IMG/VR virus record: IMGVR_UViG_3300028025_004880
Length of the DNA stretch: 64,000 nt
Reading direction: 5' to 3' (one strand)
Source of the DNA: a virus
Taxonomy: Duplodnaviria > Heunggongvirae > Uroviricota > Caudoviricetes
The notes under the pieces were generated by a model. The model saw only the letters and a program-made list of their open reading frames with translations. It ran no database searches and was not told where the DNA came from. Positions 1 to 64,000 of this stretch are shown here, piece after piece; the first letter of the stretch is position 1, and each line of letters begins with the position of its first letter. The translations under genes were made by a program, and so were the position numbers.

Positions 1-661
1 CAGGGCACTTAAATGTCACACTGTGTTTTAGTTTGGGCATCGTATCAAAAAAGGTTTCAATTTTCTTGAACTGTTGTTGTGTCAAACTATTTAAAAAGTC
101 TGTTAACTCTTGCTTAGTTTGTTCTTTTGCATGAAATACTTCGTCATCATTATACACATAATCAATACAGTCAGCGACCACATCAAAAATTGCTTCGATA
201 CTACCATTACGTAAACTCTCTAGAGCAATAAGAGTCTTAATATTTGGGTACTTCATCATAATTCCAAGACCATTGTGTAGGTCAACCTTCAAGGTATGAT
301 CCTTTACACCATGTACTTCAATTTTACTAATGTCTATTTGTTGTTGAGACTTCGCCTTTTCGTCATCGCAGGTGTCGCAGTAAAATAGAAGATCGACATA
401 CTCGCCAACAGATTTAGATCGTAACTGTGTGAAGATAAATTCTAAGTCAAAGATTGCTAATGCATCAACATCTATTGGTTCTTTAACACAAGAAGAAACG
501 ATTTCTCTCAATGTGTCAACCATAATGTTTATGTCTGCGCTTTGTTGCGCCAGCAATAATGCCTTTTCTTCTTTTACAAGAAAGGGTCTAATCTTAATTT
601 CCTTTTGTGTCGAAGGAATTTTAATTGTGTATATCGGTGTCTGTATAATAGGTAAAGCCAT
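1..661 (-). CDS. hypothetical protein; start codon at 659-661 (minus strand), C-terminus beyond the window start; >=220 aa visible, contains a CxxC pair
   Basis: Reverse-complement reading gives an uninterrupted ORF starting MALPIIQTPIYTIKIPSTQKEIKIRPF... with an AAGGAG RBS 9 nt upstream. Lies in the gp4/gp54 morphogenesis neighbourhood. Function not recognised. Confidence 0.5.
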   Translation of the reverse strand, partial: MALPIIQTPIYTIKIPSTQKEIKIRPFLVKEEKALLLAQQSADINIMVDTLREIVSSCVKEPIDVDALAIFDLEFIFTQLRSKSVGEYVDLLFYCDTCDDEKAKSQQQIDISKIEVHGVKDHTLKVDLHNGLGIMMKYPNIKTLIALESLRNGSIEAIFDVVADCIDYVYNDDEVFHAKEQTKQELTDFLNSLTQQQFKKIETFFDTMPKLKHSVTFKCP

Positions 662-665
662 GTTC

Positions 666-1082
666 TTAATCTCCTTTAGTCATATTCTTAATTAACTTAT
701 TCAACTCAGTAGTACTTCCAACAAAAATTGCGTTATTGTTGGTTATCTGTTTCGACTTTTCTTTTTCTACAGGATCATCTAGTTTTTGTTTCTGTTTATG
801 TAGATCCATCAGTTGCTGGTTTGCGTCGACCAACTGTTTCATTAAATTACCAACTACCTCAAATGCTCTTGGGTGTTCAGATTGTTTGGCAATTTCTAAA
901 GCACTTACCAAGGCTTCGTGACCCTGTTTGAGTAGTGCTTGAATGTTGCCCCTCGTTAAAGCATAATCATCTTCAACTTTTTCATTAGATGGTTTTAATA
1001 CTTCGCCATCTTGTGTTATAATTTCTGTTTTCATTGTGCTCTCAATGTCAAAAACTTCATTTAATTTATCATCCATTTTCAT
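666..1082 (-). CDS. hypothetical protein (138 aa), morphogenesis-region gene
   Basis: ORF in the six-frame track. Its stop is immediately followed by the RBS and start of the next minus-strand gene. No family recognised. Confidence 0.5.
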   Translation of the reverse strand: MKMDDKLNEVFDIESTMKTEIITQDGEVLKPSNEKVEDDYALTRGNIQALLKQGHEALVSALEIAKQSEHPRAFEVVGNLMKQLVDANQQLMDLHKQKQKLDDPVEKEKSKQITNNNAIFVGSTTELNKLIKNMTKGD

Positions 1083-1084
1083 AA

Positions 1085-1840
1085 TTAAACTGTATTTCCT
1101 CTCACACCTAAACGAAGTGAGCCATCTGGATCAGAGGGATCTAACCCTCTTGCTCTCATCTCTCTAATATATTCTGACTCAGAGGATTGACGACTTTGCG
1201 AAGATGGTGATACAAAGGCAGCGACCTGTGGTATAATAACCTGAGGAGCTGCAACAGTAGGAGTTTTTTCTATTGCTGATTGTTTCTGCGCCTCTGCTGC
1301 TTTACCGAAGTTTAGGGGTTCATAATACCTATATTGCATCTGCACCTGTAGTCTCATTACATCTTTGGCTTCATATGATAACTGTACTGCGCTAATTTGT
1401 TTTGGGTAACATTCAAACAGTTTGACACCATATGTTCTATTGTTTAAGCTGTCTAATGTAACTACAGTCATTTCAACTGTATAATCTTTGTAGTAGGAGA
1501 AGGTTCTTGTCTTTGTGTTTTGAATTTTCGATGCCCACGTGTCAAAAAATCCTTTTATCCACATATCTCTATCACAATAAAATGTCAACTGAAGTGGATC
1601 AAAAATTCTTTCATATGGGATCTCTCTAAATTCACCGAATGTTCTTGATTGTGTTGTTGTATACGAAAGACCAGGAAGTGATGCCTGTTCGCAGTACAAT
1701 ATCATTGTTCTCCAATTAATATCTTCTTTATATTGCGTATCGTTTAGAACTTTTGGTTTTGCGATAGATACCTCGAACTTGGATGGCTTCGCCAGTCCTG
1801 CCACTTTTATTGTTGCAATAAATTCGTTTAACGTAGTCAT
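1085..1840 (-). CDS. gp54: baseplate tail-tube initiator, gp54-like (tube-fold paralogue of gp19)
   Basis: N-terminus MTTLNEFIATIKVAGLAKPSKFEVSI follows the pattern of T4 gp54 (MYSLEEFNNQAINADFQRNNMF) and of tail-tube gp19 (PNQFRVELSF...). Tube-fold signature ...ILYCEQASLPGLSY...RTFGEFREIPYERIFDPLQLTFYCDRD. Assignment is from memory. Confidence 0.5.
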   Translation of the reverse strand: MTTLNEFIATIKVAGLAKPSKFEVSIAKPKVLNDTQYKEDINWRTMILYCEQASLPGLSYTTTQSRTFGEFREIPYERIFDPLQLTFYCDRDMWIKGFFDTWASKIQNTKTRTFSYYKDYTVEMTVVTLDSLNNRTYGVKLFECYPKQISAVQLSYEAKDVMRLQVQMQYRYYEPLNFGKAAEAQKQSAIEKTPTVAAPQVIIPQVAAFVSPSSQSRQSSESEYIREMRARGLDPSDPDGSLRLGVRGNTV

Positions 1841-2436
1841 CTCGTTTTCCTTATAGAGTCTGCCCAGACTGTTTCTTTTTTAGCCCCAACGAATCTTTCA
1901 ACAGGTAACATCATTGCAGTTGACCAGTCGCTTGCTGGCACAAACTTAAACTGAGATTTAACGTGACTGTCTAGGTAGTGTTTTATACAAGGTTTAGCGA
2001 GATTGAACTTAGATAGTCCAGAGATTGTTTCCCATGAGTATCTTATTCTTGTTGTCTCATCTAATTTACTATTAGAAGCAAACATCATCAGACGATCTAA
2101 TAATCTAACACGCAGCTGGTAGGGTAAATAGTGCATGTTTAATCCCATGAAACCACCTGGAATTTTTTGATATGGAAATACCAGTGGAAATAGGTCGTAG
2201 TATGGTAACTTATCTTTTGTCTTTGGGTCATATAAAAACATGAACAGTTTTCCTGGAGCAATTTTGCCTTTTAATCTATCAGCCTCATTGTTCATAACCT
2301 TGTTAGGTGTGAGGAATCGTTGCTTTCCAGATAAAAGCAATGCCTGTTGTTCGTACCATGTTTTAGATTTTCCCGCAATATTTGGGTCCATTCTAAACTT
2401 GTCGAACAGGGATTGGAATGATTCGTTTTTAGCCAT
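1837..2436 (-). CDS. hypothetical morphogenesis protein (199 aa); could correspond to gp2, gp26 or gp51 of the T4 scheme
   Basis: ORF overlaps the neighbouring gene by an ATGA junction. It sits between gp54-like and gp4 in a head/baseplate completion cluster. No motif I can assign confidently. Confidence 0.4.
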   Translation of the reverse strand: MAKNESFQSLFDKFRMDPNIAGKSKTWYEQQALLLSGKQRFLTPNKVMNNEADRLKGKIAPGKLFMFLYDPKTKDKLPYYDLFPLVFPYQKIPGGFMGLNMHYLPYQLRVRLLDRLMMFASNSKLDETTRIRYSWETISGLSKFNLAKPCIKHYLDSHVKSQFKFVPASDWSTAMMLPVERFVGAKKETVWADSIRKTR

Positions 2437-2445
2437 ATTGTATAT

Positions 2446-2892
2446 TTATCTAGTTTGTGACAGCCCAAGTTCATATTCAGTAATTATCTTAAAATGCCAT
2501 CCTCTGTCTTTGGCATAAGAATCAGCAGCTTTCCACTTCGCCTGATTTATAACAAAGGTAGAGGACTCGGTAAGATATCGTTTAGTTTGTCTCCCAGGAT
2601 ACTTTGGGGGCTGTGTTTGGTTATGGGGTTTTATCTCAACCAAATATGTTGAGAGTTTCCCTGTTTTATCTCTTGTCTGAATCCTAAAATCTATGAAATA
2701 ACGATGAACCTTGTCATCAATGGGCGATCTATAAGGAACAACAGTTTCCTCTGAAGACCACTTTATAATAGACGTGCTTCGATCGCACCATGAGGCGAAT
2801 CTGGTTTCCCAGCTCGATCTCATAATGATATTGGTTGGGTCACCATCATATTTTTCTGGATTCGATGGTTTATATTTTCTCTTGTGAAACAT
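2446..2892 (-). CDS. gp4: head completion protein gp4-like
   Basis: 148 aa (T4 gp4 is 150 aa). N-terminal KYKPSNPEKYDGDPTNIIMRSSWETRFASWCD matches my memory of the gp4 family signature (YKPKNPxKYxGD...YRSSWE...W.D). Divergent to the +strand baseplate genes, as gene 4 is to gene 53 in T4. Confidence 0.55.
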   Translation of the reverse strand: MFHKRKYKPSNPEKYDGDPTNIIMRSSWETRFASWCDRSTSIIKWSSEETVVPYRSPIDDKVHRYFIDFRIQTRDKTGKLSTYLVEIKPHNQTQPPKYPGRQTKRYLTESSTFVINQAKWKAADSYAKDRGWHFKIITEYELGLSQTR

Positions 2893-2945
2893 AACTAAAT
2901 AATAGAAGGCTTACCTTATTTAACATATTTAGTTAGAGAATCCAG

Positions 2946-4052
2946 ATGGCAAATCAAGAAAACCCGACAGAAACCCTATTTACTTCTGCCGATGGCAGCA
3001 AGTACAATATAGATAAACTTACTTATCCACTAGACTTAGTAGGAAACTACTCCGAGTATGGAGAGAGTATGATCCTGTTTAACATCAATGTGTTAGAGGA
3101 ATCAAAGTTGGGTAAGGGTCCAGAAGACACTTTTGTGAAAGATTTTACCCCAAGTTATCGTGGTGAATTGGTCGGCGCAGCATATAGTACTGCTAGAGTT
3201 AGAATAACGGCAGCAGCAACAGGTGCGATTACAGGTGCAGGGGTAAGTAGTTTTGCTGGTGAAAATACCTTCGGTGGCGCAGCTCTTGGCGCTGGCGTAA
3301 ATACTGTAGCTGGACTAGAAGTATTACCCAAGAGTGGTAAATTTACAAGACCTGTTAAGCGTTTGAAAACAGCCATCGCTTTACATATGCCAAACCAATT
3401 ACAAATTAGATATGGGATGAATTGGCAGGATAAAGAGATGTTAACTGAAACAGCTGCAGTTGAAGCGACCAATATGGCAACACTGGCTGGTGGTATTGCT
3501 GGTGGTGCGATTGCGAAGGGACTTGGTAACAGTCCTGCTGCTGGCGCAGCAATTGGTGCTGGTATTGGAGCAACTATCGCTAATCCGACAGTCACTGCAG
3601 CATTAGCACTTCAAAGCGTTCCTGGTGGCGAATTTATGCAAGCAGGATCTGGGGTAGCAGTAAACCCAAAGAAAGAACAAACATTTAAAGGTGTTGATTT
3701 TAGAACATTCAACATTAACTACGAATTTTACCCAAGAGATGAAGAAGAAGCAAGAAACGTATTAAATATCATCTATCAATTTAAGTACCACATGCATCCA
3801 GAATACAAAGATGGTACTACATTCTTGTTTGTGTATCCATCAGAATTTGATGTGTTCTACTATAAGGGTAAGGGTCTAAATAAATCAATCCATAAACACA
3901 CCTCATGTGTGTTGGCTGACATGACTGTTAATTATACACCAAATGGTCAATTCGCAACATTCGCAGATGGAACACCAACTCAAATCAACATTCAATTGAC
4001 ATTTAGAGAATTGGGTGTCCTTACTAAAGATAAAATTAAAGAGGGTCTATAA
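2946..4052 (+). CDS. gp48: baseplate tail-tube cap protein, gp48-like, with an internal Gly/Ala-rich segment
   Basis: 368 aa (T4 gp48 is 364 aa). The C-terminal half (FRTFNINYEFYPRDEEEARNVLNIIYQFKYHMHP) has the tube-fold pattern. Located immediately upstream of gp53. A CTAAATAA late-promoter-like motif lies at 2895-2902. Confidence 0.5.
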   Translation: MANQENPTETLFTSADGSKYNIDKLTYPLDLVGNYSEYGESMILFNINVLEESKLGKGPEDTFVKDFTPSYRGELVGAAYSTARVRITAAATGAITGAGVSSFAGENTFGGAALGAGVNTVAGLEVLPKSGKFTRPVKRLKTAIALHMPNQLQIRYGMNWQDKEMLTETAAVEATNMATLAGGIAGGAIAKGLGNSPAAGAAIGAGIGATIANPTVTAALALQSVPGGEFMQAGSGVAVNPKKEQTFKGVDFRTFNINYEFYPRDEEEARNVLNIIYQFKYHMHPEYKDGTTFLFVYPSEFDVFYYKGKGLNKSIHKHTSCVLADMTVNYTPNGQFATFADGTPTQINIQLTFRELGVLTKDKIKEGL

Positions 4053-4543
4053 TGTATTTTGATAACTTCGAACAAATATATTATGATTTTGAAACATCGC
4101 CTGGAAATTTTGATTTGATGGTGTTGAGAGATATAACAAAGAATGTTCGCTTTAGAAAAGAAGTAGTTGAAAATATTTCCCAGTGGGAATACTACTACAT
4201 TAAAGATGGCGAAACAATGGAAATGATTTCAGAAAAACTATATGGATCTCCAATGTATCATTGGGTTCTCATGATTCTAAATGAAAAGTATGACTACATC
4301 AATGATATGCCATTGTCACAACCGCAACTAGATAAACATGTAATAGCAAAATATGGACAGGCGAATATAAATGCTGTTCATCATTACGAAAATGCTGCTG
4401 GTCTTATAGTTAACTCTGGTGTTGGCACAACTACTATCAGTAACACTCTACATGAAGATAGAGTAAATGAACAAAAAAGAAAATTAAAAATATTGGCACC
4501 AGCCTTGATGTCTCAAGTTTTAGATATGTATAGGAAATTATAA
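4052..4543 (+). CDS. gp53: baseplate wedge protein gp53
   Basis: YYYIKDGETMEMISEKLYGSPMYHWVLMILNEKYDYINDMPLSQ aligns to T4 gp53 YYIKGSPRPEELANAIYGNPQLYWVLLMCNDNYDPYYGWITSQE. Start overlaps the upstream stop (TAATG). Confidence 0.75.
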   Translation: MYFDNFEQIYYDFETSPGNFDLMVLRDITKNVRFRKEVVENISQWEYYYIKDGETMEMISEKLYGSPMYHWVLMILNEKYDYINDMPLSQPQLDKHVIAKYGQANINAVHHYENAAGLIVNSGVGTTTISNTLHEDRVNEQKRKLKILAPALMSQVLDMYRKL

Positions 4544-5829
4544 TGTCGTTGATGGGTTTAGCATTTCCAGGTGATGTAAATATTGAAGAAGCTCTAGTAA
4601 GATCTTCCAATGGATTCGTGCAAGATGTGCGTGGGCAGATTGCGCAGGTAGAAGTATTTGAAGATATTTTTTCTCCATTTATTTCAGGCACACTTATTCT
4701 TACAGATGCAATCGATCTTGTTAATTTCTTCCCATTTATCGGCGAAGAGTATTTGACATTGAAGATTTCTACTCCTACAATGGATACTAAGGACAGAATT
4801 ATCCAAGGAGATTTCTATCTCTTTAAGATGGATCAACGTCTATTGCTAAACGATAAAAATGCAGCTTACGTATTACATTTTATTTCAAAAGAAGCAGTCG
4901 CAGATTTAAATTTTAAACTTAGTAAATCGTTTGAAGGTAATTGTAGTGACATTGCGAAAGAACTTATCGGAACACCACGTGGATTAAATTCTCCGAAAGT
5001 AGTAAGATATGAGCAAGCTGCCAACAAGGTAAGATTTGTTTCTAATTTTTGGAGTCCAGTTGCTTGTCTAAATTATCTAGCGAAAGTTGCAGTGAGTGAT
5101 AAGAATAATAGTACGTACTTATTTTTTGAAAACAGAACTGGTTTTAATTTTGTTACTTTAAATGAACTTTACAGTGCCCCTGTGTTTCAAGAGTTTATTT
5201 TTGATAATAAAACTAGAGCATTTACACCGCAAGGCACAAATATACAAGATACTGATGAGGGATTTAAGCGTGTTCACAAAATGGATGTCGAACGATCTTT
5301 TGACTATATGCAAAGAACACGTAGTGGCATATACTCATCAAAAATGATCACACATGATTTTGTCAGCAAAAAATATTCTGTGAAAAACTATAATCTTTTA
5401 CAAGATTTTCAAAACCATAATCACCTAAACAAATTTCCCATCGCATCTTCCCGTGTTCCAGTAGCACCGAATGCGATGCAGTTATATGAACAAAAACATT
5501 TTGGTGTTTATACAGATTACAACGATATAACTAATACGAAAAATGCGCAGCAAAGAATATCTTTAATGGGACAAGCAGAATCTTTTAAGATACAAATTGT
5601 TGTTTCAGGAAGAACCGATTACACAGTTGGAATGAGAGTAAATTTGACTACATATAAAACATCGTCAGCATATACGCAAGAAAATACAGATGACTTAATT
5701 GATAAGATTCATTCTGGAAATTATTTGGTCGCAGCAATAAATCATACAATTGATAAAGAACAGCATACATGTCACATGGAACTAATAAAGGATTCTATGC
5801 TAGTTGATCTTGATAGGGGTGGAAGATGA
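4543..5829 (+). CDS. gp27: baseplate hub protein, gp27-like (inferred)
   Basis: 428 aa ORF overlapping its neighbours, immediately upstream of and translationally coupled to gp5. T4 gp27 (391 aa) is the partner of gp5 in the hub. Sequence similarity to T4 gp27 is not obvious by eye, so this call rests on size and position. Confidence 0.45.
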   Translation: MSLMGLAFPGDVNIEEALVRSSNGFVQDVRGQIAQVEVFEDIFSPFISGTLILTDAIDLVNFFPFIGEEYLTLKISTPTMDTKDRIIQGDFYLFKMDQRLLLNDKNAAYVLHFISKEAVADLNFKLSKSFEGNCSDIAKELIGTPRGLNSPKVVRYEQAANKVRFVSNFWSPVACLNYLAKVAVSDKNNSTYLFFENRTGFNFVTLNELYSAPVFQEFIFDNKTRAFTPQGTNIQDTDEGFKRVHKMDVERSFDYMQRTRSGIYSSKMITHDFVSKKYSVKNYNLLQDFQNHNHLNKFPIASSRVPVAPNAMQLYEQKHFGVYTDYNDITNTKNAQQRISLMGQAESFKIQIVVSGRTDYTVGMRVNLTTYKTSSAYTQENTDDLIDKIHSGNYLVAAINHTIDKEQHTCHMELIKDSMLVDLDRGGR

Positions 5830-8800
5830 GTGCAATGTTTCATACTGGAGTTGTGGAAAGTCGTGATGATCCACTAAGAATTGGAAGATGTAAGGTCAGA
5901 GTAGTTGGCGTTCATACCGAAGATTCAACAATATTGCCAACTGAAGATTTGCCATGGGCATTCCCAATGCAGCCAGTAACTTCTGCTGCTATGAATGGTA
6001 TTGGCCATGCGCCAGTAGGTCCAGTTCCAGGCACTTGGGTAATTATATTTTTTCAAGATGATGCGAAACAGTTTCCTGTTATAATGGGAACTATTGGTGG
6101 TATACCACAACAAAGTTTATATGGACAAATTGATGCTGATACCGACAACATAATATTGGCACCACCTAGTACTGCTGTTGACTTGAGAACTGTTCCTTCT
6201 CAATTACCTGTTACAGAATTGACATTCTATGATCCGAATGGGCAGATCGAAAACTTAACAGAAAAACTCAGCAAAGATATGCGAGTTTTTGGTCCAGGTA
6301 TACAAGAAGAAACTCTAATTGAACAAGTGCTCAATGCTAGGAGCATTAGAATCAATAAACCCTTTGGTCTTTCTGGCGAACAGATTATTACATTTAAAGC
6401 TGCGCCCACTAACTTAGATTCAGTAAAAGAAAGTCGTAGCGGTCAAGAAGAAACATTACAAACTGGTGGTAATATTACTGTTAATGATGGTGTGCCAACA
6501 AGATCAGCGCCACCAACAGCTGCGACTACAACTGCAGCAACCCCCACAGCAGATAAACCTGCTGATACTGATATTAATAAGGCTATCCCAACAGTTCCAC
6601 CGAAAAAGTATCAGAAAAATTTATCAGTGCAAACAGCTTCAATTAAAGCCATGATTGCTGCTTGTGATAAGGTGGGCTTGACAGCGAAAGCGCAAAAGTG
6701 TGCGCTACTTGGTATTGCTGGTGGCGAGTCATCATGGCAACCACTATTTGAAAACACAAGCTACAGCGAAAAAAGATTTGCACAAATTTTCCCAGGAATT
6801 ACAAACAAACGTCCAGAAGAAGAATGGAAAAATTATATCAATTGGGATTCATCAACCAAGGGAAGAGAAGGATTCTTCAGTTACATTTATGGACCAACAA
6901 CACGTGGTAAAGGTTTTTTCCAACACACTACAGATGCTGAGGGTGGAAAATATTACGGACGTGGTTACATTCAGTTAACAGGTAAGTCTAACTATATTAG
7001 ATACAATAATCTCGCTAAAAAATTTGGTTTGAATATTGACATTGTTAACAATCCAGATTCTCTTAATGCTGATCTTAATGTTTGTGCTATTGTTGCTGCA
7101 TTATATTTGGTTGATCGTGTTCCTAAGAATACACCAACAGACGGAAGATATTTTGAAGTAGCAAAAAGAGCTGTTGGTATCAACTCACCAGACATTGGTG
7201 CCAGAAAAAAAGAATTTTTTGAATATTTCTATGGCGAGAAATCGGAAGGTATAGCTGATAAAGAAGCGTTGCCAACTGCTCTTCCTGGAGTTGAAGCATC
7301 CGCTGGTGATGATGAAAACGGTAAAGTAATTCCTTCGCCATCGGCAGCCGAAAGTAGATTTGGTTTTAGAGATCCTAATGGTAAGTATCCACTGGGTAAC
7401 TTAATAAATGAGCCAGACACAAACAGACTTGCTAGAGGTGTTTCTAAGGGAACTGTTATCGATGTAAAAGATGGTTTGCGTGTATTAAAAGTTCCCACAG
7501 CGAATGGTGGGTCATGGGATCAACCAGAAGCGCCATATGGTGGCCAATATCCATATAACAAAGTTTTTGAAACAGAATCAGGACACGTTCAAGAGTGGGA
7601 TGATACTCCAGGCAATGAAAGAATAACTACATTCCACAGAGCAGGAACATACTCAGATATTGATGCCGATGGCACACGTGTTGATTACATACAAGGCGAC
7701 ACTTATACTGTTATGTCTAAGAATGGATTTTTGTATGTATATGGATCTTGCAACTTAACTGTTGGTGGGCAAGTAAACATTTTATGTCAATCCGATGCTA
7801 ACATTAAAGTTGAAGGTAATGCTGAAGCGATTTTTGGTGGCAACGTGGATCTCGGTGTCGCACAAAACTTGAATATGGCTGTTGGCTCTGACTTCTCGCT
7901 CAAAGTTGGTGGAAATTTAGATATCGATGTTGGTGGAAATGCTTCAGCTGCAGTTAAAGGTAATCTTGGCATAGCAGTTACTGAATTGACAGATATTAAA
8001 TCTACTGGAAGTGTAAGGTTTAGTACTGATTCTGCCATGGAGATAAAATCAGGTGGCGCTATGCGTCTTGATTATTCTAGAGGCGATTTTGGTAATGGCG
8101 CAAATCCTGCTACGCCAACTGCTCCAGCTGATGCTACTGCATTGACACCACCACCTATTGGTAATCCACAAGGAAATAGTGTTGCTCCATTAGAGGGAAG
8201 AGAACGTACCGCAGATAAAGAAAAGGCTGGTGAAACAGAAGAAGATCTAAACACACCAGAGGGAAGAAAACTTCAAAACGATAAACAACAAGAAGTTGCT
8301 GGTAGAGAAAATACTTCTGACGCATCAGAAGTTGCGGCAGCTCCATCAGGCGGTGCGCCAGATCCTAAGTCAAAAGTTAATTGTGCAGTTATCTTCTCTT
8401 CAGAAAGATTTACTGACAGCTACAAACTTACAAAGAACTTTACTCTCGGTATGTGTATTGATGGTGGTGTTGGTGGTCGCCATAGATTACAAAATCAAAC
8501 ATTAACTGATGTGTTGCAGAATAATAAAGAACGTATTTACACTCCACAAGAAATTGTGTGTAACTTGGCTAACCACGTTGAAGCGTGTTTAGAACCATTG
8601 GTAGATAAAGAAATTGTTCCACAAGGTATGGTTGGTTACAGAAAAGGATTGTGGGGCATTAACTCTGGCTATCGTCTGAAGGGTGTTATCGGACCAATTG
8701 AATCTGCGACTTCTCCACACTGTAAAGGACAAGCTCTTGACATTGGCTTACGTGGCTCTGATCGTTATAAGAGAACGTATGAATTGGTGCAGGTAATAGA

Positions 8801-9008
8801 ACGTACTATCCCTTATGACCAAATTATTCTTGAGTATGATAATCCTGGGTCATGCTGGATTCATATTGGATATAATTATGCGGGTGGTAATAGAAGAATG
8901 GCATTTACTATGTCGCGACACGCTACTTATCAAAGAGATGCTAAAGGTTTCCCACGTGGATTCGTCTTGTTGGAGCCAGTAAATGGTGTGTTCCCCAAGA
9001 AAGGATAA
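5826..9008 (+). CDS. gp5: baseplate central spike / cell-puncturing protein gp5 with an N-terminal OB domain, a GH19-type lysozyme domain, a VxGxxxxx beta-helix, a Pro/Glu-rich linker and a C-terminal M15-type peptidase-like domain
   Basis: N-terminus FHTGVVESRDDPLRIGRCKVRVVGVHTE...EDLPWAFPMQPVTSAAMNGIGHAPVGPVPGTWV matches the T4 gp5 OB domain (WFVGVVEDVMDP..RGRVRVRVHG...EDLPWMQV.QPITSAAMSGIGG). GH19 catalytic motif YGRGYIQLTGKSNY at about 6958-6996. Eight octapeptide repeats (IKVEGNAE/AIFGGNVD/.../IDVGGNAS/AAVKGNLG) at about 7800-7990. M15-like SPHCKGQALD (H-x6-D) at about 8711-8745, plus WIHIG at about 8851-8870. Confidence 0.85.
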   Translation: MSAMFHTGVVESRDDPLRIGRCKVRVVGVHTEDSTILPTEDLPWAFPMQPVTSAAMNGIGHAPVGPVPGTWVIIFFQDDAKQFPVIMGTIGGIPQQSLYGQIDADTDNIILAPPSTAVDLRTVPSQLPVTELTFYDPNGQIENLTEKLSKDMRVFGPGIQEETLIEQVLNARSIRINKPFGLSGEQIITFKAAPTNLDSVKESRSGQEETLQTGGNITVNDGVPTRSAPPTAATTTAATPTADKPADTDINKAIPTVPPKKYQKNLSVQTASIKAMIAACDKVGLTAKAQKCALLGIAGGESSWQPLFENTSYSEKRFAQIFPGITNKRPEEEWKNYINWDSSTKGREGFFSYIYGPTTRGKGFFQHTTDAEGGKYYGRGYIQLTGKSNYIRYNNLAKKFGLNIDIVNNPDSLNADLNVCAIVAALYLVDRVPKNTPTDGRYFEVAKRAVGINSPDIGARKKEFFEYFYGEKSEGIADKEALPTALPGVEASAGDDENGKVIPSPSAAESRFGFRDPNGKYPLGNLINEPDTNRLARGVSKGTVIDVKDGLRVLKVPTANGGSWDQPEAPYGGQYPYNKVFETESGHVQEWDDTPGNERITTFHRAGTYSDIDADGTRVDYIQGDTYTVMSKNGFLYVYGSCNLTVGGQVNILCQSDANIKVEGNAEAIFGGNVDLGVAQNLNMAVGSDFSLKVGGNLDIDVGGNASAAVKGNLGIAVTELTDIKSTGSVRFSTDSAMEIKSGGAMRLDYSRGDFGNGANPATPTAPADATALTPPPIGNPQGNSVAPLEGRERTADKEKAGETEEDLNTPEGRKLQNDKQQEVAGRENTSDASEVAAAPSGGAPDPKSKVNCAVIFSSERFTDSYKLTKNFTLGMCIDGGVGGRHRLQNQTLTDVLQNNKERIYTPQEIVCNLANHVEACLEPLVDKEIVPQGMVGYRKGLWGINSGYRLKGVIGPIESATSPHCKGQALDIGLRGSDRYKRTYELVQVIERTIPYDQIILEYDNPGSCWIHIGYNYAGGNRRMAFTMSRHATYQRDAKGFPRGFVLLEPVNGVFPKKG

Positions 9009-9011
9009 TTA

Positions 9012-9482
9012 ATGTTTTATCCTACTGATACTCAGCTTGGAACTGTTACTGAAAATCAATCTCTAAATTTTCAGATTTATTATGAGGAAGAAAACATACT
9101 TACACTGACAACCACCAGATATCCTGTTACCATAGTGGCTAACGAATCGAATCCAAGTACCATTTTATTACAATCACTGGTATCTCCAATTAGGGCAAGT
9201 ATAAGTGGTTATTATTTTGACTCTTTTACAAATAGTATACAGTATAGGACTCCCACCGATACTTTTGTTACTGTGCCGAAATTTGAACAAATTGATATAA
9301 CAAAATTGTCTGAAATGGTATCATATGATGCTGATACTAATCGAACAAAAAATTATACATATACAGCCACTGCAAGAGACGGATTGATTGTAAAGGGAAT
9401 AAATATCTATACCATAACAGTGCAAAATGATTGGACTAATGGTAAAAACTCTCTTCAAACTTATGTAGGATACACAGTATAA
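9012..9482 (+). CDS. hypothetical protein (156 aa) between the spike and PAAR genes
   Basis: ORF in the track, coupled to its neighbours by ATAATG overlaps. No family recognised. Confidence 0.45.
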   Translation: MFYPTDTQLGTVTENQSLNFQIYYEEENILTLTTTRYPVTIVANESNPSTILLQSLVSPIRASISGYYFDSFTNSIQYRTPTDTFVTVPKFEQIDITKLSEMVSYDADTNRTKNYTYTATARDGLIVKGINIYTITVQNDWTNGKNSLQTYVGYTV

Positions 9483-9790
9483 TGCCAGCAATCGTAAGAG
9501 TTGGAGATAAAAGCACTGGACATGGTTGTTTTCCACCAACCCCTATGTTACAAACACCAGTTTCTAAGACCTTTGTGAATGGTATAAAGGTTGGTGTAGT
9601 GAATAGTGGGTCGTTTCACGCCACTCATTCTTGTGGTATTACTGTGCACCCCCAGCCAAGCGCAAGGGCACATGTTTCTGGCTCTGGCAACACTTTCATA
9701 GAAGGGTTTCCTGCTGCTAGAATTGGTGATAATATTTCTTGCGGAGACGCAATCGCACAAGGTTCCACGAATACCTTCATTGGTGGATAA
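9482..9790 (+). CDS. gp5.4: PAAR-repeat spike-tip protein (gp5.4-like)
   Basis: 102 aa, Gly/His/Cys-rich with PAAR-like repeats (GFPAARIGD, HGCFPP, HATHSCG). Sits in the same position as T4 gp5.4, just after gp5. Confidence 0.7.
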   Translation: MPAIVRVGDKSTGHGCFPPTPMLQTPVSKTFVNGIKVGVVNSGSFHATHSCGITVHPQPSARAHVSGSGNTFIEGFPAARIGDNISCGDAIAQGSTNTFIGG

Positions 9791-9801
9791 TAAATAGGTA
9801 T

Positions 9802-10194
9802 ATGGCAAATAATACTAGAACATTCGTTGACTTAAACCTCAACTTCACGAAACACCCAGTTACAGGCGATATCGCAGTTTTACTGGATGAGAATGCCATC
9901 AAGCGTTCTGTTCGTAATCTTGTTTTAACAAAAAACTATGAGCGTCCTTTCCACAGCGAAATTGGCTCTCAAGTTACAGCACTTTTGTTTGAATTGGCAG
10001 ACCCATTTACCGAAGCAGTAATTAGACAAAGTATTATTGATCTAATAAACACGTTTGAGCCAAGAGTAAGTTTAATAGATGTTCAAGCTGTATATGATGA
10101 GGGTAATAATTCGATTGCTGTCCGAATAGATTTTAAAATTTTAAACACATCAGTCCCAGTTACACTGGACTTAGTCTTAGAGAGATCTCGATAA
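9802..10194 (+). CDS. gp25: baseplate wedge protein gp25 (GPW/lysozyme-like fold)
   Basis: 130 aa (T4 gp25 is 132 aa). MANNTRTFVDLNLNFTKHPVTGDIAVLLDENAIKRSVRNLVLTKNYERPFHSEIGSQV matches the gp25/GPW family. The track ORF 9739.. overlaps the PAAR gene; the ATG at 9802 follows the PAAR stop. The gp5-gp25-gp6 order is that of marine/cyanophage T4-likes. Confidence 0.75.
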   Translation: MANNTRTFVDLNLNFTKHPVTGDIAVLLDENAIKRSVRNLVLTKNYERPFHSEIGSQVTALLFELADPFTEAVIRQSIIDLINTFEPRVSLIDVQAVYDEGNNSIAVRIDFKILNTSVPVTLDLVLERSR

Positions 10195-12033
10195 ATGGCA
10201 ACAACAAATAAAAGAATAAAGATTGGCGAACTTGGTTTTGATGGCATTAAAGATAATTTAAAAGATTATCTAAAAGCGCAAACACAATTTCAAGATTATA
10301 ATTTTGAAGGATCTGGTCTTTCTGTTTTGCTAGATGTCCTTGCATATAATACACATTATAATGCTCTGTATACAAACTTAGCAGTAAACGAAATGTTTTT
10401 GGATTCAGCCAGCAAAAGAAACAGTGTTGTTTCAATTGCTAAAATGTTGGGATACTTGCCAAGATCTTCTCGAGCTGCACAAGCAACTGTAAATATTCAA
10501 ATCACACCGACATCTGTTACACCTCCACCATTTTTAGTTTTAGATGCTGGTACTGCATTTACTACTACCATAGATAGCCAATCGTATATACTATACACAA
10601 GAGAATCATTTACTAGTGCGCTTGTTGCTGGTAAATACACTTTTACTGGGGTAACATTATTTGAAGGAACACCATTAGAGTATCAGTTTACATTCCAAGA
10701 AGGCGCACGATACATTATACCGAATAATCAAATAGACACATCATTATTGAAGGTTAGTGTTCAAGAAGGATCGGTAGCTGGCGCATATACTGTATACACT
10801 TTCTCAAATAAAATTACATCGGTAGATGCAACAACAAGAGCATATTTCTTAAAAGAAGTTGATGATGGGTTGTACGAAATTTATTTCGGCGATGATATCA
10901 TAGGCTATAAACCATCAAATGGTAACACCGTATTGGTATCATATATTAGATGTAACGAAGGTAAAGTAAATGGCGCAAGCGTATTTAATATGCAAGGAAC
11001 AGTTGCTAATGTAGGAAATGTTGTAATAACAACTACTTCAGTTGCCAGTGGTGGCGCTGCTCCAGAATCTATCGCAAGTATCAAATCTAATGCACCAACA
11101 AACTATTCCGCACAAAATCGTGCTGTTACTGCTGAAGATTATAAAGTTATTTTACCACAATTATACAGTAACATCGATGCTATCTCAGTATGGGGTGGTG
11201 AAGAAAACGATCCGCCAATATATGGAAAAGTTTTCATTACTGTTAAACCAATTACTGGTGAGACGTTGACACCAGAGACAAAACTTAAAATAACAAACGA
11301 ATTACTTAAGAGTAAAAATGTTGTTTCTATAACACCTGAAATTATTGATGCTGAGTTTCTAAGAGTTAATTTAACAGCCACTGTTTATTATAATCCAACA
11401 ATAACTAATAATAGTGCATCTTCTATTTCATCGTTGGTTAGACAAGCCATTGTTAATTTTAACCAAACGCAATTAAATAAATTTGACAGTGTTTTGCGCT
11501 CTAGTACACTGACAAAAGTTATAGATGGTGCCGAGAAGGGTATTATTAACAGCATCATTTCAATTAGATTAACAAAATCGTTCGTACCAATTTTTAATCG
11601 TGTTCAAACATATAAAGTAAGTTTAGGAAATCCTATTTACAGCGAAACTGGTGTTAGCGGAACTGTAGTGAGTACTGGGTTTACTGTGTCGAACGATGCT
11701 ACAACATATTACCTAGAAGATAATGGACTTGGCTTCTTAAAAAGATTTTCTATAACAAACACTGGTCAAAAAATTGTTTCTCCAGGAACTTATGGAACTG
11801 TAAATTATCAAGATGGAAAAATTGTTCTTCAAAGCGTAAACATTACATCAGCTGTGGATAATAAAGTCGAATTTACTGTTAGACCTGCAGCGCAAGATGT
11901 TGTCTCAGTTAGAAATCAGCTGGCCACACTTAATGAAGCAAAAATTGTTCTAAACGTAATCGAAGATAAAGTTGCATCTGGCGAAACAACCGCAGGACAA
12001 TATGTCTTCACTAAAACAACTACGATAACATAA
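10195..12033 (+). CDS. gp6: baseplate wedge protein gp6-like
   Basis: 612 aa (T4 gp6 is 660 aa). Immediately follows gp25 with an ATAAATG overlap, and gp7/gp8 follow. Assignment by size and synteny; the N-terminal region is J-like. Confidence 0.6.
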   Translation: MATTNKRIKIGELGFDGIKDNLKDYLKAQTQFQDYNFEGSGLSVLLDVLAYNTHYNALYTNLAVNEMFLDSASKRNSVVSIAKMLGYLPRSSRAAQATVNIQITPTSVTPPPFLVLDAGTAFTTTIDSQSYILYTRESFTSALVAGKYTFTGVTLFEGTPLEYQFTFQEGARYIIPNNQIDTSLLKVSVQEGSVAGAYTVYTFSNKITSVDATTRAYFLKEVDDGLYEIYFGDDIIGYKPSNGNTVLVSYIRCNEGKVNGASVFNMQGTVANVGNVVITTTSVASGGAAPESIASIKSNAPTNYSAQNRAVTAEDYKVILPQLYSNIDAISVWGGEENDPPIYGKVFITVKPITGETLTPETKLKITNELLKSKNVVSITPEIIDAEFLRVNLTATVYYNPTITNNSASSISSLVRQAIVNFNQTQLNKFDSVLRSSTLTKVIDGAEKGIINSIISIRLTKSFVPIFNRVQTYKVSLGNPIYSETGVSGTVVSTGFTVSNDATTYYLEDNGLGFLKRFSITNTGQKIVSPGTYGTVNYQDGKIVLQSVNITSAVDNKVEFTVRPAAQDVVSVRNQLATLNEAKIVLNVIEDKVASGETTAGQYVFTKTTTIT

Positions 12034-12034
12034 A

Positions 12035-14587
12035 ATGTCTCTTGTAAAAACTAAAGTTTCAACTGCAGTTTCAAAACAAACTCCCCAGTTTGTAAGAGAA
12101 GACCATGAGACATTCATCAGTTTCTTAGAAGCATATTATGAGTGGTTAGAGCAAGAGTATAAAACTAGAGAATTAGAAAACATTCGAGATGTTGATGCAA
12201 CTCTTGATGAGTTTGTTGCTAATTTTAAAAACGAGTTACTGAACCAATTACCCGATTTCGCAATAACTGATAAGCGTTATCTGGCTAAAGTTATTCAAGA
12301 CGTATATCGTTCTAAAGGTACTGCGAAATCTTATGAATTTTTATTCAGAGCAGTGTTCAACGAAACACCTACATTATATTTTCCTAAAGTAGATTTACTG
12401 CGTGTCTCTGACGGTAAATACAGTCAAAAATCAATTTTACGTGTTGCCCCAAAATCCGCATTAACAGGGGATCCATTAAATTATTTGTCTCAAACTATTG
12501 TTCAGTATGATAATAATGGTAATGTTGTATCTTCGGCAAGAGTTGAGAATGTTGTGGCTGAACAAACAACAAGTGGATTAATATACAATTTAACACTTAA
12601 CGCAGATTCTATTATTGGCACATTTAGTCCAGGAATTGATGTTGAAGGTAGTAGTAACTCAAATTCTGGTCCATCGGTAATCATATCAACTGTAAAAACA
12701 GGTGTTACAAGTTTCCAAATAATTGATGGTGGTACTTATGCTTCAGTCGGCGATCCTGTTTCAGTTATTGCTGGTGTTGGTACTGGTGCAACAGTTGAAG
12801 TGGCAGAAGTATTTAATAATGGATCTGTTACAGAGATTATTATTGACGATCCTGGTAAAGATTACTCAGTCGGTCAAGAACTAATTTTTAATAACACCAA
12901 TACAGGTGGTGCATCTTCTAACCCTCTTGTTTCAGCGAGAGCTGTCATTTCAGAGGTAACAGGAACTGGTGGAATTAAAGCCATCAAATTGTTATCTGGT
13001 GGAAATTTTTATACAAAACTACCAATAGTCTCGGGACCAGTTCTACCACCAGTTGTTCCACCTCTCACTACTGGTGGTGCTGTGCTGTTAGCATCTTCCA
13101 ATAATATTGGTAAAATTACCAAATTACAAGTTTCAACTTTTGGACTAGATTATGAAAGTCCACCAATTTGCGTACCACCACTATCAGTTTTATTGACAGA
13201 CGTAAGCGAATTTTCTATTGGCGAAATTATACGTGGCGAACCACAAACCTTTTCTAAAGAAGATCTCGATGAACTGCTATTAGAATCAGGTGATAGATTT
13301 TTACTTGAATCACAGCAAGCACCAGAAGGTGTTTTGGTCGCAGCCGATACGGTAAGAAACCTTTACAAATTATTTCCTGTGTCGGATAGATTTGGTTATA
13401 TTCTTGAAGATGGCTCAGGTGCACTAACTACTGAAAGTGGTGACCAATTTGTTACTGAGGGATCTGCTAAATTTTTGAAGAACATGACTGTTAAAGGTTA
13501 TGGAACAAATGGCATAAACCCTTCAGGCTCACAAGGTAAACTTAGTGCAATCGCTCAAGCTGAGATAAAGGGTAACATTAGTACTGTTGGTGTTACGCAA
13601 GGCACGTTTTTAAATGCTGATGGAAAAATATCTGAAGCATCTAAACGTGTTCAGGATAGTTACTTCTATCAAGACTTTTCTTATGTTATTAAAGTTGGTC
13701 AATCAATTGACAAGTATCGAAGCATCGTTAGAAAATTATTACACCCAATAGGCTTGGCATTATTTGGTGAAGTAGCGATTCAATCTGTTGCTCCTGTTAA
13801 ATCGCAACTTTTTGCTGGCGCTCGAATACAGCTTCTTGGTCATGTGCTGGCAGCACTTATTAATGCTAAGATGAAAGCAGTAGGTAACTACCGAACAAAT
13901 AGTGAGCAATTTAATATAAACAAAGAACAAGTTACGTTATTCTTAGAAGATTTTGTAGCTTCTATTCTTTCATTATCTGTTTCTACTTCTGAGTTCTTAC
14001 CAACTATCAATTTCCCAAATCTAACACCTGCAGAGGTAAACCTATTAGATCTAAGAGCATTGACAAAACAAGATGTAGAAACTATTATTCTACAACAATT
14101 AAAACTTACAAAAGTTCAAACCAAGCCCAGCTATTATGAAAAGGAATTAGAAGTAAATCCAGATAGAACTGATGCGACAATTAAATTGGGTAACAGACTA
14201 AACTGGTTAGAAAAATGGAAATTTACATTTGCTCCATATGTGGCTGGCAGCAAAGGGAGCATTCAGGTTTATAAGGGTGATTGGGTTCAACCATATCCTG
14301 GATTAAACAACAATTACTGGACTATTGGTAGCACACAAATTAAAGATTTCGGAGATATAACGATCTCCGACGTTATAAATAACCCTAATAGAAGAGTAAA
14401 TCTTGCGTTCGAATCATTCATCGATGTAGTCGCTTTACCAAGGGGTGCTATTACATTCGATAAGATAACTGGTGGACATTCATTCGACAACAACTTGGCA
14501 TACCGATTTGATGCTGATTCAATTGAACTTGACAATACTGCATATTCAATGGACAACAATAAAATCAAATTCGACAATCTAACATAA
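12035..14587 (+). CDS. gp7: baseplate wedge initiator gp7-like
   Basis: 850 aa ORF between the gp6-like gene and a well-supported gp8. Assignment by synteny and size. Confidence 0.5.
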   Translation: MSLVKTKVSTAVSKQTPQFVREDHETFISFLEAYYEWLEQEYKTRELENIRDVDATLDEFVANFKNELLNQLPDFAITDKRYLAKVIQDVYRSKGTAKSYEFLFRAVFNETPTLYFPKVDLLRVSDGKYSQKSILRVAPKSALTGDPLNYLSQTIVQYDNNGNVVSSARVENVVAEQTTSGLIYNLTLNADSIIGTFSPGIDVEGSSNSNSGPSVIISTVKTGVTSFQIIDGGTYASVGDPVSVIAGVGTGATVEVAEVFNNGSVTEIIIDDPGKDYSVGQELIFNNTNTGGASSNPLVSARAVISEVTGTGGIKAIKLLSGGNFYTKLPIVSGPVLPPVVPPLTTGGAVLLASSNNIGKITKLQVSTFGLDYESPPICVPPLSVLLTDVSEFSIGEIIRGEPQTFSKEDLDELLLESGDRFLLESQQAPEGVLVAADTVRNLYKLFPVSDRFGYILEDGSGALTTESGDQFVTEGSAKFLKNMTVKGYGTNGINPSGSQGKLSAIAQAEIKGNISTVGVTQGTFLNADGKISEASKRVQDSYFYQDFSYVIKVGQSIDKYRSIVRKLLHPIGLALFGEVAIQSVAPVKSQLFAGARIQLLGHVLAALINAKMKAVGNYRTNSEQFNINKEQVTLFLEDFVASILSLSVSTSEFLPTINFPNLTPAEVNLLDLRALTKQDVETIILQQLKLTKVQTKPSYYEKELEVNPDRTDATIKLGNRLNWLEKWKFTFAPYVAGSKGSIQVYKGDWVQPYPGLNNNYWTIGSTQIKDFGDITISDVINNPNRRVNLAFESFIDVVALPRGAITFDKITGGHSFDNNLAYRFDADSIELDNTAYSMDNNKIKFDNLT

Positions 14588-14605
14588 ATTTAGGAGACAG
14601 CAAAC

Positions 14606-16018
14606 ATGGCTGCTATTATAACAACAAAATTTCGTATTCACAACGCACAAGCATTCAAAGAAGGTTTCGATGAAGCTGCAGCAACCAATATCTATCTTGG
14701 AATAGGTAGACCACAATCTTGGTCAAACGATAACGCACCAGACACACCGAAAGATACGGTTTCTGATGAGTTGTATTATTGGGATGATATGATTGCATTG
14801 AAGCGTGTTCAGACATCTGACGTAGCTTTATCAATCGTTCGTCGTAATTGGACAACAGGAAAGTATTATGACATTTATCGCCATGACTATAATGGAACAA
14901 CTACTGGTGTAAACATTAACGATGGTGGTGTAACAACTCCAGCAACATTGGCAGATGCAAACTTCTTTGTTATTACAGACGAGTATCATGTCTATAAATG
15001 TATTAGCAATAGAAACTCAGCAGGTACTGTTGTTCAATCAACAAGCAAGCCAACAGGAACTACCCCAAATGCACTAATCGGTCCATTGGCTGATGGATAT
15101 ATTTGGAAATATATGTTTACAGTTTCTCCAGCGGATGTGCTAAAATTCGTTTCTACAGACTTTATTCCTGTAAAAACATTAGCAAGCAATCCTGGAACTA
15201 CTGACGCATACTATACGCAATGGCTATCACAAAATGCTGCTATCGATGGCGCACTTGATCACGTTCTAGTAACAAACCAAGGAACCAGTTATGCAACTGT
15301 TCCAACTGTAGCGATTGCTGGTGACGGAACAGGCGCTACTGCCGTTGCTACTATCGACGTAGGAACAGGTAAAGTTACAAAAATCACACTAACAAATAGA
15401 GGTACTGGTTATACATATGGTACTGTTACACTAACAGGTGGAACATCTGGCACACCAGCAACAGCTTCCCTTATCATTTCACCAAAGGGTGGACATGGTA
15501 AAGACCCAGTTGAAGAACTTGGTGGTTTTTATGTTATGATGAATGTTCGTTTAGAATATGATGATGGCGCTGGTGACTTCCCAGTCGACAATGATTATCG
15601 TCGTATTATGTTGGTTCGTGATCCATTCAACTTTAATACATCAGTAGTTGCCTCATCTACTACGTTACGTTCTATGCGTGTTCTTACTGTAACTGGTGTT
15701 TCAGGAACATTCGTGCCAGATGAAGTAATTACAGGTGGATCTTCAACAGCTAAAGGTCGTATTGTTCGTGTATGGAGCGAATCTGGTACAAATTATATCA
15801 GCTATGTTCAAACAAGAGCTGAGAATCTTACAGGTTTATTGTTTACTAATGGTGAAGGTATTACTGGCGCAACAAGTTCAGCGACTGCTACTATTGGCGC
15901 AATCGCATTACCAGAAGTTCAACCAGATAGTGGCGATGTAATGTACGTAGAAAATAGACGTCCAATTAATCGTGCCCTTGACCAGATTGAAGATATTAAA
16001 ATCATTGTTGAAATGTAA
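14606..16018 (+). CDS. gp8: baseplate wedge protein gp8
   Basis: N-terminus ITTKFRIHNAQAF..GRPQSWSNDNAPD aligns to T4 gp8 (VTSKFRTEKMLNFYNS..GRSEPWSSNENE). C-terminus GDVMYVENRRPINRALDQIEDIKIIVEM aligns to GEMIYMENRPPIIMAMDQTEEINILFTF. Confidence 0.85.
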   Translation: MAAIITTKFRIHNAQAFKEGFDEAAATNIYLGIGRPQSWSNDNAPDTPKDTVSDELYYWDDMIALKRVQTSDVALSIVRRNWTTGKYYDIYRHDYNGTTTGVNINDGGVTTPATLADANFFVITDEYHVYKCISNRNSAGTVVQSTSKPTGTTPNALIGPLADGYIWKYMFTVSPADVLKFVSTDFIPVKTLASNPGTTDAYYTQWLSQNAAIDGALDHVLVTNQGTSYATVPTVAIAGDGTGATAVATIDVGTGKVTKITLTNRGTGYTYGTVTLTGGTSGTPATASLIISPKGGHGKDPVEELGGFYVMMNVRLEYDDGAGDFPVDNDYRRIMLVRDPFNFNTSVVASSTTLRSMRVLTVTGVSGTFVPDEVITGGSSTAKGRIVRVWSESGTNYISYVQTRAENLTGLLFTNGEGITGATSSATATIGAIALPEVQPDSGDVMYVENRRPINRALDQIEDIKIIVEM

Positions 16019-16056
16019 TAATAAATATATGCTAATAACACTGTTAGGTAAACCGA

Positions 16057-19000
16057 ATGACAATTAACTTTAACGTAAACCCATATTACGACGACTACGC
16101 AGACGAAGATTTATTTCTTCGTGTGTTGTTTCGTCCAGGATATGCGGTTCAGGCAAGAGAATTAACGCAAGCCCAAACAATTTTACAAAAACAAGTAAGT
16201 CGTTTGGGTGACCATATATTTAAAAATGGATCAATGGTCATTCCTGGTGGTGTAAACGTAGACAACCAAGTACACTTTGCTAAACTAGAAGATTTGTATC
16301 AAGGTATTGCTGTTAAATCATACCTGACACAGTTTGTTGACAAAGTTATAACTGGTACAACTTCAGGACTTAAAGCTGTAGTAGTTGACACTTCAGAGTG
16401 TGCATGCGTTTTAGCAGATGAAAAAGAAATCGCTACATTGTATTATAAAATTGATGGTACAGGCGATGATGATACAACAAAGAGATTTATTCCTGGCGAG
16501 CAATTAATTGCGTATGAAGTAGACAATCAAACTACAACAAACTATCGTTTGGCAACAAACCAAACAGGCGACCTTGTTGTAAACATAAGAGGATTCGGTG
16601 ATACTGGTTTAGTTGGAACCACATACACAAACAATCCGATTAAAGACGTATTGGGTTATGGATATGTTGTTGAGGTTGAAGCTGGTATCTATTATATTGA
16701 TGGATTTTTCGTTAGAAATGAAGAACTCCATCTTTACATCGGAAGATTTAGTACAGACACAACTGCTCGTGTTGGCTTCAGTGTAACCGAAACAATTGTT
16801 ACACCAGAAGACGATGGCGCATTAAACGATAATGCTCAAGGAACAAACAACTTTGCAGCTCCTGGTGCGCATCGCTATAAGATAGAACTCTCTTTAGCGA
16901 AAAAACAACTATTAACAACAGATGAAGATAGATTTATTGAACTTGTTCGTGTTAAACAAGGACGTGTTCAGCAAATCTTATCTAAGTCATCATATGCCGA
17001 ACTAGAAAAAACATTTGCCAGAAGAACATTCGATGAGTCAGGTAGTTATGAAGTAAATAAATTTAAACTTTCTGCCTTTGAACATTTACAAGATGCGAAT
17101 AATCCACTGGGAATTTATACAGCTACCGATGGTGGTAATGAAGATAAATTCGTTGTTGAGATTGATCCTGGAAAAGCGTATGTTCAGGGCTACGAAATCG
17201 AATCTGTAGCGGGGCAATATTTATCATTAAATAAAGCACGTGATGCAGCAACAGGGCATATTCTCTCTTTAAATAATCAGCCTGTTGCAACACCTGTTGG
17301 AAATTATGTACTTGTAAGAAACATATACAACTACCCAGACTTCTCAACATTCTCTACAGTATATCTTGTAAAAAAACTTAACGCATCTGGTGGCGCAGCA
17401 CCATCAGCAGCTGATGTAATCGGTACTGCTAAAGTAAGATCTTTCCAGCTACACAACGGAGACTACGCTACTCCAATATTCAAATTAAGTTTATTTGATA
17501 TTAAAATTGATGCAGGGTATTCTTTTGAGAATCACGTAAAATCAATTGTGAGTGGTTTATCTGGCTCAACAAATTTCACATGTAATATTGTTTCCAACAA
17601 TAAACAACTGACAGGTTCTGCAACATCAGCAACTAATACTACAGCAGTTACAGGTACTGGTACTAAATTTACTTCTGAACTTGTGGCAGATGATGTTATC
17701 TTTATCGATGGTGTTCAAGCAGGAACACTGGCATCAACACCAACAAATAACGCAGCATTAACATTATCCGCAAATAGTGCCGTGGCGAAAACTGCTGGTA
17801 TCGTTTCTGTGTTTAGAGCAAAAATATTTGAACCTGATTCTCAGGCACTAATATTTAAAATTGGTTACGAATCTATTAAAACATTACTAGGATTTGATGG
17901 CTCGGCATATTCGCTGAACGAAACGTCATCAAAAGTAAGAAGAATTTTTGGTACGAAAACTGCAGCGGACAATAAGATTGAATATACACTTAACACCAAC
18001 TTAGAAACTTTCCCTTCTGATTTAGATATTTCTAACTATCTGTTGTATAACACATCGACTAATGCTGTCGTTGCAATAACACCCGCCGATGTAACAATTA
18101 CAGTAAATAACACCAAGGTGGAAATTTCTGGTTTAACTAATGGTACAATTTATCGCTTAATTGCAACAGTTACACAGGCTAATACTGAAGGTAGTGCGAA
18201 AGAAAAAATCTTAGCAACAAACACAGAATATATTACTGGCCAAAAAACTGTTATTAATAAAATTATCCCACTAGCGAAAAATGATTTGTTGAAGATTGAC
18301 AGCATCATTATGAATGCTGGCGACTTTACAGGTAACACTTTTACTACAGGTATTGATGTTACTAATCGCTTTACGCTTGATGATGGTCAACGTGATACGC
18401 ACTACACAAATGGTTCGCTTGTTCTAAAACCTGGAGAAGCTGTACCATCTGGTGCACTAAGAGTAGTTTACAAATATTTTAATCATGGTGGTACTGGTGA
18501 TTATTTCTCTGTAGATTCTTACACCAACTCTATTAATAATAATCCTACATTTAACTATGAAGACATTCCATCTTATTCAGTAAAAAATGCAGATGGAAAA
18601 GTGGACACTATTTACCTACATGATGTTATTGACTATCGTCCATGTATCGGTGGTAACAATACAAGTTTCAACGAAATACCAGTTATTGGTAACGAGATGA
18701 CAACTGACATCGCTTACTATTTACCACGTTTCGATAAAATTGTTCTAGATTCAGTCGGTCGTTTTAATGTTATAACAGGTGTTCCATCTGCGAACCCACA
18801 AGAACCACTAGATCCAAAAGACGGAATGGTTCTTGCTTCCGTTATGATTCCAGCTTACACAAAATCAGTCAGTGACATTAAATTCTATCAACGTGACAAT
18901 CGTCGCTACACAATGCGCGATATCGGCGATTTGGAAAGAAGAATTTCAAATCTTGAATATTATGTTTCATTAAATCTTCTTGAAACTGAAACAGCCCAGT

Positions 19001-22000
19001 TACAAATTAAAGATGCAATCACTGGTATTGATCGCTTTAAAAACGGATTTATCGTTGACCAATTTACTGGTCATGGAATAGGCGATGTTAAGAATGAGGA
19101 TTACAGAGTTTCTATTGATACTGTCAATAGAGAACTTCGCCCAATGCACGAAACTAATGCCGTAGCAATTGTTGAGGATCTAGAATCTGCAGCACAGCGT
19201 GTCAACTCAGGATATGCAAAAACTGGCGACATTATTTCTTTACCATACACTAAAGAACCATTCATCTTCAACCCAAATGCAACAAGAACAATTGATGTTA
19301 ACCCATATAAAATTGGCGCATTCAAAGGTGAGATAATTTTAAATCCAGAAAGCGATGTTTGGAAAGACACTGAACGTAGACCAGACTTAACTGTTGTTGA
19401 CGATAATGGATACGATGCTATTCGCTTTATGGCTGAACAGCTTGGTGTTACTGGAACACAGTGGGGTGAGTGGCAAACTAACTGGACAGGTATCTCTACT
19501 GCAACTTCAACATGGCAAACTGGTAATCCAAACGCACGTCGTCAAACTGTTACTGGCTTCGAGCAAACAGTTACTACACAAACAGGAACATCCTCTAGAG
19601 AAGGAATTCAAACATCATTAACTGGCACAACTAACGCAGTTGATTATGGTGATCGTGTAGTTGATATTTCTTACGCACCATACATGCGTGCAAGACCTAT
19701 TGTTTATGTAGCAAAAAATCTGAAGGCGCAAACTAAATTTTATGCATTCTTTGATGGTAGATCTATCAGTCAATTTATTAAACCAGCGGACGTGTTTAAA
19801 GTTAATTTAGCAACTGGTGCTAATAAAATGATTTTTGATCCTGCGCAATTGACAGAAAATATTTTAACTGACAGTATCGCTAGAACAGAGAATGGTATTG
19901 TTCAACCAGCATTTAGCGTTGGTGACGTAGTAGAAAATGAAACACATACACCAACAAACATTACTAGCATTTCGCATATAACCAATGTGCTTGGCGCATC
20001 TTCGTTCACAATATCCGTAGCTTCTGCGACGCAAATAAAACCTGGACACTTTGTTCAACTTTACAACTTGGGTCCATCTAGAGTGATCGCTTCAACTAAT
20101 ACGTTGTTTGCTGATCAAGTTAGAGGAAATTCTACAATAATTGATTACACACTTAATACCAGCAGAGAATTAAATTACAGAATCTTTAAAGTAACCAATG
20201 TATCTGGAACAACACTGACATTGGCTGATCCGAATGGCGCAACTATTCCAGCATTTAGTGCATATAATACTGCAGCATATAACAATGGCGATGGTGGTAA
20301 AGTAAAACGTCTAACAGCTTCTGGTGTTGTTGCATTTGCTGGTGCGGTAACTACTTACACTACTGTGAATAATGTAGTATATCCATCTGATATGGAAATT
20401 CATGTTGTAAATATTAAAAATGGATTCGCTCCTGGTGATGTTTTACAAGGAACCACTGATATAGAGATTGGTATTAAAAATCGTGTAGACCTTGAGTTAA
20501 TAAATGGTACAGGTGTTGGTTTATTGCCAACAATGAAAGTGGTTGGCGATTCCATTAAGACTGATATTTGGGGATCTGCTGTTGGGGTGTATAATCTTCC
20601 CGAGGCAACATTCAAATCAGGTGAAAGAACATTTAAACTAATTGACAATATTTCTAACAGCGATGCAGACTTTGATTCGAAGGGGTCTGCTTTCTACATC
20701 TCATCTGGAACTACACTCGCAAAAGAAAGAACGATTGTTAATTCAAGAGATGTTCGTTTCGTTCAAGATAGACTTTATGAAGAAATACCAGTACGTAGAA
20801 CATCGACATCTACACGTGTGCTGTATTCATATTGGACAGGACATGATCCAGTTGCGCAAACATTCACAGTAAGTTCACTTGGTGGTGCGTTTGTTACTGG
20901 TGTTGATGTGTATTTCCAAGAAGCTGGCAATCGCCCAATTTCTATTGAGTTGAGAACAACTAATAATGGAGTGCCATCATCTAAGATCGTACCTCTAACT
21001 GAAGTTACTAAATCTCCGCAAGAAGTTAACACTTCAGAAAATGGATCTGTACCTACGAGATTTGAATTCGCATCGCCTGTATATTTACAAGATGCTGAAA
21101 CATATGCTCTTATCGTTAAGACTGATGAGCCAGGATGTCAAATCTTTGTTTCTGAATTGGGTCAAAGCGACATTATAACAAACAACATTGTAACATCGCA
21201 ACCATTAACAGGATCTCTATTCTTATCACAGAATACACAAGAGTTCCAAATTAATCCGTTACTAGATCTGAAGTTTACACTATATCAAGCAAAATTTGAT
21301 ACATCAGCTACGCTTACTGCTTCGTTTAAAGCAGTGCCACCAACTACTATTAATTTAGATGTAAATCCGTTTGAGATTTCAAAGGGTACTGCGAAAATTC
21401 GTGTTTCTGCTAAAAATCATGGATTTGCTGCTGGCGATAAAGTTGTCATTAGTCATGTACCGATTGGTAACTACGGAACGAATGATCCAGAATTAGGAAT
21501 TCCTTCTACATTATTGAATGGTATACAAACTGTAATCGCAGATGGACTTTCTGATAATAACTTTGTGTTTGAAATTGCTACACAAGACAATTTATCTCCT
21601 CCTAATTTATTGCTTGCGAAAAAAGCCACTGGACCCGTGCAAACTACACTAGCTACATTGGTAAAGGGTAACTATGGTGGTTCAGGAATTAAGATTAGTA
21701 GACAACTAAGCGCAGATCAAATCTACGTTAAGACTGCAGATTTAACATTCCCTGAAACAACTCTTAGATATAAAGTAAGCGCAGAAAATGCAGCAGGAAC
21801 TGCATCTCCATTTGCTTCTATTGTTACTAACTCTGACTATATCTTCGACACAAGAAAAGTTGTAAAATCTTTAGAAAACCAATTTGTTAACGTGGTGACA
21901 GGTGCTATTCGTCCTTCACTAAGATTACAAGCAGAACTATCATCTACCAATGAGAATGTATCGCCGATAATTGACATGCAAAAAATTACAACATATGTTG

Positions 22001-22776
22001 TAAAGAATTTGGTTAATGATGTGCAAGAATTTGATATCAACGTAAGTGATATTGACAAGCGAATTTTATTGAACAATACAATAACATCTTCACTAACATT
22101 CGCAAACGCTACATCAACAACATGTACAATATTAACTGATGATGACGCTGCAGATAATTTACTATCAACTATTACACCTGGAAAATTTATCCAAATAGAA
22201 AATGCCAGCATCGATCTAAATGGTACTGGACCTGTCGGCACTTCAACAGGAAAATACCATGTTAAGAGTGTTGTAGTTTCATCTGATACTGTTGATTCTG
22301 GTGATGCTGAGGGCGATAAGGTATTGGTTACTTTGTCTGGTCAATTTAATGCAACAGGAACTATTGCAACTAATACACAAGGTTCGACATTCGCGATTAG
22401 CGTATTGGATAAATTCTTGTCAGATAATGCAGCAGTAGGTTGCAGCAATGCAGCAAATTATGTTACTAGAGCTTTATCATTATCTTCTCCTGCAGATTCG
22501 TTTAAAATTATATTTGACGCAAACTTGCCTGAAGGAACTACCTTGAACGTGTTGTATAAAACATGGTCTAATCCTGTTGAACTAAATAATGTTCAATACG
22601 AAAGCACAGGGTTCTCTAAATCAACATCAGATGCACGTGATGTATTCAGTGAAAGAATGATAACAATTGAAAACATTGCTCTGTTTAAAAATATTATTGT
22701 GAAGTTGGTATTAAAATCCAACCATCCTGTGTATGTTCCGAAACTTAAAAACTTAAGAGTGGTTGCTTATTCATAA
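16057..22776 (+). CDS. giant virion structural protein (2239 aa), a baseplate- or fibre-associated protein taking the place of gp9-gp12
   Basis: Single uninterrupted ORF. Thr/Ser/Asn/Gly-rich beta-type composition. It sits in the position where T4 encodes gp9-gp12. Conserved-looking N-terminus NPYYDDYADEDLFLRVLFRPGYAVQARELTQAQTILQ. Confidence 0.6.
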   Translation: MTINFNVNPYYDDYADEDLFLRVLFRPGYAVQARELTQAQTILQKQVSRLGDHIFKNGSMVIPGGVNVDNQVHFAKLEDLYQGIAVKSYLTQFVDKVITGTTSGLKAVVVDTSECACVLADEKEIATLYYKIDGTGDDDTTKRFIPGEQLIAYEVDNQTTTNYRLATNQTGDLVVNIRGFGDTGLVGTTYTNNPIKDVLGYGYVVEVEAGIYYIDGFFVRNEELHLYIGRFSTDTTARVGFSVTETIVTPEDDGALNDNAQGTNNFAAPGAHRYKIELSLAKKQLLTTDEDRFIELVRVKQGRVQQILSKSSYAELEKTFARRTFDESGSYEVNKFKLSAFEHLQDANNPLGIYTATDGGNEDKFVVEIDPGKAYVQGYEIESVAGQYLSLNKARDAATGHILSLNNQPVATPVGNYVLVRNIYNYPDFSTFSTVYLVKKLNASGGAAPSAADVIGTAKVRSFQLHNGDYATPIFKLSLFDIKIDAGYSFENHVKSIVSGLSGSTNFTCNIVSNNKQLTGSATSATNTTAVTGTGTKFTSELVADDVIFIDGVQAGTLASTPTNNAALTLSANSAVAKTAGIVSVFRAKIFEPDSQALIFKIGYESIKTLLGFDGSAYSLNETSSKVRRIFGTKTAADNKIEYTLNTNLETFPSDLDISNYLLYNTSTNAVVAITPADVTITVNNTKVEISGLTNGTIYRLIATVTQANTEGSAKEKILATNTEYITGQKTVINKIIPLAKNDLLKIDSIIMNAGDFTGNTFTTGIDVTNRFTLDDGQRDTHYTNGSLVLKPGEAVPSGALRVVYKYFNHGGTGDYFSVDSYTNSINNNPTFNYEDIPSYSVKNADGKVDTIYLHDVIDYRPCIGGNNTSFNEIPVIGNEMTTDIAYYLPRFDKIVLDSVGRFNVITGVPSANPQEPLDPKDGMVLASVMIPAYTKSVSDIKFYQRDNRRYTMRDIGDLERRISNLEYYVSLNLLETETAQLQIKDAITGIDRFKNGFIVDQFTGHGIGDVKNEDYRVSIDTVNRELRPMHETNAVAIVEDLESAAQRVNSGYAKTGDIISLPYTKEPFIFNPNATRTIDVNPYKIGAFKGEIILNPESDVWKDTERRPDLTVVDDNGYDAIRFMAEQLGVTGTQWGEWQTNWTGISTATSTWQTGNPNARRQTVTGFEQTVTTQTGTSSREGIQTSLTGTTNAVDYGDRVVDISYAPYMRARPIVYVAKNLKAQTKFYAFFDGRSISQFIKPADVFKVNLATGANKMIFDPAQLTENILTDSIARTENGIVQPAFSVGDVVENETHTPTNITSISHITNVLGASSFTISVASATQIKPGHFVQLYNLGPSRVIASTNTLFADQVRGNSTIIDYTLNTSRELNYRIFKVTNVSGTTLTLADPNGATIPAFSAYNTAAYNNGDGGKVKRLTASGVVAFAGAVTTYTTVNNVVYPSDMEIHVVNIKNGFAPGDVLQGTTDIEIGIKNRVDLELINGTGVGLLPTMKVVGDSIKTDIWGSAVGVYNLPEATFKSGERTFKLIDNISNSDADFDSKGSAFYISSGTTLAKERTIVNSRDVRFVQDRLYEEIPVRRTSTSTRVLYSYWTGHDPVAQTFTVSSLGGAFVTGVDVYFQEAGNRPISIELRTTNNGVPSSKIVPLTEVTKSPQEVNTSENGSVPTRFEFASPVYLQDAETYALIVKTDEPGCQIFVSELGQSDIITNNIVTSQPLTGSLFLSQNTQEFQINPLLDLKFTLYQAKFDTSATLTASFKAVPPTTINLDVNPFEISKGTAKIRVSAKNHGFAAGDKVVISHVPIGNYGTNDPELGIPSTLLNGIQTVIADGLSDNNFVFEIATQDNLSPPNLLLAKKATGPVQTTLATLVKGNYGGSGIKISRQLSADQIYVKTADLTFPETTLRYKVSAENAAGTASPFASIVTNSDYIFDTRKVVKSLENQFVNVVTGAIRPSLRLQAELSSTNENVSPIIDMQKITTYVVKNLVNDVQEFDINVSDIDKRILLNNTITSSLTFANATSTTCTILTDDDAADNLLSTITPGKFIQIENASIDLNGTGPVGTSTGKYHVKSVVVSSDTVDSGDAEGDKVLVTLSGQFNATGTIATNTQGSTFAISVLDKFLSDNAAVGCSNAANYVTRALSLSSPADSFKIIFDANLPEGTTLNVLYKTWSNPVELNNVQYESTGFSKSTSDARDVFSERMITIENIALFKNIIVKLVLKSNHPVYVPKLKNLRVVAYS

Positions 22777-22994
22777 TGCATAAAGTTGAGAATTTTCCTG
22801 ATCTTAAGAAAGACTTGAATACAGGTGGTGTAGTTAACACCAATCTTGATTCTTATGAGAGTTACAAGCTGTATAGAGCTAAACTTTTAGCGGAACAAAG
22901 CGAAAAAGTCGTCATGACAGAAGAGATAAATAACATGAAGAACGATATTAATGATATCAAATCAATGCTTAAAACTTTATTAGGTAAACCATAA
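22776..22994 (+). CDS. small coiled-coil protein (72 aa)
   Basis: ORF coupled to the giant gene by ATAATG. Heptad-like C-terminus EEINNMKNDINDIKSMLKTLL. Possibly a fibre or assembly chaperone; that is speculation. Confidence 0.4.
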   Translation: MHKVENFPDLKKDLNTGGVVNTNLDSYESYKLYRAKLLAEQSEKVVMTEEINNMKNDINDIKSMLKTLLGKP

Positions 22995-23203
22995 TGGCGC
23001 TCCAAACACCTGTTGTAACTGTACCACAAACTGATACCTTTGATCAGTGGCGTGTAAAAACAAACTCTGTCATCACACAGTCGAATCAGACTGTTCAAGA
23101 CGTGGGTGACATCGCAGCTCTCGGTGGTGGACAGTCTAATTTAGTTCAAGCAATAAATGATGGTACAGATTTTTCAATTGCGATAACAATTGCGTTAGGA
23201 TAA
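22994..23203 (+). CDS. hypothetical protein (69 aa)
   Basis: ORF in the track, ATAATG-coupled to the upstream gene. Confidence 0.4.
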   Translation: MALQTPVVTVPQTDTFDQWRVKTNSVITQSNQTVQDVGDIAALGGGQSNLVQAINDGTDFSIAITIALG

Positions 23204-23206
23204 TAC

Positions 23207-23530
23207 ATGGCAAATAATTTTAAAAATGCTTTAGCACGAAACGTAGGGACATCTGCGGTGCAGGTCTATCAAGCACCAGCTACTAAAAAAGCGATTATGA
23301 TCGAACTCGATTTATGTAATACAACACAGGGTGCTGTTACAGCTGATGTGTATATAACATCAGGTGGTAACAATTATTATGTTGTAAAAAACGCACCAGT
23401 TCCAGTTGGTGGTTCGTTACAGGTAATCGCTGGTCAAAAAATCGTTTTATTTAATTTAGATACTATAAGTGTGGTGTCTAGTGCTGGCACATCTTTAGAT
23501 GTTATTGGTTCTATTTTAGAGGACGTTTAA
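23207..23530 (+). CDS. hypothetical structural-module protein (107 aa)
   Basis: ORF in the track, beta-rich composition, TAATG-coupled to the next gene. Confidence 0.45.
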   Translation: MANNFKNALARNVGTSAVQVYQAPATKKAIMIELDLCNTTQGAVTADVYITSGGNNYYVVKNAPVPVGGSLQVIAGQKIVLFNLDTISVVSSAGTSLDVIGSILEDV

Positions 23531-24960
23531 TGGCTTACATCGGTTCAGGTCCAGAAGACACAACAACAGGCGCACGACCAAGAGATGAGTATCTTGGTAA
23601 TGGGGTTCAATACATTTATCCATTGGGTCAACAAGTTCCAGGTGGATTCGAGTCTGGTTTAATTGTAGTTGTCGATAACGTAGTACAAGAACCTGTAGAA
23701 GCATACTTAATTTCCGATTTGGTATTGCTATCAATAACAAATATCGCAGGAACAATTACCACTAGCAAATATATCCGCATAGGTTCAGCTGAGGGTATAA
23801 TCGTACAATCAGCCAGCACTTTCGTGCGTGTTTATAAAACAACACCAAACGCTAACTTTACTACTGGTTCAGCTATAATTGCAAACACTTCTGGTGGCAC
23901 TAGTGTCGCAACAGCTACAATCTCAGCTGTGGCTGTAGAAGAAAACAAAGGATTACACTTTACTGGTGTTCCTGAAGCTGGTCAAAATATTTACGCATTA
24001 CATCAAGGTGGATCCACTTATCAATTACAACCTGCAGCTGGATCTGTAACGGCAGAAACACTTTCCGCGAATTTAAAGGCATTTACTGTAGATAAGTTTG
24101 TTGCCACGCAAGGACAAACTGTTTTTAATCTAACACAAGTTCCAGCATCTATACAATCAATAATTGTTACAGCAAATGGATCAGTCTATACTGATAATGT
24201 TGACTTTACTCTGTCGGGAACAACATTAACATTGGCTGTAGGTTTATCTGCTGGTGTTAAAGTTACTGTGTTCCACTTAGGATTCGGCACTGTTTCAAGA
24301 AACGCATTTACCGATGGCTCAGTATCAACTCGTGCTCTTGAAGATTTAGCTGTAACGACTGCGAAACTTGCAGCTTCGGCAGTTACTGGACCGAAACTAG
24401 CGAATGGCGCTATCGCAGCTTCTTTGGGATATACTCCTTTAAATAAAGCTGGCGACACTGTCACTGGTACACTAACAGTAAATAATCTTATTTTAGGTAC
24501 AGCTACTTCGCAAGGAAGAATTCAATTTCCAGCAAACAGTTTCCCATCAACTGATCCTTACACATTAGACGATTATCAAGAGGGCGATTGGTTCCCTGTG
24601 CTAGAAATAAACAACGCTACAACTGGTATCGTACAGGCAGGAACAACATACGGCACGTTTACAAAAATGGGTAATAGAGTTTTTTGTACAGGAAGAATTG
24701 TGTTGACTAACAAAGGCGCATTAACTGGAACAGTAAAAATATCTGGTGTACCATTTGCGGTAGCGAATGAGCATATCGCCCAAGTTGCTATTATAAATGG
24801 TAGTAGTGTTGGTTCTACATTAGGTCGTTTATCAAACAACTCAGGTCTCATTTCTTTAGTTACACAACCTACATCTGGTGCGTTCGTTAACGTCGCAGAT
24901 ACTAATATAACTAACACAACTGAGATCTTTTTAAACTTTATGTATCAATCTAACGACTAA
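23530..24960 (+). CDS. fibre-like structural protein with an N-terminal domain resembling the T7 gp17 tail-attachment domain (MAYIG paralogue 1)
   Basis: N-terminus MAYIGSGPEDTTTGARPRDEYLGNGVQYIYPLGQQVPGGFESGLIVVVDNVVQEP is a paralogue of the 31416 ORF. It follows the T7 gp17 pattern DGSNRDFNIPFEYLARKFVVVTLIGVD. The rest is Thr/Gly/Ala/Val-rich beta-type sequence. Confidence 0.5.
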   Translation: MAYIGSGPEDTTTGARPRDEYLGNGVQYIYPLGQQVPGGFESGLIVVVDNVVQEPVEAYLISDLVLLSITNIAGTITTSKYIRIGSAEGIIVQSASTFVRVYKTTPNANFTTGSAIIANTSGGTSVATATISAVAVEENKGLHFTGVPEAGQNIYALHQGGSTYQLQPAAGSVTAETLSANLKAFTVDKFVATQGQTVFNLTQVPASIQSIIVTANGSVYTDNVDFTLSGTTLTLAVGLSAGVKVTVFHLGFGTVSRNAFTDGSVSTRALEDLAVTTAKLAASAVTGPKLANGAIAASLGYTPLNKAGDTVTGTLTVNNLILGTATSQGRIQFPANSFPSTDPYTLDDYQEGDWFPVLEINNATTGIVQAGTTYGTFTKMGNRVFCTGRIVLTNKGALTGTVKISGVPFAVANEHIAQVAIINGSSVGSTLGRLSNNSGLISLVTQPTSGAFVNVADTNITNTTEIFLNFMYQSND

Positions 24961-24983
24961 ATAGTAATAGGAGATACTACAAA

Positions 24984-25226
24984 ATGGCCATAAGCAAAAT
25001 AAAATCAAACTCACTGCAAGACGATATTCAAATGCAGGGTCAAACCGTAAGACTGCCTGTCGGCGAACAGGCTAACAGACCAGTTGGTGATCCCACTACA
25101 TATCTGAAGGGTCAGTATCGTTTTAACAATACTACAAAGAAAGTTGAACTTCACGATGGTTCGAAGTGGGATTTAGTTCCAACTCAATCATTGACTGTCG
25201 CATTTGGTATAGCATTGGGAGGATAA
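24984..25226 (+). CDS. hypothetical protein (80 aa)
   Basis: ORF preceded by a CTAAATAGTAATAGGAGAT promoter/RBS-like leader. Confidence 0.4.
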   Translation: MAISKIKSNSLQDDIQMQGQTVRLPVGEQANRPVGDPTTYLKGQYRFNNTTKKVELHDGSKWDLVPTQSLTVAFGIALGG

Positions 25227-25229
25227 CCC

Positions 25230-25850
25230 TTGGCATTTTGGAATGATGAGGTGGTCGCCGTAAGGCGAAATCAAGGTTACGTAGTACAGAAATTGTGTGG
25301 TGAAGCTGGTGATATAGGAATGATCACTATACCATGGAAGGGTTTGTGTACTGTAACTTTTATAAAGCAGGGTTCAGTTCATGTTGTTAATGAACATGGA
25401 AAAATTCTTGGTAAATTGGGAACAGGAAGATTTCATTATTCATTAATAGATCTAGAAACTAGGAAAGAAGTACCATTTCGAAACGCAGCGAAAGTTGAAC
25501 CTGTAGATGGGTATATTCCCACTAAAGAAGAACTTGACGCAGCAGGTGCTCAAAAACAAATAAAGCTGGTGAGTCTTGAACCGACAGTATTTTATTGCAT
25601 TAGCGATCCGAATGGGCAGTTAAAATTAGATGGAGAATTATTTGAGTTTACAGAAGAATCTCCATACTATGATATATCACCTGAGCAACTGAAAAGATTG
25701 ATACCTATTGACGATGGAATAAGACTAAATAATGAAGAGATTAAAATTCATAAAGTTATATACACCGACCAATATGACAACCTCAGAATATCAGGAACAA
25801 TTGGTTCGCAGTTTATAATTTTTAAATATGTTGGAAATATTCAACAGTAA
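25230..25850 (+). CDS. hypothetical protein (206 aa), apparent TTG start
   Basis: ORF in the track begins at a TTG. It is 3 nt after the upstream stop and has no in-frame ATG nearby. Confidence 0.4.
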   Translation: MAFWNDEVVAVRRNQGYVVQKLCGEAGDIGMITIPWKGLCTVTFIKQGSVHVVNEHGKILGKLGTGRFHYSLIDLETRKEVPFRNAAKVEPVDGYIPTKEELDAAGAQKQIKLVSLEPTVFYCISDPNGQLKLDGELFEFTEESPYYDISPEQLKRLIPIDDGIRLNNEEIKIHKVIYTDQYDNLRISGTIGSQFIIFKYVGNIQQ

Positions 25851-25874
25851 AGACATTTATAAGGAAATGAAAGC

Positions 25875-28800
25875 ATGGCAAAAAAGTTAATATACACTGG
25901 ATATACACTGGATACCGTAAATAATACCATTCAAATTCCAGGAAATATCAGACCGAACAGATTGTTGTTGATGACTGATGTGACAAACAATCAGATTATC
26001 TACAACTTCGCAGATCCTACGCTTGGATATGAGTCATTTAACTTTTCGGAGCAACAAGAAGCAACTACTTATGTTCTGACTGCAGACTTGTCAACTCTTG
26101 GTTGTTTGGATGACGACGAAGTTCAAATCTTCATTGAAGAAGATCATGCGAAAATTGGCTTCGAAGAAGCAATGATCGACCCAGTTAATAAACTCCGTGT
26201 TTCAACTCCAGGCAACTTGATCGATACCGACTTTGAGTATGGTCTACAAGGAACTAAGTGGGAAACCTTACAAACTGTTCAAAATATTCCAACAATTTAT
26301 TCTTCTGGCGGTGACGTTCCACTAGAAGGATTGAGATCAATTACTACAACAGCTGCTTCTAAAGTTGTCAAAGTAACTTTAAATCAAGGTACTGATCTTA
26401 AACTTGGCGACCCAATCGTTGTGCTTGGTGTTACACTATCTCTAGCTGAAGGCGCATTCCTAATTACTGGCGTTTCCTCTTCTACAGAATTTTTCTATGA
26501 GATCGACCAAGCAGCATCAAGAACAGAAGTTATTTCTGGTTCTTATACGACAGTTACCCAAGCAAAATTTTTCGAAGGTTCAGCATTACCAATCGATGAA
26601 TCAGATGGTCTAGGTATTGTAACAGACGCTGCAGCTGGCAATTCTCTTCTTACTATTGGTTGCCCAGAAGTTCATGGTTTAAATCCTAGAACTAAAGTTT
26701 ATCTTAGAAATACTATCGGACCAAAATCATTAGTAATAGCAAATGCAACTGCAACTGCTGCAGACGGAAGACCAACTGTCGATATTTCTCCAGCTATCGT
26801 AACTACTGCATCAGTTGATGCCACACTTATAACAAATAGAGGTGGATTTTTAGAGTTCCCAGTTGTTACATGGGATTGGACATCTACATATAATTTGTAT
26901 CTAAGTCCAGGAATAGTCGATGTTGATACAGATCAAATTACTTGGACAGCTCATGGCTTAAGAGATAACTATTGTCTTGTGTTCCAAACACAAACTCGTA
27001 ACCTATCTACAGGTGGCATGGTTGACGGAACAGTCTATTATGTTAAACGAGTTACAGACAACACTTTCCAATTATGTACCGACTACGGAACATTGGCCAG
27101 CGTTGTTAATCTTACTGCGCTAGACATTACACGTGGTCATCCAAGACTAGGATTGGTTTACAAAGTTGAGCAGAAAAACGGCACAGAACGTGCGACTGCA
27201 TTCTTCAATAGAAATAATACAGTAAACACAAATGGTGTAACCAGAAACGAAGCATCGCAAACATACAGCGGAACACAAGTAAACTACTTGGTTGATCTTA
27301 CAACTACATATGGTGTAGGAAATGTCCCTTGGGCACTTACACTTTCACAGGTAAACTTCTCTTCATCTGCAGGCACTTTTGCTGGTTCTGGTGTAAACAT
27401 ATTCTTCGGTGATGGTACACCTACAGGTCGCGTAAATTCTCAACGTGTCGGTGCTGCTGGTGCTGGATCTGGATCAATATTCCCAAATCTTGCCATTAAC
27501 ACTGCAATTTTCCAAGGTAATGGAACATCTTACAATGGTGTTGGAACAACTGCAGGTAGATACTACTTCGGCTATGGATTGAACCCAGATGGTGGTATGA
27601 CAACCAAAGACAAATTCGGTAACCCAACATCTAACTGGTCAGTTCAACAATTTTTCTCTGGTCAGTTCCGTCCTTCCTCATTGAACTTGAATCATTCTGG
27701 TAGCGATTTCGCAACAACTCAATTCGGATTAGGTGGTAATGGTTCTCGACTAATCGCTTTCCAAAGCAGAACACCTGATAGTGCATATACAAATAGTGCA
27801 GATGGTTATTCCTTCTTACCGAACCAACGTCTAAATGGACGCTTTGGTACAGGTGGTCACAAGTACGGTAACGCTGCATCATCGACAAACAATTTTGGTA
27901 TTATTAATACCAACTACACCGATGCAGGTTTATCTGTATTCTCTGGTAACAGTACTCATGTTTACTACATGTTTGCCAATGATATTCCATCTAACTTCCG
28001 TAATAGTATATTCCAAGCAGGGCACGGATACGCCAACAACGATTTGTGTGAAGTTACAGTTACTAACTATACAACAAGCAATAGATTTGAATTTGTTGAC
28101 AGTACTGGTAATAGCATTCCTATTGCTTCATCAACTTTTGCTGCTAGAATTACTGTAGTTACAGAAGATTTGTTTAAACTTCAACCAACTCAAGCACCAA
28201 ATACTGACGATATTTCTAACTATCCTGCAGCCTTTGTTGTTAGTGTTCAGAAAATAAACCCAACATACAACTCAATCTTTGTTGCAAACCACAAAATCAC
28301 ATCAACAAGCGATGCGACGTTTACAACTCAAGGAACAGCGCCATCGCCATTAACAAATAACCAATCACTTCGTGTTGCACGTTTGAATGATAATCGTCTT
28401 ATCTTTAAACAAGCGTCTGGCGCACCAGCGACAGCTGTAACATCAGCCTTTGGTAATACATCTAATGCTGCAACTGACTTTAACATAAACTTCCAAACTC
28501 CACTTGGTCTAGACCCTTCTGTTGCCTCTATTACTAAAGTTGAATATCGTGGCGACTTTAGAAATTCCACAGAATTCGTTGTGTTAAAGTTTTACAACGC
28601 TGATGGAACTACAGTAAATAGCACGTTTAATATTGGTAACGTGGCACCGAAGGCATTTACTTCTGCCTTCCAGACAGCAACAAACTGGACATCTAAAGAC
28701 GTCTCTGCATTGTTAAGAACTGATGGTGGGTTTAAGGGTATTCGTGTTCAGGTTGACCCAACATCTGATGTTAACGCAGCTCCTGCAGGTATGAGTAACT

Positions 28801-31403
28801 GGTGGGAACTACGATTTACTGTTAGCGCATCTTCAGAAGATATCCGCTTAACTACACAGGGTGTTGGTCAACAAACAATTACTTTGGTAAATCAAGTCGG
28901 CGCATATGATGGCGCATATCCAATTCAAAGCGTCCCCGCAGCTGATGGTGGTAAGTCTTTTGTGCTTCAAGCGCCATTCCAAGTTGTGAAGAGAACATAC
29001 AGTATTGTATCGGCAAACGTCGATACAGCCAACGATATTATTACTACCTCTGCAACAGCGGATCATAATCTAATCTTGGGTGAGCAGATTGAATATGATC
29101 GCAATGGCAATACTGCTATTATTGCTGATGAAGCAAGATACGTAATTCCGATTACTGACAAGACTTTCCGTCTAGCAACTTCTGTGCAAGATGCTATTGA
29201 TGGTAACTATGTTCAAATTAATGCGCCATCTGGAACTCACTTCTTTAGATCTGCTAACATTGTTAAAGGTCTTGCGGGTGTTGGTACAGTGGCAGGAACA
29301 GTAAATCAGAAAACTATTACTGGAACATCAACTAAATTCCTAACAGACTTTAAGAAGGGCGATAACCTCTACATGTTTGTTGGTGGTCGTATGCGTAAGT
29401 TTACCGTTGATCTAGTGTTTACTGATACATCTATGTCTATTCTAGAATCTGTTCAGGCTACTACTGCGTCTTCAAAATACTTCTTGAAAACAACAGTAAA
29501 CCTACGTCCTGATGGATATAACTTACACAAGTCCTTCGATGGTGGTGTTGATATTACTGCAGGTACTTCTCCAAATAGTAAGATCGTTCGTCAATCTCGT
29601 AAGTATTTCCGTTACCAATCTGGTAAAGGTATTCAAAACTCTTTCGCGATTAACTTCTCGCCAGCTAAAACACTGGCTAAGTTGACATATAACACAGGAA
29701 CAAACCTTATTACTGCAATTACGCAAGAACCACATAATCTTGCAGTTAATGATAGTATTACAATTCAAGATGCGGTAACAACAACAGGAACTAACTTCTA
29801 TAATGGTCAGTTCCTAATTAATTCAATTATTGATCCGTTTACTTTTACAGTAACAGCTGGTGGTCAAATCCTTCAATCGATTGCTTCTGGATTCCCAGAA
29901 TACTACAGAAATGAATGGCGTGATTCATATATTCGTGCGGGTATGTTTGATGATCAGAACGGATTCTTCTTTGAGTATGATGGTCAAGAAATTTATGTTG
30001 TTCGTCGTTCTTCAACACTACAGCTCTCTGGTGTAGTTGCGGCAACTAAAAACTCTCAAGTTATTGAGGGAACTAATACAAGTTTCCAAGGACAAATAGT
30101 TACAGGCGATTACATCTCTATTCGTGGTTCTTCGTATAAAGTTGTTTCGATCCAATCTGATAGTCGTTTAATTATTCAACCAGCATATCGTGGTGCATCT
30201 TCAACGCAAGTTAAAATCACCAAGATGGTTGATGTTAGAATACCAAGAACTGAGTGGAACCTAGATCGTGCCGATGGACTTGGTCCATCAGGTTATATCT
30301 TCAACCCACATAAGATTCAGATGTGTTACGCTGACTATTCATGGTATGGTGCTGGTAAAATTCGTTTCGGATTTAAAGATCGTTATGGACACGTGTTCTA
30401 CTTCCATGAATTTATCCACAACAACAGATTGAACGAATCATACTTCCGCTCAGGTAACTTACCTGGACGTTATGAGATCGACAATGGTGATGATCCTACA
30501 TCTTCACCTACACTATTCCACTTCGGTACTTCTGTTATTATGGATGGTTTGTTCTCTGATGACGGAGCATATAAATTCTCTGCTATCTCTAAGCCATACG
30601 TATTCGCCAACGGAGTAACAGGAACAGTTACAACAAATGCAGTATCGGTCTTTGAGCAAATTACACTACGTGGTAAACGTGTATATGTGTACACTCTTGG
30701 TGTGAGCGCTGCCGATGCTGGTAAAGTTACACAGGGTCAGTTGATCCGTGATGCTTCAGGTGTGTTACCTACTGCTACCTACATTACGCAGGTTAAAGTG
30801 CTTGGCGCTGCATCGAAAATTTATACAAACTATCCAGCCACTGCCGTTGTTCCAGATATTGGAACATATGTGGACGTAGCTTCAGGAATTGTTTGTACTT
30901 TCGGTGAGATATCCGCAACTGACTTGACAAGACCACAGCCAATTATATCGATTCGACTAGCCCCATCTGTTGATTCTTCATTAGTTGGATTCTTAGGTGA
31001 GCGTGAAATTATTAATAGAATGCAGGTTATTCTTGATTCTGTTTCTATCACTACATCGAAAGAAATTGACTTGTTCCTAGTATTGAATGGTCAACCTTCT
31101 AATCTTGTGTTTACGAATGTGGGAACTCCTTCGTTGTCACAGTTTATTGATCACAATACTGGCGACTCTGTTGCTGGTGGTGTTACTCTATATGTGGGTA
31201 AAGTCAGTGGTAATACAACATCTTCCTTCGAACTAAAAGGATTAGTTGACTTGGGTAACTCTATTTTGGGCGGTGATGGTATTTTCCCTTCTGGTCCAGA
31301 TTTGTTAACATTATTGTGTCAACCTACAAATACTACGACCATTACTTCTTCTTCGCCGTTTATTGTATCAGGAAAACTTTCTTGGTCTGAGTCACAAGCA
31401 TAA
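25875..31403 (+). CDS. giant virion structural protein 2 (1842 aa)
   Basis: Uninterrupted ORF with Thr/Ser/Gly/Asn-rich beta-type composition. N-terminus YTLDTVNNTIQIPGNIRPNRLLLMTDVTNNQIIYNF loosely follows the same gp17-N-like pattern. AAGGAAATGAAAGCATGG RBS. Confidence 0.6.
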   Translation: MAKKLIYTGYTLDTVNNTIQIPGNIRPNRLLLMTDVTNNQIIYNFADPTLGYESFNFSEQQEATTYVLTADLSTLGCLDDDEVQIFIEEDHAKIGFEEAMIDPVNKLRVSTPGNLIDTDFEYGLQGTKWETLQTVQNIPTIYSSGGDVPLEGLRSITTTAASKVVKVTLNQGTDLKLGDPIVVLGVTLSLAEGAFLITGVSSSTEFFYEIDQAASRTEVISGSYTTVTQAKFFEGSALPIDESDGLGIVTDAAAGNSLLTIGCPEVHGLNPRTKVYLRNTIGPKSLVIANATATAADGRPTVDISPAIVTTASVDATLITNRGGFLEFPVVTWDWTSTYNLYLSPGIVDVDTDQITWTAHGLRDNYCLVFQTQTRNLSTGGMVDGTVYYVKRVTDNTFQLCTDYGTLASVVNLTALDITRGHPRLGLVYKVEQKNGTERATAFFNRNNTVNTNGVTRNEASQTYSGTQVNYLVDLTTTYGVGNVPWALTLSQVNFSSSAGTFAGSGVNIFFGDGTPTGRVNSQRVGAAGAGSGSIFPNLAINTAIFQGNGTSYNGVGTTAGRYYFGYGLNPDGGMTTKDKFGNPTSNWSVQQFFSGQFRPSSLNLNHSGSDFATTQFGLGGNGSRLIAFQSRTPDSAYTNSADGYSFLPNQRLNGRFGTGGHKYGNAASSTNNFGIINTNYTDAGLSVFSGNSTHVYYMFANDIPSNFRNSIFQAGHGYANNDLCEVTVTNYTTSNRFEFVDSTGNSIPIASSTFAARITVVTEDLFKLQPTQAPNTDDISNYPAAFVVSVQKINPTYNSIFVANHKITSTSDATFTTQGTAPSPLTNNQSLRVARLNDNRLIFKQASGAPATAVTSAFGNTSNAATDFNINFQTPLGLDPSVASITKVEYRGDFRNSTEFVVLKFYNADGTTVNSTFNIGNVAPKAFTSAFQTATNWTSKDVSALLRTDGGFKGIRVQVDPTSDVNAAPAGMSNWWELRFTVSASSEDIRLTTQGVGQQTITLVNQVGAYDGAYPIQSVPAADGGKSFVLQAPFQVVKRTYSIVSANVDTANDIITTSATADHNLILGEQIEYDRNGNTAIIADEARYVIPITDKTFRLATSVQDAIDGNYVQINAPSGTHFFRSANIVKGLAGVGTVAGTVNQKTITGTSTKFLTDFKKGDNLYMFVGGRMRKFTVDLVFTDTSMSILESVQATTASSKYFLKTTVNLRPDGYNLHKSFDGGVDITAGTSPNSKIVRQSRKYFRYQSGKGIQNSFAINFSPAKTLAKLTYNTGTNLITAITQEPHNLAVNDSITIQDAVTTTGTNFYNGQFLINSIIDPFTFTVTAGGQILQSIASGFPEYYRNEWRDSYIRAGMFDDQNGFFFEYDGQEIYVVRRSSTLQLSGVVAATKNSQVIEGTNTSFQGQIVTGDYISIRGSSYKVVSIQSDSRLIIQPAYRGASSTQVKITKMVDVRIPRTEWNLDRADGLGPSGYIFNPHKIQMCYADYSWYGAGKIRFGFKDRYGHVFYFHEFIHNNRLNESYFRSGNLPGRYEIDNGDDPTSSPTLFHFGTSVIMDGLFSDDGAYKFSAISKPYVFANGVTGTVTTNAVSVFEQITLRGKRVYVYTLGVSAADAGKVTQGQLIRDASGVLPTATYITQVKVLGAASKIYTNYPATAVVPDIGTYVDVASGIVCTFGEISATDLTRPQPIISIRLAPSVDSSLVGFLGEREIINRMQVILDSVSITTSKEIDLFLVLNGQPSNLVFTNVGTPSLSQFIDHNTGDSVAGGVTLYVGKVSGNTTSSFELKGLVDLGNSILGGDGIFPSGPDLLTLLCQPTNTTTITSSSPFIVSGKLSWSESQA

Positions 31404-31415
31404 GGAGCCTCAAAG

Positions 31416-31946
31416 ATGGCATACATCGGAAGAGATCCTCTCTATGGATTATTTGAGAAACAGGTGGTTTCTGCCAATGGCAGTACCACTTTGTTTACCT
31501 TAGATTTTTTAGTAGGATCTGCATCCTCTATCCTAGTAGTTGACGATGGCGCAGTAGTGCAGCCTGGAGTTGGGTATACTATTGTTGATGGTGGAACAAA
31601 GATACAGTTTGCATCTGCTCCAGCTGGAGTAGTATATCTAATCTATCTTGGCAAACAACTATTAGTTCCATCTTACGACAAAACAATTCTCGCACAAGAT
31701 TTGAGTGGGAATATAACTTTAACTACATCTGATATCAGAGACATAATTTCCGTAAATCCTCTCGTTTCTAATAGGACAATTTTTATACCTGTTGCAGCAG
31801 ATGCTGTTGGATACCAGACTACTATAAGAAATAGATCTTCATCACTGTCAGTTGTCATAAATGCAGGATCAACTGTTGCTACGGTTTCTCCAAATAGTTC
31901 AGTTACTATTGCCTCTGATGGTATAGGTTGGTTTATCGTTCTTTAA
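31416..31946 (+). CDS. small structural protein with a T7 gp17-like N-terminal tail-attachment domain (MAYIG paralogue 2)
   Basis: MAYIGRDPLYGLFEKQVVSANGSTTLFTLDFLVGSASSILVVDDGAVVQPGVGYTIVDGGTKIQF aligns position-by-position to T7 gp17 YQLDGSNRDFNIPFEYLARKFVVVTLIGVDRKVLTINTDYRFATRTTISL. GGAG RBS. Confidence 0.5.
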   Translation: MAYIGRDPLYGLFEKQVVSANGSTTLFTLDFLVGSASSILVVDDGAVVQPGVGYTIVDGGTKIQFASAPAGVVYLIYLGKQLLVPSYDKTILAQDLSGNITLTTSDIRDIISVNPLVSNRTIFIPVAADAVGYQTTIRNRSSSLSVVINAGSTVATVSPNSSVTIASDGIGWFIVL

Positions 31947-31947
31947 C

Positions 31948-31972
31948 AAAGAGACTCGAAAGGGTCTTTTTT
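31948..31972 (+). terminator. rho-independent terminator
   Basis: AAAGAGACTC-GAAA-GGGTCTTTTTT. Stem of about 6-9 bp including G·U pairs, GNRA tetraloop, then a T6 run right after the MAYIG-2 stop. Confidence 0.6.
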
Positions 31973-31992
31973 AATTTTGACCTTGCATATTT

Positions 31993-32000
31993 TATAAATA
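31993..32000 (+). promoter_or_regulatory. T4-type late promoter box TATAAATA
   Basis: Exact TATAAATA lies 27 nt upstream of the GTG start at 32027, following a terminator. Confidence 0.5.
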
Positions 32001-32026
32001 TACAAGTAAAGAGTATGGGGTAAAAC

Positions 32027-32356
32027 GTGGCAACAATAACTAATTTATTCATCGACCAAGGTTCTGATTATAGTTCAATTATTACATTGACTAATCAGGA
32101 TGGCACTGTCATTAATTTGACAGGATACACGGTAGCATCACAGTTTAGAAAATCTGCTACATCATCTACCTCAATTGCGTTTACTGCAACAGTACACAAT
32201 GCAGCAACTGGACAAATAAAATTAGAACTATCGGCAGCAGCATCAACAGCTATTGCTGCTGGTAGATATGTGTATGATATCGAAATAACACTAGGTACAG
32301 CAAAAAGAAGAGTGCTGGAAGGTTTGGTTGTTCTATCCCCTGAAGTAACGAGATAA
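32027..32356 (+). CDS. hypothetical protein (109 aa), GTG start, first gene of the fibre operon
   Basis: ORF begins at GTG after an AGAGTATGGGG RBS. The upstream ATG at 32015 terminates after 2 codons. Confidence 0.45.
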   Translation: MATITNLFIDQGSDYSSIITLTNQDGTVINLTGYTVASQFRKSATSSTSIAFTATVHNAATGQIKLELSAAASTAIAAGRYVYDIEITLGTAKRRVLEGLVVLSPEVTR

Positions 32357-32359
32357 AAC

Positions 32360-32611
32360 ATGACTGATATAGTAGCAGTATTAAACAATCCCAATATTGT
32401 TGTGTCGGTAGATTCTACTGGCAATAATCCAACAGTTCAATCTATTGGAATACAAGGACCAGCAGCATCAGATTCACCGCTGAGTGCCAATATTGAGGTT
32501 GATGCAACAGGAAAAACAGAAGGATCTTTGTTGGTCTACAAAACAGCTACATCAAAGTGGACAGCAACAACAACATTAAACGCCCAAAATTTAGAAGGCG
32601 GTAATTATTAA
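32360..32611 (+). CDS. hypothetical protein (83 aa)
   Basis: ORF in the track, 3 nt after the upstream stop. Confidence 0.45.
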   Translation: MTDIVAVLNNPNIVVSVDSTGNNPTVQSIGIQGPAASDSPLSANIEVDATGKTEGSLLVYKTATSKWTATTTLNAQNLEGGNY

Positions 32612-32629
32612 CAATCGAAGGAAATAGAG

Positions 32630-35365
32630 ATGGCATCAATTATTCGCATAAAAAGATCTACAACTGCTGGAGATCCTACCACACTTGGTAATGGAGAACT
32701 AGCATATTCAGCAGCAGATTCTTCCGTTGTCTCTGGTGGCGACCGACTTTACGTTGGTATCGGTAATGAGATCTCGGGTAATGCTGCGACGCACATTGTT
32801 GTTGGTGGTAAATATTTTACCGATATGCTGGATCATGCGAAGGGGGTTCTAACCGCATCTTCTGCAATTATTACTGATTCTAACAGTAAGATCGACAACT
32901 TAAAAGTTGACAATATTGATTTAAATGGAAACACTATTAGTATAACAGATACTAATGGTAATTTAGTACTTGCTGCCAATGGTACTGGTTTTGTTGATGT
33001 TTCTACTGGTGTTGTTAAGATTGCTTCCACAACAGCAGCAACAACCACTACTTCAGGTGCTTTACAAGTAGCTGGTGGTGCTGGTATCGGTGGCGCATTG
33101 CATGTTGGTGGTCTAATTAATGCTCAGTCTGCCACATTCACAAACATTAATAATACTCCAATTGGTAACTCAACACCAAGTACTGGTGCGTTTACCACAT
33201 TATCTGCTTCTAGCACACTGGATGTAACAGGCGCAGCTACTTTCAATGGCGCAGTAAATATTGGTGCTAGCACTATTCAAGAGTATATCTATGATACAGT
33301 TGGTGGTGCAGTTACTGGTGGTACTGGTATTACTATTACCAACTCTGATGTTGGAAATACCTCAACAGTTTCTCTTTCTAATCAAATTACTGCTGCAGGA
33401 CCAGTTGGTTCTTCAACATCAATTCCAGTTATAACTTTTAATGCTCAGGGTCAATTAACTGCAGTAACAACAGCATCAATTAGTACCACTCTTGGTATTG
33501 CTGGTGATACTGGTACAGATTCTATTGCTCTTGCTACCGATACGCTGACATTTACTGGTGGTGAAGGCATTGACACTTCTGTAAATTCCGCAACAAATAC
33601 AATTACTATTGCAGCAGAAGATGCTTCTACAACCAACAAGGGTGTTGCTTCTTTTGAAACAAACGATTTTAACGTAACTGCTGGTGCAGTTGAGTTAAAA
33701 GACACAGTAATCAAAGGTTTAACTGTCGATTCTTCTGCTGCAGTAACCCCAAGTGGTCATGCGATTGCTATTGTTGGTGGTGAAGGTGTTGATGTTACAG
33801 CATCTGGTGCAACTATTACTGTTGCGGGTGAAGATGCTTCTGATACAAACAAGGGTATTGCTTCTTTCGCAACATCTGGATTTAATGTTGCTGCTGGTGT
33901 TGTTACTTTATCCGACACAGTTGTAAAAGCTGTTACAACAGACAGTGGCGCAATGAGTATGGCTGGGAATGCTATTAGCATTCTTGGTGGTGAAGGTATT
34001 GATGTCACACATGCTGGGACATCAATTACAGTAACTGGAGAATATGCAAGTGGTGCCAATGCTGGTATTGCTTCTTTCTCTGCAACTCATTTTGACGTAT
34101 CAAACGTAGGTGATGTTACCATTAAAAATGGTGGTGTTGCCAACGCTAAACTTGTAAACAGTGCAGTAACTATTGGTTCTACATCTGTTTCTCTTGGTGC
34201 GACACAAACCTCATTGGCAGGTCTTACTGCAGTTACTGTTGATAATATTAATATCGATGGAAACACAATTTCATCTACAAATGTTAATGGCAACATTATT
34301 CTTGATCCAAATGGAACAGGTGTTATCGATGCTTCTGCAACTCGCATTACTAATCTTGCCGAACCATCTGCCGATTCAGATGCTGCTACAAAATATTACG
34401 TTGATGCTGCTCGTTCTGGTCTTGATGTTAAAAATTCAGTTAAAGCAGCTACAACTGCAAATATTACACTAAGCAATACACAAACTATTGATGGTGTTGC
34501 TCTTTCTGTTGGCGATCGTGTTCTTGTTAAAGATCAAACAACCGCATCTCAAAATGGTATCTATGTTGTTGCTTCCAGTTCTTGGACTCGCGCAACAGAT
34601 GCTGATGCTCCTGCTGAATTAAATCCAGGAACTTTCGTTTTCGTTGAACAAGGTACTGTCAACGATAACACTGGTTTTGTTGTAGTTTCTGATAGTGTTG
34701 TAACTATTGGCACTGATGACATCAACTGGACATTATTCTCTGCTTCTGGCACACTAATTGCTGGTAATGGTTTATCTAAAAACGGATATACGCTAGAAGT
34801 TAATGTCGCAGGATCTGGTGGTATTGAGTTATCATCTGATGCTTTACAACTAAAATCCACAATAGCAGGTACTGGTTTAGATTATGCTTCTGGTGTTCTT
34901 TCTCTTGAAACAACATTAGCTGGTGCTGGTTTAACATATACTGCTGGTGTAATCGACCTTAATGTCGCTACGAATGGTGGCTTAGAATTAGACGGATCAG
35001 ATAATCTACAACTAAAATCGACTGTTGCTGGTACTGGTTTAACACTAACATCTGGTGTTCTAAATGTTATTGGAACTGCAGATAGAATCACTGCCAATGC
35101 AGATAGTATTGATATTGCGTCAACATATGTTGGTCAAAACACTATTACTACTCTTGGCACTATTACTACTGGCACTTGGCAAGGTAGCGTAATTACAGCA
35201 CTATATGGTGGTACTGGTCACTCTAGTTACAGCACTGGCGATTTGTTGGTTGCTTCTGGCGCATCTACATTAAGTAAACTAACAGTTGGCACTAGTGGAA
35301 AAATTCTACAATCTAATGGTTCAACATTAGTTTATGGTGACATTGATGGTGGAACATACGCTTAA
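32630..35365 (+). CDS. tail fibre protein (911 aa) with a conserved fibre N-terminal motif and internal repeats
   Basis: N-terminus MASIIRIKRSTTAGDPTTLGNGELAYSAADSSV is the I/V-x-R(R/K)-GT...G-E-L...D fibre-attachment motif. Repeated segments recur, such as GEGIDTSVNSATNTITIAAEDASTTNKGVASFETNDFNVTAGAV / GEGVDVTASGATITVAGEDASDTNKGIASFATSGFNVAAGVV and STIAGTGLDYASGVLSL / STVAGTGLTLTSGVLNV. Confidence 0.65.
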   Translation: MASIIRIKRSTTAGDPTTLGNGELAYSAADSSVVSGGDRLYVGIGNEISGNAATHIVVGGKYFTDMLDHAKGVLTASSAIITDSNSKIDNLKVDNIDLNGNTISITDTNGNLVLAANGTGFVDVSTGVVKIASTTAATTTTSGALQVAGGAGIGGALHVGGLINAQSATFTNINNTPIGNSTPSTGAFTTLSASSTLDVTGAATFNGAVNIGASTIQEYIYDTVGGAVTGGTGITITNSDVGNTSTVSLSNQITAAGPVGSSTSIPVITFNAQGQLTAVTTASISTTLGIAGDTGTDSIALATDTLTFTGGEGIDTSVNSATNTITIAAEDASTTNKGVASFETNDFNVTAGAVELKDTVIKGLTVDSSAAVTPSGHAIAIVGGEGVDVTASGATITVAGEDASDTNKGIASFATSGFNVAAGVVTLSDTVVKAVTTDSGAMSMAGNAISILGGEGIDVTHAGTSITVTGEYASGANAGIASFSATHFDVSNVGDVTIKNGGVANAKLVNSAVTIGSTSVSLGATQTSLAGLTAVTVDNINIDGNTISSTNVNGNIILDPNGTGVIDASATRITNLAEPSADSDAATKYYVDAARSGLDVKNSVKAATTANITLSNTQTIDGVALSVGDRVLVKDQTTASQNGIYVVASSSWTRATDADAPAELNPGTFVFVEQGTVNDNTGFVVVSDSVVTIGTDDINWTLFSASGTLIAGNGLSKNGYTLEVNVAGSGGIELSSDALQLKSTIAGTGLDYASGVLSLETTLAGAGLTYTAGVIDLNVATNGGLELDGSDNLQLKSTVAGTGLTLTSGVLNVIGTADRITANADSIDIASTYVGQNTITTLGTITTGTWQGSVITALYGGTGHSSYSTGDLLVASGASTLSKLTVGTSGKILQSNGSTLVYGDIDGGTYA

Positions 35366-36111
35366 TGGCAAATGTAATTAAATTAAAGCGATCTGAAGTT
35401 GCCAATGCAGTGCCATTGGCAGCAGACCTTGCGGTCGGAGAAGTCGCATTTAATTCAGCCGATAAAAAAATATATTCGAAAGATAGTGTTGGGAATGTTG
35501 TCTTAATTGCGACTGCCAGCGATACTCTTCAAAATATTACTAGTCGTGGGGCTTCGTCATCAAACGCTATTACTTTAAGTAATACTACTGCGTCATCATC
35601 AACTACTACTGGTGCACTAAAAGTTGCAGGTGGTGTTGGTGTTGCGGGAAAATTGAGTGCGGGTTCAGTAAGTGTAAATAACGCATATACTTTACCAACA
35701 TCAGACGGAACTGTAAACCAAGTTATCGCAACAGATGGTGCAGGCAATTTAACCTTTATCCCCAATGGATCTGGTTTTGCTTCCATAACTTCTCCGAGTC
35801 AAACTACATTATCTGCAATAACATCATCTTCTTTAGATTTTGTTGGTGGTTCAGGTATTTCTATTACTCTGGACTCTATACTAAATAAGATAACGATTAC
35901 TAATACTGGTCTTGATGCTGGATCATATGCTTCAGAAACATATGTAGAAGATGTAGTTAACACCGAAGTGTTTCCAACTGGAGACTATGGTGACTTTACT
36001 GCTTTCTCCGCAACACAAGATGCTTTCGGTATTGACATAACATCCGCCAAAGATTACGACTTAGCAGGATATCCAGGATATCTTAGATCTGTAAACTTTG
36101 GTACATTATAA
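35365..36111 (+). CDS. tail fibre paralogue (248 aa), same N-terminal motif
   Basis: MANVIKLKRSEVANAVPLAADLAVGEVAFNSADKKIY shares the K/RRS...GE(L/V) N-terminal motif with the 32630 and 36126 ORFs. TAATG-coupled to the upstream fibre gene. Confidence 0.55.
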   Translation: MANVIKLKRSEVANAVPLAADLAVGEVAFNSADKKIYSKDSVGNVVLIATASDTLQNITSRGASSSNAITLSNTTASSSTTTGALKVAGGVGVAGKLSAGSVSVNNAYTLPTSDGTVNQVIATDGAGNLTFIPNGSGFASITSPSQTTLSAITSSSLDFVGGSGISITLDSILNKITITNTGLDAGSYASETYVEDVVNTEVFPTGDYGDFTAFSATQDAFGIDITSAKDYDLAGYPGYLRSVNFGTL

Positions 36112-36125
36112 AAGTGGAGATATAA

Positions 36126-37742
36126 ATGCCAACAGTTGTGCAATTTAGACGTGGTACTACTACACAAAACAATGCCTTCACTGGTGCGGTGGGCGAACTT
36201 AGTATTGACACACAATTAGATACTATTCGTGTTCATGATGGTAGCACTGCAGGTGGTTTCGAGTTGGTACAGAAAGCTGCTACTCAAACTCTAACAAACA
36301 AAACAATCAATTTAACAAGCAACACTTTAACAGCAACTCTTGCTCAATTAAACACAGCTATTTCAGACGCAGATGTTTCTACTATCGATGGAACAGAAAC
36401 ATTAACAAATAAAACATTGGCAAGTCCAGTTGTTACTACGCAGCTAACATCTAGTAGCGCATCGTTCGCTTTACTTGATACACCAACTACAATAAACTTT
36501 GGTGCTGCAGCAACCACATTCAATATTGGAAATACCAATGCTGCTGTAGCGAACACAGTAAACCTAGCAACTGCTGCTACGAACACTGGGTTAACGAAAA
36601 CAGTAAATCTCGGTACTGGTGGCGCATCAGGTTCTACCACAAATATTAACATTGGTTCTGCCAGTGGTGGTACTACTACAGTAAATAAAGATTTAGTTGT
36701 TTCTGGTGACTTAACAGTAAACGGAACAACGACAACAATTAATTCCACAACTCTTTCAGTTGACGATAAGAATATTGTTCTTGGTGATATCGCATCGCCA
36801 ACAGATATTACGGCAGATGGTGGTGGTATTACATTAAAAGGCGCAACTGATAAGACCTTTAACTATGTAAACGCAACAGGATTGTGGACAGCAAACATTG
36901 GTATTGAAGCAACTTCTTTCAAAGGTTCTGCGAATTTATCTGGTGGAACAATTGCTAATATTACAGGATTGGGATTTAATGCTGGAGTTTCTGTTGCTGA
37001 ATTTAGTGCCGATGGAACATTAGCTGGAAACGCTGATGATGCAATCCCAACAGAGAAAGCAGTTAAGACCTACGTAGATGGTCAGAATTCAGTAACGCAA
37101 ACTCTTACAAATAAAACTATTGCTTTTGGTAGCAACACAGTAAGTGGAACATTGGCTCAGTTTAATACTGCTGTAACCGATGCTGACCTTGCTTCTCTAG
37201 CAGGATCTGAAACTCTAACAAATAAAACTATTAGTGGTACAAACAACACTCTATCTAATATTGGCAACTCTTCTCTAACAAACAGTAGCATTAGCATCAA
37301 TGGATCTGCTATTTCATTGGGTGGTTCAGTTACTGGTCTTGCAGTTACCTCAGGTAAACTATCACAATTTGCTGCCACAACATCATCAGAATTGCTTGGT
37401 GTTATCTCTGATGAAACAGGTTCTGGCGCATTAGTGTTTGGTACAAGTCCAACAATAACCACTGCAACACTAAGTGGTAACACAAATATTACTGGTCACC
37501 TTTTACCAACTGCATCTATTACTTACGACTTGGGTAGCGCAACAAACAGATTCCGCGACTTATATCTAGCAGGCACAACTATCTACTTGGGTACAACTAA
37601 AATTATGCTTGATGCTGATGGTAATATGATAACCAACAAGAACTCTGCAGGAGGATATCCTGCTGGAAGCAATACTGCAATGGCAACTAAAGCAGGTGCT
37701 GCATTTGCAGGTATACCTTTCGCCATTGCGCTTGGAGGTTAA
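36126..37742 (+). CDS. tail fibre paralogue (538 aa), same N-terminal motif
   Basis: MPTVVQFRRGTTTQNNAFTGAVGELSIDTQLDTIRVHDGSTAGG is the classic QFRRGT...GEL..DTD...R.GDG fibre N-terminus. Repeated (T)LTNKT(I/L) segments throughout. Confidence 0.6.
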   Translation: MPTVVQFRRGTTTQNNAFTGAVGELSIDTQLDTIRVHDGSTAGGFELVQKAATQTLTNKTINLTSNTLTATLAQLNTAISDADVSTIDGTETLTNKTLASPVVTTQLTSSSASFALLDTPTTINFGAAATTFNIGNTNAAVANTVNLATAATNTGLTKTVNLGTGGASGSTTNINIGSASGGTTTVNKDLVVSGDLTVNGTTTTINSTTLSVDDKNIVLGDIASPTDITADGGGITLKGATDKTFNYVNATGLWTANIGIEATSFKGSANLSGGTIANITGLGFNAGVSVAEFSADGTLAGNADDAIPTEKAVKTYVDGQNSVTQTLTNKTIAFGSNTVSGTLAQFNTAVTDADLASLAGSETLTNKTISGTNNTLSNIGNSSLTNSSISINGSAISLGGSVTGLAVTSGKLSQFAATTSSELLGVISDETGSGALVFGTSPTITTATLSGNTNITGHLLPTASITYDLGSATNRFRDLYLAGTTIYLGTTKIMLDADGNMITNKNSAGGYPAGSNTAMATKAGAAFAGIPFAIALGG

Positions 37743-37743
37743 T

Positions 37744-38484
37744 ATGGCAGTCGACAGTAGAGAAAAATTAAAAAAATATTGCCTAAGAGAATTGGGCGAT
37801 CCAGTTGTAGAGATTAATGTTGACGATGATCAACTAGAAGATCGCTTAGACGAAGCCATAGAATATTGGAGACAATATCACTACGATGGTACTGAAAAAA
37901 TTTATTTGAAACACCTAGTAACTGAAACTGATGTAACTAATCGATACATTCCAATCAATGATTTGGTTTATGGTGTGACACGTGTTTTCCCTACTATAAG
38001 CAGCACGTCATCATCTAAATCTATTTTTGATTTACAATATCAATTAAGATTAAATGATTTGTATGATTTAACATCAACATCAATTATCTACTACAAAACT
38101 GTAATGAATCATTTAGCGTTGCTTGACAATGTTCTAAATGGATCTGTCTTATACAGATTTAACCGATTACAAGATAGACTCTACATTGACTTAGATTGGG
38201 GTACTGAAGTAAAGGCTGGTCAATATTTACTTGTTGAGGCATATCGTGTATTAGACCCAGCGCAATTCCCAAAAATGTTTGGCGAACAATGGCTGAAGCA
38301 TTATACAACAGCTCTGTTTAAAAAACAGTGGGCTACTAATTTGAAAAAGTTTAATGGTCTACAACTTCCTGGCGGTGTTACCGTAGATGGCGATGGTCTC
38401 TATAAAGAGGCGATTGATGAAATGCGTGAGTTAGAAGATAATCTAAAAAATAAATCAGCGCCTCTCGAATTTTTTATGGGATAA
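37744..38484 (+). CDS. gp13: neck protein, gp13-like (inferred by synteny)
   Basis: 246 aa. ATG at 37744 directly after the fibre stop (TAATATGG); the track ORF from 37696 overlaps the fibre. Two genes upstream of a well-supported gp15. Confidence 0.5.
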   Translation: MAVDSREKLKKYCLRELGDPVVEINVDDDQLEDRLDEAIEYWRQYHYDGTEKIYLKHLVTETDVTNRYIPINDLVYGVTRVFPTISSTSSSKSIFDLQYQLRLNDLYDLTSTSIIYYKTVMNHLALLDNVLNGSVLYRFNRLQDRLYIDLDWGTEVKAGQYLLVEAYRVLDPAQFPKMFGEQWLKHYTTALFKKQWATNLKKFNGLQLPGGVTVDGDGLYKEAIDEMRELEDNLKNKSAPLEFFMG

Positions 38485-38487
38485 CTT

Positions 38488-39144
38488 ATGGCTAGAAATG
38501 TATATTTTAGCCACGGAACTCGAAATGAACAGCTTCTAATAGAAGATCTGATCATTGAGTCATTGGCCATTTATGGGCAAGATATGTTTTATCTTCCAAG
38601 AACACTCATAGCAAAAGATGAAATTTTGGGTGAGGATCGTTTAAGTAAATTCAAATCCTCATATCCAATCGAAATGTATTTCGAAAACGTAGATAATTTT
38701 GATGGGCAGGGACAGTTTATACAAAAGTTTGGTTTGATGAACGAGCAGTCTGCAACCCTAACAGTTGCCAGACGTAGATGGGAACAATTAATTGGCCAAT
38801 TCGGCCAAACCATAATTCCATCAAGACCTTGTGAGGGCGATCTTTTATATTTCCCTCTGACTAAAGGATTGTTTGAAATTAAGTTTGTTCAACATCAAGA
38901 CCCGTTCTATCAACTTGGAAAGTTGTATGTGTATAAATTACAAGTTGAGCTCTTCCAATATGGTTCAGAGAAGATCGATACAGGAATCGCTTCTATCGAT
39001 GTGTTTGAAACACTCAAGACATATGATACATCAATAAATAATGATGTTCAGAAATCTACATCGTTCGGCGATAACACTAGATTTAAAACTGAAGCAACCA
39101 CTGTTCTGTTTGATAAAAATAATCCGTTTGGGGATGTAAATTAA
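38488..39144 (+). CDS. gp14: neck protein, gp14-like (inferred by synteny)
   Basis: 218 aa ORF between the gp13-like gene and gp15, overlapping gp15 by TAATG. Confidence 0.5.
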   Translation: MARNVYFSHGTRNEQLLIEDLIIESLAIYGQDMFYLPRTLIAKDEILGEDRLSKFKSSYPIEMYFENVDNFDGQGQFIQKFGLMNEQSATLTVARRRWEQLIGQFGQTIIPSRPCEGDLLYFPLTKGLFEIKFVQHQDPFYQLGKLYVYKLQVELFQYGSEKIDTGIASIDVFETLKTYDTSINNDVQKSTSFGDNTRFKTEATTVLFDKNNPFGDVN

Positions 39145-39896
39145 TGTTAGCTGGTCAAGTTTTCTATCACGGAATTATCAGAAAAACTATTGTTGCGTTT
39201 GGTAGTTTGTTCAGCAACATCCAGATTCAAAGAAGATCTAAAGACGGAGCAAATACACTGCTCCAAACTGTTAAAGTTCCAGTTGCGTATGCGCCAAAGG
39301 AAAAATGGATAGTTCGTATTGAACAAGACCCGAATCTAGAAAACAATACATATACCGTATTACCTAGAATGTCGTTTGAGGTAACAAGTATCTCATATGA
39401 CCCATCTAGAAAATTGAACAGAATGAATAAGCTGGTCCAGTATAAAGCGCCAGTGGGCGCTGGACAACCATCATATACAGCAATGTATACACCAGTTCCA
39501 TATAATATAGATATATCGTTATACATCCTGACGAAGACGCAAGAAGATGCTATGCAAATAGTTGAGCAGATTCTTCCATATTTTACACCAGAGTTTACTC
39601 TGTCGCTAAATACTATTCCAGGAATGAATGTTGCTAACGATATTCCAGTTATATTGAATTCAGTTTCAGTGCAAGATGATTATGATGGCGATTTTCAAAC
39701 AAGAAGATTTGTAACATATACGCTTACATTCAATTTGAAAGTCAATTTATATGGACCGACTTCTAATGGTACACCAATTAAATCAGTATTGGTTGATACT
39801 ACAGTGATTAAAGATGGTCCAACAGTCGCAGACTATACGGCTACACAAACAACTCCACCTTCGGTTATTACTGAAACGTGGAACGAAGAATTTTAA
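39144..39896 (+). CDS. gp15: tail sheath stabiliser / tail terminator gp15
   Basis: SLFSNIQIQRRSK...VKVPVAYAPKEKW aligns to T4 gp15 (DLFSNIQIKRQLES...IRVPITYASKEHF). QIVEQILPYFTPEFT aligns to QIVEQILPYFQPHFN. Confidence 0.85.
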   Translation: MLAGQVFYHGIIRKTIVAFGSLFSNIQIQRRSKDGANTLLQTVKVPVAYAPKEKWIVRIEQDPNLENNTYTVLPRMSFEVTSISYDPSRKLNRMNKLVQYKAPVGAGQPSYTAMYTPVPYNIDISLYILTKTQEDAMQIVEQILPYFTPEFTLSLNTIPGMNVANDIPVILNSVSVQDDYDGDFQTRRFVTYTLTFNLKVNLYGPTSNGTPIKSVLVDTTVIKDGPTVADYTATQTTPPSVITETWNEEF

Positions 39897-39908
39897 AGGA
39901 GTTTTAAA

Positions 39909-40850
39909 ATGGCAAAACAATTGATCAATGTAGGTACTACGCCAAACGATGGAACAGGCGATACTCTTCGCGATGCTGGTATTAAGGTTAATAACACACT
40001 AACAGAGTTGTATGATGCTTTGGGTACAACCGCAGGTGCGACAACACTAAAGATTACTACTGCTGGTGCATCAAATGGTGATGCTTTAAGGTGGAATGGT
40101 ACTACATTTGCGCCAGCTGCAGTTGTAGCTGACACTAATACAACATATGTTATTTCATCAGAAACAGCAACTGGTGGTGCAAATCTACGCTTAACTGGTT
40201 CAGATTCATCAACAGATAACGTGAAGATTGCTTCAGGAACTAACATGTCAGTGGTTAGAACTGATGCTAATACCATTACACTAAACTCTACTGATACTAA
40301 TACTACATACAACTTAACAACTGAGCAATTATTCGCTGGGCAAATAACTCTAAGACTGAATTCAGCGAATCCATCAGGAACTAATGACATCGCAATTATT
40401 CAAGGTGATGGCATTTCATTAACATCATCATTAAACAGCAACCTTCAGATTACTAATTCTGGTGTTAGATCTGTTAATGGTCAAACAGGTGCTATCTTTA
40501 TGCAGCCTGCAATTACCTTTAGTTTTGGTGGTTCTGGTACAACAAACTACACAGTTACAGGTCCTGGCTTAGCAGCTGCAGGAGAAGCAGATCCAACACT
40601 ATTCGTCTATCGTGGTTTTACATATCGCTTTACAACTACTATCGCTTCACAAATTTTAGAAATTTTAGATTCAAGTAACGTGGCACCAGCTGCAGCATTT
40701 ATTTCTTCAACTGGCGCAACAAGAAACGAAGCTGACCAAAACGAAACTGTTACATTTACTATACCAATGAGCGCAACACCAGGAAACACATTTAAATACA
40801 GAAGTAAATCAAACCCTGCTACAATGTTAGGAACTATTACTGTTGTCTAA
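39909..40850 (+). CDS. fibre/baseplate-type beta-rich protein (313 aa) with an N-terminal NDGTGD motif, occupying the slot where T4 has the small terminase gene
   Basis: N-terminus INVGTTPNDGTGDTLRDAGIKVNNTLTELYDALG is a motif I recognise from N-termini of phage fibre-type proteins. The rest is Thr/Gly/Asn/Ala-rich. It is not TerS-like (not small, helical or basic). Confidence 0.5.
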   Translation: MAKQLINVGTTPNDGTGDTLRDAGIKVNNTLTELYDALGTTAGATTLKITTAGASNGDALRWNGTTFAPAAVVADTNTTYVISSETATGGANLRLTGSDSSTDNVKIASGTNMSVVRTDANTITLNSTDTNTTYNLTTEQLFAGQITLRLNSANPSGTNDIAIIQGDGISLTSSLNSNLQITNSGVRSVNGQTGAIFMQPAITFSFGGSGTTNYTVTGPGLAAAGEADPTLFVYRGFTYRFTTTIASQILEILDSSNVAPAAAFISSTGATRNEADQNETVTFTIPMSATPGNTFKYRSKSNPATMLGTITVV

Positions 40851-42430
40851 TGGCTGCTAATTATAATTCGAACGCATCTCTAAAAGCTGCTGGTGTAAAA
40901 CATTCTTTTACACAAGAGCAAGTTGAAGAGTATGTAAAGTGTTCGCAAGATCCGAAATACTTTATAGACAATTATTGTTATATTGTTACACTAGATGACG
41001 GACTGCAGCCATTTAAATTATATGAGTGTCAAAAAGAAAAAATTGATTTAATCCACAATAATCGAAAGGTTATTTTAATGGAAGGTCGTCAGCAAGGTAA
41101 GACGACCACTTCTGCTGCATATATTTTGTGGTATACTATTTTTAATGATAGTAAGACAGTTGCTGTTTTAGCCAATAAAGCAAAAACTGCGCAGGAAATT
41201 TTATCACGCTATCAATTAATGTTTGAAAATTTGCCACCATGGTTACAGCAGGGTGTTACTACTTGGAATAAGGGCGACGTAGAGTTAGAAAATGGTAGTA
41301 AAGTTTTTACTGCAGCAACAACAATATCTGGTATTCGTTCAAAGTCAGTAAATTTATTATACATTGACGAAGCAGCTATTATTCCGAACCAAGTTGCAGA
41401 GGCATTCTTTACATCTGTATATCCTACTATTTCTGCAGGTAAGACTACTAAGATTCTCATTACGTCAACACCTCTTGGATATAATCATTTCTGGAAATTT
41501 TGGAATGATGCTGAGAATGGTAGAAACGACTTTAAGAGTATGTTCATCCCTTATTGGAAAATTCCAGGTAGAGATGAAGTATGGGCTGAAGAGCAAAGAA
41601 GACAGCTTGGTGAAATTAAATTCAATCAAGAAGTTCTTTGTAATTTTCTTGGTTCTGCGCTTACGCTTATTGCAGGCGATGCTATTGGCCAAATGTCGCC
41701 AGAGCCATACATCTTCCAGAAAGATGGGTTTGATGTTATTAAGCCACCGAAAAAAGATAACATTTATACTTTAGTTGCTGACGTAGGAAGAGGTGTTGAG
41801 GGTGATTATAGCGCATTTACAGTTGTAGACGTCACAGAATCGCCATATCACATAGTAGCTAAATATAGAAACAATACTGTTAGTACATTATTATACCCTT
41901 CTATCATTGAAAAAGTTGGTAGAGAATATAATAATGCATTCGTTCTTATTGAGCAAAATACTAGTGATCAAGTAACTGATATTTTGTATAATGAGTTAGA
42001 ATACGAAAACCTATTATTTGTCAACAGAACCACTAAGGGACAATTTGTTTCTGGTGGTTTTGGTGGCGGTAAAACTCAATTAGGTGTTTACACAGATAAG
42101 GCTGTCAAAAGACGTGGTTGCTTAAATCTAAAGACACTTGTTGAAGAAAAGAAATTGTTGGTAACGGATTTCGATGCAATTTCAGAACTCTCGACCTTCA
42201 TCGAAACAAAGGGATCTTTTGCTGCTGATGATGGGTATCATGATGATGTAGTAATGACTTTGGTGCTTTTTGCTTGGCTTACAACCCAGCCATACTTTAA
42301 AGAACTTACTGATGTAAATATGAGAACTGTTATATACGAAAAACACATACAAGCAATAGAAGAACAATTAACACCATTTGGGTTTATTTCAGATGGAAGA
42401 GAAGAGGAAGCGGTTCCATTGAATTTCTAA
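40850..42430 (+). CDS. gp17: terminase large subunit gp17
   Basis: Walker A LMEGRQQGKTTTSAAYILWYTIFNDSKTVAVLANKAKTAQE aligns to T4 gp17 [40 protein letters not shown]. 526 aa. Confidence 0.9.
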   Translation: MAANYNSNASLKAAGVKHSFTQEQVEEYVKCSQDPKYFIDNYCYIVTLDDGLQPFKLYECQKEKIDLIHNNRKVILMEGRQQGKTTTSAAYILWYTIFNDSKTVAVLANKAKTAQEILSRYQLMFENLPPWLQQGVTTWNKGDVELENGSKVFTAATTISGIRSKSVNLLYIDEAAIIPNQVAEAFFTSVYPTISAGKTTKILITSTPLGYNHFWKFWNDAENGRNDFKSMFIPYWKIPGRDEVWAEEQRRQLGEIKFNQEVLCNFLGSALTLIAGDAIGQMSPEPYIFQKDGFDVIKPPKKDNIYTLVADVGRGVEGDYSAFTVVDVTESPYHIVAKYRNNTVSTLLYPSIIEKVGREYNNAFVLIEQNTSDQVTDILYNELEYENLLFVNRTTKGQFVSGGFGGGKTQLGVYTDKAVKRRGCLNLKTLVEEKKLLVTDFDAISELSTFIETKGSFAADDGYHDDVVMTLVLFAWLTTQPYFKELTDVNMRTVIYEKHIQAIEEQLTPFGFISDGREEEAVPLNF

Positions 42431-42513
42431 AATCATAGAATTACTAAATAATACTATGAAGACCGTGCTCCTCAGTAGCAATCAAAAATAATAATGTAAT
42501 AAGGAGAATTACA

Positions 42514-44247
42514 ATGCCTTTCCAACTTAGTCCTGGCGTTGCAGTAGTAGAAAGAGATCTAACTTCAATCGTTCCTGCGGTATCAACATCTGCAGGCGCT
42601 TTTGCTGGCGCATTTGCTTGGGGTCCTGTAGAGGATCCAGTTCAGATTGCATCTGAGAATGAACTTGTAAGTCGTTTCGGGAAACCAAACGATAACAATT
42701 TTATTCCATTCTACACAGCAGCTAACTTTTTGTCATACGCAAACAATCTATTAGTTGTGCGAACAACTGGTACGAACTTAAAAAACGCAGGTACTTCTGG
42801 TACACCTGTGTTGATTAAAAATCTAGATAATTACACTTCAGCTTACGCAAATGGCCAAGGTACTGTCGGCGAATTCGCTGCCAAATATCCTGGATCATTA
42901 GGTAATTCTCTTAAATTCATTATGGTTGACTCTGAGTCATTTGCTTCCTTTGCCTCTTCTAACGCAGATCTAGCAGCTCAATTTGAATATGCTCCTGGCA
43001 CATCTCCTTTTGCTGTAAACGCAGGTAAAACTGCTGCTGAAGATGAAGTGCATATCATGGTTATTGACGTTGATGGTCAATGGACTGGAACTGCAGGTTC
43101 TGTTTTAGAGAAATTTACTGGTCTTTCAAAAGCATCTGATGCTAAGAAACCAGATGGATCTAACAACTACTATGCAGCTGTTATCAATAGTCAATCTAAG
43201 TATCTATGGTGGATGGATCACCCAACTGCTCTTGAAGCAACAGGTGTAGCTTGGGGCGCAGCAATTACCAGCGTTACATCAAGTGGCGCTACCACAGAAT
43301 ACAAATCTTTATCTGCAGCATTAAACGTAACACTTGCTGGTGGTGCTGATGATTATTCTCCTTCTAGCGGAAATATACAAACAGCATATAGCATTTTTGC
43401 TAATGATGAGTTGTATGATATTTCTCTAGTTATGGCAGGTAAAGCAACTACTACTGACGCTACATACATCATCAATAATATTGCTGAAGTGCGTAAAGAT
43501 TGTGTTGCATTTATTAGCCCACAAGATGTTAGCGACGGATCAATTGTTATTGGTTCTACTTCTACCGAAATCAATAAACTTACTGCATACCGTGATGCGC
43601 TACCAAGCTCTTCATATGCCGTATTAGATTCTGGTTACAAGTATCAGTATGACAGATACAATGATAAATTCCGCTACATTCCATTGAATGGTGATATCGC
43701 AGGTCTATGTGCCCGTACTGATTACACTACAGATCCTTGGTTCTCTCCAGGTGGTCTAAATCGTGGACAAATTAAAAACGTAGTTAAACTAGCTGTAAAC
43801 GCAGGAAAAACACAACGTGATACACTCTATAAAAAGGGTATTAATCCAGTTGTTACATTCCCAGGAGAAGGAACAGTATTGTTTGGAGATAAAACTCTAT
43901 TGGCTGCACCAAGTGCATTTGATAGAATTAACGTGCGTCGTTTGTTTATCGTTCTTGAAAAAGCGATTGCAACTGCTGCTAAATTCCAACTGTTTGAGTT
44001 TAACGATGGCTTTACTCGTGCGCAATTCAGAAACTTAATTGAACCATTCCTACGTGATGTTCAAGGTCGTAGAGGTGTTACTGACTTCCGAGTAAAGTGC
44101 GATGATACAAATAACACTGGCGAAGTAATTGACCGCAATGAATTCGTTGCCGAAATCTTCGTGAAACCAAATCGCTCTATTAACTTTATCACCCTTACTT
44201 TCGTTGCTTCACGTTCGTCTGTGAACTTTAACGAAATCGGTGCATAA
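42514..44247 (+). CDS. gp18: tail sheath protein gp18
   Basis: N-terminus FQLSPGVAVVERDLTS..AGAFAWGPV and internal YKYQYDRYNDKFRYIPLNGDIAGLCARTD...FDRINVRRLF align to T4 gp18 (YKYQYDKYNDVNRWVPLAADIAGLCARTD, FDRINVRRLF). Confidence 0.9.
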   Translation: MPFQLSPGVAVVERDLTSIVPAVSTSAGAFAGAFAWGPVEDPVQIASENELVSRFGKPNDNNFIPFYTAANFLSYANNLLVVRTTGTNLKNAGTSGTPVLIKNLDNYTSAYANGQGTVGEFAAKYPGSLGNSLKFIMVDSESFASFASSNADLAAQFEYAPGTSPFAVNAGKTAAEDEVHIMVIDVDGQWTGTAGSVLEKFTGLSKASDAKKPDGSNNYYAAVINSQSKYLWWMDHPTALEATGVAWGAAITSVTSSGATTEYKSLSAALNVTLAGGADDYSPSSGNIQTAYSIFANDELYDISLVMAGKATTTDATYIINNIAEVRKDCVAFISPQDVSDGSIVIGSTSTEINKLTAYRDALPSSSYAVLDSGYKYQYDRYNDKFRYIPLNGDIAGLCARTDYTTDPWFSPGGLNRGQIKNVVKLAVNAGKTQRDTLYKKGINPVVTFPGEGTVLFGDKTLLAAPSAFDRINVRRLFIVLEKAIATAAKFQLFEFNDGFTRAQFRNLIEPFLRDVQGRRGVTDFRVKCDDTNNTGEVIDRNEFVAEIFVKPNRSINFITLTFVASRSSVNFNEIGA

Positions 44248-44278
44248 TCAACTAAATAGAAGATAAGGAGAAAAGAAT

Positions 44279-44872
44279 ATGGCAAATATTGCTGATTTTA
44301 AAGCGCAACTACTTGGTGGTGGGGCACGTCCTAACCAATTCCGAGTAGAACTAAGTTTTCCCTCATATGTAACAGCAGGGATTATCGCAGGTACTCGTGC
44401 TCAGTTTTTATGTAAAGCTGCGCAATTACCTGCTGCTACGATTGAAGACATTCCTGTCCAATATCGTGGTCGTGCTGTTCACGTTGCAGGAGAAAGAACT
44501 TTTGCACCATGGTCTGTTACTATTATTAATGATACGTCGTTTAATATTAGAAACGCATTGGAACAATGGTCAAATGGTATCCAAAATTTAACAACAACTA
44601 ATGGTAGAACTGCACCTCGCGAATATCAAGTGGACTTAGATGTTCATCAGTTAGATCGTAATGGCGCTATCATTAAATCGTACAGATTTGTGGATGCGTA
44701 TCCAACAAACATCTCTGCGATTGCGTTAAGTTTTGATCAAACAAATGCAATTGAAGAATTTGAGTGCGAATTTACATACAACTATTGGTCTTCAAATACA
44801 GCAACTGCTTCTGGCGTTGGTGTAAATGTATCGATCGATACACCGATCGGATCGCTACCAATTCGTATTTAA
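44279..44872 (+). CDS. gp19: tail tube protein gp19
   Basis: ARPNQFRVELSFP...FLCKAAQLPAATIEDIPVQYRGRAVHVAGERTFAPWSVTIIND aligns to T4 gp19 ARPNLFQVEISYL...FQCKATALPAGIVEKIPVGFMNRKINVAGDRTFDDWTVTVMND. Confidence 0.9.
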   Translation: MANIADFKAQLLGGGARPNQFRVELSFPSYVTAGIIAGTRAQFLCKAAQLPAATIEDIPVQYRGRAVHVAGERTFAPWSVTIINDTSFNIRNALEQWSNGIQNLTTTNGRTAPREYQVDLDVHQLDRNGAIIKSYRFVDAYPTNISAIALSFDQTNAIEEFECEFTYNYWSSNTATASGVGVNVSIDTPIGSLPIRI

Positions 44873-44906
44873 TACATTTTTATAATTATTTTGAGAGTAG
44901 GTCACA

Positions 44907-46457
44907 ATGGCTGAATTATTTGGTTTTGAAATAAAGCGAAAGAAAGATAAAGAACTACCCAGTGTGGTAGTTCCCTCATCTGATGATGGAAGTACGGTAG
45001 TCAACAGTGCGGGTGGTTATTTTGGGATGGTTCTCGATCTTGATGCATTAATTAAGAGCGAGAACGATCTTATTAAGAAGTATAGGGAAGTGGCTCAGTA
45101 TCCTGATTGTGATGCTGCAGTCGAAGACATTGTTAATGAAGCAATTATTTCTGAGGATAATAAATCTCCAGTAAATATTGTTTTAGACCATGTAAAATTG
45201 TCAACTAACATTAAGAATAAAATTCAAGAAGAATTTGCTCAGGTTCTTAAGTTGTTGAAGTTTGAGGATCGTTGTAATGAAATGTTCCGCTCATGGTATG
45301 TAGATGGAAGATTATACTATCATATTTTGATTGATCTAGAAAAACCAAAAAATGGTATTGTTGAGTTAAGATATATTGATCCACGAAAAATTCGTAAGAT
45401 AAAAGAGATCGTAAAAGAGCGTGCGAAAAATGGCGCTGAGGTTGTTAAGGGTGTAGAAGAATACTACCTATATAACGACAAGGGTATTACTGAAGGAAGA
45501 ACGCAAGGAATTAGGCTATCGCTTGATTCCGTAATCTTCATTCCTTCTGGGCTTACTGATGGCAACTCTGGTATGACATTGAGTCATCTCCACAAAGCAA
45601 TTAAGCCAGTGAATCAACTAAAGATGATTGAAGATTCTTTAGTGATTTATAGAATTACAAGAGCACCAGAACGTAGGGTGTTTTATATTGATGTCGGTAA
45701 CTTGCCTAAGTTAAAAGCTGAGCAATATGTTAACGACATTATGAATAAGTTTAAGAATAAAGTTGTTTATGATGCAACTACAGGTGAAGTAAGAGATGAT
45801 AGAAAACACCTTAGTATGCTTGAAGATTTTTGGATGCCACGTCGTGAAGGCGGTAAGGGAACTGAGATTACCACGTTACAGGGTGGTCAAAGTTTAGCAA
45901 ATATTGAAGATGTCAATTATTTCCAAAATAAACTATATCAAGCATTAAGTGTTCCTGTTACACGTCTAAGACAAGATACAGGTTTTACACTTGGCAAGGC
46001 ATCAGAGATTACTCGTGACGAAGTTAAGTTTAGTAAATTTATCAATCGTTTACGTAAAAAGTTTTCGAAATTGTTTTTAGATACATTAAGAGTACAGTTG
46101 ATTGCTAAATCAATTATCTCACCAGATGACTGGGAAGAAATGGATCTAGAACAAAGTATCAAGTTTGACTATATGAAGGATAATTTCTTCGCAGAGTTAA
46201 AAGGTACTGAGATATTACAAGGTCGGTTAAATATGCTTCAGGCAATCGAACCATATGTTGGTAAGTATTATTCTGTTGCATATATTCGTAAACATGTTTT
46301 ACACCAATCTGAAGAAGAGATGGAAGAAATTGATAAGCAGGTTGAAGAAGAACAAGAGCATATTGCCAAACTACAGTTTGCGCAAACTCCCGTGACTCAA
46401 CAACCAGATGAAGTTGATAGTGAACAACAAGATGATCCTCAAGGAGATAGTAAATGA
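44907..46457 (+). CDS. gp20: portal vertex protein gp20
   Basis: [36 protein letters not shown] and [53 protein letters not shown] align closely to T4 gp20 ([89 protein letters not shown]). Confidence 0.95.
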   Translation: [516 protein letters not shown]

Positions 46458-46654
46458 CCACAAGAGATTTAATTGATGCAATGGCAGCAGGTAAAACAGT
46501 TGACATGGAGTCAGCTTTCAATGCGCAAGTCGCAGAACGTGTTGCTGCAAAAATAGAACAAATGAAACTAGATATGTCACAAACTTTGTTTCAAAACAAA
46601 GAAGCTGTTGAGCAAGAGACTGAAGAAAACTCAGAAGATTCAACAGTAGAATAA
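46454..46654 (+). CDS. small acidic protein (66 aa), possible prohead core protein (gp67-position)
   Basis: ATGA-coupled to portal. Acidic C-tail. Position corresponds to T4 gene 67. Confidence 0.4.
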   Translation: MTTRDLIDAMAAGKTVDMESAFNAQVAERVAAKIEQMKLDMSQTLFQNKEAVEQETEENSEDSTVE

Positions 46655-46655
46655 T

Positions 46656-47195
46656 ATGTTATCTTTTTCGTCATTAAGAAAAAACCTTTGCCAAATGACT
46701 AATGTATTAGAGTCATTTACATATGGTAAAAATAAGTCTTCTGTAAAAATTGCAGAAGATTTTAGTGTTTTCATAAATGACGAAAAACATGAACAAGAAT
46801 TTTCCAGTTTGGAAGAAGCCAAAAAATACTGTAAAGATCACATAACAACATTAGAAATATTAGAAGACATAGACTTAACGATACCTGAAAATAAGGTAGC
46901 ATCATATATCAAGAAACACTATAATATCGAAAAAATAACCGATACTCTTGTAGAATCATATATTGAATTGGCTTCTTCTAATATTTTTACCATAGACCCT
47001 GTAGTTTTGGAAATGAAATTAAATTCATCATTAATTGCAGGCAAACTAGATTATACGCTCGAAGACAAAAGTGTAGTTGCTATTAGCGAATCCACTCAAA
47101 ACAAACTAAATATGTTAATGAAAGATCGTGCTGATGTGGTGCAATACATGAGAGAGTCTAAAGAAAATTTTATGCGTGTAGTTAAAGAAATCTAA
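46656..47195 (+). CDS. hypothetical protein (179 aa), possible prohead core protein (gp68-position)
   Basis: ORF between the portal and protease genes. An internal ATG at about 46695 (MTNVLESF) may be the real start. Confidence 0.4.
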   Translation: MLSFSSLRKNLCQMTNVLESFTYGKNKSSVKIAEDFSVFINDEKHEQEFSSLEEAKKYCKDHITTLEILEDIDLTIPENKVASYIKKHYNIEKITDTLVESYIELASSNIFTIDPVVLEMKLNSSLIAGKLDYTLEDKSVVAISESTQNKLNMLMKDRADVVQYMRESKENFMRVVKEI

Positions 47196-47206
47196 AGGAC
47201 AAAGTA

Positions 47207-47617
47207 ATGGCAGCGACAAAAACAGTCACTAAAAAAACAAATCAAGATGCGCATGTAAGAATTATTGCGACAGCTAATGCTGATACATCTACAATTTCTT
47301 TAGCAACAGACTTAAAACTGGCAAACGAAGTAACAGCTAGTTTAACGCAAAAAGTTATTATCACACAAGTTGCTTTTACATCAAGTTCAAATATAACATT
47401 AACCAGAAATGGTGTTGTCGTAGCAAATTATCATGGTACAGGATCTTTTGTTGATTCTGAGTTTGTCATAATTGATGAACCAACATCTGATATTGTTGTT
47501 ACTTTTGCTGGCGCAGGTATGATCAATTTAAAACTTAAGAAGATTGATGGTTATACTGATCCAATCGAAACTGGCGCATTCGGTATTAAAGATAACCCAG
47601 CTGTGGTCGGGAGTTAA
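47207..47617 (+). CDS. hypothetical beta-rich protein (136 aa) between prohead core genes and protease
   Basis: ORF with an AAAGGACAAAGTAATGG RBS. No family recognised. Confidence 0.45.
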   Translation: MAATKTVTKKTNQDAHVRIIATANADTSTISLATDLKLANEVTASLTQKVIITQVAFTSSSNITLTRNGVVVANYHGTGSFVDSEFVIIDEPTSDIVVTFAGAGMINLKLKKIDGYTDPIETGAFGIKDNPAVVGS

Positions 47618-47620
47618 TCT

Positions 47621-48274
47621 ATGAAACTAATTAGAGAAGAAGTTCAAGACGTCAGATTTATCGTAGAAGAAAAAGTAGGAAAGAAGAAAGACTACTTTAT
47701 CGAAGGTATCTTTCTACAAGCTGATCTTAAGAATAAGAATGGGCGCATGTATCCATCCGAAGTTATGGATAAAGAAGTCGCTCGTTACATGGAAGAAACA
47801 GTTAAGAACAATCGTGCCTTTGGAGAGTTGGGTCATCCTGATGGTCCAGGCATAAATCTCCACTTAGTATCACATATGATTACTGAGTTGAGAAAAGAAG
47901 GCTCCAACTATTATGGAAGAGCAAAAATTTTAGAAACACCGAACGGGATGATTGCTAGAGGTCTTTTAGATGGTGGCGCAAATCTTGGTGTTTCTAGTCG
48001 AGCAGTTGGTACACTAAAAGAAAACAAAGATGGTGTTCAGATTGTTCAAGACGATTTTACGCTGTCAACAGCAGCAGATATCGTTGCTGACCCTTCAGCC
48101 CCAGATGCTTTCGTTCGTGGCATTATGGAAGGCAAGGAATGGGTTTTCGTTAATGGGAAATTTGTGGAGAAACATATAGATGAAGTGAAGCGTGTAATTC
48201 GTAAAACTTCATCAAAGAATTTAACGGAAGCCAAAGTCCGTGCTTTCCAGAATTTTTTGAGTAAAATCAAATAA
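47621..48274 (+). CDS. gp21: prohead core protease gp21
   Basis: YFIEGIFLQADLKNKNGRMYP...FGELGHPDGP...YGRAKILETP...GVSSRAVGTL aligns to T4 gp21 LYIEGIFMQAEVVNRNKRLYP...LGELNHPPRA...YGRARVIEGD...GVSSRGLGSL. Confidence 0.85.
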   Translation: MKLIREEVQDVRFIVEEKVGKKKDYFIEGIFLQADLKNKNGRMYPSEVMDKEVARYMEETVKNNRAFGELGHPDGPGINLHLVSHMITELRKEGSNYYGRAKILETPNGMIARGLLDGGANLGVSSRAVGTLKENKDGVQIVQDDFTLSTAADIVADPSAPDAFVRGIMEGKEWVFVNGKFVEKHIDEVKRVIRKTSSKNLTEAKVRAFQNFLSKIK

Positions 48275-48276
48275 TT

Positions 48277-48284
48277 TATAAATA
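48277..48284 (+). promoter_or_regulatory. T4-type late promoter box TATAAATA upstream of scaffold gene
   Basis: Exact TATAAATA 37 nt upstream of the ATG at 48321. Confidence 0.45.
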
Positions 48285-48320
48285 ATTACATAGAACTTAT
48301 CCAGTTATAGGAGATCAAAG

Positions 48321-49316
48321 ATGTCAATTGAAAAGAAAATCGCAGAAATGTTGGCTGAATCAAATCAGCTTAAAACAGCATTGAGCGAAGAAAACCAAGA
48401 ACCAAACAATAAGAGAAACGATGTTCGCGAGCCGACAGCGCCTACTACCAAGAAGGGCGATGTAAAGAGCAATGCTTCAGCTCCTGAGACATCAAATCTT
48501 AAAGCGGTCAAAGAAGAAGAAGAAGTAATCGAAGACGAAACTCTTGTAGAAGAAGAAGTCGTTGAAGATGAAGTTAAGACTCGCGAATTTACTATCGATG
48601 TCAGCGAAGATGTTGCTGCTCTTGTAAATGGCGAAGAACTTTCTGAAGAATTTAAAACTAAAGCTGCTACTATTTTCGAAGCAGCAGTAGTAACAAGAGT
48701 TAAACAAGAAATTGTTAAACTCGACGAAGAGTATGAGTCTAAACTTGCTGAGCAAGTTGAGAATTATAAAGAGGGTCTTGTTGAAAAGATTGATGGTTAT
48801 CTCAACTATATGGTTGAGCAGTGGATTGCTGATAATGAACTTGCCCTAGAATCTGGTATTAAGTCTGAAATCATGGAAGACTTTATTGAGAAGTTGAAAG
48901 TTGCGTTCCAAGAATCGTATATCGAAATTCCTGAAGAGCGTTTCGATGTGTTAGCTGATATGGAAGAAACACTTCAATCTCTCGAATCAAAACTTGACGA
49001 AACAGTTGCTAAGAATATCGAACTAACAAAAACAATCAATGAAACTGCTCGCAAGGCAACAGTTGATGCTTTCGTTAAAGATATGACAGACACTGAAGTT
49101 GAGAAGTTTAAGTCTTTGTCTGAAGAACTATCTTATGATGATGCAGAATCATTTAAGAAAAAGCTACAAACAATCCATGAGAACTATTTTGCTAAAAAGG
49201 CATCTTCAGAAGTTAAGTCTGTAGTAACAGACAGTGCAGTCGAAGAGCTACGTGAGGAAAAAGTAATTGATCCTAACGTAAAAGCATATTTGAACGCATT
49301 TAACACAAAAAAATAA
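48321..49316 (+). CDS. gp22: prohead core scaffold protein gp22
   Basis: 331 aa, highly acidic, coiled-coil-like (EEEEVIEDETLVEEEVVEDEVK...). Lies between gp21 and gp23 as in T4. Confidence 0.7.
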   Translation: MSIEKKIAEMLAESNQLKTALSEENQEPNNKRNDVREPTAPTTKKGDVKSNASAPETSNLKAVKEEEEVIEDETLVEEEVVEDEVKTREFTIDVSEDVAALVNGEELSEEFKTKAATIFEAAVVTRVKQEIVKLDEEYESKLAEQVENYKEGLVEKIDGYLNYMVEQWIADNELALESGIKSEIMEDFIEKLKVAFQESYIEIPEERFDVLADMEETLQSLESKLDETVAKNIELTKTINETARKATVDAFVKDMTDTEVEKFKSLSEELSYDDAESFKKKLQTIHENYFAKKASSEVKSVVTDSAVEELREEKVIDPNVKAYLNAFNTKK

Positions 49317-49340
49317 CAATCCAAATCTTAGGAGTAAATA

Positions 49341-50642
49341 ATGGATAGAACCGAACTACTTAAAAAATGGGCACCGATCCTCGATCACGAGTCAATGCCT
49401 GCTATTACCAATAACTACCGTAAGGAAGTTACTGCTGTTCTTTTAGAGAACCAAGAAAAAGCATTACAAGAAGAGCGTCAACAATTGTTTGAAACAGTTC
49501 CTGCTAACTTTAGCGGTACTGGTCTTTCACTTGGTGGTGCTGGCAATAACGCTAATATGGCTGGCTATGACCCAGTTCTTATCAGCCTAGTGCGTCGTGC
49601 TGCTCCACAAATGATCGCTTATGACATTTGCGGTGTACAACCAATGACACAACCAACAGGTCTAATCTTCGCAATGAAGAGCAAGTATAGCACACAAGGT
49701 GGTACTGAAGCTCTTTACAACGAAGCTGATACAGACTTCGCTGGTACAGGTACTCACGCTGGCGCTAACCCATACGCTGGTTCTTTCACAACTGGTACTG
49801 GTATGACTACTGCTAACGCAGAAGATCTAGGTGGCGCAAATACTTTCAACGAAATGGCATTCTCAATCGAGAAAACCAGCGTAGTTGCTAAGACTCGTGC
49901 TCTAAAAGCTGAATACTCAGTTGAACTAGCACAAGACTTGAAAGCTGTTCATGGTCTTGATGCTGAAGGCGAATTGTCAAGCATTCTTTCTACAGAAATT
50001 CTTGCTGAAATCAATCGCGAAGTTATCCGTACTGTATACAGTGGCGCTAAAGTTGGTGCTCAACAAGGTACTGCAACTGCAGGTATTTTCGACTTAGACG
50101 TTGACGCAAATGGTCGTTGGTCTGTTGAAAAATTCAAAGGCTTACTATTCCAAATCGAGCGTGAAGCAAATGCAATTGCCCAAACAACTCGTCGTGGTCG
50201 TGGTAACTTTATCATCTGTTCTAGCGACGTTGCTTCTGCAATGGCAATGGCAGGTGTTCTTGACTATACACCAGCTCTTGCTGGTAACAATGGCTTAAAT
50301 GTTGATGAGTCTTCAACAACATTCGCTGGTGTTCTAAATGGTCGTTACAAAGTATATGTTGATCCATATACTGTTGCTAACGCATCTGCAGGTACTGGTC
50401 AACAGTTCTTCGTAGTTGGCTATAAAGGCACTTCTGCTTTTGACGCTGGCTTGTTCTACTGCCCATACGTTCCATTACAATTGGTTCGTGCAGTTGATCC
50501 AGCTACTTTCCAACCAAAGATTGGTTTCAAGACTCGCTACGGCATGGTCTCAAATCCATTCGTTCAATTGGATGGTTCTGGCAACATGGTTGCTGGCGAG
50601 AACTACTACTACCGCAAAGTACGTGTAAACAACCTAATGTAA
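49341..50642 (+). CDS. gp23: major capsid protein gp23
   Basis: LLKKWAPILDHESMP...LLENQEK and LISLVRRAAPQMIAYDICGVQPMTQPTGLIFAMKSKY align to T4 gp23 LLNKWKPLLEGEGLP...IFENQEK and VMGMVRRAIPNLIAFDICGVQPMNSPTGQVFALRAVY. C-terminal FQPKIGFKTRYGMVSNPF aligns to FQPVMGFKTRYGIGINPF. Confidence 0.9.
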   Translation: MDRTELLKKWAPILDHESMPAITNNYRKEVTAVLLENQEKALQEERQQLFETVPANFSGTGLSLGGAGNNANMAGYDPVLISLVRRAAPQMIAYDICGVQPMTQPTGLIFAMKSKYSTQGGTEALYNEADTDFAGTGTHAGANPYAGSFTTGTGMTTANAEDLGGANTFNEMAFSIEKTSVVAKTRALKAEYSVELAQDLKAVHGLDAEGELSSILSTEILAEINREVIRTVYSGAKVGAQQGTATAGIFDLDVDANGRWSVEKFKGLLFQIEREANAIAQTTRRGRGNFIICSSDVASAMAMAGVLDYTPALAGNNGLNVDESSTTFAGVLNGRYKVYVDPYTVANASAGTGQQFFVVGYKGTSAFDAGLFYCPYVPLQLVRAVDPATFQPKIGFKTRYGMVSNPFVQLDGSGNMVAGENYYYRKVRVNNLM

Positions 50643-50673
50643 TTTTGGTTGAACCACCAATAAGAGTGGTATT

Positions 50674-50703
50674 TAAAAAGGTCTCTTCGGAGACCTTTTT
50701 TTT
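50674..50703 (+). terminator. rho-independent terminator after the capsid gene
   Basis: AAAAAGGTCTC-TTCG-GAGACCTTTTTTTTG. Perfect 6-bp GC stem extended by A:T pairs, UUCG tetraloop, T8 run. Confidence 0.8.
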
Positions 50704-50707
50704 GTCT

Positions 50708-50715
50708 TATAAATA
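50708..50715 (+). promoter_or_regulatory. T4-type late promoter box TATAAATA
   Basis: Exact TATAAATA directly after the terminator, 26 nt upstream of the ATG at 50741 (AGGAGA RBS). Confidence 0.5.
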
Positions 50716-50740
50716 TGTGTAAAGGTTAGGAGATAAAATA

Positions 50741-51274
50741 ATGACACAAAGCACTTATGGTACTGTACCAGACAATGTAAACTTCTTAAGTCCCAATGGA
50801 TTTAGATTTGAAATAAACAAATTACCAGATCTAACATTTTTCGCGCAAGAGGTAAACTTGCCTGGACTATCGCTAGGCGAGCCAGAGTTCGGCACACCTT
50901 TCGCACGTGTTCCAGTTCCTGGCGAAACACTCACGTATGATGCCTTTGAAATACGCTTTATTGTTGATGAAGAGATGGCAAATTATAAAGCCGTATATAA
51001 TTGGATGGTTGCATTAGGATTCCCTGAGTCATATACACAATATGTTAATTTGATTGATGAAGCGCAAATCGCAGCCATCAGTGAACTCGCTGCAAATTAT
51101 TCTGACGCACAGTTACAAATTTTATCAAACGTAAATACACCGAATCAAAGTGTTCAATTCTATGATTGTTTTCCAATAGCACTATCTTCTGTTGTGTTCC
51201 AATCAACAAACTCAGATGTGCCTTACGTAGTTGCAAATGCAACATTTAAATTCTCATATTACAAGTTCTTGTAA
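50741..51274 (+). CDS. tube-fold paralogue (177 aa), probably the gp3-position tail completion/sheath-stabiliser protein
   Basis: PNGFRFEINKLPDLTFFAQEVNLPGLSLGEPEFGTPFARVPVPGETLTYDAFEIRFIVDEEMANYKAVYNWM aligns to gp19 PNQFRVELSFPSYVTAGIIAGTRAQFLCKAAQLPAATIEDIPVQYRGRAVHVAGERTFAPWSVTIIND. Marine T4-likes carry g3 right after g23. Confidence 0.5.
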   Translation: MTQSTYGTVPDNVNFLSPNGFRFEINKLPDLTFFAQEVNLPGLSLGEPEFGTPFARVPVPGETLTYDAFEIRFIVDEEMANYKAVYNWMVALGFPESYTQYVNLIDEAQIAAISELAANYSDAQLQILSNVNTPNQSVQFYDCFPIALSSVVFQSTNSDVPYVVANATFKFSYYKFL

Positions 51275-51277
51275 TAC

Positions 51278-51306
51278 TTTACAATAATTGACTTTTCAGG
51301 TATAAT
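51278..51306 (+). promoter_or_regulatory. sigma70-type promoter (TTTACA-17-TATAAT) upstream of uvsY
   Basis: TTTACA at 51278-51283, 17-nt spacer, TATAAT at 51301-51306. GGAG RBS and ATG at 51331. Confidence 0.5.
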
Positions 51307-51330
51307 GGATATACCTATGGAGATTTTACT

Positions 51331-51768
51331 ATGAATATTGAACAGTTACAAGAGATGTGGGGTGTGGATTGTCAGATAGATGATGATCGACTGGACAAAG
51401 AAGCTGTCCGTACTCCCAACCTTCACTCTAAATACCTAAACATTCTAATCGCGAACAAGTTAAAACTTGCCAAAGTGAAGGCAGATTACAACACACTTAG
51501 ACAAGCAAAGTTTCGATACTATCGTGGCGAGATGGGTAAACAAGAATTAATCGAATTTGGGTGGGAACAATGGCAAGGTGCCAAACCATTGAAGAATGAG
51601 ATGGATGAGTTTCTATCAGGCGACCCTGACTTGAATAAAGAATTTATGAAAGTTGAGTATCTGTCAGCAATCATAACATTCAGTGAATCAATACTTGGGC
51701 AAATAAAATCAAGAGACTTTCAAATTAAAGGTGCTATTGATTGGAAGAAGTTTATTAGTGGTGCTTAA
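51331..51768 (+). CDS. uvsY: recombination mediator UvsY
   Basis: MNIEQLQEMW...SILGQIKSRDFQIKGAIDWKKFISGA aligns to T4 UvsY MRLEDLQEEL...GALDAIKSRGFAIKHIQDMRAFEAGK. 145 aa vs 137 aa. Confidence 0.85.
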   Translation: MNIEQLQEMWGVDCQIDDDRLDKEAVRTPNLHSKYLNILIANKLKLAKVKADYNTLRQAKFRYYRGEMGKQELIEFGWEQWQGAKPLKNEMDEFLSGDPDLNKEFMKVEYLSAIITFSESILGQIKSRDFQIKGAIDWKKFISGA

Positions 51769-53252
51769 TGAAATTAAAAATTGAGAAGATTGATCATGTT
51801 TATGTAAGAGTTCTTTCAGAAGATGAAGGAATCTTATATGAACTCTCTGAGTTCTTTACCTATGAGTATCCAGGAGCAAGGTTTACGCCACAATATCGTG
51901 CTAAACTTTGGGATGGGAAAGTGCGCATGTATGATATTATGCGTAAGACTCTATACGTGGGCTTAGTAAAATATGTTGAAAGTTTTGCTCTAGAACGTGG
52001 ATATGAACTGGAGTTTGTCAATCAAGTAATTACTCACACTGATGTCGATATCGATACAGTTTCTAAGTTTGCTGAATGGCTAACGCCAATGGGTCATGGT
52101 AACCCTATTGAGATTAGAGATTATCAACTGGAAGCAGTACATAAAGCAATACATGATGAGCGTACATTATTGCTATCACCAACGGCATCTGGAAAATCTT
52201 TTATCATTTATACTACCATGAGGTGGCATTTAAATGAAGGCAGAAAACAAATTATCATTGTTCCAACTACATCTTTAGTTGAGCAACTTTACACTGACTT
52301 TGCCGACTACTCATCTGCTAATGGATGGAGAGTTGATAAACATTGCCAGAAACTTTATTCTGGTTTCCCAAAAGAATTTACCTCAGACGTATTGATCACT
52401 ACTTGGCAATCTATCTACAAACAGCCAAAGAGTTGGTTTCAACAATTCGATGTAATCTATGGTGACGAAGCGCACCAATTCAAAGCAAAATCCTTAACTA
52501 CTATAATGGAAAAACTTACTGATGTAAGATATAGGATTGGAACAACTGGAACATTAGATAATAAGAAAGTCCATAAATTAGTCTTAGAAGGTATATTTGG
52601 TCCAGTACATCGTGTAACTACAACCAAAGCATTAATGGACAGTCAGAGACTGGCAAACCTAAATATTACGTGTATCTTGTTGAAGTACGATGACATAACA
52701 AGACAAGGTCGAAAGAACAATCAATATCAAGATGAAATAGACTTTATCGTTTCACATACTAAGCGAAACAATTTTATTGCAAATATAGCATTAAAGTCAA
52801 CAGGGAACACCTTAGTATTGTTTCAGTTTGTTGAGAAGCATGGAAAGTTGTTATATGATCTCATTAAGGAAAAGGCGCACTCTGAAAGAAAAATATTTTT
52901 CGTTTATGGTGGCACTGAAACAACTGATCGTGAAGCGATTAGACATATTACCGAAGGTGAAACAGACGCTATTATTATCGCATCCTTTGGGACTTTTTCG
53001 ACTGGTATTAACATACCTTCATTGGAAAATGTTATCTTCGCTTCGCCATCTAAAAGTAAAATAAGAAACCTGCAAAGTATTGGTCGTGGTTTGAGGTTGA
53101 AAGATGGTAAGACGTCTTGTAATTTATATGATATCGCTGACGACCTTTCATGGAAGTCATGGAAGAATCATACATTGCACCACTTTGCTGAAAGAGTAAA
53201 AATATATTCTGAGGAGAAATTTGATTACAAATTAATAGAGGTTAAGATATGA
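51768..53252 (+). CDS. uvsW: UvsW RNA-DNA / DNA helicase (SF2, DEAH)
   Basis: Walker A SPTASGKSF at about 52168-52200, DEAH box YGDEAHQF, helicase C-terminal motifs (QSIGRGLR). Canonical uvsY-uvsW synteny. ATGA overlap with uvsY. Confidence 0.8.
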   Translation: MKLKIEKIDHVYVRVLSEDEGILYELSEFFTYEYPGARFTPQYRAKLWDGKVRMYDIMRKTLYVGLVKYVESFALERGYELEFVNQVITHTDVDIDTVSKFAEWLTPMGHGNPIEIRDYQLEAVHKAIHDERTLLLSPTASGKSFIIYTTMRWHLNEGRKQIIIVPTTSLVEQLYTDFADYSSANGWRVDKHCQKLYSGFPKEFTSDVLITTWQSIYKQPKSWFQQFDVIYGDEAHQFKAKSLTTIMEKLTDVRYRIGTTGTLDNKKVHKLVLEGIFGPVHRVTTTKALMDSQRLANLNITCILLKYDDITRQGRKNNQYQDEIDFIVSHTKRNNFIANIALKSTGNTLVLFQFVEKHGKLLYDLIKEKAHSERKIFFVYGGTETTDREAIRHITEGETDAIIIASFGTFSTGINIPSLENVIFASPSKSKIRNLQSIGRGLRLKDGKTSCNLYDIADDLSWKSWKNHTLHHFAERVKIYSEEKFDYKLIEVKI

Positions 53253-53647
53253 CCACAGAACAAGAAGAAAAATTTGTATTTTTAAAGTTGTATAATGGCG
53301 AACAAGTTATGGCTGAAAAGATATTCGAAAATAATGAACTCATAACAGTTGAGTCTCCATTTTTAATACGCTTGATACCTAGACTTGAACCACAGGGGTT
53401 GGTTGAGCAAATTACGTCGGGTCCATATTGCCAATTTACAGAAGATAAATCGTTTACCTTCTTAAAGAAAGATTTGTTGTTTTCCAAACCACTGCACTCT
53501 TTTATGATTCCCGTCTATAAGAAAATGTCGTTAGATCATGATGGCGATCAAGAGGCGATACATTTTCGGGGGAAACAAGAGGAAGAGATAGAAGAAGATC
53601 CAGATGATCAGTTAATAGTTATGAACTCTAATGATACATTACATTAA
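53249..53647 (+). CDS. hypothetical protein (132 aa), acidic C-terminus (uvsW.1 position)
   Basis: ORF overlapping the uvsW stop by ATGA. Confidence 0.45.
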   Translation: MTTEQEEKFVFLKLYNGEQVMAEKIFENNELITVESPFLIRLIPRLEPQGLVEQITSGPYCQFTEDKSFTFLKKDLLFSKPLHSFMIPVYKKMSLDHDGDQEAIHFRGKQEEEIEEDPDDQLIVMNSNDTLH

Positions 53648-53787
53648 CCTTATCAACCCTAACACAGTTAGTATACCTCGTGTCAAGTATGGAAGCAAAT
53701 ATATTAGTTTGTAACATAAATTTGCTTTTAAGTTTATATTATAATATAATGATTGTAGTTAGAAAATGAACCAAGGATGAATATGAT

Positions 53788-54321
53788 ATGGCAACACACT
53801 ACGTAAATAACGCTGAACTGCTACAGGCATTGATTGCATGGAAGGCGCAAATTGCAGAAGCGCAGGCAGCAGGAACTACTGAGCCAAGGATCCCTGAGTA
53901 TGTTGGAAAATGCATACTACAGATTGCGACTCGGTTGTCGTATAAACCAAACTTCTTAAATTATACATATCGTGAAGAGATGATTAGTGATGGGATAGAA
54001 AATTGTATACAATATGTTCGAAACTTTGACCCCACAAAATCTTCTAATCCTTTCGCCTATTTTACACAGATTATATGGTATGCTTTTTTACGAAGGATTC
54101 AAAAAGAAAAGAAGCAAAACTATGTGAAGCAAAAAATGATTCAAGAAATGCCCTTTGAATCGTTTGAACTGCAAGAGCATGATGGAGATGGCATATATAA
54201 TAATGCGTATGTTGATTATTTACAGATGAACAACAATACAGAACAATTACCAACAAAACCGAAGAAATCTAAAAAGCGTTCAACGCTAGAGGACTTCACT
54301 GAAGGAGAACTAAATGGCTAA
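53788..54321 (+). CDS. gp55: late-transcription sigma factor gp55
   Basis: YVNNAELLQALIAWKAQI...ISDGIENCIQYVRNFDPTKSSNPFAYFTQIIWYAFLRRIQKEKKQ aligns to T4 gp55 YVNNKELLQAIIDWKTEL...[45 protein letters not shown]. Confidence 0.9.
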   Translation: MATHYVNNAELLQALIAWKAQIAEAQAAGTTEPRIPEYVGKCILQIATRLSYKPNFLNYTYREEMISDGIENCIQYVRNFDPTKSSNPFAYFTQIIWYAFLRRIQKEKKQNYVKQKMIQEMPFESFELQEHDGDGIYNNAYVDYLQMNNNTEQLPTKPKKSKKRSTLEDFTEGELNG

Positions 54322-54508
54322 GACTAAAACATATAAAATTTATCACAATGGTGCATTTGTTCCATGTACATACCTAAAAGATTCAGAGACTATGGGTCGT
54401 GCTTGGATCGAGTATGATCACGTTGAAGATGACGAAGAAGGTGTACCTAAAGAAGCTGTAAAGCGCACTTTACATGTAGAGATTTCGGAACTACAAATTA
54501 CTGAATAA
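54314..54508 (+). CDS. small acidic protein (64 aa)
   Basis: ORF overlapping the gp55 stop; AGGAGAACTAAATGG RBS. Confidence 0.4.
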   Translation: MAKTKTYKIYHNGAFVPCTYLKDSETMGRAWIEYDHVEDDEEGVPKEAVKRTLHVEISELQITE

Positions 54509-54525
54509 TTAGGTAGGTTTATATT

Positions 54526-55599
54526 ATGAAGACTGCGATTATAACCGATCAGCATTTCGGCGCACGTAATGACTCATTGGTTTTTCTATCTTACTATGAG
54601 AAGTTTTATAATGATGTGTTCTTTCCTAAGTTAAAAGAGGAAGGCATCACAACATTACTAATCCTTGGTGATACATTTGATCGCCGTAAGTATGTAAATT
54701 TCTTCACACTCAAGAAAACAAAGCAGATGTTTTTTGATAGGTTGGAAGAAATGGGCATAACTGTTTATATGCTTGCAGGCAATCATGACACTTACTTTAA
54801 AAACACCAATGATGTAAACTCAGTTGACTTATTATTAGCTGAATACACTAATGTCAATGTTATCGATACACCACAAACTATCCACTTAGATTACGGCAAC
54901 ACTGCTGCTGATGTTTGCATGGTTCCTTGGATTTGTGCCGATAACTATGAAAGAGCAATAGATGAGATGACTAACACAAGCGCACATTTGTGTATGGGTC
55001 ACTTTGAGATTGCTGGATTTGCTATGTATCGTGGTATGGAAAGTCATGAAGGTCTAGATCCGTCTCTCTTTAAAAAGTTCGACAAGACTTTCAGCGGACA
55101 TTACCATCACCGCAGTAGTAAAGATAATATCACTTATCTAGGAAACCCATATGAACTTACATGGCAGGATTACAACGATCCTCGTGGTTTCCATATTTTT
55201 GATGTAAACAGTCAAGAATTGACATTCATTCAAAACCCCTATACTATGTTCGATCGTTATGAATATGATGACAGCACTACAGAAGCAGAAACACTTGACG
55301 TAAGTAGATTCGCTGAAAAGTTTGTCAAGATTATTGTTGTAAACAAAGCAGACTTTTACAAGTTTGACAAATTCCTCTCAAGAGTATATACTAATAATCC
55401 TCCACCGTATGAAGTAAAAATTATTGAAGATTTTTCTGCTTTTAACGAAGGAGAAGTATCTTCTGAAATTAATCTTGAAGATACGCAAACAGTATTAAGC
55501 GAATACATCGATTCAATTGAAACTGATCTTGACAAAGAAAAAATCAAAACCTTTGTCAAAACACTTTATACGGAAGCAATTAATATAGAGGTGGTATAA
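54526..55599 (+). CDS. gp47: recombination endonuclease subunit gp47 (Mre11/SbcD-like)
   Basis: Calcineurin-like phosphoesterase motifs: ITDQHFG (D-x-H), LGDTFDRR (GD-x-x-D), AGNHD (GNHD), GHFE (GH). Confidence 0.85.
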   Translation: MKTAIITDQHFGARNDSLVFLSYYEKFYNDVFFPKLKEEGITTLLILGDTFDRRKYVNFFTLKKTKQMFFDRLEEMGITVYMLAGNHDTYFKNTNDVNSVDLLLAEYTNVNVIDTPQTIHLDYGNTAADVCMVPWICADNYERAIDEMTNTSAHLCMGHFEIAGFAMYRGMESHEGLDPSLFKKFDKTFSGHYHHRSSKDNITYLGNPYELTWQDYNDPRGFHIFDVNSQELTFIQNPYTMFDRYEYDDSTTEAETLDVSRFAEKFVKIIVVNKADFYKFDKFLSRVYTNNPPPYEVKIIEDFSAFNEGEVSSEINLEDTQTVLSEYIDSIETDLDKEKIKTFVKTLYTEAINIEVV

Positions 55600-55889
55600 T
55601 GCGACAACTTGAGATTCAGTATTTTTATCCTTTGACGGAACAGATTCCACTTGAGTTAGATTATACTGAATGCGTCAAACCTAAAATGTGGACTACCATT
55701 GATTCAGGATTGACGTTGACACTATCTAATAGTGTTGTTGGAACAGTGGGTATGTCAAATAATCTTGGTAACCCATCCTTTACTATTAATGTTGATGCTA
55801 CACCGATTACTATTGTGTCAAAAAAGAAACCCAACTTTGTGAAGAAATTCATTTATAAATCGTTGGGTATGAAATGGAAGAGTGAATGA
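55599..55889 (+). CDS. hypothetical protein (96 aa) between gp47 and gp46
   Basis: ORF coupled to its neighbours by ATAATG and ATGA overlaps. Confidence 0.4.
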   Translation: MRQLEIQYFYPLTEQIPLELDYTECVKPKMWTTIDSGLTLTLSNSVVGTVGMSNNLGNPSFTINVDATPITIVSKKKPNFVKKFIYKSLGMKWKSE

Positions 55890-57598
55890 TTTTACTAAAA
55901 AGCGTACAGTGGAAAAACTTCTTATCAACTGGTAACTCCGAAAATAAAGTCCTATTAAACAGATCGCCTTCAACATTGATTGTTGGAAAAAATGGCGAAG
56001 GTAAATCTACTATACTTGATGCCCTGTGTTTTGGTCTTTTCGGTAAACCATTTCGTAATGTAAATAAGAACCAATTAATCAACAGTATAAATTTAAAAAA
56101 CACTGTTGTTGAAATTGAGTTTAGCGTTGGATCAACTGAGTATAAAATAATTCGTGGTATCAAACCAAATATCTTTGAGATCTATCAAGCATCTACTTTA
56201 CTCAATCAAGACTCTGCATCAAAAGATTATCAAAAAATCCTTGAACAGCAGATCCTAAAATTAAACTATAAAACATTCACTCAAGTAGTCATATTGGGGA
56301 GCGCATCGTTTGTTCCTTTTATGCAACTACCATCGACACAGCGCAAGGATGTGATTGAAGATATTTTGGATATTCGTATCTTCTCAACAATGAACACGCT
56401 ACTAAAAGACAAAGCATCTAAATCTAAGATGGAGTTGATAAACGTAGATAGTGCTATCGCAAAATCAAGAGTGGAAGTTGAGTCTCAACAGAAACTCATT
56501 AAGACGCTGGTTCAGTCTAAACAAGAATATCTGTTGTCAGTGCAACAAAAGATTACATCTAACAATGATCAGATAGCCAAGATTTCTTTAGATATCAGCG
56601 CAACAAATGAAAAGATCAAAACTCTTCGCGATAGCATAGCTGATTGTACTCAGGTTGAAGAAGGTATCGAAAAGTTGCTCAATTCTTTGAATAGAAAAAA
56701 AGAAAAGAACTCTGAGATTGTTACAAACATAGACTTCTTTGAGAGCAATGATAATTGTCCATCATGCGCACAAAATATACCGCATGAGCATAAGCAATCT
56801 ATCGTTGAAACTATGCGTAACGAAACCCAAAACAATAAAGAATTTATTGAGAAAGTGGATACTGCTCTTTCTGGGATGCGCCAACGTATGGCTGAGATCA
56901 AAAAAGTTCAAGATGAAATTATGAAACTTACAACTGAGGTTTCTTCATTCAACTCATCGATTACCTTGTTAAACACACAGAACTCATCATACCAAACCGA
57001 GATAACAGGTGCCAACGAAAACACATCAAACATCGATGAGGAAAAGACTAAGTTAAAACAACTTGCTTCCACAGCACTTGAAAACATAGAGTTGAAAACA
57101 GCCATCTTAGAACAAAGAAATCTAGAAGAAGTTGCAGCAACATTGTTGAAAGACACTGGTATTAAAACTGCAATCATTCGTGAGTATTTACCTGCGATGA
57201 ATAAGATGATCAACATGTATTTACAAGCGATGGACTTCTTTGTGCACTTTGAACTTGATGAATCCTTTAATGAAATTATCAAGTCACGCTATCGCGATGA
57301 GTTTACCTATGCAAGTTTCTCTGAAGGTGAGAAAATGCGTATCGATCTTGCGATCTTATTCACTTGGCGCCAAATCGCTAAGATGAAGAACTCTGTCAAC
57401 ACAAACTTACTTGTGCTTGATGAGATCTTCGATTCATCCCTTGACGCATCGGGAACTGACTACTTCCTCAATGTCATGACACATCTGGGCGAAAACACCA
57501 ACACTTTCGTCATCAGCCACAAAGGCGACCAGCTCTTCGATAAATTCCGTAACGTAATCAAATTCGAAAAACGAAACGACTTCTCAGTTATCGTTTGA
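55886..57598 (+). CDS. gp46: recombination endonuclease subunit gp46 (Rad50/SbcC-like ABC ATPase)
   Basis: N-terminal Walker A LIVGKNGEGKSTILDALCFGLFG, a central coiled-coil with a CPSC zinc hook (NDNCPSCAQN), C-terminal signature FSEGEKMRIDLAILF and Walker B/D-loop LLVLDEIFDSSLD. Confidence 0.9.
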   Translation: MILLKSVQWKNFLSTGNSENKVLLNRSPSTLIVGKNGEGKSTILDALCFGLFGKPFRNVNKNQLINSINLKNTVVEIEFSVGSTEYKIIRGIKPNIFEIYQASTLLNQDSASKDYQKILEQQILKLNYKTFTQVVILGSASFVPFMQLPSTQRKDVIEDILDIRIFSTMNTLLKDKASKSKMELINVDSAIAKSRVEVESQQKLIKTLVQSKQEYLLSVQQKITSNNDQIAKISLDISATNEKIKTLRDSIADCTQVEEGIEKLLNSLNRKKEKNSEIVTNIDFFESNDNCPSCAQNIPHEHKQSIVETMRNETQNNKEFIEKVDTALSGMRQRMAEIKKVQDEIMKLTTEVSSFNSSITLLNTQNSSYQTEITGANENTSNIDEEKTKLKQLASTALENIELKTAILEQRNLEEVAATLLKDTGIKTAIIREYLPAMNKMINMYLQAMDFFVHFELDESFNEIIKSRYRDEFTYASFSEGEKMRIDLAILFTWRQIAKMKNSVNTNLLVLDEIFDSSLDASGTDYFLNVMTHLGENTNTFVISHKGDQLFDKFRNVIKFEKRNDFSVIV

Positions 57599-57623
57599 CA
57601 TTAATTTGGAAATAAGGTATAAT
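57595..57623 (+). promoter_or_regulatory. sigma70-type early promoter cassette P1 (TTGACA-17-TATAAT)
   Basis: TTGACA at 57595-57600 overlapping the gp46 stop codon, 17-nt spacer TTAATTTGGAAATAAGG, TATAAT at 57618-57623. GGAG RBS and ATG at 57646. Confidence 0.65.
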
Positions 57624-57645
57624 TGTCTTTTCAATGGAGATAACT

Positions 57646-57792
57646 ATGCCTATTTTTGAGACCGACTTAGATTATATAGAATTCTTAGACTTCTTAGCTA
57701 CCCTCTCGGTAGAGGGGGAAACCTTTGAAATTTGTCTTAATGCTCTAAAACTTCAAACAGCGCTACAAGAGTGTTACGGTAAACCCCTATGA
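57646..57792 (+). CDS. small early protein (48 aa)
   Basis: ATG with a GGAG RBS 7 nt upstream, directly downstream of P1. Translation MPIFETDLDYIEFLDFLATLSVEGETFEICLNALKLQTALQECYGKPL. Followed by an 8-bp GC hairpin (AACCCCTA...TAGGGGTT, 57782-57803). Below the 60-aa track threshold. Confidence 0.35.
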   Translation: MPIFETDLDYIEFLDFLATLSVEGETFEICLNALKLQTALQECYGKPL

Positions 57793-57838
57793 TCTTAGGG
57801 GTTAAAATCCCCTTTAAAATCAACGACTTACAAAGTGC

Positions 57839-57867
57839 TTTACTTTAATTCAGCTTTCATGTATAAT
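57839..57867 (+). promoter_or_regulatory. sigma70-type early promoter cassette P2 (TTTACT-17-TATAAT)
   Basis: AAGTGCTTTACTTTAATTC shares the AAGTGCTTgACtTTAATT core of P4/P6. TATAAT at 57862-57867. AGGAG RBS and ATG at 57894. Confidence 0.5.
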
Positions 57868-57893
57868 TATGTTATATTATGAAGGAGTTGACT

Positions 57894-58055
57894 ATGAATG
57901 AGCAATGGGAGTCTTTTACTGACAACGAACTGTATATCCTCTGTTTTGGATATGGTATTGAATCTGAGTGCGTTATGCTTGGATCTCGTCTGATGAATCG
58001 CGGACACGTAGAACTTGTGTTGACGAACTTCGAACGTGATTTGGCTTTCGCTTGA
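57894..58055 (+). CDS. small early protein (53 aa)
   Basis: AGGAG RBS then ATG. MNEQWESFTDNELYILCFGYGIESECVMLGSRLMNRGHVELVLTNFERDLAFA. Its stop codon is embedded in the -35 of the next promoter. Confidence 0.35.
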   Translation: MNEQWESFTDNELYILCFGYGIESECVMLGSRLMNRGHVELVLTNFERDLAFA

Positions 58056-58080
58056 CATTAATTCAAGGATCAGGTATAAT
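58052..58080 (+). promoter_or_regulatory. sigma70-type early promoter cassette P3 (TTGACA-17-TATAAT)
   Basis: TTGACA at 58052-58057, spacer TTAATTCAAGGATCAGG, TATAAT at 58075-58080. Near-identical to P6 (61889..). ATG at 58087 is only 7 nt downstream, so the mRNA may be leaderless. Confidence 0.65.
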
Positions 58081-58086
58081 TATATT

Positions 58087-60354
58087 ATGAATACACACTT
58101 TAACTCAAAAGACCTATTGGCAAAACTTCTTGCCACCGAAAACCTTACGGTGCTTCGGGCACCTGTTCGTACCGCATGTTTTGACGTCGAGTCAAGAACA
58201 TTGACGCTACCGCAATGGAAAGAAATGTCCAATGAGGTGGAAGAAATGCTCATCGGTCATGAGGTAGGACATGCCTTGTTTACAACTAATGAGTACATCA
58301 AAGCCGAAACCTATACACGTTCTTTTCATGGTTACATGAATGTTTGTGAAGATGTTCGCATTGAAAAGAAAATTAAAAACAAGTATCCAGGTCTCCGTCG
58401 CACCTTTATCCAAGGATACAAAGAACTCAACGAAAAAGATTTCTTTGACATCGCAGGTAAAGACCTCACCAAAATTTTATTGATCGATAAAATAAATCTA
58501 TATTTTAAATGTGGCATCAACTGTGGTGTTCGTTTTACACCTGCTGAAATGGATCTAGTCCGTAAGGTTGAGCGCACAGATACCATGGCTGATGTTTATG
58601 ATATCGCCAACGAAATCTATACCTACGAAAAGGGTGAGCGCAAAAAGCGTCGCCAAGAAATGCGTGAAGCACGCAAACTTCTTAACTTGGATGCTGAAGA
58701 TGCCAAGGAAGAACAAGAAGAACTAGAGGAAATGCTCAATCAAGAATATGATGATGAAGCACTTGACGATGATGAATTAGATGACTATGATGAGGGCGAC
58801 ACCTCAGAAGAATCTAGCGATTCTGATTCTGAAGAATCATCTGCAACTCCTCCGTCTTCAGCAGGTGATCCATGGCTCGACAAAGATGAAGAGAAAAAAG
58901 AACCAGAAATAACTGAAGACGATGAAATTAAGTCACACACTGATGACGCATTTTATCGCAGAGTTGAAGAATATGCTGACACAGATACGGAAGTCCATAT
59001 CTATGAACCCAAGATTTTTGATAACATCTATACTGATACAGTTATTGGATACAAACGTGTTATCGCAGAACTATCGGCAGGTCGTGTTCAACGTGATATT
59101 CGCTACTATACTTCAGCTGAAGGTGTTTTTGATAAAGCAAGCCAAGCAAAGGCACTCGCCAGACACAATTCAAATGTTGAGAAATATAAATCAGAAAATT
59201 CTCGTGTTGTGAATTATCTTGTAAAAGAGTTTGAAATGCGTAAATCTGCCACTCAATATAAGAGAACGCAGACAGCGAAGATCGGACAATTGAATACAAG
59301 CAAACTTGCAGTTTACCAACTCACCGATGACCTATTCCGTCGCATACAAATTGTGCCTGATGCTAAAAATCACGGTATGATGTTTTTGCTTGACTGGTCA
59401 GGTTCTATGATGGAATGTATCGAAGATACTCTGAAGCAAGTTATCAGTCTTGCTACTTTCTGTCAACGTGCCATGATCCCATATCAAGTATTCGCATTCT
59501 CAAACGACTATGAAACTTCTTCACGTAGAGATCGCAAATTCTACTCTAGGGAAGAAGTCAAAGCGATGGGTGCGGGAAGACAGTTTATTGCTTGTGGTGG
59601 TTTTAACTTGATCGAGTTGTTTAGCAACAAGATGACAACAAGCGAATTTAATCAGCAAGTTTCTCTCATGCTTGACTCACCATGGCATCTAGATAGGAAC
59701 TATGGACTAGGTGCTACGCCATTGAACGAAGCATTATTGTATATGATTGAAACACAAATCAGCAAGTTTATGCGTGCGAATAATGTTGAAAAATTCTCGT
59801 TCATTACATTGACAGATGGTCAAGGTAGTGGCTTACAAACTGCGGATCGCGAACATCTCTATGACTCACGCTACGACTACGATACACATAAAAACATAAA
59901 AGTTAAAAACTACATGCGTGATCCAATCACTCATCGTGAGTATGCTCTTACTCGCCACAATAACACATCTGTTCTTTTACAAATTATTAAAGACAGATAT
60001 AATTGCTCAGTTGTTGGCTTCCACGTGTTGAGGAATAGCAAACGAAATGTTCAACAATTCCTTGACGATAATGTGTTTTCGGGTAATGAGTCATCTTCAG
60101 ATTGGGCACGGAAACATATTATGATGGATGAGATTCGTGTTGATTTGCGCAAAGAAGGTTTCTACAGTCTTACTGAAACTTCTCATGATGAACTATTCCT
60201 CATCTCCCAAACTAAACTCTCAATCGATGAGGGCGAACTTGAAGTCAAAGACAATATGAACTCCAAAGCGATTGCAAAGCAGTTTGAGAAGTATATGAAT
60301 GTGAAGAAAACCAGTCGTATCCTGTTGAACCGATTTGTGGGGTTGGTGGCTTAA
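58087..60354 (+). CDS. HExxH metallopeptidase-like N-domain + acidic linker + C-terminal von Willebrand factor A (vWA) domain protein. Resembles the DUF2201-type vWA partner of MoxR ATPases and is CobT-like in role
   Basis: HEVGH zincin motif at 58258-58272. Asp/Glu/Ser-rich low-complexity tract at about 58650-58960. vWA MIDAS motif LLDWSGSM (D-x-S-x-S) at 59388-59408. The track ORF from 58036 starts with TTG inside the upstream gene; the ATG at 58087 follows promoter P3. A MoxR-type AAA+ gene lies one gene downstream. Confidence 0.7.
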   Translation: MNTHFNSKDLLAKLLATENLTVLRAPVRTACFDVESRTLTLPQWKEMSNEVEEMLIGHEVGHALFTTNEYIKAETYTRSFHGYMNVCEDVRIEKKIKNKYPGLRRTFIQGYKELNEKDFFDIAGKDLTKILLIDKINLYFKCGINCGVRFTPAEMDLVRKVERTDTMADVYDIANEIYTYEKGERKKRRQEMREARKLLNLDAEDAKEEQEELEEMLNQEYDDEALDDDELDDYDEGDTSEESSDSDSEESSATPPSSAGDPWLDKDEEKKEPEITEDDEIKSHTDDAFYRRVEEYADTDTEVHIYEPKIFDNIYTDTVIGYKRVIAELSAGRVQRDIRYYTSAEGVFDKASQAKALARHNSNVEKYKSENSRVVNYLVKEFEMRKSATQYKRTQTAKIGQLNTSKLAVYQLTDDLFRRIQIVPDAKNHGMMFLLDWSGSMMECIEDTLKQVISLATFCQRAMIPYQVFAFSNDYETSSRRDRKFYSREEVKAMGAGRQFIACGGFNLIELFSNKMTTSEFNQQVSLMLDSPWHLDRNYGLGATPLNEALLYMIETQISKFMRANNVEKFSFITLTDGQGSGLQTADREHLYDSRYDYDTHKNIKVKNYMRDPITHREYALTRHNNTSVLLQIIKDRYNCSVVGFHVLRNSKRNVQQFLDDNVFSGNESSSDWARKHIMMDEIRVDLRKEGFYSLTETSHDELFLISQTKLSIDEGELEVKDNMNSKAIAKQFEKYMNVKKTSRILLNRFVGLVA

Positions 60355-60386
60355 TTAAACCCCTACTGTTGGTAGGGTTATTGATT
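60355..60386 (+). terminator. hairpin / probable intrinsic terminator after the vWA gene
   Basis: CCCTAC-TGTTG-GTAGGG (6-bp GC stem) followed by TTATTGATT, immediately before promoter P4. Confidence 0.4.
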
Positions 60387-60393
60387 AAAGTGC

Positions 60394-60422
60394 TTGACTT
60401 TAATTTGGAAATAAGATATAAT
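60394..60422 (+). promoter_or_regulatory. sigma70-type early promoter cassette P4 (TTGACT-17-TATAAT)
   Basis: AAAGTGCTTGACTTTAATTTGGAAATAAGATATAAT is near-identical to P1 over about 30 nt. TATAAT at 60417-60422. ATG at 60455. Confidence 0.65.
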
Positions 60423-60454
60423 AGTCTTATGATAATTGAAAGGGAATTTATATT

Positions 60455-60661
60455 ATGTTAGCATATTGCGATTACATGGCAAAAGTCATTAATGAGTCTT
60501 TGAAAAAAGACGCCCATGTCTACGGAACTTTCGTGGATTCAGTGGGTAAAATAAATTGGGATCTTGGTGAGAATGGTGAATTCCTTTCTACGAAGAAAAC
60601 GATGACTGTCGTTGACAGAAATGGGAAAAATTATATTGTAACTGTCCAAGAAATGATTTGA
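60455..60661 (+). CDS. small early protein (68 aa)
   Basis: ORF downstream of P4 with an AGGGA RBS. Its stop codon lies inside the -35 of P5. Confidence 0.5.
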   Translation: MLAYCDYMAKVINESLKKDAHVYGTFVDSVGKINWDLGENGEFLSTKKTMTVVDRNGKNYIVTVQEMI

Positions 60662-60686
60662 CATTAATTCTTGTATGGGGTATAAT
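60658..60686 (+). promoter_or_regulatory. sigma70-type early promoter cassette P5 (TTGACA-17-TATAAT)
   Basis: TTGACA at 60658-60663, spacer TTAATTCTTGTATGGGG, TATAAT at 60681-60686. GGAG RBS and ATG at 60720. Confidence 0.65.
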
Positions 60687-60719
60687 TTATATATGTGTTC
60701 TTTATTATGAATGGAGTGA

Positions 60720-61892
60720 ATGATGGCTAAAATTACTGAAGCCCAAATGATCGAGTTTGAAAATAAACTCAAGGAGATGTTTCCCGATGTCGCAACCAAC
60801 GGCACTGTCTCACGGAAAGAACTAATGGCTGTTCGTGATGAAGTTGGTGTTACATGGTATCCGACATGGTTGATGCAAACACAACTAAGTCGTGGTCTAT
60901 ATGCGATTCCTGGTGGATCTATTACAGCACCTGTAACAGACATTAGCAAATGGGATGCGCCTATTAAACAAAAGACGGAGTCTTACGTGGTTGATTTTAC
61001 AAATACTGATTCGTTAATCCCAAAGATCGACGGGAACTATGTTCCTTTCGGTAACCACAAAGATCTTGAACAAATTTGCGCAGCCAAGATATTCTATCCT
61101 GCATATATCTCAGGTCCAACTGGGAATGGCAAATCAACAACGATTGAACAAATTTGCGCCAAGCAAAGACGTGCGCTTATTCGTATCAACTTGAACACCA
61201 TGACTGATGAAGATCAGCTTATCGGAACTAAGACCCTCTTGAATGGCAACGTGGAGATTGTTGAAGGACCAGTGCTAATCGCTATGCGTACAGGATCTGT
61301 ATTGCTACTAGACGAGATTGACGCTGGCTCAGCAAACACTCTGTTGTGCCTACAACCAATTCTTGAGGGCAAACCCTATTACTTCAAACTTAAGAATGAA
61401 ATGATCATCCCTGCTCCTGGATTCACTGTGTTCGCTACGGCAAACACAAAGGGTAAGGGTAGCGATGATGGTCGTTACATCGGTACAAACGTCCTCAACG
61501 AAGCGTTTTTAGAGCGATTTGCGGTTACTTTCAACCAAGAGTACCCTGATGCAAAGGTCGAAAAACGGATCATTATGAACCTCATGAAGACTTACAATGC
61601 GGTTGATGAGGACTTTGCCGATAACATGGTCAAGTGGGCAGACGCTATCCGTCGCACCTTTGACGCTGGTGGCGTAGATGAAACTATCACTACACGTCGC
61701 CTCATCCATATCGTTCGTGCCTTCTCTATTTTCAAGACCCCAAAGAAGGCTATTGAACTCTGTACAAACCGATTTGACGACTCTACAAGGATCGCCTTCA
61801 ACGATTTGTTCGATAAGGTTTCAAGTGGTGAGTTGCAAGTTGAGGAAACACCTCCACAGGCGACCCCAGTGGAGCCTGTTGCAAGTGCTTGA
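60720..61892 (+). CDS. cobS: MoxR-family AAA+ ATPase (CobS-like) with an extra N-terminal domain of about 70 aa
   Basis: Walker A ISGPTGNGKSTT at about 61112-61140. Walker B VLLLDEIDAG at about 61291-61320. ...FATANTKG sensor region. Single AAA+ module of MoxR/CobS size (390 aa). Adjacent to a vWA protein. Confidence 0.85.
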   Translation: MMAKITEAQMIEFENKLKEMFPDVATNGTVSRKELMAVRDEVGVTWYPTWLMQTQLSRGLYAIPGGSITAPVTDISKWDAPIKQKTESYVVDFTNTDSLIPKIDGNYVPFGNHKDLEQICAAKIFYPAYISGPTGNGKSTTIEQICAKQRRALIRINLNTMTDEDQLIGTKTLLNGNVEIVEGPVLIAMRTGSVLLLDEIDAGSANTLLCLQPILEGKPYYFKLKNEMIIPAPGFTVFATANTKGKGSDDGRYIGTNVLNEAFLERFAVTFNQEYPDAKVEKRIIMNLMKTYNAVDEDFADNMVKWADAIRRTFDAGGVDETITTRRLIHIVRAFSIFKTPKKAIELCTNRFDDSTRIAFNDLFDKVSSGELQVEETPPQATPVEPVASA

Positions 61893-61917
61893 CTTTAATT
61901 CAAAAATCAGGTATAAT
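61889..61917 (+). promoter_or_regulatory. sigma70-type early promoter cassette P6 (TTGACT-17-TATAAT)
   Basis: CAAGTGCTTGACTTTAATTCAAAAATCAGGTATAATTATAT is a near-copy of P3. The -35 overlaps the MoxR stop codon. AGGAG RBS and ATG at 61965. Confidence 0.65.
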
Positions 61918-61964
61918 TATATGGTAGTCTTGAAAAACACACTTAACACACAGGAGTTTATATT

Positions 61965-62318
61965 ATGTTGAAATACAGTGATCTTACAAAAGGGCAAAAG
62001 CGTTGTATCGATGCGTTCATCGCTCGTCGTCCCGAACTAGCTACAGCTGACACAATGACCACCAAGGAAGTTTACAACCTTTGGAACGAGATTTATGCTC
62101 AGCGTGGTCAAGGTGGCGCCAAAGTTGGTTACCCAAATTGGCTTCCGAAATACAATCAAGTACAACGTGGCTTGGTTTACTTTCCAGGTCCAAACTCTAC
62201 AGGCGAAAAGTCTGCGCTTGAGAAGTCTAAACTTCAAAAGATTATCAATGACAGTGAGTCAACAGTCAGCGATGATGAGTTCGAAGCAGAGTTGCGAGCA
62301 AACGGAATTCAAGTTTAA
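61965..62318 (+). CDS. hypothetical early protein (117 aa) carrying a copy of the domain found at the N-terminus of the MoxR ATPase
   Basis: TKEVYNLWNEI...KVGYPNWLPKYNQVQRGLVYFPGP matches SRKELMAVRDEV-GVTWYPTWLMQTQLSRGLYAIPGG at 60812-60920. Confidence 0.55.
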   Translation: MLKYSDLTKGQKRCIDAFIARRPELATADTMTTKEVYNLWNEIYAQRGQGGAKVGYPNWLPKYNQVQRGLVYFPGPNSTGEKSALEKSKLQKIINDSESTVSDDEFEAELRANGIQV

Positions 62319-62333
62319 TACTTGAGTCTTTGT

Positions 62334-62369
62334 GGGGATGATAACTGCCATCGTCATCCCCATTTTTTT
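62334..62369 (+). terminator. rho-independent terminator
   Basis: GGGGATGA-(12-nt loop)-TCATCCCC followed by ATTTTTTT. Directly after the 61965 gene stop. Confidence 0.7.
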
Positions 62370-62383
62370 GAAGATGGCGTTAT

Positions 62384-62656
62384 ATGGAGTATTTAAACAT
62401 GTCTAAAAAAGATCTTCTTTTGAAACATCTACAAGCTGGCAAAGCATTTACTGCGAAGCAAATTACTGCTTCTTTCGGTATCGCTAACCCTGCTCGTCAC
62501 GTGCAAGTTTTGCGCGAACAAGGTTACTGTGTATACAGCAACCCTTCTAAGTTGAGCAACGGATCTGTTGCTACCAAGTATCGTATCGGCACACCAAGTC
62601 GCCGTATCGTTGCTTTGGCACAACAAATCGTTGGGGCGACTGCCTTTACACGATAA
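62384..62656 (+). CDS. small DNA-binding protein with a helix-turn-helix / winged-helix motif (90 aa; start possibly at 62399)
   Basis: LLLKHLQAGKAFTAKQITASFGIANPARHVQVLREQGYCV has the helix-turn-helix pattern (hydrophobic helix, G, recognition helix). GGAG lies 9 nt upstream of the internal ATG at 62399. The gene is bracketed by two terminators. Confidence 0.5.
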   Translation: MEYLNMSKKDLLLKHLQAGKAFTAKQITASFGIANPARHVQVLREQGYCVYSNPSKLSNGSVATKYRIGTPSRRIVALAQQIVGATAFTR

Positions 62657-62666
62657 GTGTAATACA

Positions 62667-62700
62667 ACTGAGCATTCTTCCGAGTGCTCAGTTTTGTTTT
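62667..62700 (+). terminator. rho-independent terminator
   Basis: ACTGAGCATTC-TTCC-GAGTGCTCAGT (stem about 12 bp with one wobble) followed by TTTGTTTT. Confidence 0.7.
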
Positions 62701-62717
62701 CATTTGGAGTAGTATAA

Positions 62718-62936
62718 TTGCTTTCATTACGATGGATTACCACATGGCTGTATATACTTGGGGGTTCGCTTTTAATCTTACTTGATACACCAATATGGAT
62801 ATGGGCATTTTTGAGCGCACATTTTATACTACTTTTCCTATCGATTAATATGCGTGATGTTAGATTGAAGATACAATACACTTTTCTAGTAGTTGTAGAC
62901 TTCTTTGTTATTGTCCACTTGTTTATTTTGAGGTGA
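62718..62936 (+). CDS. small hydrophobic membrane protein (72 aa), TTG start
   Basis: Two predicted transmembrane stretches (ITTWLYILGGSLLILL; IWIWAFLSAHFILLFLSI). GGAG RBS 8 nt upstream of the TTG. No in-frame ATG. Confidence 0.35.
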   Translation: MLSLRWITTWLYILGGSLLILLDTPIWIWAFLSAHFILLFLSINMRDVRLKIQYTFLVVVDFFVIVHLFILR

Positions 62937-62940
62937 CGTC

Positions 62941-63273
62941 TTGAACGATAAAGTTAAATTATCACAAACAGCTACTACGGGTGGCAGAAAATTTGATGGT
63001 GGTAAGCTACAATATGGCTTACTACCTCCACTTGCTCTAAAGGCAACTGTAGAGATTCTAACATTTGGTGCGGAGAAATACGAACCAGATAATTGGAAAC
63101 ATGTTCCAGATTCTAAGCGTAGGTACTTTGATGCTATGCAAAGACATCTATGGGCATGGAAAGAGGGCGAGCAAAATGATCCCGAAACTGGGAAGAACCA
63201 TTTGGCTCACGCAATGTGTTGTTTGATGTTTCTATATGAGCATGATATAAAATATAGTTTGGAGAAGAAATGA
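62941..63273 (+). CDS. conserved phage protein (110 aa), TTG start; resembles the N-terminal domain of phage dATP/dGTP-diphosphohydrolase-like proteins (uncertain)
   Basis: GGRKFDGGKLQYGLLPPLALKATVEILTFGAEKYEPDNWKHV is a motif I associate with a phage DUF family (K..D.GK...L.P......A.VL.FGA.KY...NW). GAGGTGA RBS before the TTG. Confidence 0.4.
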   Translation: MNDKVKLSQTATTGGRKFDGGKLQYGLLPPLALKATVEILTFGAEKYEPDNWKHVPDSKRRYFDAMQRHLWAWKEGEQNDPETGKNHLAHAMCCLMFLYEHDIKYSLEKK

Positions 63274-63446
63274 TTAAAATCGTAGCAGTTTTTCTTTTTG
63301 TGTTTGCTCTTTTCTACTTTGGTATCGAAGCATTTAATCGAAAGACCAATGTTGAGAAATGGGATGTCGCTAAAACATTCTCTTACAGTTTAGCATTGGC
63401 GCTGGCTGTTGTTGTATTTCTTGTTAGTATCGTTGTTTTATTTTAA
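63270..63446 (+). CDS. small membrane protein (58 aa)
   Basis: ATGA overlap with the upstream stop. MIKIVAVFLFVFALFYFGIEAF...LALALAVVVFLVSIVVLF gives two transmembrane helices. Below the track threshold. Confidence 0.35.
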   Translation: MIKIVAVFLFVFALFYFGIEAFNRKTNVEKWDVAKTFSYSLALALAVVVFLVSIVVLF

Positions 63447-63455
63447 GGATTTTAA

Positions 63456-64000
63456 ATGAAAAAAGTTTTTACACTTTCTATCTTGGCTGCTGCTATTCTT
63501 GCCAGTGGGTGTACTCGTATTGAGACAGGCGAAGTTGGTTTGCGTCGTGGCTTCGACAAGCAAGTTAAGACAGAAGAATTGCTTCCTGGCTCATTCAACC
63601 AAGTTATCATTGGTGAAGTTTTGACTTTCCCAGTGAAAGAAATCTCTGTCAAGGTTGAAGACATGACTCCATTGGCTAAAGATAACAGCACAATGAAAGA
63701 CTTCGACACATTGGTTACGTATAACATTAATCAAGCGCAGGTCGCCGAGATTTATAATGCCAAGAATCGTAGCTTCCATGCTATTCATAATGGTGATGTT
63801 TACTTGATGTATAACTATATCTTCAATGCTTCACGTAATGCCATCTACAAAGCTGCACGTAAGTATGAAGCATTAGAAATGGGCGATGCTCGTCAAGCCA
63901 TGGAAACTGAAATTAAAGAACAGATTATTAAAACATTGGCTGATGAAAAGCTGGATGGAACCATTGTTATCGGACAGGTTCTAATCCGCAATATCGTGCC
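63456..64000 (+). CDS. lipoprotein with an SPFH (Band-7 / HflK-HflC / prohibitin-like) domain; C-terminus beyond the window end
   Basis: Signal peptide and lipobox MKKVFTLSILAAAILASGC. SPFH-type N-terminal signature TRIETGEVGLRRGFDKQV...LLPGSFNQVIIGEVLTFPVKE, then coiled-coil-like KYEALEMGDARQAMETEIKEQI. ORF is open to position 64000. Confidence 0.6.
   Translation, partial: MKKVFTLSILAAAILASGCTRIETGEVGLRRGFDKQVKTEELLPGSFNQVIIGEVLTFPVKEISVKVEDMTPLAKDNSTMKDFDTLVTYNINQAQVAEIYNAKNRSFHAIHNGDVYLMYNYIFNASRNAIYKAARKYEALEMGDARQAMETEIKEQIIKTLADEKLDGTIVIGQVLIRNIV

What the first reader, a model, noticed from the sequence alone, without database searches (positions are those of the whole stretch)
5826..9008. 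Central spike gp5 carries two different cell-wall hydrolase domains and ends in a peptidase domain after the beta-helix
Seen in sequence: the T4-gp5-like OB domain (aa ~1-100) is followed by a domain with the GH19 chitinase/lysozyme signature YGRGYIQLTGKSNY, preceded by ...LLGIAGGESSWQ. Then come eight VxGxxxxx octapeptide repeats typical of the gp5C triple beta-helix (nt ~7800-7990) and a Pro/Glu/Thr-rich linker. After the linker is a C-terminal domain with SPHCKGQALD (H-x6-D) and WIHIG motifs, which I read as an M15-type zinc D,D- or L,D-peptidase. From established knowledge, T4 gp5 has a single GH24 T4-lysozyme-like domain and ends in the beta-helix capped by the PAAR protein gp5.4. Here a PAAR gene is present (9482..9790), yet the helix is followed by about 300 more residues. 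Inference: either the C-terminal peptidase is proteolytically released (T4 gp5 is also processed) or the tip architecture differs. A glycosidase plus peptidase spike would cut both glycan and peptide cross-links during penetration.
Basis: partly seen in the sequence, partly recalled or inferred. Interest (0 to 1): 0.6.

Follow-up and report, generated by a model that had tools for sequence, protein, structure and literature searches.

The report
Phage spike with tethered tip peptidase
The tail spike protein of this uncultured T4-like phage carries a sugar-cutting cell-wall enzyme in its body and a zinc peptidase tethered beyond its needle, a design that is widespread in environmental phages but that I did not find described in the literature I could search.

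Summary
ORF 5826..9008 (+, 1060 aa) is a T4 gp5-type central spike.

Domain order:
- OB domain, aa 5-96.
- A GH19 endolysin-type muramidase, aa ~268-478, with E301/E309 conserved.
- The gp5 middle part, then about 14 octads of triple beta-helix, aa 641-756.
- A 94-aa Pro/Glu-rich linker with conserved motifs.

T4 gp5 ends where residue 756 aligns, so 304 residues lie beyond the T4 end. A separate PAAR gene follows at 9482..9790.

The architecture is not a one-off. 49 distinct full-length orthologues in IMG/VR keep all domains and catalytic residues, each with a PAAR gene wherever downstream sequence exists. Cultured phages (BUCT-ZZ01, Cr30, pf16, Melnitz) have variants. In other myoviruses the same module sits on the PAAR protein instead.

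Best reading: a phage counterpart of an "evolved VgrG", delivering a peptidase at the spike tip and a muramidase behind it. Whether the peptidase stays attached is untested.

The parts
5826..9008 (+). gp5-type central spike gene, 1060 aa
   Evidence: [quoted passage not shown] T4 gp5 structures E~9e-40.
5838..6113 (+). N-terminal OB domain (aa 5-96)
   Evidence: Pfam Gp5_OB E=1.7e-26. 48% identical to T4 gp5 residues 10-106.
6171..6413 (+). Small six-stranded beta-barrel insertion domain (aa 116-196), function unknown
6468..6611 (+). Thr/Pro/Ala-rich linker 1 (aa 215-262)
   Evidence: Composition. Poorly conserved and gapped among 49 orthologues.
6627..7259 (+). GH19 endolysin-type glycosidase domain (aa ~268-478). 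Catalytic Glu pair E301 (nt 6726-6728) and E309 (nt 6750-6752); Q383 and T385 in the YGRGYIQLTG motif.
   Evidence: Pfam GH19 26.2 bits against a cut-off of 25.5 on the excised domain. phrog_181 endolysin E=8.4e-22. Profile against PDB: 8p8e E=6.9e-13 and SPN1S endolysin 4ok7 E=3.7e-9. E301 and E309 align with residues 51 and 60 of 8p8e, the numbering of the catalytic Glu pair of the muramidase PaGH19Lys. They are 100% conserved in 49 orthologues.
7359..7439 (+). Return to the gp5 scaffold: the GFRDPNGKYP...TNRLARG motif (aa 512-538)
   Evidence: Aligns with T4 gp5 residues 113-135, GFSDPTGQYP...TNVLNQG, and with Pfam Gp5_OB model positions 75-110. In T4 this motif lies before the lysozyme domain. 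Here it lies after GH19.
7512..7745 (+). gp5 middle domain (aa 563-640)
   Evidence: Aligns with T4 gp5 residues 376-461.
7746..8093 (+). Triple beta-helix region, about 14 octads (aa 641-756), ending in DYSRGDFG
   Evidence: Pfam Gp5_trimer_C hit. Period-8 register and autocorrelation. Aligns with T4 gp5 up to its last residue, G575.
8094..8375 (+). Linker 2 (aa 757-850), Pro/Glu/Ala-rich, with conserved motifs LTPPP, PPER and ETxEDxxTPEGR
   Evidence: Composition. Motif conservation across 49 orthologues.
8376..9005 (+). C-terminal M15A (LAS-fold) zinc peptidase domain (aa 851-1060). R950 (nt 8673-8675), H965 (8718-8720), D972 (8739-8741), E1003 (8832-8834), W1011-x-H1013 (8856-8864).
9482..9790 (+). 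PAAR spike-tip protein (gp5.4 homologue), 102 aa
   Evidence: Pfam PAAR_motif 33.3 bits against a cut-off of 27. 30% identical to T4 gp5.4, E=2e-10.
9012..9482 (+). gp5.1-like protein, 156 aa, between the spike and PAAR genes
   Evidence: phrog_1168. The orthologue in L002 carries PF26906 Phage_T4_Y07E. Weak match to T4 gp5.1, E=4e-4.
4543..5829 (+). Upstream 428-aa tail protein in the position of the gp27 hub; gp27 identity is not shown
   Evidence: phrog_350 'tail protein' E=1.9e-77 and no Pfam hit. Conserved upstream of the spike gene in the IMG/VR loci.

Best explanation
This is the central spike (gp5 homologue) of an uncultured aquatic T4-like myovirus. It carries two cell-wall enzymes at two different places.

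A GH19 endolysin-type muramidase is inserted in a loop of the N-terminal part. This puts it roughly where T4 has its lysozyme, although it entered the scaffold at a different point.

An M15A zinc peptidase hangs on a 94-residue tether from the far end of the membrane-piercing beta-helix. That end is still capped by a separate PAAR protein.

Inferred mechanism:
- The spike is a trimer, so each virion would carry three GH19 and three M15A domains.
- On sheath contraction the PAAR-capped helix crosses the outer membrane.
- The tethered peptidases reach the peptidoglycan first and cut peptide stems or cross-links.
- The muramidase, nearer the tube, then cuts the glycan strands and opens a hole for the tail tube.

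Functionally this is the phage counterpart of a type VI secretion 'evolved VgrG', a spike with a C-terminal effector used together with a PAAR tip.

Shown here: domain identities, conserved catalytic residues, extension beyond the T4 C-terminus, co-occurrence with PAAR, wide conservation, and modular exchange. Inferred, not shown: trimer stoichiometry, retention of the peptidase in the virion, order of action, and bond specificity.
For: Domain identities.

Catalytic residues: GH19 E301/E309 and the M15A residues R950, H965 and D972 are 100% conserved in 49 distinct orthologues. E1003 and H1013 are conserved in 96-98%, and the rest are gaps. The M15A motifs equal those of experimentally active phage M15A endolysins. 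GH19 endolysins are muramidases.

Extension: the T4 gp5 C-terminus aligns with residue 756.

PAAR: tblastn finds a PAAR gene downstream in 50 of 68 related IMG/VR loci. Six loci end just after the spike gene. In the other 12 a gap of ~300 nt precedes gp25. The six such loci I examined each hold a 98-108-aa ORF, and the three tested all hit PAAR_motif at E<=1e-5 (one above the Pfam cut-off, two just below it at 26.4-26.7 vs 27 bits). Cr30 and Melnitz also have PAAR directly after a gp5-M15 fusion.

The module is placed at the tip in two ways. It is fused to the gp5 C-terminus in BUCT-ZZ01, Cr30, pf16 and Melnitz. It is fused to the PAAR C-terminus in Vibrio phage 1.244.A, Milchi, PA5oct and the P. 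putida jumbo phages.

The PA5oct PAAR-peptidase protein was detected in virions by mass spectrometry and called a 'tail muramoyl-pentapeptidase'.

Breadth: among the best 150 representatives at 50% identity, 70 are at least 600 aa, and 69 of those have the domain at the extreme C-terminus. Eight of the nine I scanned have a gp5 OB hit and the ninth a Gp5_trimer_C hit. Their internal enzymes vary: GH19, GH24, or none detected.

Precedents: delivery of the evolved spike VgrG2b, which has a C-terminal metallopeptidase, requires PAAR3. Myophage A-1(L) has a baseplate hub with glycosidase and peptidase activities shown in vitro.
Against: - No experiment or structure shows that the C-terminal domain is present in mature virions of any gp5-fusion phage.
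- T4 gp5 is cleaved during assembly, so cleavage here is possible.
- Three ~23 kDa domains near a tip that is supposed to be sharp is sterically awkward, and I could not model the trimer with PAAR.
- The window's own C-terminal domain misses the Pfam PF08291 threshold (13 bits against 23.2). Assignment therefore rests on homologues, motifs and a model of moderate confidence (mean pLDDT 74.5).
- The bond cleaved is unknown. A pure D,D-carboxypeptidase would not help penetration.
Confidence: 0.65

Rival explanations
1. The C-terminal extension is cut off during spike maturation and is not carried by the virion. It would act only as an assembly aid for the trimeric helix, or be discarded.
For: C-terminal intramolecular chaperones that are auto-cleaved are known for trimeric phage fibres (established knowledge). 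The linker has conserved motifs that could include a cleavage site.
Against: - A Pfam scan of aa 851-1060 at E<=10 returned only Peptidase_M15_3, with no chaperone-type (Peptidase_S74) match.
- A full zinc-peptidase active site is conserved in 96-100% of orthologues, which a mere folding aid does not need.
- The same module on the monomeric PAAR protein cannot be a trimerisation chaperone.
- The PA5oct PAAR-peptidase is found in virions.
Confidence: 0.15
2. The M15A-like domain is a non-catalytic peptidoglycan-binding or anchoring module, like the non-enzymatic hedgehog members of the same fold.
For: The position equivalent to H195 of 1LBU is Trp (W1011). The profile search of PDB sequences found only weak hedgehog N-domain matches, E 0.5-1.5.
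Confidence: 0.08
3. The enzymes serve mainly in lysis from within: unassembled gp5 acts as the phage's endolysin rather than in penetration.
For: The same M15A module is the stand-alone endolysin of Pelagibacter podophages and others. The Melnitz paper found no lysin-like gene apart from its gp67.
Against: The domains are fused to an essential structural protein inside the baseplate gene block, with no signal or holin context in view. The fusion partners are always tip proteins, gp5 or PAAR, which points to delivery from outside. Only 64 kb of the genome is visible, so a separate endolysin cannot be excluded.
Confidence: 0.07
4. The long ORF is an artefact: a lost stop codon or a mis-assembly joined gp5 to a downstream peptidase gene.
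For: Protein databases contain ~180-aa 'stand-alone' versions, for example P0002.
Against: P0002 is a gene-calling artefact. Its contig L002 has a run of N inside the helix region, and read through it gives the same fused ORF. 49 distinct full-length orthologues on independent contigs have the same architecture.
Confidence: 0.01

Closest known systems
Bacteriophage T4 gp5 / gp5.4 central spike complex
   Same: OB domain, GFxDPxGxYP motif, middle domain and octad beta-helix are homologous. The gene order 53 - 5 - 5.1 - 5.4(PAAR) is kept. One glycosidase domain is carried near the top of the needle.
   Different: The glycosidase is GH19, not GH24. It is inserted between the OB barrel and the GFxDP motif, whereas the T4 lysozyme lies after that motif. 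There is an extra beta-barrel domain. The helix is shorter (~116 against ~187 residues). 304 residues (linker plus M15A peptidase) follow the point where T4 gp5 ends.
'Evolved' VgrG spikes of type VI secretion, e.g. P. aeruginosa VgrG2b with a C-terminal metallopeptidase, delivered with PAAR3
   Same: A gp5-like beta-helical spike is extended at its C-terminus by an enzyme that acts in the target periplasm, and is used together with a separate PAAR tip.
   Different: This one is on a phage virion rather than a secretion system. It has no fused gp27 module and no TTR adaptor. The enzyme is an M15A (LAS-fold) peptidase. Its purpose would be entry, not killing. This is an analogy of design; homology of the extensions was not tested.
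PAAR proteins with a C-terminal M15A peptidase in myoviruses (PA5oct gp321, Vibrio phage 1.244.A, Pseudomonas phage Milchi)
   Same: A homologous M15A module (32-36% identity) is placed at the spike tip. The PA5oct protein is a virion component by mass spectrometry.
   Different: There the module is fused to the monomeric PAAR cap, giving one copy per virion. Here it is fused to trimeric gp5, giving three copies, and the PAAR is a plain 102-aa protein.
Phage M15A endolysins (Burkholderia phage ST79, Proteus phage LysPM1) and S. albus Zn D-Ala-D-Ala carboxypeptidase (1LBU)
   Different: Those are free single-domain enzymes of 116-213 aa. Here the domain is about 210 aa, has an N-terminal extension, and is covalently tethered to a structural protein. 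Its substrate bond is unknown.
Anabaena myophage A-1(L) baseplate hub gp15
   Same: A contractile-tail baseplate protein that combines glycosidase-type and peptidase domains, both shown to be lytic in vitro.
   Different: Those enzymes are on the hub (the protein around the spike), not on the spike and not beyond the needle tip.

Membership tests
T4 gp5-type central spike | N-terminal gp5 OB domain | tested here: met
   Pfam Gp5_OB 93.6 bits against a cut-off of 25. 48% identical to T4 gp5 residues 10-106.
T4 gp5-type central spike | C-terminal triple beta-helix built of 8-residue repeats | tested here: met
   About 14 octads in register, with lag-8 and lag-16 autocorrelation of 0.47 and 0.50. 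BLASTP alignment to T4 gp5 residues 378-575. Pfam Gp5_trimer_C is sub-threshold at 19.3 against 30.9 bits.
T4 gp5-type central spike | Encoded in the baseplate hub/wedge gene block next to the PAAR tip gene | tested here: met
   gp48-like, gp53, a 428-aa tail protein, the spike, gp5.1-like, PAAR, gp25 and gp6 lie in a row.
T4 gp5-type central spike | Forms a trimer seated in the gp27 hub | not testable with these tools
   No multimer prediction is available.
Glycoside hydrolase family 19, endolysin subfamily | Significant match to the family profile or to solved members | tested here: met
   Pfam PF00182 scores 26.2 against 25.5 bits on the excised domain, but 23.8 on the whole protein. The orthologue profile hits 27 PDB sequences at E<=1e-3; nearly all those listed are named GH19 endolysins or chitinases, best 6.9e-13.
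Glycoside hydrolase family 19, endolysin subfamily | Two catalytic glutamates about 9 residues apart, plus the Q/T of the GRGxIQLTG motif | tested here: met
   E301 and E309 align with residues 51 and 60 of 8p8e by my count of the printed alignment. This matches the E51/E60 pair of PaGH19Lys. E301, E309 and T385 are 100% conserved and Q383 98%.
Glycoside hydrolase family 19, endolysin subfamily | Muramidase activity on peptidoglycan | not testable with these tools
   Needs an enzyme assay.
Peptidase M15A (Pfam PF08291 Peptidase_M15_3; LAS fold) | Scores above the Pfam gathering threshold | tested here: not met
   The window domain scores 13 bits against 23.2, E=0.12. Homologues do score: 18 of 21 aligned relatives hit PF08291 at E<=0.1, best 9.3e-18. 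Long spike relatives P0072, P0097 and P0135 pass the cut-off.
Peptidase M15A (Pfam PF08291 Peptidase_M15_3; LAS fold) | Zinc-ligand motifs HxxxxxxD and (W/F)xH, plus the SGYR arginine | tested here: met
   R950, H965-x6-D972 and W1011-x-H1013 are present, invariant in A1 and conserved in the 49 orthologues.
Peptidase M15A (Pfam PF08291 Peptidase_M15_3; LAS fold) | Fold of the type enzyme 1LBU | tested here: met
Peptidase M15A (Pfam PF08291 Peptidase_M15_3; LAS fold) | Zinc-dependent cleavage of peptidoglycan peptides | not testable with these tools
   Needs an enzyme assay and muropeptide analysis.
Evolved-VgrG-like spike (design class, not a homology family) | Enzyme domain covalently attached beyond the end of the beta-helix | tested here: met
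   The last residue of T4 gp5 aligns with G756, and 304 residues follow.
Evolved-VgrG-like spike (design class, not a homology family) | Used together with a separate PAAR tip protein | tested here: inconclusive
   Co-encoding is universal in the clade wherever downstream sequence exists. Physical co-assembly was not tested.
C-terminal intramolecular chaperone of trimeric fibres (Peptidase_S74) | Match to the chaperone/auto-protease family | tested here: not met
   The Pfam scan of aa 851-1060 at E<=10 returned only Peptidase_M15_3.

The most novel reading that the evidence does not exclude
Spike-tip enzymes are an exchangeable, host-matched cassette. The conserved linker docks the three M15A domains in a defined position: folded back along the needle or packed around the PAAR cap. 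They would then be the first activity released into the periplasm. Recombination swaps the linker+M15A and GH19 modules between otherwise near-identical phages to track the host's peptidoglycan chemistry. That would make the central spike a host-range determinant as well as a needle.
Probability: 0.3. Interest if true: 0.7.

Novelty: new variant of a known kind. Interest (0 to 1): 0.55.

Why it matters
The textbook picture from T4 is a needle that ends in a sharp PAAR cap, with one lysozyme behind it. Here a large and diverse set of phage spikes carries a second enzyme of a different bond class beyond the needle tip. Among the 150 best 50%-identity representatives, 69 long proteins have the peptidase domain at their C-terminus.

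This raises a concrete structural question: where do three 23 kDa domains sit in a loaded baseplate, and do they stay attached? It also gives phage biology a natural counterpart of evolved VgrG and PAAR effectors.

The question is directly testable, because four cultured phages have variants of the design (pf16, Cr30, BUCT-ZZ01, Melnitz). [quoted passage not shown] The Melnitz paper states that the phage has no lysin-like gene other than gp67. These tethered M15A and GH19 modules are also a pool of naturally outside-acting cell-wall enzymes against Gram-negative hosts.

Tried and rejected
- Megablast of window 1-25000 against cultured phages found nothing. The lineage is uncultured; its capsid protein is 63% identical to that of Melnitz.
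- I checked whether short 'stand-alone' homologues such as P0002 mean the fusion is an artefact. They are gene-calling fragments; the L002 contig has an N gap.
- I considered that the extension replaces PAAR. This is rejected: PAAR is co-encoded throughout.
- I considered a chaperone-type C-terminal domain. There is no such match.
- I considered that the extra domain at aa 116-196 is a third enzyme. Its fold is a generic accessory beta-barrel.
- Literature searches did not turn up a description of a gp5 with a post-helix peptidase. The library lacks most subscription journals, so this is not proof of absence.

Full report
**The object**

Window 5826..9008 (+) is one uninterrupted ORF of 1060 aa. 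It sits in a T4-like baseplate block:
- gp48-like, 2946..4052
- gp53, 4052..4543
- a 428-aa tail protein in the gp27 position, 4543..5829
- the spike
- a gp5.1-like gene, 9012..9482
- PAAR, 9482..9790
- gp25
- gp6, 10195..12033

Further downstream lie gp7/gp8-like wedge genes, sheath, portal and capsid genes. The capsid protein is 63% identical to that of Methylophilales phage Melnitz and about 62% to marine cyanomyophages. No cultured phage matches at the DNA level. The window therefore comes from an uncultured aquatic T4-like myovirus of unknown host.

**Domain map** (coordinates)

1. aa 5-96, gp5 OB domain. Pfam E=1.7e-26; 48% identical to T4 gp5.
   - It has no family hit.
   - It is confidently modelled, with pLDDT 93-98.
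   - It resembles accessory barrels of phage coat, decoration and tailspike proteins.
   - It is not an enzyme fold, and one homologue lacks it.
3. aa 215-262, a variable Thr/Pro/Ala linker.
4. aa ~268-478, GH19.
   - On the whole protein Pfam GH19 falls just short (23.8 against 25.5 bits). On the excised domain it passes (26.2 bits).
   - A profile of 25 orthologues hits GH19 endolysin and chitinase structures down to E=6.9e-13, including the SPN1S endolysin.
   - E301 and E309 align with residues 51 and 60 of the best structure. That numbering is the catalytic pair of the muramidase PaGH19Lys.
5. aa 512-538, the motif GFRDPNGKYP...TNRLARG. It matches T4 gp5 residues 113-135 and positions 75-110 of the Pfam OB model. 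In T4 this motif precedes the lysozyme domain; here it follows GH19. The two glycosidases therefore entered the gp5 scaffold at different points, which argues for independent acquisitions.
6. aa 563-756, the gp5 middle part and about 14 octads of beta-helix. This aligns with T4 gp5 residues 378-575, right up to T4's last residue.
7. aa 757-850, a 94-residue linker.
8. aa 851-1060, the C-terminal domain.

**The C-terminal domain is an M15A zinc peptidase**

- Single-sequence searches were almost silent.
- The domain has significant homologues that carry Pfam PF08291. 18 of 21 aligned relatives hit that family, best 9.3e-18.
- The alignment has invariant SGYR, S-x-H-x2-G-x-A-x-D, a Glu, and W-x-H.
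- The papers on the experimentally active phage M15A endolysins ST79 and LysPM1 describe the same motifs: HxxxxxxD and (W/F)xH, with the aromatic residue at the position of H195 of 1LBU. The Trp is therefore normal for this subfamily and not a sign of decay.
The subfamily is M15A rather than VanY.

**The fusion is real, conserved and widespread**

- A 91-kb ENA contig has an orthologue about 80% identical. Its 'stand-alone' 184-aa peptidase protein is a gene-calling artefact caused by a run of N in the helix region.
[quoted passage not shown] 49 distinct full-length ORFs (about 1010-1070 aa) show the same order of all parts.
- In those 49, the GH19 Glu pair and the M15A residues R950, H965 and D972 are 100% conserved. 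E1003, W1011 and H1013 are conserved in 96-98%, and the remainder are gaps.
- In a library of 1.84 billion 50%-identity representatives the domain profile finds 7101 proteins at E<=1e-3. Among the best 150, 70 are at least 600 aa, and 69 of those have the domain at the very C-terminus.
- Of nine I scanned, eight have a gp5 OB hit and the ninth a Gp5_trimer_C hit, with varied internal enzymes: GH19, T4-type GH24, none detected, or very large inserts. In one, the M15A domain sits at the internal 'lysozyme' position instead.

**Cultured phages with variants**

- Synechococcus phage BUCT-ZZ01: GH19 plus a C-terminal M15-like domain.
- Caulobacter phage Cr30: Phage_lysozyme2 plus the C-terminal domain.
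- Pseudomonas phage pf16: no glycosidase detected.
- Methylophilales phage Melnitz.

[quoted passage not shown] The Melnitz paper says the phage lacks lysin-like genes other than gp67.

**Relation to PAAR**

- The window's PAAR is an ordinary 102-aa protein, 30% identical to T4 gp5.4.
- tblastn finds PAAR downstream in 50 of the 68 related loci. Six contigs end too early. The other 12 have a gap of ~300 nt before gp25.
- The six such loci I examined each hold a 98-108-aa ORF. The three tested all hit PAAR_motif at E<=1e-5, one above the Pfam cut-off and two just below it.
- Cr30 and Melnitz also encode PAAR directly after their gp5-M15 fusions. The extension therefore does not replace the cap.
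- In Vibrio phage 1.244.A, Pseudomonas phages Milchi and PA5oct, and a group of P. putida jumbo phages, the homologous M15A module is fused to the C-terminus of the PAAR protein, and gp5 ends at the helix.
- The PA5oct protein was found in virions by mass spectrometry and was called a tail muramoyl-pentapeptidase in one sentence of a preprint.
- Stand-alone versions serve as endolysins in Pelagibacter podophages and others.
- One peptidase module is therefore used in three ways, and two of them place it at the spike tip.

**The linker and modular exchange**

The 94-residue linker is not mere spacer. LTPPP, PPER and ETxEDxxTPEGR motifs are conserved across the 49 orthologues. This suggests a specific contact or processing site, but I cannot say which.

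I compared the window with a near-identical IMG/VR contig, L012:
- Flanking genes: 93-100% nucleotide identity.
- Distal helix and the first 15 linker residues: a 230-nt run with no mismatch.
- nt 8138 to ~9011 (rest of the linker plus M15A): an abrupt drop to 61-79%.
- From ~9030 onward: back to 96-100%.
- GH19 region: 71-86%.

This mosaic pattern indicates that the enzyme modules are exchanged by recombination between otherwise near-identical phages.

**Mechanism**

Shown here:
- Two intact, differently classed cell-wall hydrolase domains on one spike protein.
- One of them lies beyond the needle.
- PAAR is co-encoded.

From established knowledge of T4, gp5 is a trimer whose needle crosses the outer membrane and whose lysozyme then digests peptidoglycan.

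Inferred:
- Three tethered M15A domains enter the periplasm with the tip and cut peptide stems or cross-links.
- The GH19 domains near the tube cut the glycan.

The closest design precedent is the evolved VgrG2b spike of P. aeruginosa, whose C-terminal metallopeptidase effector needs PAAR3 for delivery. Within phages, the A-1(L) hub combines glycosidase and peptidase activities, but on the hub rather than at the tip.

**Open points**

- Whether the domain is cleaved off after assembly.
- Where it sits in the loaded baseplate.
- Which bond it cuts.

**Verdict**

The object is a new variant of known kinds: a gp5 spike, virion-associated hydrolases, and evolved spikes. It is common in nature, and I found no description of it in the literature I could search.

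Noticed in passing
window 5885-9030, compared with locus L012: Mosaic nucleotide identity between two otherwise near-identical phages. Flanks are 93-100% identical, and there is a 230-nt perfect run at 7908-8137. Identity then drops abruptly to 61-79% across linker+M15A (8138 to ~9011), and to 71-86% across GH19. This looks like recombinational exchange of the enzyme cassettes.
   Followed up: partly
window 6171-6413 (aa 116-196): An extra small beta-barrel domain lies between the OB domain and GH19, modelled with pLDDT 93-98. It resembles accessory barrels of phage coat, decoration and tailspike proteins. Its function is unknown, and homologue P0031 lacks it.
   Followed up: yes
window 8094-8375 (aa 757-850): The post-helix linker carries motifs conserved across 49 orthologues (LTPPP, PPER, ETxEDxxTPEGR). 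It could be a docking or processing site; I have no explanation.
   Followed up: partly
L007:1320-4363 (Methylophilales phage Melnitz): The Melnitz spike is annotated as two adjacent ORFs. The first has OB plus a weak VanY-like hit (E=1e-4). The second has the helix plus the C-terminal M15-like domain, and PAAR follows. The published paper states that Melnitz has no lysin-like gene apart from gp67.
   Followed up: partly
L004:4523-4954 (Pseudomonas phage pf16): The gene after the pf16 gp5-M15 fusion is a DUF5675 protein, not PAAR. I did not look for a PAAR gene elsewhere in pf16.
   Followed up: no
L002:7619-10555 and protein P0002: A run of N inside the helix region of an ENA scaffold made the gene caller emit a 184-aa 'stand-alone' peptidase starting at an internal Met. 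Several short database entries of this family on short contigs may likewise be fragments; I did not check them.
   Followed up: yes
proteins P0102, P0135, P0072 and P0097: Other spike variants exist. One has T4-type GH24 plus a C-terminal M15A (828 aa). One has M15A at the internal 'lysozyme' position (539 aa). Others are 1300-1700-aa spikes with inserts of 600-900 aa of unknown content before the helix.
   Followed up: partly
L009:2881-3426 (Moraxella phage Mcat8): A 181-aa 'plate protein' two genes downstream of the large tail protein is a strong stand-alone PF08291 peptidase (E=1e-17). It may be another virion-associated use of the module, in a temperate phage.
   Followed up: no
window 16057-22776 and 25875-31403: Two very large structural ORFs (2239 and 1842 aa) lie downstream of the baseplate genes. 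The first matches phrog_358 (unknown function), and its L002 counterpart carries DUF4815.
   Followed up: no

Follow-up and report, generated by a model that had tools for sequence, protein, structure and literature searches.

In phage T4, gp36 binds the N-terminal region of gp37 (PMC3004832), and experimental knowledge of this joint stands at that level only. [quoted passage not shown] In T5, the collar protein p132 anchors the L-shaped fibre pb1; the authors of the cryo-EM study ascribe unmodelled density in the collar, as most probable, to about 50 N-terminal residues of the fibre (PMC10038345). Finally, a 'host recognition cluster' (HRC) was named in pelagi- and cyanomyophages by Zaragoza-Solas et al. 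(2020; PMC7029224), and that paper already reports Mtd domains within it.

Here we analyze a fibre locus in a stretch of 64,000 nucleotides (hereafter the window) from the IMG/VR record IMGVR_UViG_3300028025_004880 (Caudoviricetes). The original prediction saw there an operon of three tandem fibre paralogues docked through a common adaptor. The best explanation of the data is that the window derives from an uncultured marine T4-like myophage and that the locus is its compact tail-fibre ('host recognition') cassette; the nearest cultured relatives are the Pelagibacter phages HTVC008M and Mosig and the Methylophilales phage Melnitz. From comparison of sequences, we propose that a single segmented fibre is made from four of its products, stacked head to tail, a reading to which we assign a probability of roughly 0.55.

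Organization of the locus

The layout originally predicted, with a terminator and a TATAAATA box ahead of two small ORFs and three fibre genes (here F1, F2 and F3), is present as described (Table 1). The hairpin is the only intergenic terminator-like site on the + strand between 25 and 45 kb. The window contains no excess of the TATAAATA octamer (4 occurrences seen for 5.8 expected), whose putative role as a late promoter is assumed from the established T4 late-promoter consensus. From this box, the cassette would be expressed late, along with the neck genes.

Table 1. Features of the fibre locus and its surroundings, in window coordinates.
Feature	Position	Strand	Remarks
VrlC-like gene	16057-22776		
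Terminator-like hairpin AAAGAGACTC-GAAA-GGGTCTTTTT and T-run	31948-31971	+	Closes the preceding unit (structural genes of 1842 aa and 176 aa)
TATAAATA box	31993-32000	+	T4-type late-promoter-like; 27 nt 5' of ORF A start
ORF A	32027-32356	+	109 aa, GTG start
ORF B	32360-32611	+	83 aa
F1	32630-35365	+	911 aa
F2	35365-36111	+	248 aa
F3	36126-37742	+	538 aa
gp13, gp14 and gp15 neck / tail-completion genes	37744-39896	+	gp13 starts directly after F3; no terminator before; part of the cassette's late unit
313-aa protein	39909-40850	+	T4 gp9/gp10 N-terminal domain (PF07880, 26.7 bits, cut-off 25; phrog_677, E 1e-39)

The block is tightly packed, with the ATG of F2 overlapping the stop codon of F1 (TAATG) and a gap of 15 nt between F2 and F3. 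This packing continues past 37742 through gp13, gp14, gp15, the gp9/gp10_N-like gene and TerL, and no intergenic + strand terminator is found from the cassette through to TerL. The operon first drawn at 32027-37742 does not end there, the unit running on through the neck genes to TerL.

The cassette lies between the baseplate-wedge/VrlC genes and gp13. This is the map position of T4 genes 9-12 and wac, as had been proposed for wac/gp12, but the correspondence ends there: the fibritin (wac) and gp12 families are absent among the Pfam, PHROG and NCBIfam matches, and the homology is to the gp36/gp37 joint. From its genomic context, the gp9/gp10_N-like protein is a candidate baseplate socket for the fibres.

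The two leading genes

ORF A matches the 'L-shaped tail fiber assembly' family phrog_3304 (E 2.3e-24), and alignment of its family with a reconstructed T5 p132 spans the whole Ig-like domain (hhalign 96.8%, E 2e-10, 105 columns). Its AF2 model is likewise Ig-like, and the match to PDB 8hqz_Q has an E value of 0.065. At the sequence level, ORF A is thus homologous to p132, the collar protein of T5. It is conserved in 114 cyano-/pelagimyophage records and precedes the fibre genes in every related locus; we infer that this candidate fibre anchor is likely the anchoring component at the virion end.

In related loci, ORF B is invariably flanked by ORF A and F1; in the window it ends in ...NLEGGNY. 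An ORF B-like sequence is fused to a fibre body in HTVC008M gp062, and the C-terminal unit of ORF B is repeated in the 461-aa protein of contig L096. We propose that ORF B is a small fibre 'starter' protein.

The three fibre proteins

F1 comprises a KRS-type head (aa 1 to about 45), a conserved N-region of 120 aa, three copies of a 71-aa unit (321-530), a globular domain (about 566-750) and 18/54-aa repeat units (731-810), and it ends in ...DIDGGTYA. A tail of the form xDGG[TS][YF](A) terminates 117 of 120 F1 homologues. Residues 606-760 match the 'capsid decoration protein' PDB 9nx3 (E 3.9e-13), and the globular domain is labelled 'head decoration' in PHROGs; it is a mobile module that also occurs in tail fibres. 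The closest cultured homologues carry tail-fibre annotations; they come from Mosig and from Melnitz (49.6% identity over residues 1-743).

F2 is related to T4 gp37 through its N-terminus. With tblastn, residues 5-62 recover the N-termini of T-even gp37 proteins at 41-43% identity, and an HMM of F2-type heads matches the gp37 N-termini of all five Straboviridae tested (E 8e-18 to 2e-8); F2 also matches phrog_1699 (E 4.9e-8). The AF2 model is confident only for residues 4-60, which form a small beta domain, and neither the fold searches nor the PDB gave a significant match. No homology to the gp37 body or receptor-binding tip was found, the tblastn and PHROG matches stopping around residues 62-137, so that F2 is not a gp37 orthologue. 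It ends in ...SVNFGTL, of which NFGTL is kept in all close homologues. Its C-terminus weakly resembles the 'DAFG...DFGSVA' C-modules found elsewhere ahead of Mtd_N genes (hhalign 54%, HMM E 0.06-0.1).

F3 matches the whole of Pfam PF18454 Mtd_N (34.3 bits, cut-off 26.3; residues 5-41 on profile positions 1-37 of 37) and Mtd itself (PDB 1yu1, residues 1-59, E 1e-9). Its residues 1-59 are 73% identical to HTVC008M gp064. Some matches of the F3 family begin MQQRRGTAAQW...GEIG.E.DT.KFKIGDG, a start which we take to be HylP-like, and Foldseek comparison with the HylP structures 2c3f and 2dp5 was insignificant (E > 2). F3 carries TLTNKT repeats and ends in ...PFAIALGG; the tail motif is absent from it and from all 120 F3-type homologues.

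All homologues of F1, F2 and F3 in PHROG, Pfam and PDB are structural, and the three are fibre-type structural proteins, as predicted. The accompanying idea that their bodies are built from different internal repeats applies to F1 and F3 but not to F2, in which no significant internal repeat was detected.

A head module in three slot-specific classes

The N-terminal motif originally noted is real and present at all three N-termini, although its register was one hydrophobic residue short; the corrected form is [IV]-x-[ILF]-[KR]-R-[SG]...G-E-[LV]. With HMMs based on the N-terminal 48 aa of homologues from metagenomes, the F1 and F2 heads are each other's best non-self match (E 8.5e-6 and 5e-5) in a set of 345 window ORFs, and hhalign links F1 to F2 at 96.9% (E 1.5e-10) and F2 to F3 at 81% (E 1.2e-5). 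A compositional accident of Thr/Gly/Ala-rich fibres could be suspected from the weakness of the direct F1-F3 comparison (10%, E 3e-3), and from the failure of F1 and F2 to match Pfam Mtd_N even at E <= 10, their link to that family being profile-profile only. Yet all three pairs score above 150 of 150 column-shuffled controls, and in the six frames of the window the motif occurs only at these N-termini, apart from one dubious match at 63540. With the reciprocal matches, the two strong alignments and the gp37 hits of the F2-type HMM, such an accident is refuted for the F1-F2 and F2-F3 pairs, and we consider it overall to be of negligible probability.

The homology is confined to the first 30-45 residues, beyond which BLASTP among the three proteins found only one weak F1/F2 match, so that the predicted 'paralogues' are paralogous for the head module alone. 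The F3 head is Pfam Mtd_N, the F2 head is the T4 gp37 N-terminus and the F1 head is a sister of that of F2; the head is a small beta-rich domain of about 45 residues belonging to the gp37-N / Mtd_N group. Of the 2,425 proteins and ORFs covered, none had it internally, and across about 40 related loci its three classes are slot-specific. The head is a genuine and widespread fibre docking module, in agreement with the attachment role first attributed to the motif.

C-terminal tails and their distribution

The C-terminal tail was defined as hydrophobic-[DEN]-[FGL]-G-x-[YFL](A)-COOH. Of the 343 ORFs with 50 aa or more in the six frames of the window, only ORF B, F1, F2 and one spurious ORF of 53 aa carry it, and the real genes bearing it are exactly the three located directly upstream of head genes. 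NFGTL of F2 is the loosest fit to the motif. In related loci, the strict tail terminates 39 of 2,138 ORFs for about 0.9 expected. Counting distinct tails, 21 of the 37 genes that precede a head gene bear it, versus 7 of 837 others, a test that is not phylogenetically independent.

A wider form of the proposed joint, pairing hydrophobic-[DEN]-[FGLY]-G-x-[YFILV](A)-COOH upstream with a head module at the start of the next gene, is present at all three junctions of the window, and also in T4-likes, BPP-1, P-HM2, L096 and a Ralstonia phage. The gp36 proteins end in ...DFGYY (T4), DFGTY (CC31, KpV477 and phi1_146055) or DYGTF (Acinetobacter Berthold). Upstream neighbours of Mtd_N genes end in [DN][FL]G[GS][IV]A or DFGYI in BPP-1, where Bbp9 precedes Mtd and ends in ...DLGGIA, in HTVC008M and in seven other loci. 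Genes 090-094 of Prochlorococcus phage P-HM2 follow the same tail/head grammar, and Ralstonia phage PY059YO380 encodes in order proteins of 112 aa, 89 aa (...DGGNF), 466 aa (head and ...DGGTF) and 226 aa (with head). In a prospective test, a protein (P0137) was picked only for its head and DGGSY tail before its contig, L096, was inspected; the upstream gene ends in INGGSF, and the gene downstream encodes 769 aa, with a head of F2 type (E 8.5e-23) but lacking a tail. In another locus (L005), an F2-type protein of 84 aa ending in ...VDGGTIA stands directly before an Mtd_N gene.

Counter-examples exist. L006-type F2 proteins (...RVTDRVIVS) and proteins resembling the 1842-aa product (...NLFWSEAQA, about 14 loci) lack the tail and nevertheless directly precede Mtd_N genes, and HTVC008M gp062 also lacks it. 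Conversely, the gp14-like proteins of two loci (L032 and L051) end in ...PFSEGGTY, although the window's own gp14 bears no such motif.

Diversity among relatives

Compared with a close relative (contig L004), identity reaches 64% for ORF A, 66% for ORF B, 89% for F1, 88% for F2 and 85% for F3 versus 93-99% in the flanks, the heads being 94-98% identical. The cassette is thus a local diversity hot spot, as expected of a host-range locus. The expectation of variability distal to the motif was too simple for F1, which is conserved over its full length including the extreme C-terminus. Across loci, slot lengths range from 313 to 1083 aa (F1), 84 to 1044 aa (F2) and 178 to 1566 aa (F3). L005 carries three extra tandem Mtd_N genes of 230-253 aa resembling alternative fibres, and in L008-L011 and L045 the series ends at the F2-type protein, F3 being absent.

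Assembly of the fibre

In the head-to-tail model, each head would bind the tail at the very C-terminus of the trimer that the gene before it encodes, and physical order would follow gene order: ORF B as the starter, then F1 and F2, each with a head and a tail, and F3 as the distal end, having an Mtd_N head and no tail. Each chain of the resulting single long fibre would total about 1,780 residues; the fibre would be analogous to T4 gp34-35-36-37 and putatively anchored at the virion end by ORF A. Host range would evolve by swapping of distal segments and bodies, with the joints retained. Since the tail and head concern adjacent gene ends (3' of one, 5' of the next), their joint inheritance would not require that they interact, and the counts are not independent of common ancestry. 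Furthermore, the tail and head types of ORF B/F1 and F1/F2 are near-identical, which leaves the order of the segments and the avoidance of self-polymerization unexplained by head-to-tail stacking.

The arrangement originally proposed, with F1, F2 and F3 as independent fibres or alternative tips mounted in parallel on a common adaptor (for example the ORF A collar or some baseplate protein) and conferring several receptor specificities, now seems unlikely. It would account for the shared head, for a p132-like anchor encoded by the first gene of the operon, for the extra Mtd_N genes of L005 and for the many Mtd_N genes that come after tail-less proteins. However, the heads form three distinct classes in fixed slots rather than one interchangeable class, their relatives in gp37 and Mtd bind the end of another fibre, and the conservation of the extreme C-terminus in F1 (117 of 120 homologues) and in ORF B-type proteins is hard to explain in a free receptor-binding tip. 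The known ligand of p132, pb1, is not known to carry a KRS/Mtd_N head, which also counts against this arrangement.

A mixed or branched organization, with ORF B, F1 and F2 in one jointed gp36/gp37-like fibre and F3 elsewhere (for instance attached to the peripheral structural protein of 1842 aa, or forming a side branch like those of multi-RBP phages), is likewise rather improbable. The GGx[YF] tail and KRS head constitute the best-supported pairing, the tail of F2 is atypical with a weak C-module similarity, Mtd_N genes directly follow genes resembling that of the 1842-aa protein, and some loci stop at F2; against this stand the tail-type endings upstream of Mtd_N genes in BPP-1, HTVC008M and seven other loci, the 84-aa protein of L005, the proximity of F2 and F3 and the constancy of NFGTL in close F2 homologues. 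We see very little chance that some products are neck or head appendages, analogous to wac whiskers or decoration fibres. Their genes abut gp13-gp15 in one unit, F1 has a decoration-type domain, and the tail motif occurs on a neck protein in two loci; nonetheless, fibritin similarity is lacking in Pfam and PHROGs, the Melnitz and Mosig homologues are annotated as tail fibres, the F1 domain is mobile, and the window's gp14 is tail-less.

Comparison with known systems

The locus is a described HRC, and its kind is therefore already known. It lies between VrlC and the neck genes, in the same ORF A / ORF B / fibre order as HTVC008M gp061-064, Mosig 00070-00066 and P-HM2 090-094, and it combines the position and fibre content of an HRC with hypervariability, its identity dipping locally relative to the flanks. 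It differs by its compactness, about 15 kb versus a mean of 44.6 kb (PMC7029224), and neither glycosyltransferases nor other auxiliary metabolic genes were recognized among the cluster ORFs (the smaller ones judged by reading, not by profile search). The passages of that publication considered here contain no description of the head classes, the tail motif or the p132 link. Modular receptor-binding proteins such as the Klebsiella and Acinetobacter phage tailspikes and the CBA120 TSPs similarly join a conserved N-terminal docking module to exchangeable distal parts, and the window's locus is a mosaic relative to its close relatives; those systems are branched and parallel through dedicated adaptor domains, whereas the evidence here favours a linear chain.

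As in T5, where the p132 gene (T5.135/136) directly precedes ltf, the p132 homologue leads the fibre genes. T5 is however a siphovirus, in which the dodecameric collar surrounds a p140 ring and most probably binds the fibre N-terminus. The resemblance to BPP-1, a small podovirus-like temperate phage unlike that of the window, lies in the alignment of F3 residues 1-59 with Mtd residues 1-59; F3 is a repeat-rich 538-aa fibre having neither the C-type-lectin variable domain nor a diversity-generating retroelement. In common with T4, one and the same module forms the F2 head and the gp37 N-terminus, gp36 has the same kind of C-terminal tail as ORF B, F1 and F2, and the genes lie side by side in physical order, an order that is proposed in the case of the window. 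No equivalents of gp35, gp38 or gp57 were identified; the T4 fibre genes are far from gene 13 while those of the window sit at the gene 9-12/wac position, and T4 has one joint of this type versus three or four here.

Taken across T4, BPP-1, cyano-/pelagimyophages and the 40-kb Ralstonia phage, the KRS or Mtd_N head and the C-terminal tail may tentatively be regarded, with slightly less than even chances, as a portable, sequence-readable joint that concatenates separately encoded trimers, here four products forming one long fibre on a p132-like collar protein. If so, fibre architecture, with its starter, middle and terminal segments, could be read from gene order and termini alone, and a locus of an ordinary kind would be read in a new way.

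Phage of Origin and Layout of the Fiber Cassette

The window has a G+C content of about 38% over its 64 kb and carries a T4-type structural module, whose genes form a T4-like set extending from a gp5-like hub through the tail sheath (see table). When the region was compared with 50,697 phage records, megablast gave no match and blastn only short, module-level matches, thus pointing to no close cultured relative. The nearest cultured phages are the Pelagibacter phages HTVC008M and Mosig and the Methylophilales phage Melnitz, with 65-76% nucleotide identity in conserved genes. Identical and near-identical copies are present in metagenomes, on contigs of about 160 kb, and a search with the protein of F1, the first of the three fiber genes, retrieved at least 4,974 proteins at E <= 1e-5. 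Given these copies and matches, and the lack of a close relative among the phage records, the source is an abundant, uncultured marine T4-like myophage. NCBIfam returned no match for any of seven proteins tested, and a PDB sequence search returned none for F2 or for ORF B, the second of the two small genes that open the cassette.

The coordinates and lengths originally given for the cassette genes were correct, and both the terminator and the box reported ahead of them were found. The hairpin and its T-run form the sole intergenic terminator-like site on the + strand between 25 and 45 kb; the box, TATAAATA, lies downstream of the hairpin, and this octamer is not enriched within the window.

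Features of the window discussed in the text, in order of position (cassette genes on the + strand)
Feature	Position	Remarks
gp5-like hub	5826-9008	first in structural module
gp6, gp7-like gene, gp8		after the gp5-like hub
VrlC/DUF4815-type protein	16057-22776	2,239 aa; after gp8
Several small and large structural ORFs		between VrlC-type gene and fiber cassette
Small protein	22994-23203	69 aa; ends ...AITIALG
Fiber-like protein	23530-24960	476 aa; starts MAYIG...
Small protein	24984-25226	80 aa; ends ...AFGIALGG
Large structural ORF	25875-31403	1,842 aa; between VrlC-type gene and cassette
Fiber-like protein	31416-31946	176 aa; starts MAYIG...
Hairpin and T-run	31948-31971	terminator-like
TATAAATA	31993-32000	box
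ORF A	32027-32356	
ORF B	32360-32611	
F1	32630-35365	911 aa
F1 globular domain	34325-34880	residues ~566-750
F2	35365-36111	248 aa
F3	36126-37742	538 aa
F3 C-terminal ending	37719-37739	...PFAIALGG
gp13, gp14, gp15, then gp9/10_N-like protein, then TerL and tail sheath		after fiber cassette

Three Related Heads on Unrelated Bodies

The N-terminal motif said to be shared by the three fiber proteins is present, though its register as first written was short of one hydrophobic position. In its corrected form, [IV]-x-[ILF]-[KR]-R-[SG]...GE[LV], it matches only the three N-termini in the six frames of the window, plus one dubious site at 63540; the latter was rejected as a fiber gene, its ORF running off the window and lacking fiber features. 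Head profiles, one per protein, were derived from the N-terminal 48 residues of homologues in metagenomes. With them, the F1 and F2 heads (N-terminal modules of about 45 residues) find each other as best non-self match in the set of 345 ORFs of the window (E 8.5e-6 and 5e-5), and profile-profile comparison gave 96.9% for F1-F2 (E 1.5e-10), 81% for F2-F3 (E 1.2e-5) and 10% for F1-F3 (E 3e-3). All three pairs beat 150 of 150 column-shuffled controls, so that the N-terminal similarity does exceed background. On these reciprocal matches, scores and controls, the similarity of the heads is real, graded and transitive. It is restricted to about 30-45 residues, the remainder of the proteins being unrelated. 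Bodies built from different internal repeats had been proposed for all three; F1 and F3 indeed differ in their repeats, but F2 has none that beats shuffled sequences. Repeats were scored by a diagonal-score scan, BLASTP self-comparison being blind to them as offset HSPs are culled, and a tandem-repeat search at the DNA level found none in the fiber genes.

Each head has its own affiliation. The F3 head is a Pfam Mtd_N domain, above the curated threshold, and aligns to residues 1-59 of the solved Mtd of a Bordetella phage (E 1e-9); the F1 and F2 heads have no match to Mtd_N at all. The F2 head is the N-terminus of gp37, the distal subunit of the T4 long tail fiber (phrog_1699, E 4.9e-8): it shares 41-43% identity with many T-even gp37 N-termini by tblastn, and its HMM matches gp37 of T4, CC31, KpV477, phi1_146055 and Acinetobacter phage Berthold (E 8e-18 to 2e-8). 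In an AF2 model of F2, confidence is limited to residues 4-60, a small unit of four strands and a helix; Foldseek with the model found nothing in the PDB below E 0.2.

The F1 body contains a globular domain matching a solved structure (PDB 9nx3, "capsid decoration protein", E 3.9e-13). This domain recurs in proteins of actinobacteriophages, cyanophages and Xanthomonas/Ralstonia phages, under annotations that range over head decoration, tail fiber and hyaluronidase, and is a mobile module with inconsistent annotation.

C-terminal Tails and a Putative Segmented Fiber

A short C-terminal motif, hereafter the tail, is associated with the genes that precede heads. The last residues are ...NLEGGNY in ORF B and ...DIDGGTYA in F1, and relatives of both end alike whatever precedes. 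The strict form, [DEN]GGx[YFI](A)-COOH, closes 39 of 2,138 ORFs of the compared loci, against about 0.9 expected, and nearly all carriers are of ORF B or F1 type. The wider form, [DENS][FLGA]Gx[YFILV](A)-COOH, is found at the end of 21 of 37 distinct genes directly upstream of a head gene versus 7 of 837 others, a large contrast in counts that share ancestry; three of these seven are F1-types with a small gene inserted between them and F2. The tail is present in 117 of 120 F1-type proteins and in none of 120 F3-types. Across the whole window, one spurious ORF aside, it is carried by ORF B, F1 and F2 (...SVNFGTL) only, which are exactly the three genes preceding the three heads. All junctions of the cassette are tight, and the stop of F1 and the start of F2 overlap.

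The pattern recurs elsewhere. In Prochlorococcus phage P-HM2, gene 090 encodes an Ig-like protein, 091 ends ...NGGSF, 092 combines a head with ...DGGTF and 094 has a head. Ralstonia phage PY059YO380 (40.6 kb) encodes at 1442-4580 proteins of 112 aa, 89 aa (...DGGNF), 466 aa (head and ...DGGTF) and 226 aa (F2-type head, no tail); the four-gene grammar is the same, the cassette being portable across very different phages. The 112-aa protein is possibly Ig-like, and a likely assembly protein follows the four genes. In a prospective test, protein P0137 was picked solely for its head and DGGSY tail: on its contig, the upstream gene ends INGGSF and the downstream gene (769 aa) lacks a tail and has a head of F2 type (E 8.5e-23). 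Two experimentally characterized systems, gp36/gp37 of T4 and Bbp9/Mtd of BPP-1, also fit, and in the latter the fiber protein encoded just upstream of Mtd, Bbp9, ends ...DLGGIA. Counter-examples exist, as some Mtd_N genes follow proteins without a tail. A Rosetta-stone search of 2,425 proteins and ORFs found no protein with an internal head after a tail, heads never being internal.

The reading we favor, at a probability of roughly 0.55, takes the heads as joint modules for the preceding C-terminal tails. Each head would dock onto the tail of the preceding gene product, ORF B, F1, F2 and F3 would join in gene order into one segmented fiber, and F3 would form its distal end and ORF A its anchor. 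The original prediction pictured three fiber types, or alternative tips, on a common adaptor. It was right in treating the heads as docking or joint-type modules; its parallel or alternative arrangement is less favored than a serial chain and appears unlikely, given that the tails sit on exactly the genes preceding the heads.

A mixed arrangement, in which F3 is attached elsewhere, draws on the F2-F3 junction and is likewise improbable. The F2 tail fits the motif loosely, and the C-terminal ~45 aa of F2 resemble only weakly the "DAFG...DFGSVA" C-termini found elsewhere ahead of Mtd_N genes (hhalign 54%, HMM E 0.06-0.1); a profile of these C-termini left T4 gp36 undetected. The serial fiber has further weak points: adjacent gene ends are linked on DNA, and order would have to be enforced between two near-identical joint types.

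Other endings and starts were observed. Some gp14-type neck proteins (L032, 10747; L051, 5647) end ...PFSEGGTY, the fiber tail motif, and the gp14 of the window does not; head-bearing fibers could be docked at the neck in those phages. A second ending, xAIALG(G), closes F3, two small window proteins and the last fiber segment in other loci (L008-L011, L045, L050, L070, L082). It occurs in 14 of 2,138 ORFs versus about 2 expected, and may mark terminal (distal) segments. Two more fiber-like window proteins start MAYIG..., and proteins of 79-94 aa starting MAYIGN and ending ...DFGSVA or ...VDFGYI lie directly upstream of Mtd_N fibers in seven loci (L043, L052, L053, L067, L069, L072, L083). The MAYIG start looks like another type of N-terminal anchor, in which case the window probably encodes more than one fiber system.

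ORF A as a Candidate Anchor

ORF A has a match to phrog_3304 (E 2.3e-24), annotated as "L-shaped tail fiber protein assembly", and the family of ORF A aligns over 105 columns, at 96.8% probability, with a T5 p132 sequence reconstructed from the frameshifted T5 RefSeq record. In that record (NC_005859, 11056-11480), an apparent frameshift splits the p132 gene into two short CDS, T5.135 and T5.136; the protein rebuilt from both frames has 140 aa. p132 is an Ig-like collar protein carrying the grafted L-shaped fibers of T5, and a cryo-EM study of T5 assigns unmodelled collar density, as most probable, to the ~50 N-terminal residues of the fiber (PMC10038345). The p132 gene directly precedes ltf. 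Conservation of ORF A extends to 114 cyano- and pelagimyophage records, and larger proteins occasionally carry it as an N-terminal fusion. A single-sequence model of moderate quality (pLDDT 64.5) is Ig-like, with generic Ig-like fold matches topped by phage baseplate Ig domains, all weak (E > 1e-3). Together, the homology to p132, the role and gene position of the latter, the conservation, the fusions and the model make ORF A a candidate structural fiber anchor, not a chaperone.

The ORF A domain was also seen at the N-terminus of a 1,100-aa protein (L025, 6665) and duplicated in a 316-aa protein (L017, 3230). The start of ORF B, MTDIV, is identical to that of wac, a match discarded as too short to mean anything and not conserved in relatives.

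Variability and Comparison with Known Host-recognition Clusters

HTVC008M, Mosig and P-HM2 share the layout of the cassette, as do five metagenomic contigs and about 40 IMG/VR loci that were retrieved by way of gp13. The recurrent order is ORF A, ORF B, F1-type, F2-type, (0-3 kb), F3-type and gp13, and each of the three head classes keeps its own slot, with proteins of 313-1083 aa (F1), 84-1044 aa (F2) and 178-1566 aa (F3). Comparison with L004, the closest relative of full length, gave identities of 93-99% for the flanks, 89% for F1, 88% for F2 and 85% for F3. Diversity had been expected distal to the motif: the heads are indeed 94-98% conserved between these two loci, with divergence in mosaic patches, but F1 is conserved over its full length in its best 119 homologues, indels of repeat copies excepted. 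Conservation was measured by MAFFT column identity, BLAST coverage profiles telling little, as HSPs run through the repeats and cover every position.

ORF A and ORF B (32027-32611; 7433-7982 in the relative) are the most divergent genes of this comparison, and their identities of 64% and 66% against those of the flanks suggest a cassette replacement at the supposed anchor end. Another relative (L005, 4826-7027) has three tandem Mtd_N-headed paralogues of 230, 239 and 253 aa upstream of ORF A. Their C-termini are Gly-rich and end ...VEEIYGYV or ...EEFYGFV, and in appearance these proteins come closer to the parallel alternative fibers originally envisaged. HTVC008M gp062 (8975-12037 of its locus) is a fusion of an ORF B-like N-terminus with a TLTNKT-repeat body.

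In itself, the locus is an ordinary host-recognition/tail-fiber cluster of an uncultured marine T4-like phage, and its value lies in comparison. If the tail/head joint is true, multi-gene fibers of metagenomic phages could be assembled on paper, the genes of one fiber, their order and the receptor-binding end becoming readable. Host-range prediction would be sharpened, and engineers would learn where fiber segments can be exchanged with assembly left intact. Interesting by-products are the link to p132 and a tail/head grammar that extends over T4, BPP-1, marine myophages and a Ralstonia phage.

No glycosyltransferases or other auxiliary metabolic genes were recognized among the ORFs of the host-recognition region, several small ones being assessed by reading alone. 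According to PMC7029224, the region from VrlC to the neck genes in pelagi- and cyanomyophages is hypervariable and forms their "host recognition cluster", in which Mtd domains were already noted, and its mean length in pelagimyophages is 44.6 kb. The locus described here is a new member of this known kind of fiber/host-recognition cluster with conserved N-terminal docking modules, and differs from the pelagimyophage mean reported there in its compactness, its host-recognition region (16057-37742) amounting to about 15 kb.

Follow-up and report, generated by a model that had tools for sequence, protein, structure and literature searches.

The 64,000-nucleotide stretch of phage DNA analysed here (the window) carries, downstream of gp46, genes for a 755-aa adaptor protein (58087..60354, + strand) and a 390-aa AAA+ ATPase (60720..61892, + strand; 389 aa from 60723) that represent a phage version of the CobS-CobT motor-adaptor pair, the "viral cobST" of marine T4-like phages. 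The gene pair is not new but has been described before: PMC8651126 named it viral cobST, cobST also features in PMC7029224, and the same pair is described as MoxR-vWA-metallopeptidase in PMC7824862. The explanation that we favour, with a little less than even confidence, is that the two proteins form a CobN-independent, ATP-driven machine that is expressed early and remodels or cuts proteins.

The adaptor-ATPase module lies inside a recombination/replication block. Upstream are gp47 (54526-55599) and gp46 (55886-57598), and 3' of these the ORF listing of the window gives 10-11 ORFs, rather than the nine counted in the first-pass annotation, every one on the + strand. In order, these encode 48, 53, 755, 68, 389/390, 117, 85/90, 72 (doubtful; TTG), 110 and 58 aa, followed by a truncated Band_7 gene, and gene calls on identical contigs corrected the starts of four of them to 57646, 57894, 60723 and 62399. 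The 48-aa ORF (57646..57792; alternative ATG at 57634) gave no match in a family search, the 53-aa ORF (57894..58055; 58 aa if started at 57879) has homologues in the related lineages L014 and L015, and the 68-aa ORF (60455..60661) had no family match, with homologues seen only in the same phage when sought.

The adaptor, at 755 rather than the 756 aa first assigned to it, has the architecture that the first-pass annotation had read from the DNA, namely an HEVGH motif, an acidic tract and a vWA domain with a DWSGS motif. Residues 1-220 (58087..58746) make up an N-terminal zincin-fold domain, in which a helix and three strands are followed by a helical bundle; the translation reads HEVGH at aa 58-62 (58258..58272), with a putative third zinc ligand within an EDVRIE motif at aa 88-93 (58348-58365). 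HEVGH is invariant in adaptor alignments A1 and A2, and among 266 adaptor relatives HExxH is kept in 263 and degenerate in three, while DxSxS is present in all 266. The acidic linker that follows (about aa 200-275, 58684..58911), a 50% Asp/Glu tract starting near aa 190, is disordered in a full-length model of moderate quality (pLDDT 72.9), with pLDDT <50 at aa 222-273. A segment preceding the vWA domain (aa 391-428, 59257..59370; motif G-x-L-N-x-x-K-L) is also predicted to be disordered (pLDDT <50 at aa 391-426), yet many of its alignment columns are invariant; it aligns to the corresponding region of CobT and is read as the probable counterpart of the CobT 'shaft'. In the vWA domain itself (59371..60354) the MIDAS residues D436, S438, S440, T544 and D577 occupy invariant columns, the first three within DWSGS (aa 436-440, 59392-59406, from the translation), and Foldseek matched this C-terminal half to vWA domains in the PDB, as had been anticipated. 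The DUF2201 match anticipated with it was absent from the Pfam search, and the adaptor matched no Pfam or NCBIfam family, CobT and peptidase families included. Compared with M48, minigluzincin, ArdC, IrrE and SprT zincins, to which it is 7-15% identical, the N-domain differs in that it shares a chain with a vWA domain and has an AAA+ motor as partner.

The earlier assignment of the second protein as a MoxR/CobS-type ATPase was borne out by an AAA_5/CobS-type core. Its translation contains Walker A (GPTGNGKS) and Walker B (LLLDEID) motifs that, together with downstream T/N/R columns, are invariant in the alignment, and Pfam returned AAA_5 (1.7e-15) and CbbQ_C. Among relatives of solved structure, midasin AAA domains score best (2e-47), NorQ and CbbQ also match, and Brucella CobS (9ujv) matches at 7e-27. 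Midasin/Rea1 and NorQ-NorD likewise combine an AAA_5 ring with a MIDAS/vWA domain, and the modelled vWA domain of the window adaptor matches the MDN1 MIDAS and NorD vWA domains; the logic in common is that the AAA ring moves a MIDAS domain that grips a client via an acidic residue. However, midasin is a single giant chain whose targets are ribosome assembly factors, NorQD loads iron into NO reductase, and neither has a partner with a zincin domain such as that of the window adaptor. With cellular CobS the ATPase aligns over aa 90-369, the C-terminal helices included, but it is without CobS_N and instead carries a different N-terminal extension of ~90 aa (about aa 1-95, 60720..61004) that is not found in cellular CobS (alignments A5 and A7). 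Residues 22-77 of the ATPase match the neighbouring 117-aa protein (61965..62318, + strand) at E 2e-5, marking the latter as a paralogue of this extension, so that the duplicated small domain proposed earlier is real; the 117-aa gene lies directly 3' of the ATPase gene in four related lineages.

Profile comparison by hhalign linked the adaptor to the CobT family across the shaft and into the first part of the vWA domain (97.8% probability, E 7.8e-13), and linked its N-domain to the same family (93.9%, E 1.6e-7) with HEVGH aligned to HEVAH, so that both halves of the protein are homologous to the CobT family. The plan of the window adaptor is also that of CobT in the Brucella CobSTN cryo-EM structure, with a peptidase-like N-domain followed by an acidic, disordered linker, the shaft and a MIDAS vWA domain. 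Because cellular CobT itself combines an N-domain resembling M48C with an acidic linker and a vWA domain (bioRxiv 10.64898/2026.07.21.739949), the labels "peptidase-vWA" and "CobT" are not alternatives. The counter-hypothesis raised at the outset, that the protein is an ordinary CobT, held in so far as hhalign points to a CobT homologue, but the adaptor has no family match, retains an intact HExxH and adjoins cobalamin genes at none of the loci examined, and it is not an ordinary CobT. HExxH is missing from the CobT of Brucella and Sinorhizobium, the two cellular CobTs checked, and neither window protein reaches a curated threshold for cellular CobS or CobT (PF06213/PF11775; TIGR01650/TIGR01651), the ATPase scoring 101.7 bits on TIGR01650, for which the cutoff is 558.55. 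The nearest characterised relatives of the pair are cobaltochelatase subunits, an observation that goes against the reading we favour.

Homology to both CobS and the CobT family, together with an adaptor that shares its three-part architecture, its shaft and its MIDAS with the CobSTN structures (bioRxiv 10.64898/2026.07.21.739949), would suit an auxiliary metabolic gene pair: phage CobS/CobT would dock on host CobN and power the insertion of cobalt into the corrin ring, and the infected cell would thereby gain more (pseudo)cobalamin for those of its enzymes that depend on B12. Such a hijack of host CobN by viral CobST was proposed in PMC8651126 because many prokaryotes have cobN without cobS and cobT. 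As marine cyanobacteria, the largest host group, are reported there, in the part that cites Antonov 2020, to have CobN without their own CobST, this explanation fits most known carriers, and the pair belongs to the core genes of cyanomyoviruses (PMC3037559). We nevertheless regard it as a rather unlikely, though serious, rival, since both proteins fall far below the CobS/CobT equivalog thresholds with no Pfam CobT match for the adaptor, the intact HExxH is strongly conserved, unlike in cellular CobT, another N-terminal domain replaces CobS_N in the ATPase, and the function of cyanophage cobS is given as not known (PMC9983427). Searches found no cobN, cobalamin gene or cobalamin riboswitch in the window region, and no such feature at the 11 related loci examined, all 11 of which have replication genes as neighbours.

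The closest described counterparts are the "peptidase" and cobS core genes of Kyanoviridae, in both cyanomyoviruses and pelagimyoviruses, with the window adaptor matching phrog_459, annotated as 'peptidase', at 2.5e-180 and the ATPase matching phrog_249 at 1.7e-100; the adaptor is 33-35% identical to its counterparts there, the ATPase about 45%. The Kyanoviridae adaptors likewise retain HEVGH and DWSGS, and the genes again lie between gp46 and gp45, the order gp47-gp46-adaptor-ATPase-...-gp45 being kept in HTVC008M and S-RIM50. The adaptor gene is present in 464 phage records, and both genes have equal counts in cyanophage records (365 Synechococcus, 61 Cyanophage and 24 Prochlorococcus; 450). 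The window lineage, by contrast, is uncultured; it has no DNA-level match to any phage record, and the closest cultured gp46, at 49%, is that of Methylophilales phage Melnitz. Its clade also differs in having the 117-aa gene, whose product is paralogous to the ATPase N-domain, and some of its members have an SPFH cassette as well.

More distant relatives occur in SSU5/pHCM2-type phage-plasmids and in Pseudomonas, Rhizobium and Vibrio (ICP2) phages, where the adaptor precedes the ATPase as in the window, most copies of the adaptor have an acidic linker, a DxSGS MIDAS and HExxH, and the ATPase N-terminus is extended. In these elements the adaptor scores above the Pfam thresholds for CobT and CobT_C, whereas the window adaptor does not; tblastn of the window adaptor against plasmids found nothing, and the tie between the two is visible only by profile-profile comparison. 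HExxH is present in the pHCM2-type phage-plasmids, the Rhizobium phage and Vibrio phage ICP2 and degenerate in an Acinetobacter phage-plasmid (QEVAK) and Pseudomonas phage nickie; catalysis is thus not universally required, given these two cases and the three among the 266 relatives. The pair adjoins dnaE in pHCM2, E. coli and Acinetobacter phage-plasmids, ligase and dnaE in nickie, RepC and Pol III alpha in the Rhizobium phage and primase in ICP2, although this linkage may only reflect membership of an early/middle transcription block. Its occurrence in elements of E. coli, Y. pestis, V. cholerae and SAR11, hosts that are not known to have CobN or the aerobic B12 pathway, is a further point against a role in cobalt chelation.

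The promoter content of the region points to early expression. Searching for TTGACA-N17-TATAAT with at most one mismatch returned nine matches in the window against 1.19 expected, a number reached in none of 100 shuffles. Of the six sigma70-type promoters proposed in the first-pass annotation, all on the + strand, five are such matches and share the extended motif TTGACWTTAATT...RRTATAAT: P1 (57595..57623, 12/12), P3 (58052..58080, 12/12), P4 (60394..60422, 11/12), P5 (60658..60686, 12/12) and P6 (61889..61917, 11/12). The sixth, P2 (57839..57867), is a variant outside these five (TTTACT-17-TATAAT) that shares the TTAATT extension. The adaptor and ATPase genes each have their own near-consensus promoter, the -10 hexamer of P3 ending 6 nt 5' of the adaptor ATG. 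The extended motif recurs in relatives with 44-52% protein identity, 5' of the ATPase gene in L008, L013 and L014 (as P5) and 5' of the 117-aa homologue in L008 and L015 (as P6). Three hairpin terminators had also been proposed, of which one is strong and intrinsic-terminator-like (62666..62693, + strand; 12-bp stem, -21.2 kcal/mol, z -7.4), while that 3' of the adaptor gene (60361..60377, + strand) is moderate at best (z -2.4) and that near 57797 is weak (z -1.3).

Early-type promoters, an intact and conserved zincin motif and a wide spread over unrelated mobile elements would all be expected of a host-takeover or anti-defence device, which would recognise a host immunity or housekeeping complex early and then dismantle or cleave it. 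This we consider improbable: the pair resembles no PADLOC defence-system model, its neighbours are replication genes and not known anti-defence genes, and in Kyanoviridae it is a strictly conserved, single-copy, syntenic core feature, whereas counter-defence genes are usually variable and located in accessory islands (PMC9983427). The same promoters, and the location between gp46 and gp45, weigh against a role in virion assembly, in which a MoxR-vWA chaperone/co-chaperone with a peptidase domain would help structural proteins to assemble and to mature by proteolysis. That role was proposed for group 2.2 jumbo phages, which have the same fusion architecture, by analogy with the MoxR-vWA system of Acidianus two-tailed virus (PMC7824862), for which a role in tail development has been shown. 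Here, however, the pair lies outside the late structural block, which occupies most of the window 5' of it, it accompanies replication genes in phage-plasmids and small podoviruses, and the phage already has a prohead protease of its own (Peptidase_S77, on the same contig), so that we deem this very unlikely.

The flanking genes, all on the + strand, include a winged-helix protein (62384..62656; 85 aa from 62399, 90 aa otherwise), in which the predicted HTH proved to be HTH_39 (Pfam) and which is kept in relatives and in HTVC008M, and a stand-alone dGTP_diPhyd_N domain protein (PF18909, 110 aa; 62941..63273). Both genes, like the 117-aa gene, are kept as neighbours of the pair in each of the four related lineages examined. 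A 58-aa hydrophobic, probably membrane protein (63270..63446) co-occurs with a lipoprotein gene (63456..64000, truncated at the window end; full length 269 aa), for which the SPFH assignment agrees with a Band_7/SPFH match (1.4e-10) and an LASGC lipobox in the translation; this accessory cassette is found in only three of five lineages, the window's own counted.

Under the favoured explanation of a CobN-independent machine, and by analogy with the Brucella CobST cryo-EM structures, the ATPase would form a hexameric ring, with the adaptor N-domain docked on its C-terminal helical subdomain and the shaft (aa 391-428) entering the ring pore. The MIDAS face, left free, would hold a client by an acidic side chain, and ATP hydrolysis would move the adaptor and so remodel the client. 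The putative zinc site of the conserved HExxH...E may allow the adaptor also to cleave the client or itself, and targeting or regulation may be the task of the ATPase N-terminal extension and of the separate 117-aa protein paralogous to it. In phages, the client would be a protein rather than CobN with its corrin substrate; the likeliest candidates are host or phage components of the programme for replication or nucleotide metabolism.

The product of the gene at 58087-60354 (+), a 755-aa protein referred to here as the adaptor, matched phrog_459 ("peptidase") end to end (2.5e-180), and its sequence contains HEVGH at residues 58-62, an acidic tract that begins at approximately residue 190 and reaches an Asp/Glu content of up to 50%, and DWSGS at residues 436-440. 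An AlphaFold model of the whole protein (pLDDT 72.9) has a helix, three strands, and a helical bundle at its N-terminus (pLDDT 85 in an AF2 model of this domain) and an alpha/beta C-terminal half, with residues 222-273, within the acidic linker, and residues 391-426 modelled as disordered (pLDDT <50). Foldseek placed the C-terminal half among vWA domains, those of NorD and the MDN1 MIDAS being among its matches, and after close relatives the fold matches in BFVD were N-terminal parts of viral proteins named CobT. Alignment of the family revealed that H58, E59, H62, and E88 are invariant, as are the MIDAS residues D436, S438, S440, T544, and D577; among full-length relatives, HExxH was present in 263/266, an N..ED.RIE-type third-ligand motif in 258/266, and DxSxS in 266/266. 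The N-terminal domain is predicted from its model to have an M48C-like, zincin fold, and the sequence elements of an active zincin, HExxH and a third ligand, occur family-wide, making metal binding and catalysis putative activities of the adaptor. A predicted zincin-fold N-domain, an acidic linker, a vWA fold, and a complete MIDAS bear out the peptidase-vWA architecture proposed in the first-pass annotation. The DUF2201 assignment it had expected was not recovered, as neither PF13203 (putative metallopeptidase) nor PF09967 (vWA-like) matched at E-values up to 0.1. At this limit no Pfam family was matched at all, including CobT, DUF2201, and the peptidase families, nor was any NCBIfam model at E-values up to 1, and searches of PDB sequences with phmmer and the family profile returned low-complexity noise only, with no CobT chain.

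In Brucella CobSTN, the N-terminal domain of cellular CobT resembles peptidase M48C, with a helix, three strands, and eight helices, and is followed by a disordered linker of ~90 residues and a vWA domain with a MIDAS; a "shaft" located just before the vWA domain enters the CobS ring (10.64898/2026.07.21.739949). The adaptor has the same order of N-domain, disordered linker, putative shaft, and vWA-MIDAS as Brucella CobT, so the label "peptidase-vWA protein" does not compete with "CobT". We read residues 391-428 as the probable shaft; many columns of this segment are invariant despite its predicted disorder, and it contains a G-x-L-N/D-x-x-K/R-L motif common to the pHCM2 protein and cellular CobT. 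Proteins of SSU5/pHCM2-type phage-plasmids served as the bridge for a sequence link. A 720-aa protein of this type, whose gene lies directly upstream of an AAA ATPase gene, passes both Pfam CobT (5e-38) and CobT_C (3.5e-114), and four phage-plasmid-type proteins were aligned with cellular Sinorhizobium CobT (Pfam CobT 1e-96) to represent the CobT family. Comparison of the phage adaptor profile with this alignment by hhalign gave a probability of 97.8% (E 7.8e-13) across the helix, the shaft, and the first vWA strands, while the N-domains alone gave 93.9% (E 1.6e-7), with HEVGH aligned to HEVAH and NVxEDVRIE to NALEDxFIER. The relationship is significant only with this small family alignment, the probability against a single cellular CobT being 15%. 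The adaptor fell below the curated thresholds of PF06213, PF11775, and TIGR01651, without a match at E-values up to 0.1 (Pfam) or 1 (NCBIfam). A profile search of 1.84 billion proteins, in which the adaptor family comprised 5252 clusters, returned close relatives and no bridge to cellular CobT among the best 150; plasmids searched by tblastn with the 755-aa protein yielded no match, and a phmmer search of PDB sequences with the N-domain of the pHCM2 protein gave nothing of use. HExxH is present in phage-plasmids of E. coli, Klebsiella, and Salmonella, in a Rhizobium phage, and in Vibrio phage ICP2, whereas the two cellular CobTs examined, from Brucella and Sinorhizobium, lack it. Not all mobile elements have kept the motif: an Acinetobacter phage-plasmid and Pseudomonas phage nickie have both lost it.

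The second gene of the pair, at 60720-61892 (+), encodes a 390-aa ATPase (389 aa if started at 60723) that matched AAA_5 (1.7e-15) and CbbQ_C in Pfam and phrog_249, "porphyrin biosynthesis". Residues 90-369 align with residues 30-315 of Brucella CobS (7e-27), and midasin AAA domains also match, in agreement with the MoxR/CobS type assigned at first pass. G132, G135, G137, K138, D198, E199, T240, N242, R266, and R326 are invariant and can be read as candidate Walker A, Walker B, sensor, and arginine motif residues. On the CobS equivalog TIGR01650 the ATPase scored 101.7 bits versus a cutoff of 558.55. In Pfam searches CobS_N (PF12556) was found in Sinorhizobium CobS but not in the phage ATPase, where it is replaced by an unrelated extension of ~90 aa that is common to Pelagibacter phage HTVC008M and cyanophage S-RIM50 and that cellular CobS lacks. 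A small domain had been described as duplicated in this region, and indeed the 117-aa ORF at 61965-62318 is a paralogue of the extension (60720-61004), with an E-value of 2e-5 within the window and 2.5e-6 against the copy of a relative. This family has conserved YPxWL and RGxY motifs, and a winged helix would be our guess at its fold. When the PDB was searched with a profile of this family, the region of ATPase residues 10-46 (60720-60860) gave marginal hits to calmodulin, at its first EF-hand (E 0.015), which were rejected as not significant, the loop residues being unconserved across the family.

From 57590 to the window end, all plausible genes lie on the + strand, after gp47 (54526-55599; Metallophos) and gp46 (55886-57598; SMC_N). 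The products called on identical public contigs are 48, 53, 755, 68, 389, 117, 85, 110, 58, and 269 aa long; the ORFs therefore number 10-11 and not nine as first counted, while the remainder of the initial description of the region was accurate. A scan of the 64 kb for TTGACA-N17-TATAAT with at most one mismatch returned nine sites versus 1.19 expected, a number reached in 0/100 shuffles. Five of these sites, at 57595, 58052, 60394, 60658, and 61889 (+), have beyond their hexamers the common form TTGACWTTAATT-N9-RRTATAAT, and a sixth, variant site was found in the sequence at 57839 (+). The same motif lies 5' of the ATPase gene or of the next gene in four relatives whose adaptors are only 44-52% identical to that of the window, which argues that the six sites, originally called as sigma70-type promoters, are genuine early-type promoters that have been conserved. 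The extended motif was kept in L008 and L013-L015, loci related to the window, and a looser seventh copy lies at 51278-51306, upstream of the UvsY/UvsW block. The -10 hexamer of the promoter at 58052-58080 ends only 6 nt 5' of the ATG of the adaptor gene (58052-58089), so transcripts from this site would be leaderless or nearly so. TTATATT directly precedes the listed ATG of the genes at 54526, 57879, 58087, 60455, and 61965. Three hairpin terminators had been proposed, of which we recovered a strong one at 62666-62693 (-21.2 kcal/mol, z -7.4) and a moderate one at 60361-60377 (z -2.4), that near 57797 being only weak (z -1.3). A 96-aa ORF at 55599-55889, between gp47 and gp46 and overlapping both ends, matched no family; most relatives, as well as S-RIM50, likewise have a small ORF at this location. 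Effector-associated domain 7 (PF19960) matched the ORF at 57879-58055 below its threshold (E 0.036, 14.3 bits versus a cutoff of 32), probably by chance. At permissive E-values, Rfam searches of the region yielded nothing beyond snoRNA noise below the threshold, with no cobalamin riboswitch, and no tRNAs were detected.

An AAA_5/CbbQ_C ATPase encoded beside a vWA-MIDAS protein is the make-up of MoxR-type AAA+/vWA two-gene systems, and the window has it; an ATPase gene was adjacent to a vWA-MIDAS gene in 11/11 related loci fetched. The pair lies between gp46/47 and gp45/44/62 in Kyanoviridae, and the order gp47-gp46-adaptor-ATPase-...-gp45 is the same in HTVC008M and S-RIM50. It adjoins dnaE in pHCM2 and in the E. 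coli and Acinetobacter phage-plasmids, ligase and dnaE in nickie, RepC and Pol III alpha in a Rhizobium phage, and a primase in ICP2, while neither cobN nor cobalamin genes were found in the window region or in eleven related loci. The context of the pair thus points to replication. For jumbo phages that encode a MoxR ATPase together with a vWA protein whose N-terminus is a metallopeptidase domain, a role in virion assembly has been proposed (PMC7824862); as this fits poorly with the early promoters and the gene position of the pair, we consider it very improbable here. A host-takeover or dedicated anti-defence role, as suggested in the first-pass annotation, would fit the early timing and the fold matches of the adaptor to ArdC and CapP, but the gene belongs to the fixed, syntenic core, its neighbours are not defence-related, and among PADLOC models the adaptor had no match and the ATPase two weak generic AAA matches (E above 0.002), so that this role too appears improbable, if less so.

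A conserved gene order is found in four related lineages whose adaptors show 44-52% identity: adaptor, ATPase, a 117-160-aa protein whose gene is always directly 3' of the ATPase gene, HTH_39, dGTP_diPhyd_N, and gp45; a homologue of HTH_39 also follows cobS in HTVC008M. In the window, the stand-alone 110-aa dGTP_diPhyd_N protein (62941-63273, +; PF18909, 1.7e-35) contains nothing beyond that domain. Its gene is a conserved neighbour of HTH_39 in all relatives examined, and the PHROG families it matches conflict, being named pyrophosphohydrolase and 'endolysin; inhibits RNA polymerase'. A cassette encoding a 58-aa hydrophobic protein and an SPFH/Band_7 lipoprotein (269 aa in full) precedes gp45 at 63270-64000 (+) and at 15184-16599 of L005, another locus examined. 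The cassette is present in 3/5 lineages, the window's own and two more, whereas gp45 follows directly in the other two, making the functional link between these membrane proteins and the pair suggested in the first-pass annotation unlikely. In the contig to which the window belongs, the next gene after the cassette is a DUF454 gene in the opposite orientation. Relatives of the ATPase with ~28% identity occur on 4450 plasmids, including 2818 that are typed as conjugative, versus only 1031 plasmids, mostly non-mobilizable phage-plasmids of ~100-115 kb, for Pfam-type CobT-like partners; the ATPases of conjugative plasmids must therefore have another partner or none.

The missed curated thresholds, the retained HExxH, the extension in place of CobS_N, and the replication context together argue that the pair are not ordinary cobaltochelatase subunits. 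The earlier argument that this is not simply a cobalamin enzyme, made alongside an architecture that proved right, is a reasonable one. Several carrier hosts (E. coli, Y. pestis, V. cholerae, and SAR11) are not known to have CobN or the aerobic pathway. A viral cobST cluster has been reported in viruses of eight host orders with the proposal that it hijacks host CobN, and the largest carrier group infects cyanobacteria, reported to have cobN and to lack cobST (PMC8651126); that the phage pair works with host CobN as a chelatase nevertheless seems to us unlikely, albeit with a real chance of being correct. We favour a protein-directed machine. By analogy with the Brucella structures, the ATPase would form a hexameric ring, the N-domain of the adaptor would dock on the C-terminal helices of the ATPase, and the shaft would be inserted in the ring pore, with the free MIDAS face gripping a client. 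We judge it nearly an even chance, though somewhat short of one, that this client is not CobN but a protein belonging to the replication or nucleotide-metabolism programme, and that the zincin site cuts it. We propose more doubtfully, as a tentative extension, that the CobT-like proteins of mobile elements may be ATP-coupled metalloproteases in which the CobS-like ring feeds or positions a MIDAS-held protein client for cutting by the HExxH domain, and which are needed to start or sustain phage and phage-plasmid replication; cellular CobT would then be a derived, peptidase-inactive form and phage "cobS" unrelated to vitamin B12.

The adaptor was detected in 464 phage records by tblastn, with equal adaptor and ATPase counts in the cyanophage groups (365 Synechococcus, 61 Cyanophage, and 24 Prochlorococcus). 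cobS has figured among the core genes of cyanophages since 2010 (PMC3037559), cobS and cobT are listed for pelagimyophages (PMC7029224), and the function of cyanophage cobS is unknown according to PMC9983427; no experiment on phage cobS or cobT came up in a search of the literature. The pair is of a known kind, already described twice, and the copy in the window is divergent and belongs to an uncultured T4-like lineage: megablast of the region against 50,697 phage records gave no DNA match, and the closest cultured gp46 is 49% identical to that of the window. For the window itself, the outcome is mainly that a module already known is now correctly annotated in an uncultured lineage of phages. 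Evidence from many carriers, namely a protease-type zinc-site motif in 263/266 relatives of the adaptor, a domain on the motor that is foreign to cellular CobS, and the company of replication genes in unrelated phages and phage-plasmids, combined with the 2026 CobSTN structures, turns the vague label of "porphyrin biosynthesis" into a sharply testable question of what viral cobST does. Of the "auxiliary metabolic genes" described for marine cyanophages, cobS is one of those cited most often, and it serves as a marker of myo-cyanophage populations; should the pair prove not to be a chelatase, ecological interpretations that take viral cobS for a sign of B12 metabolism would have to be reconsidered.
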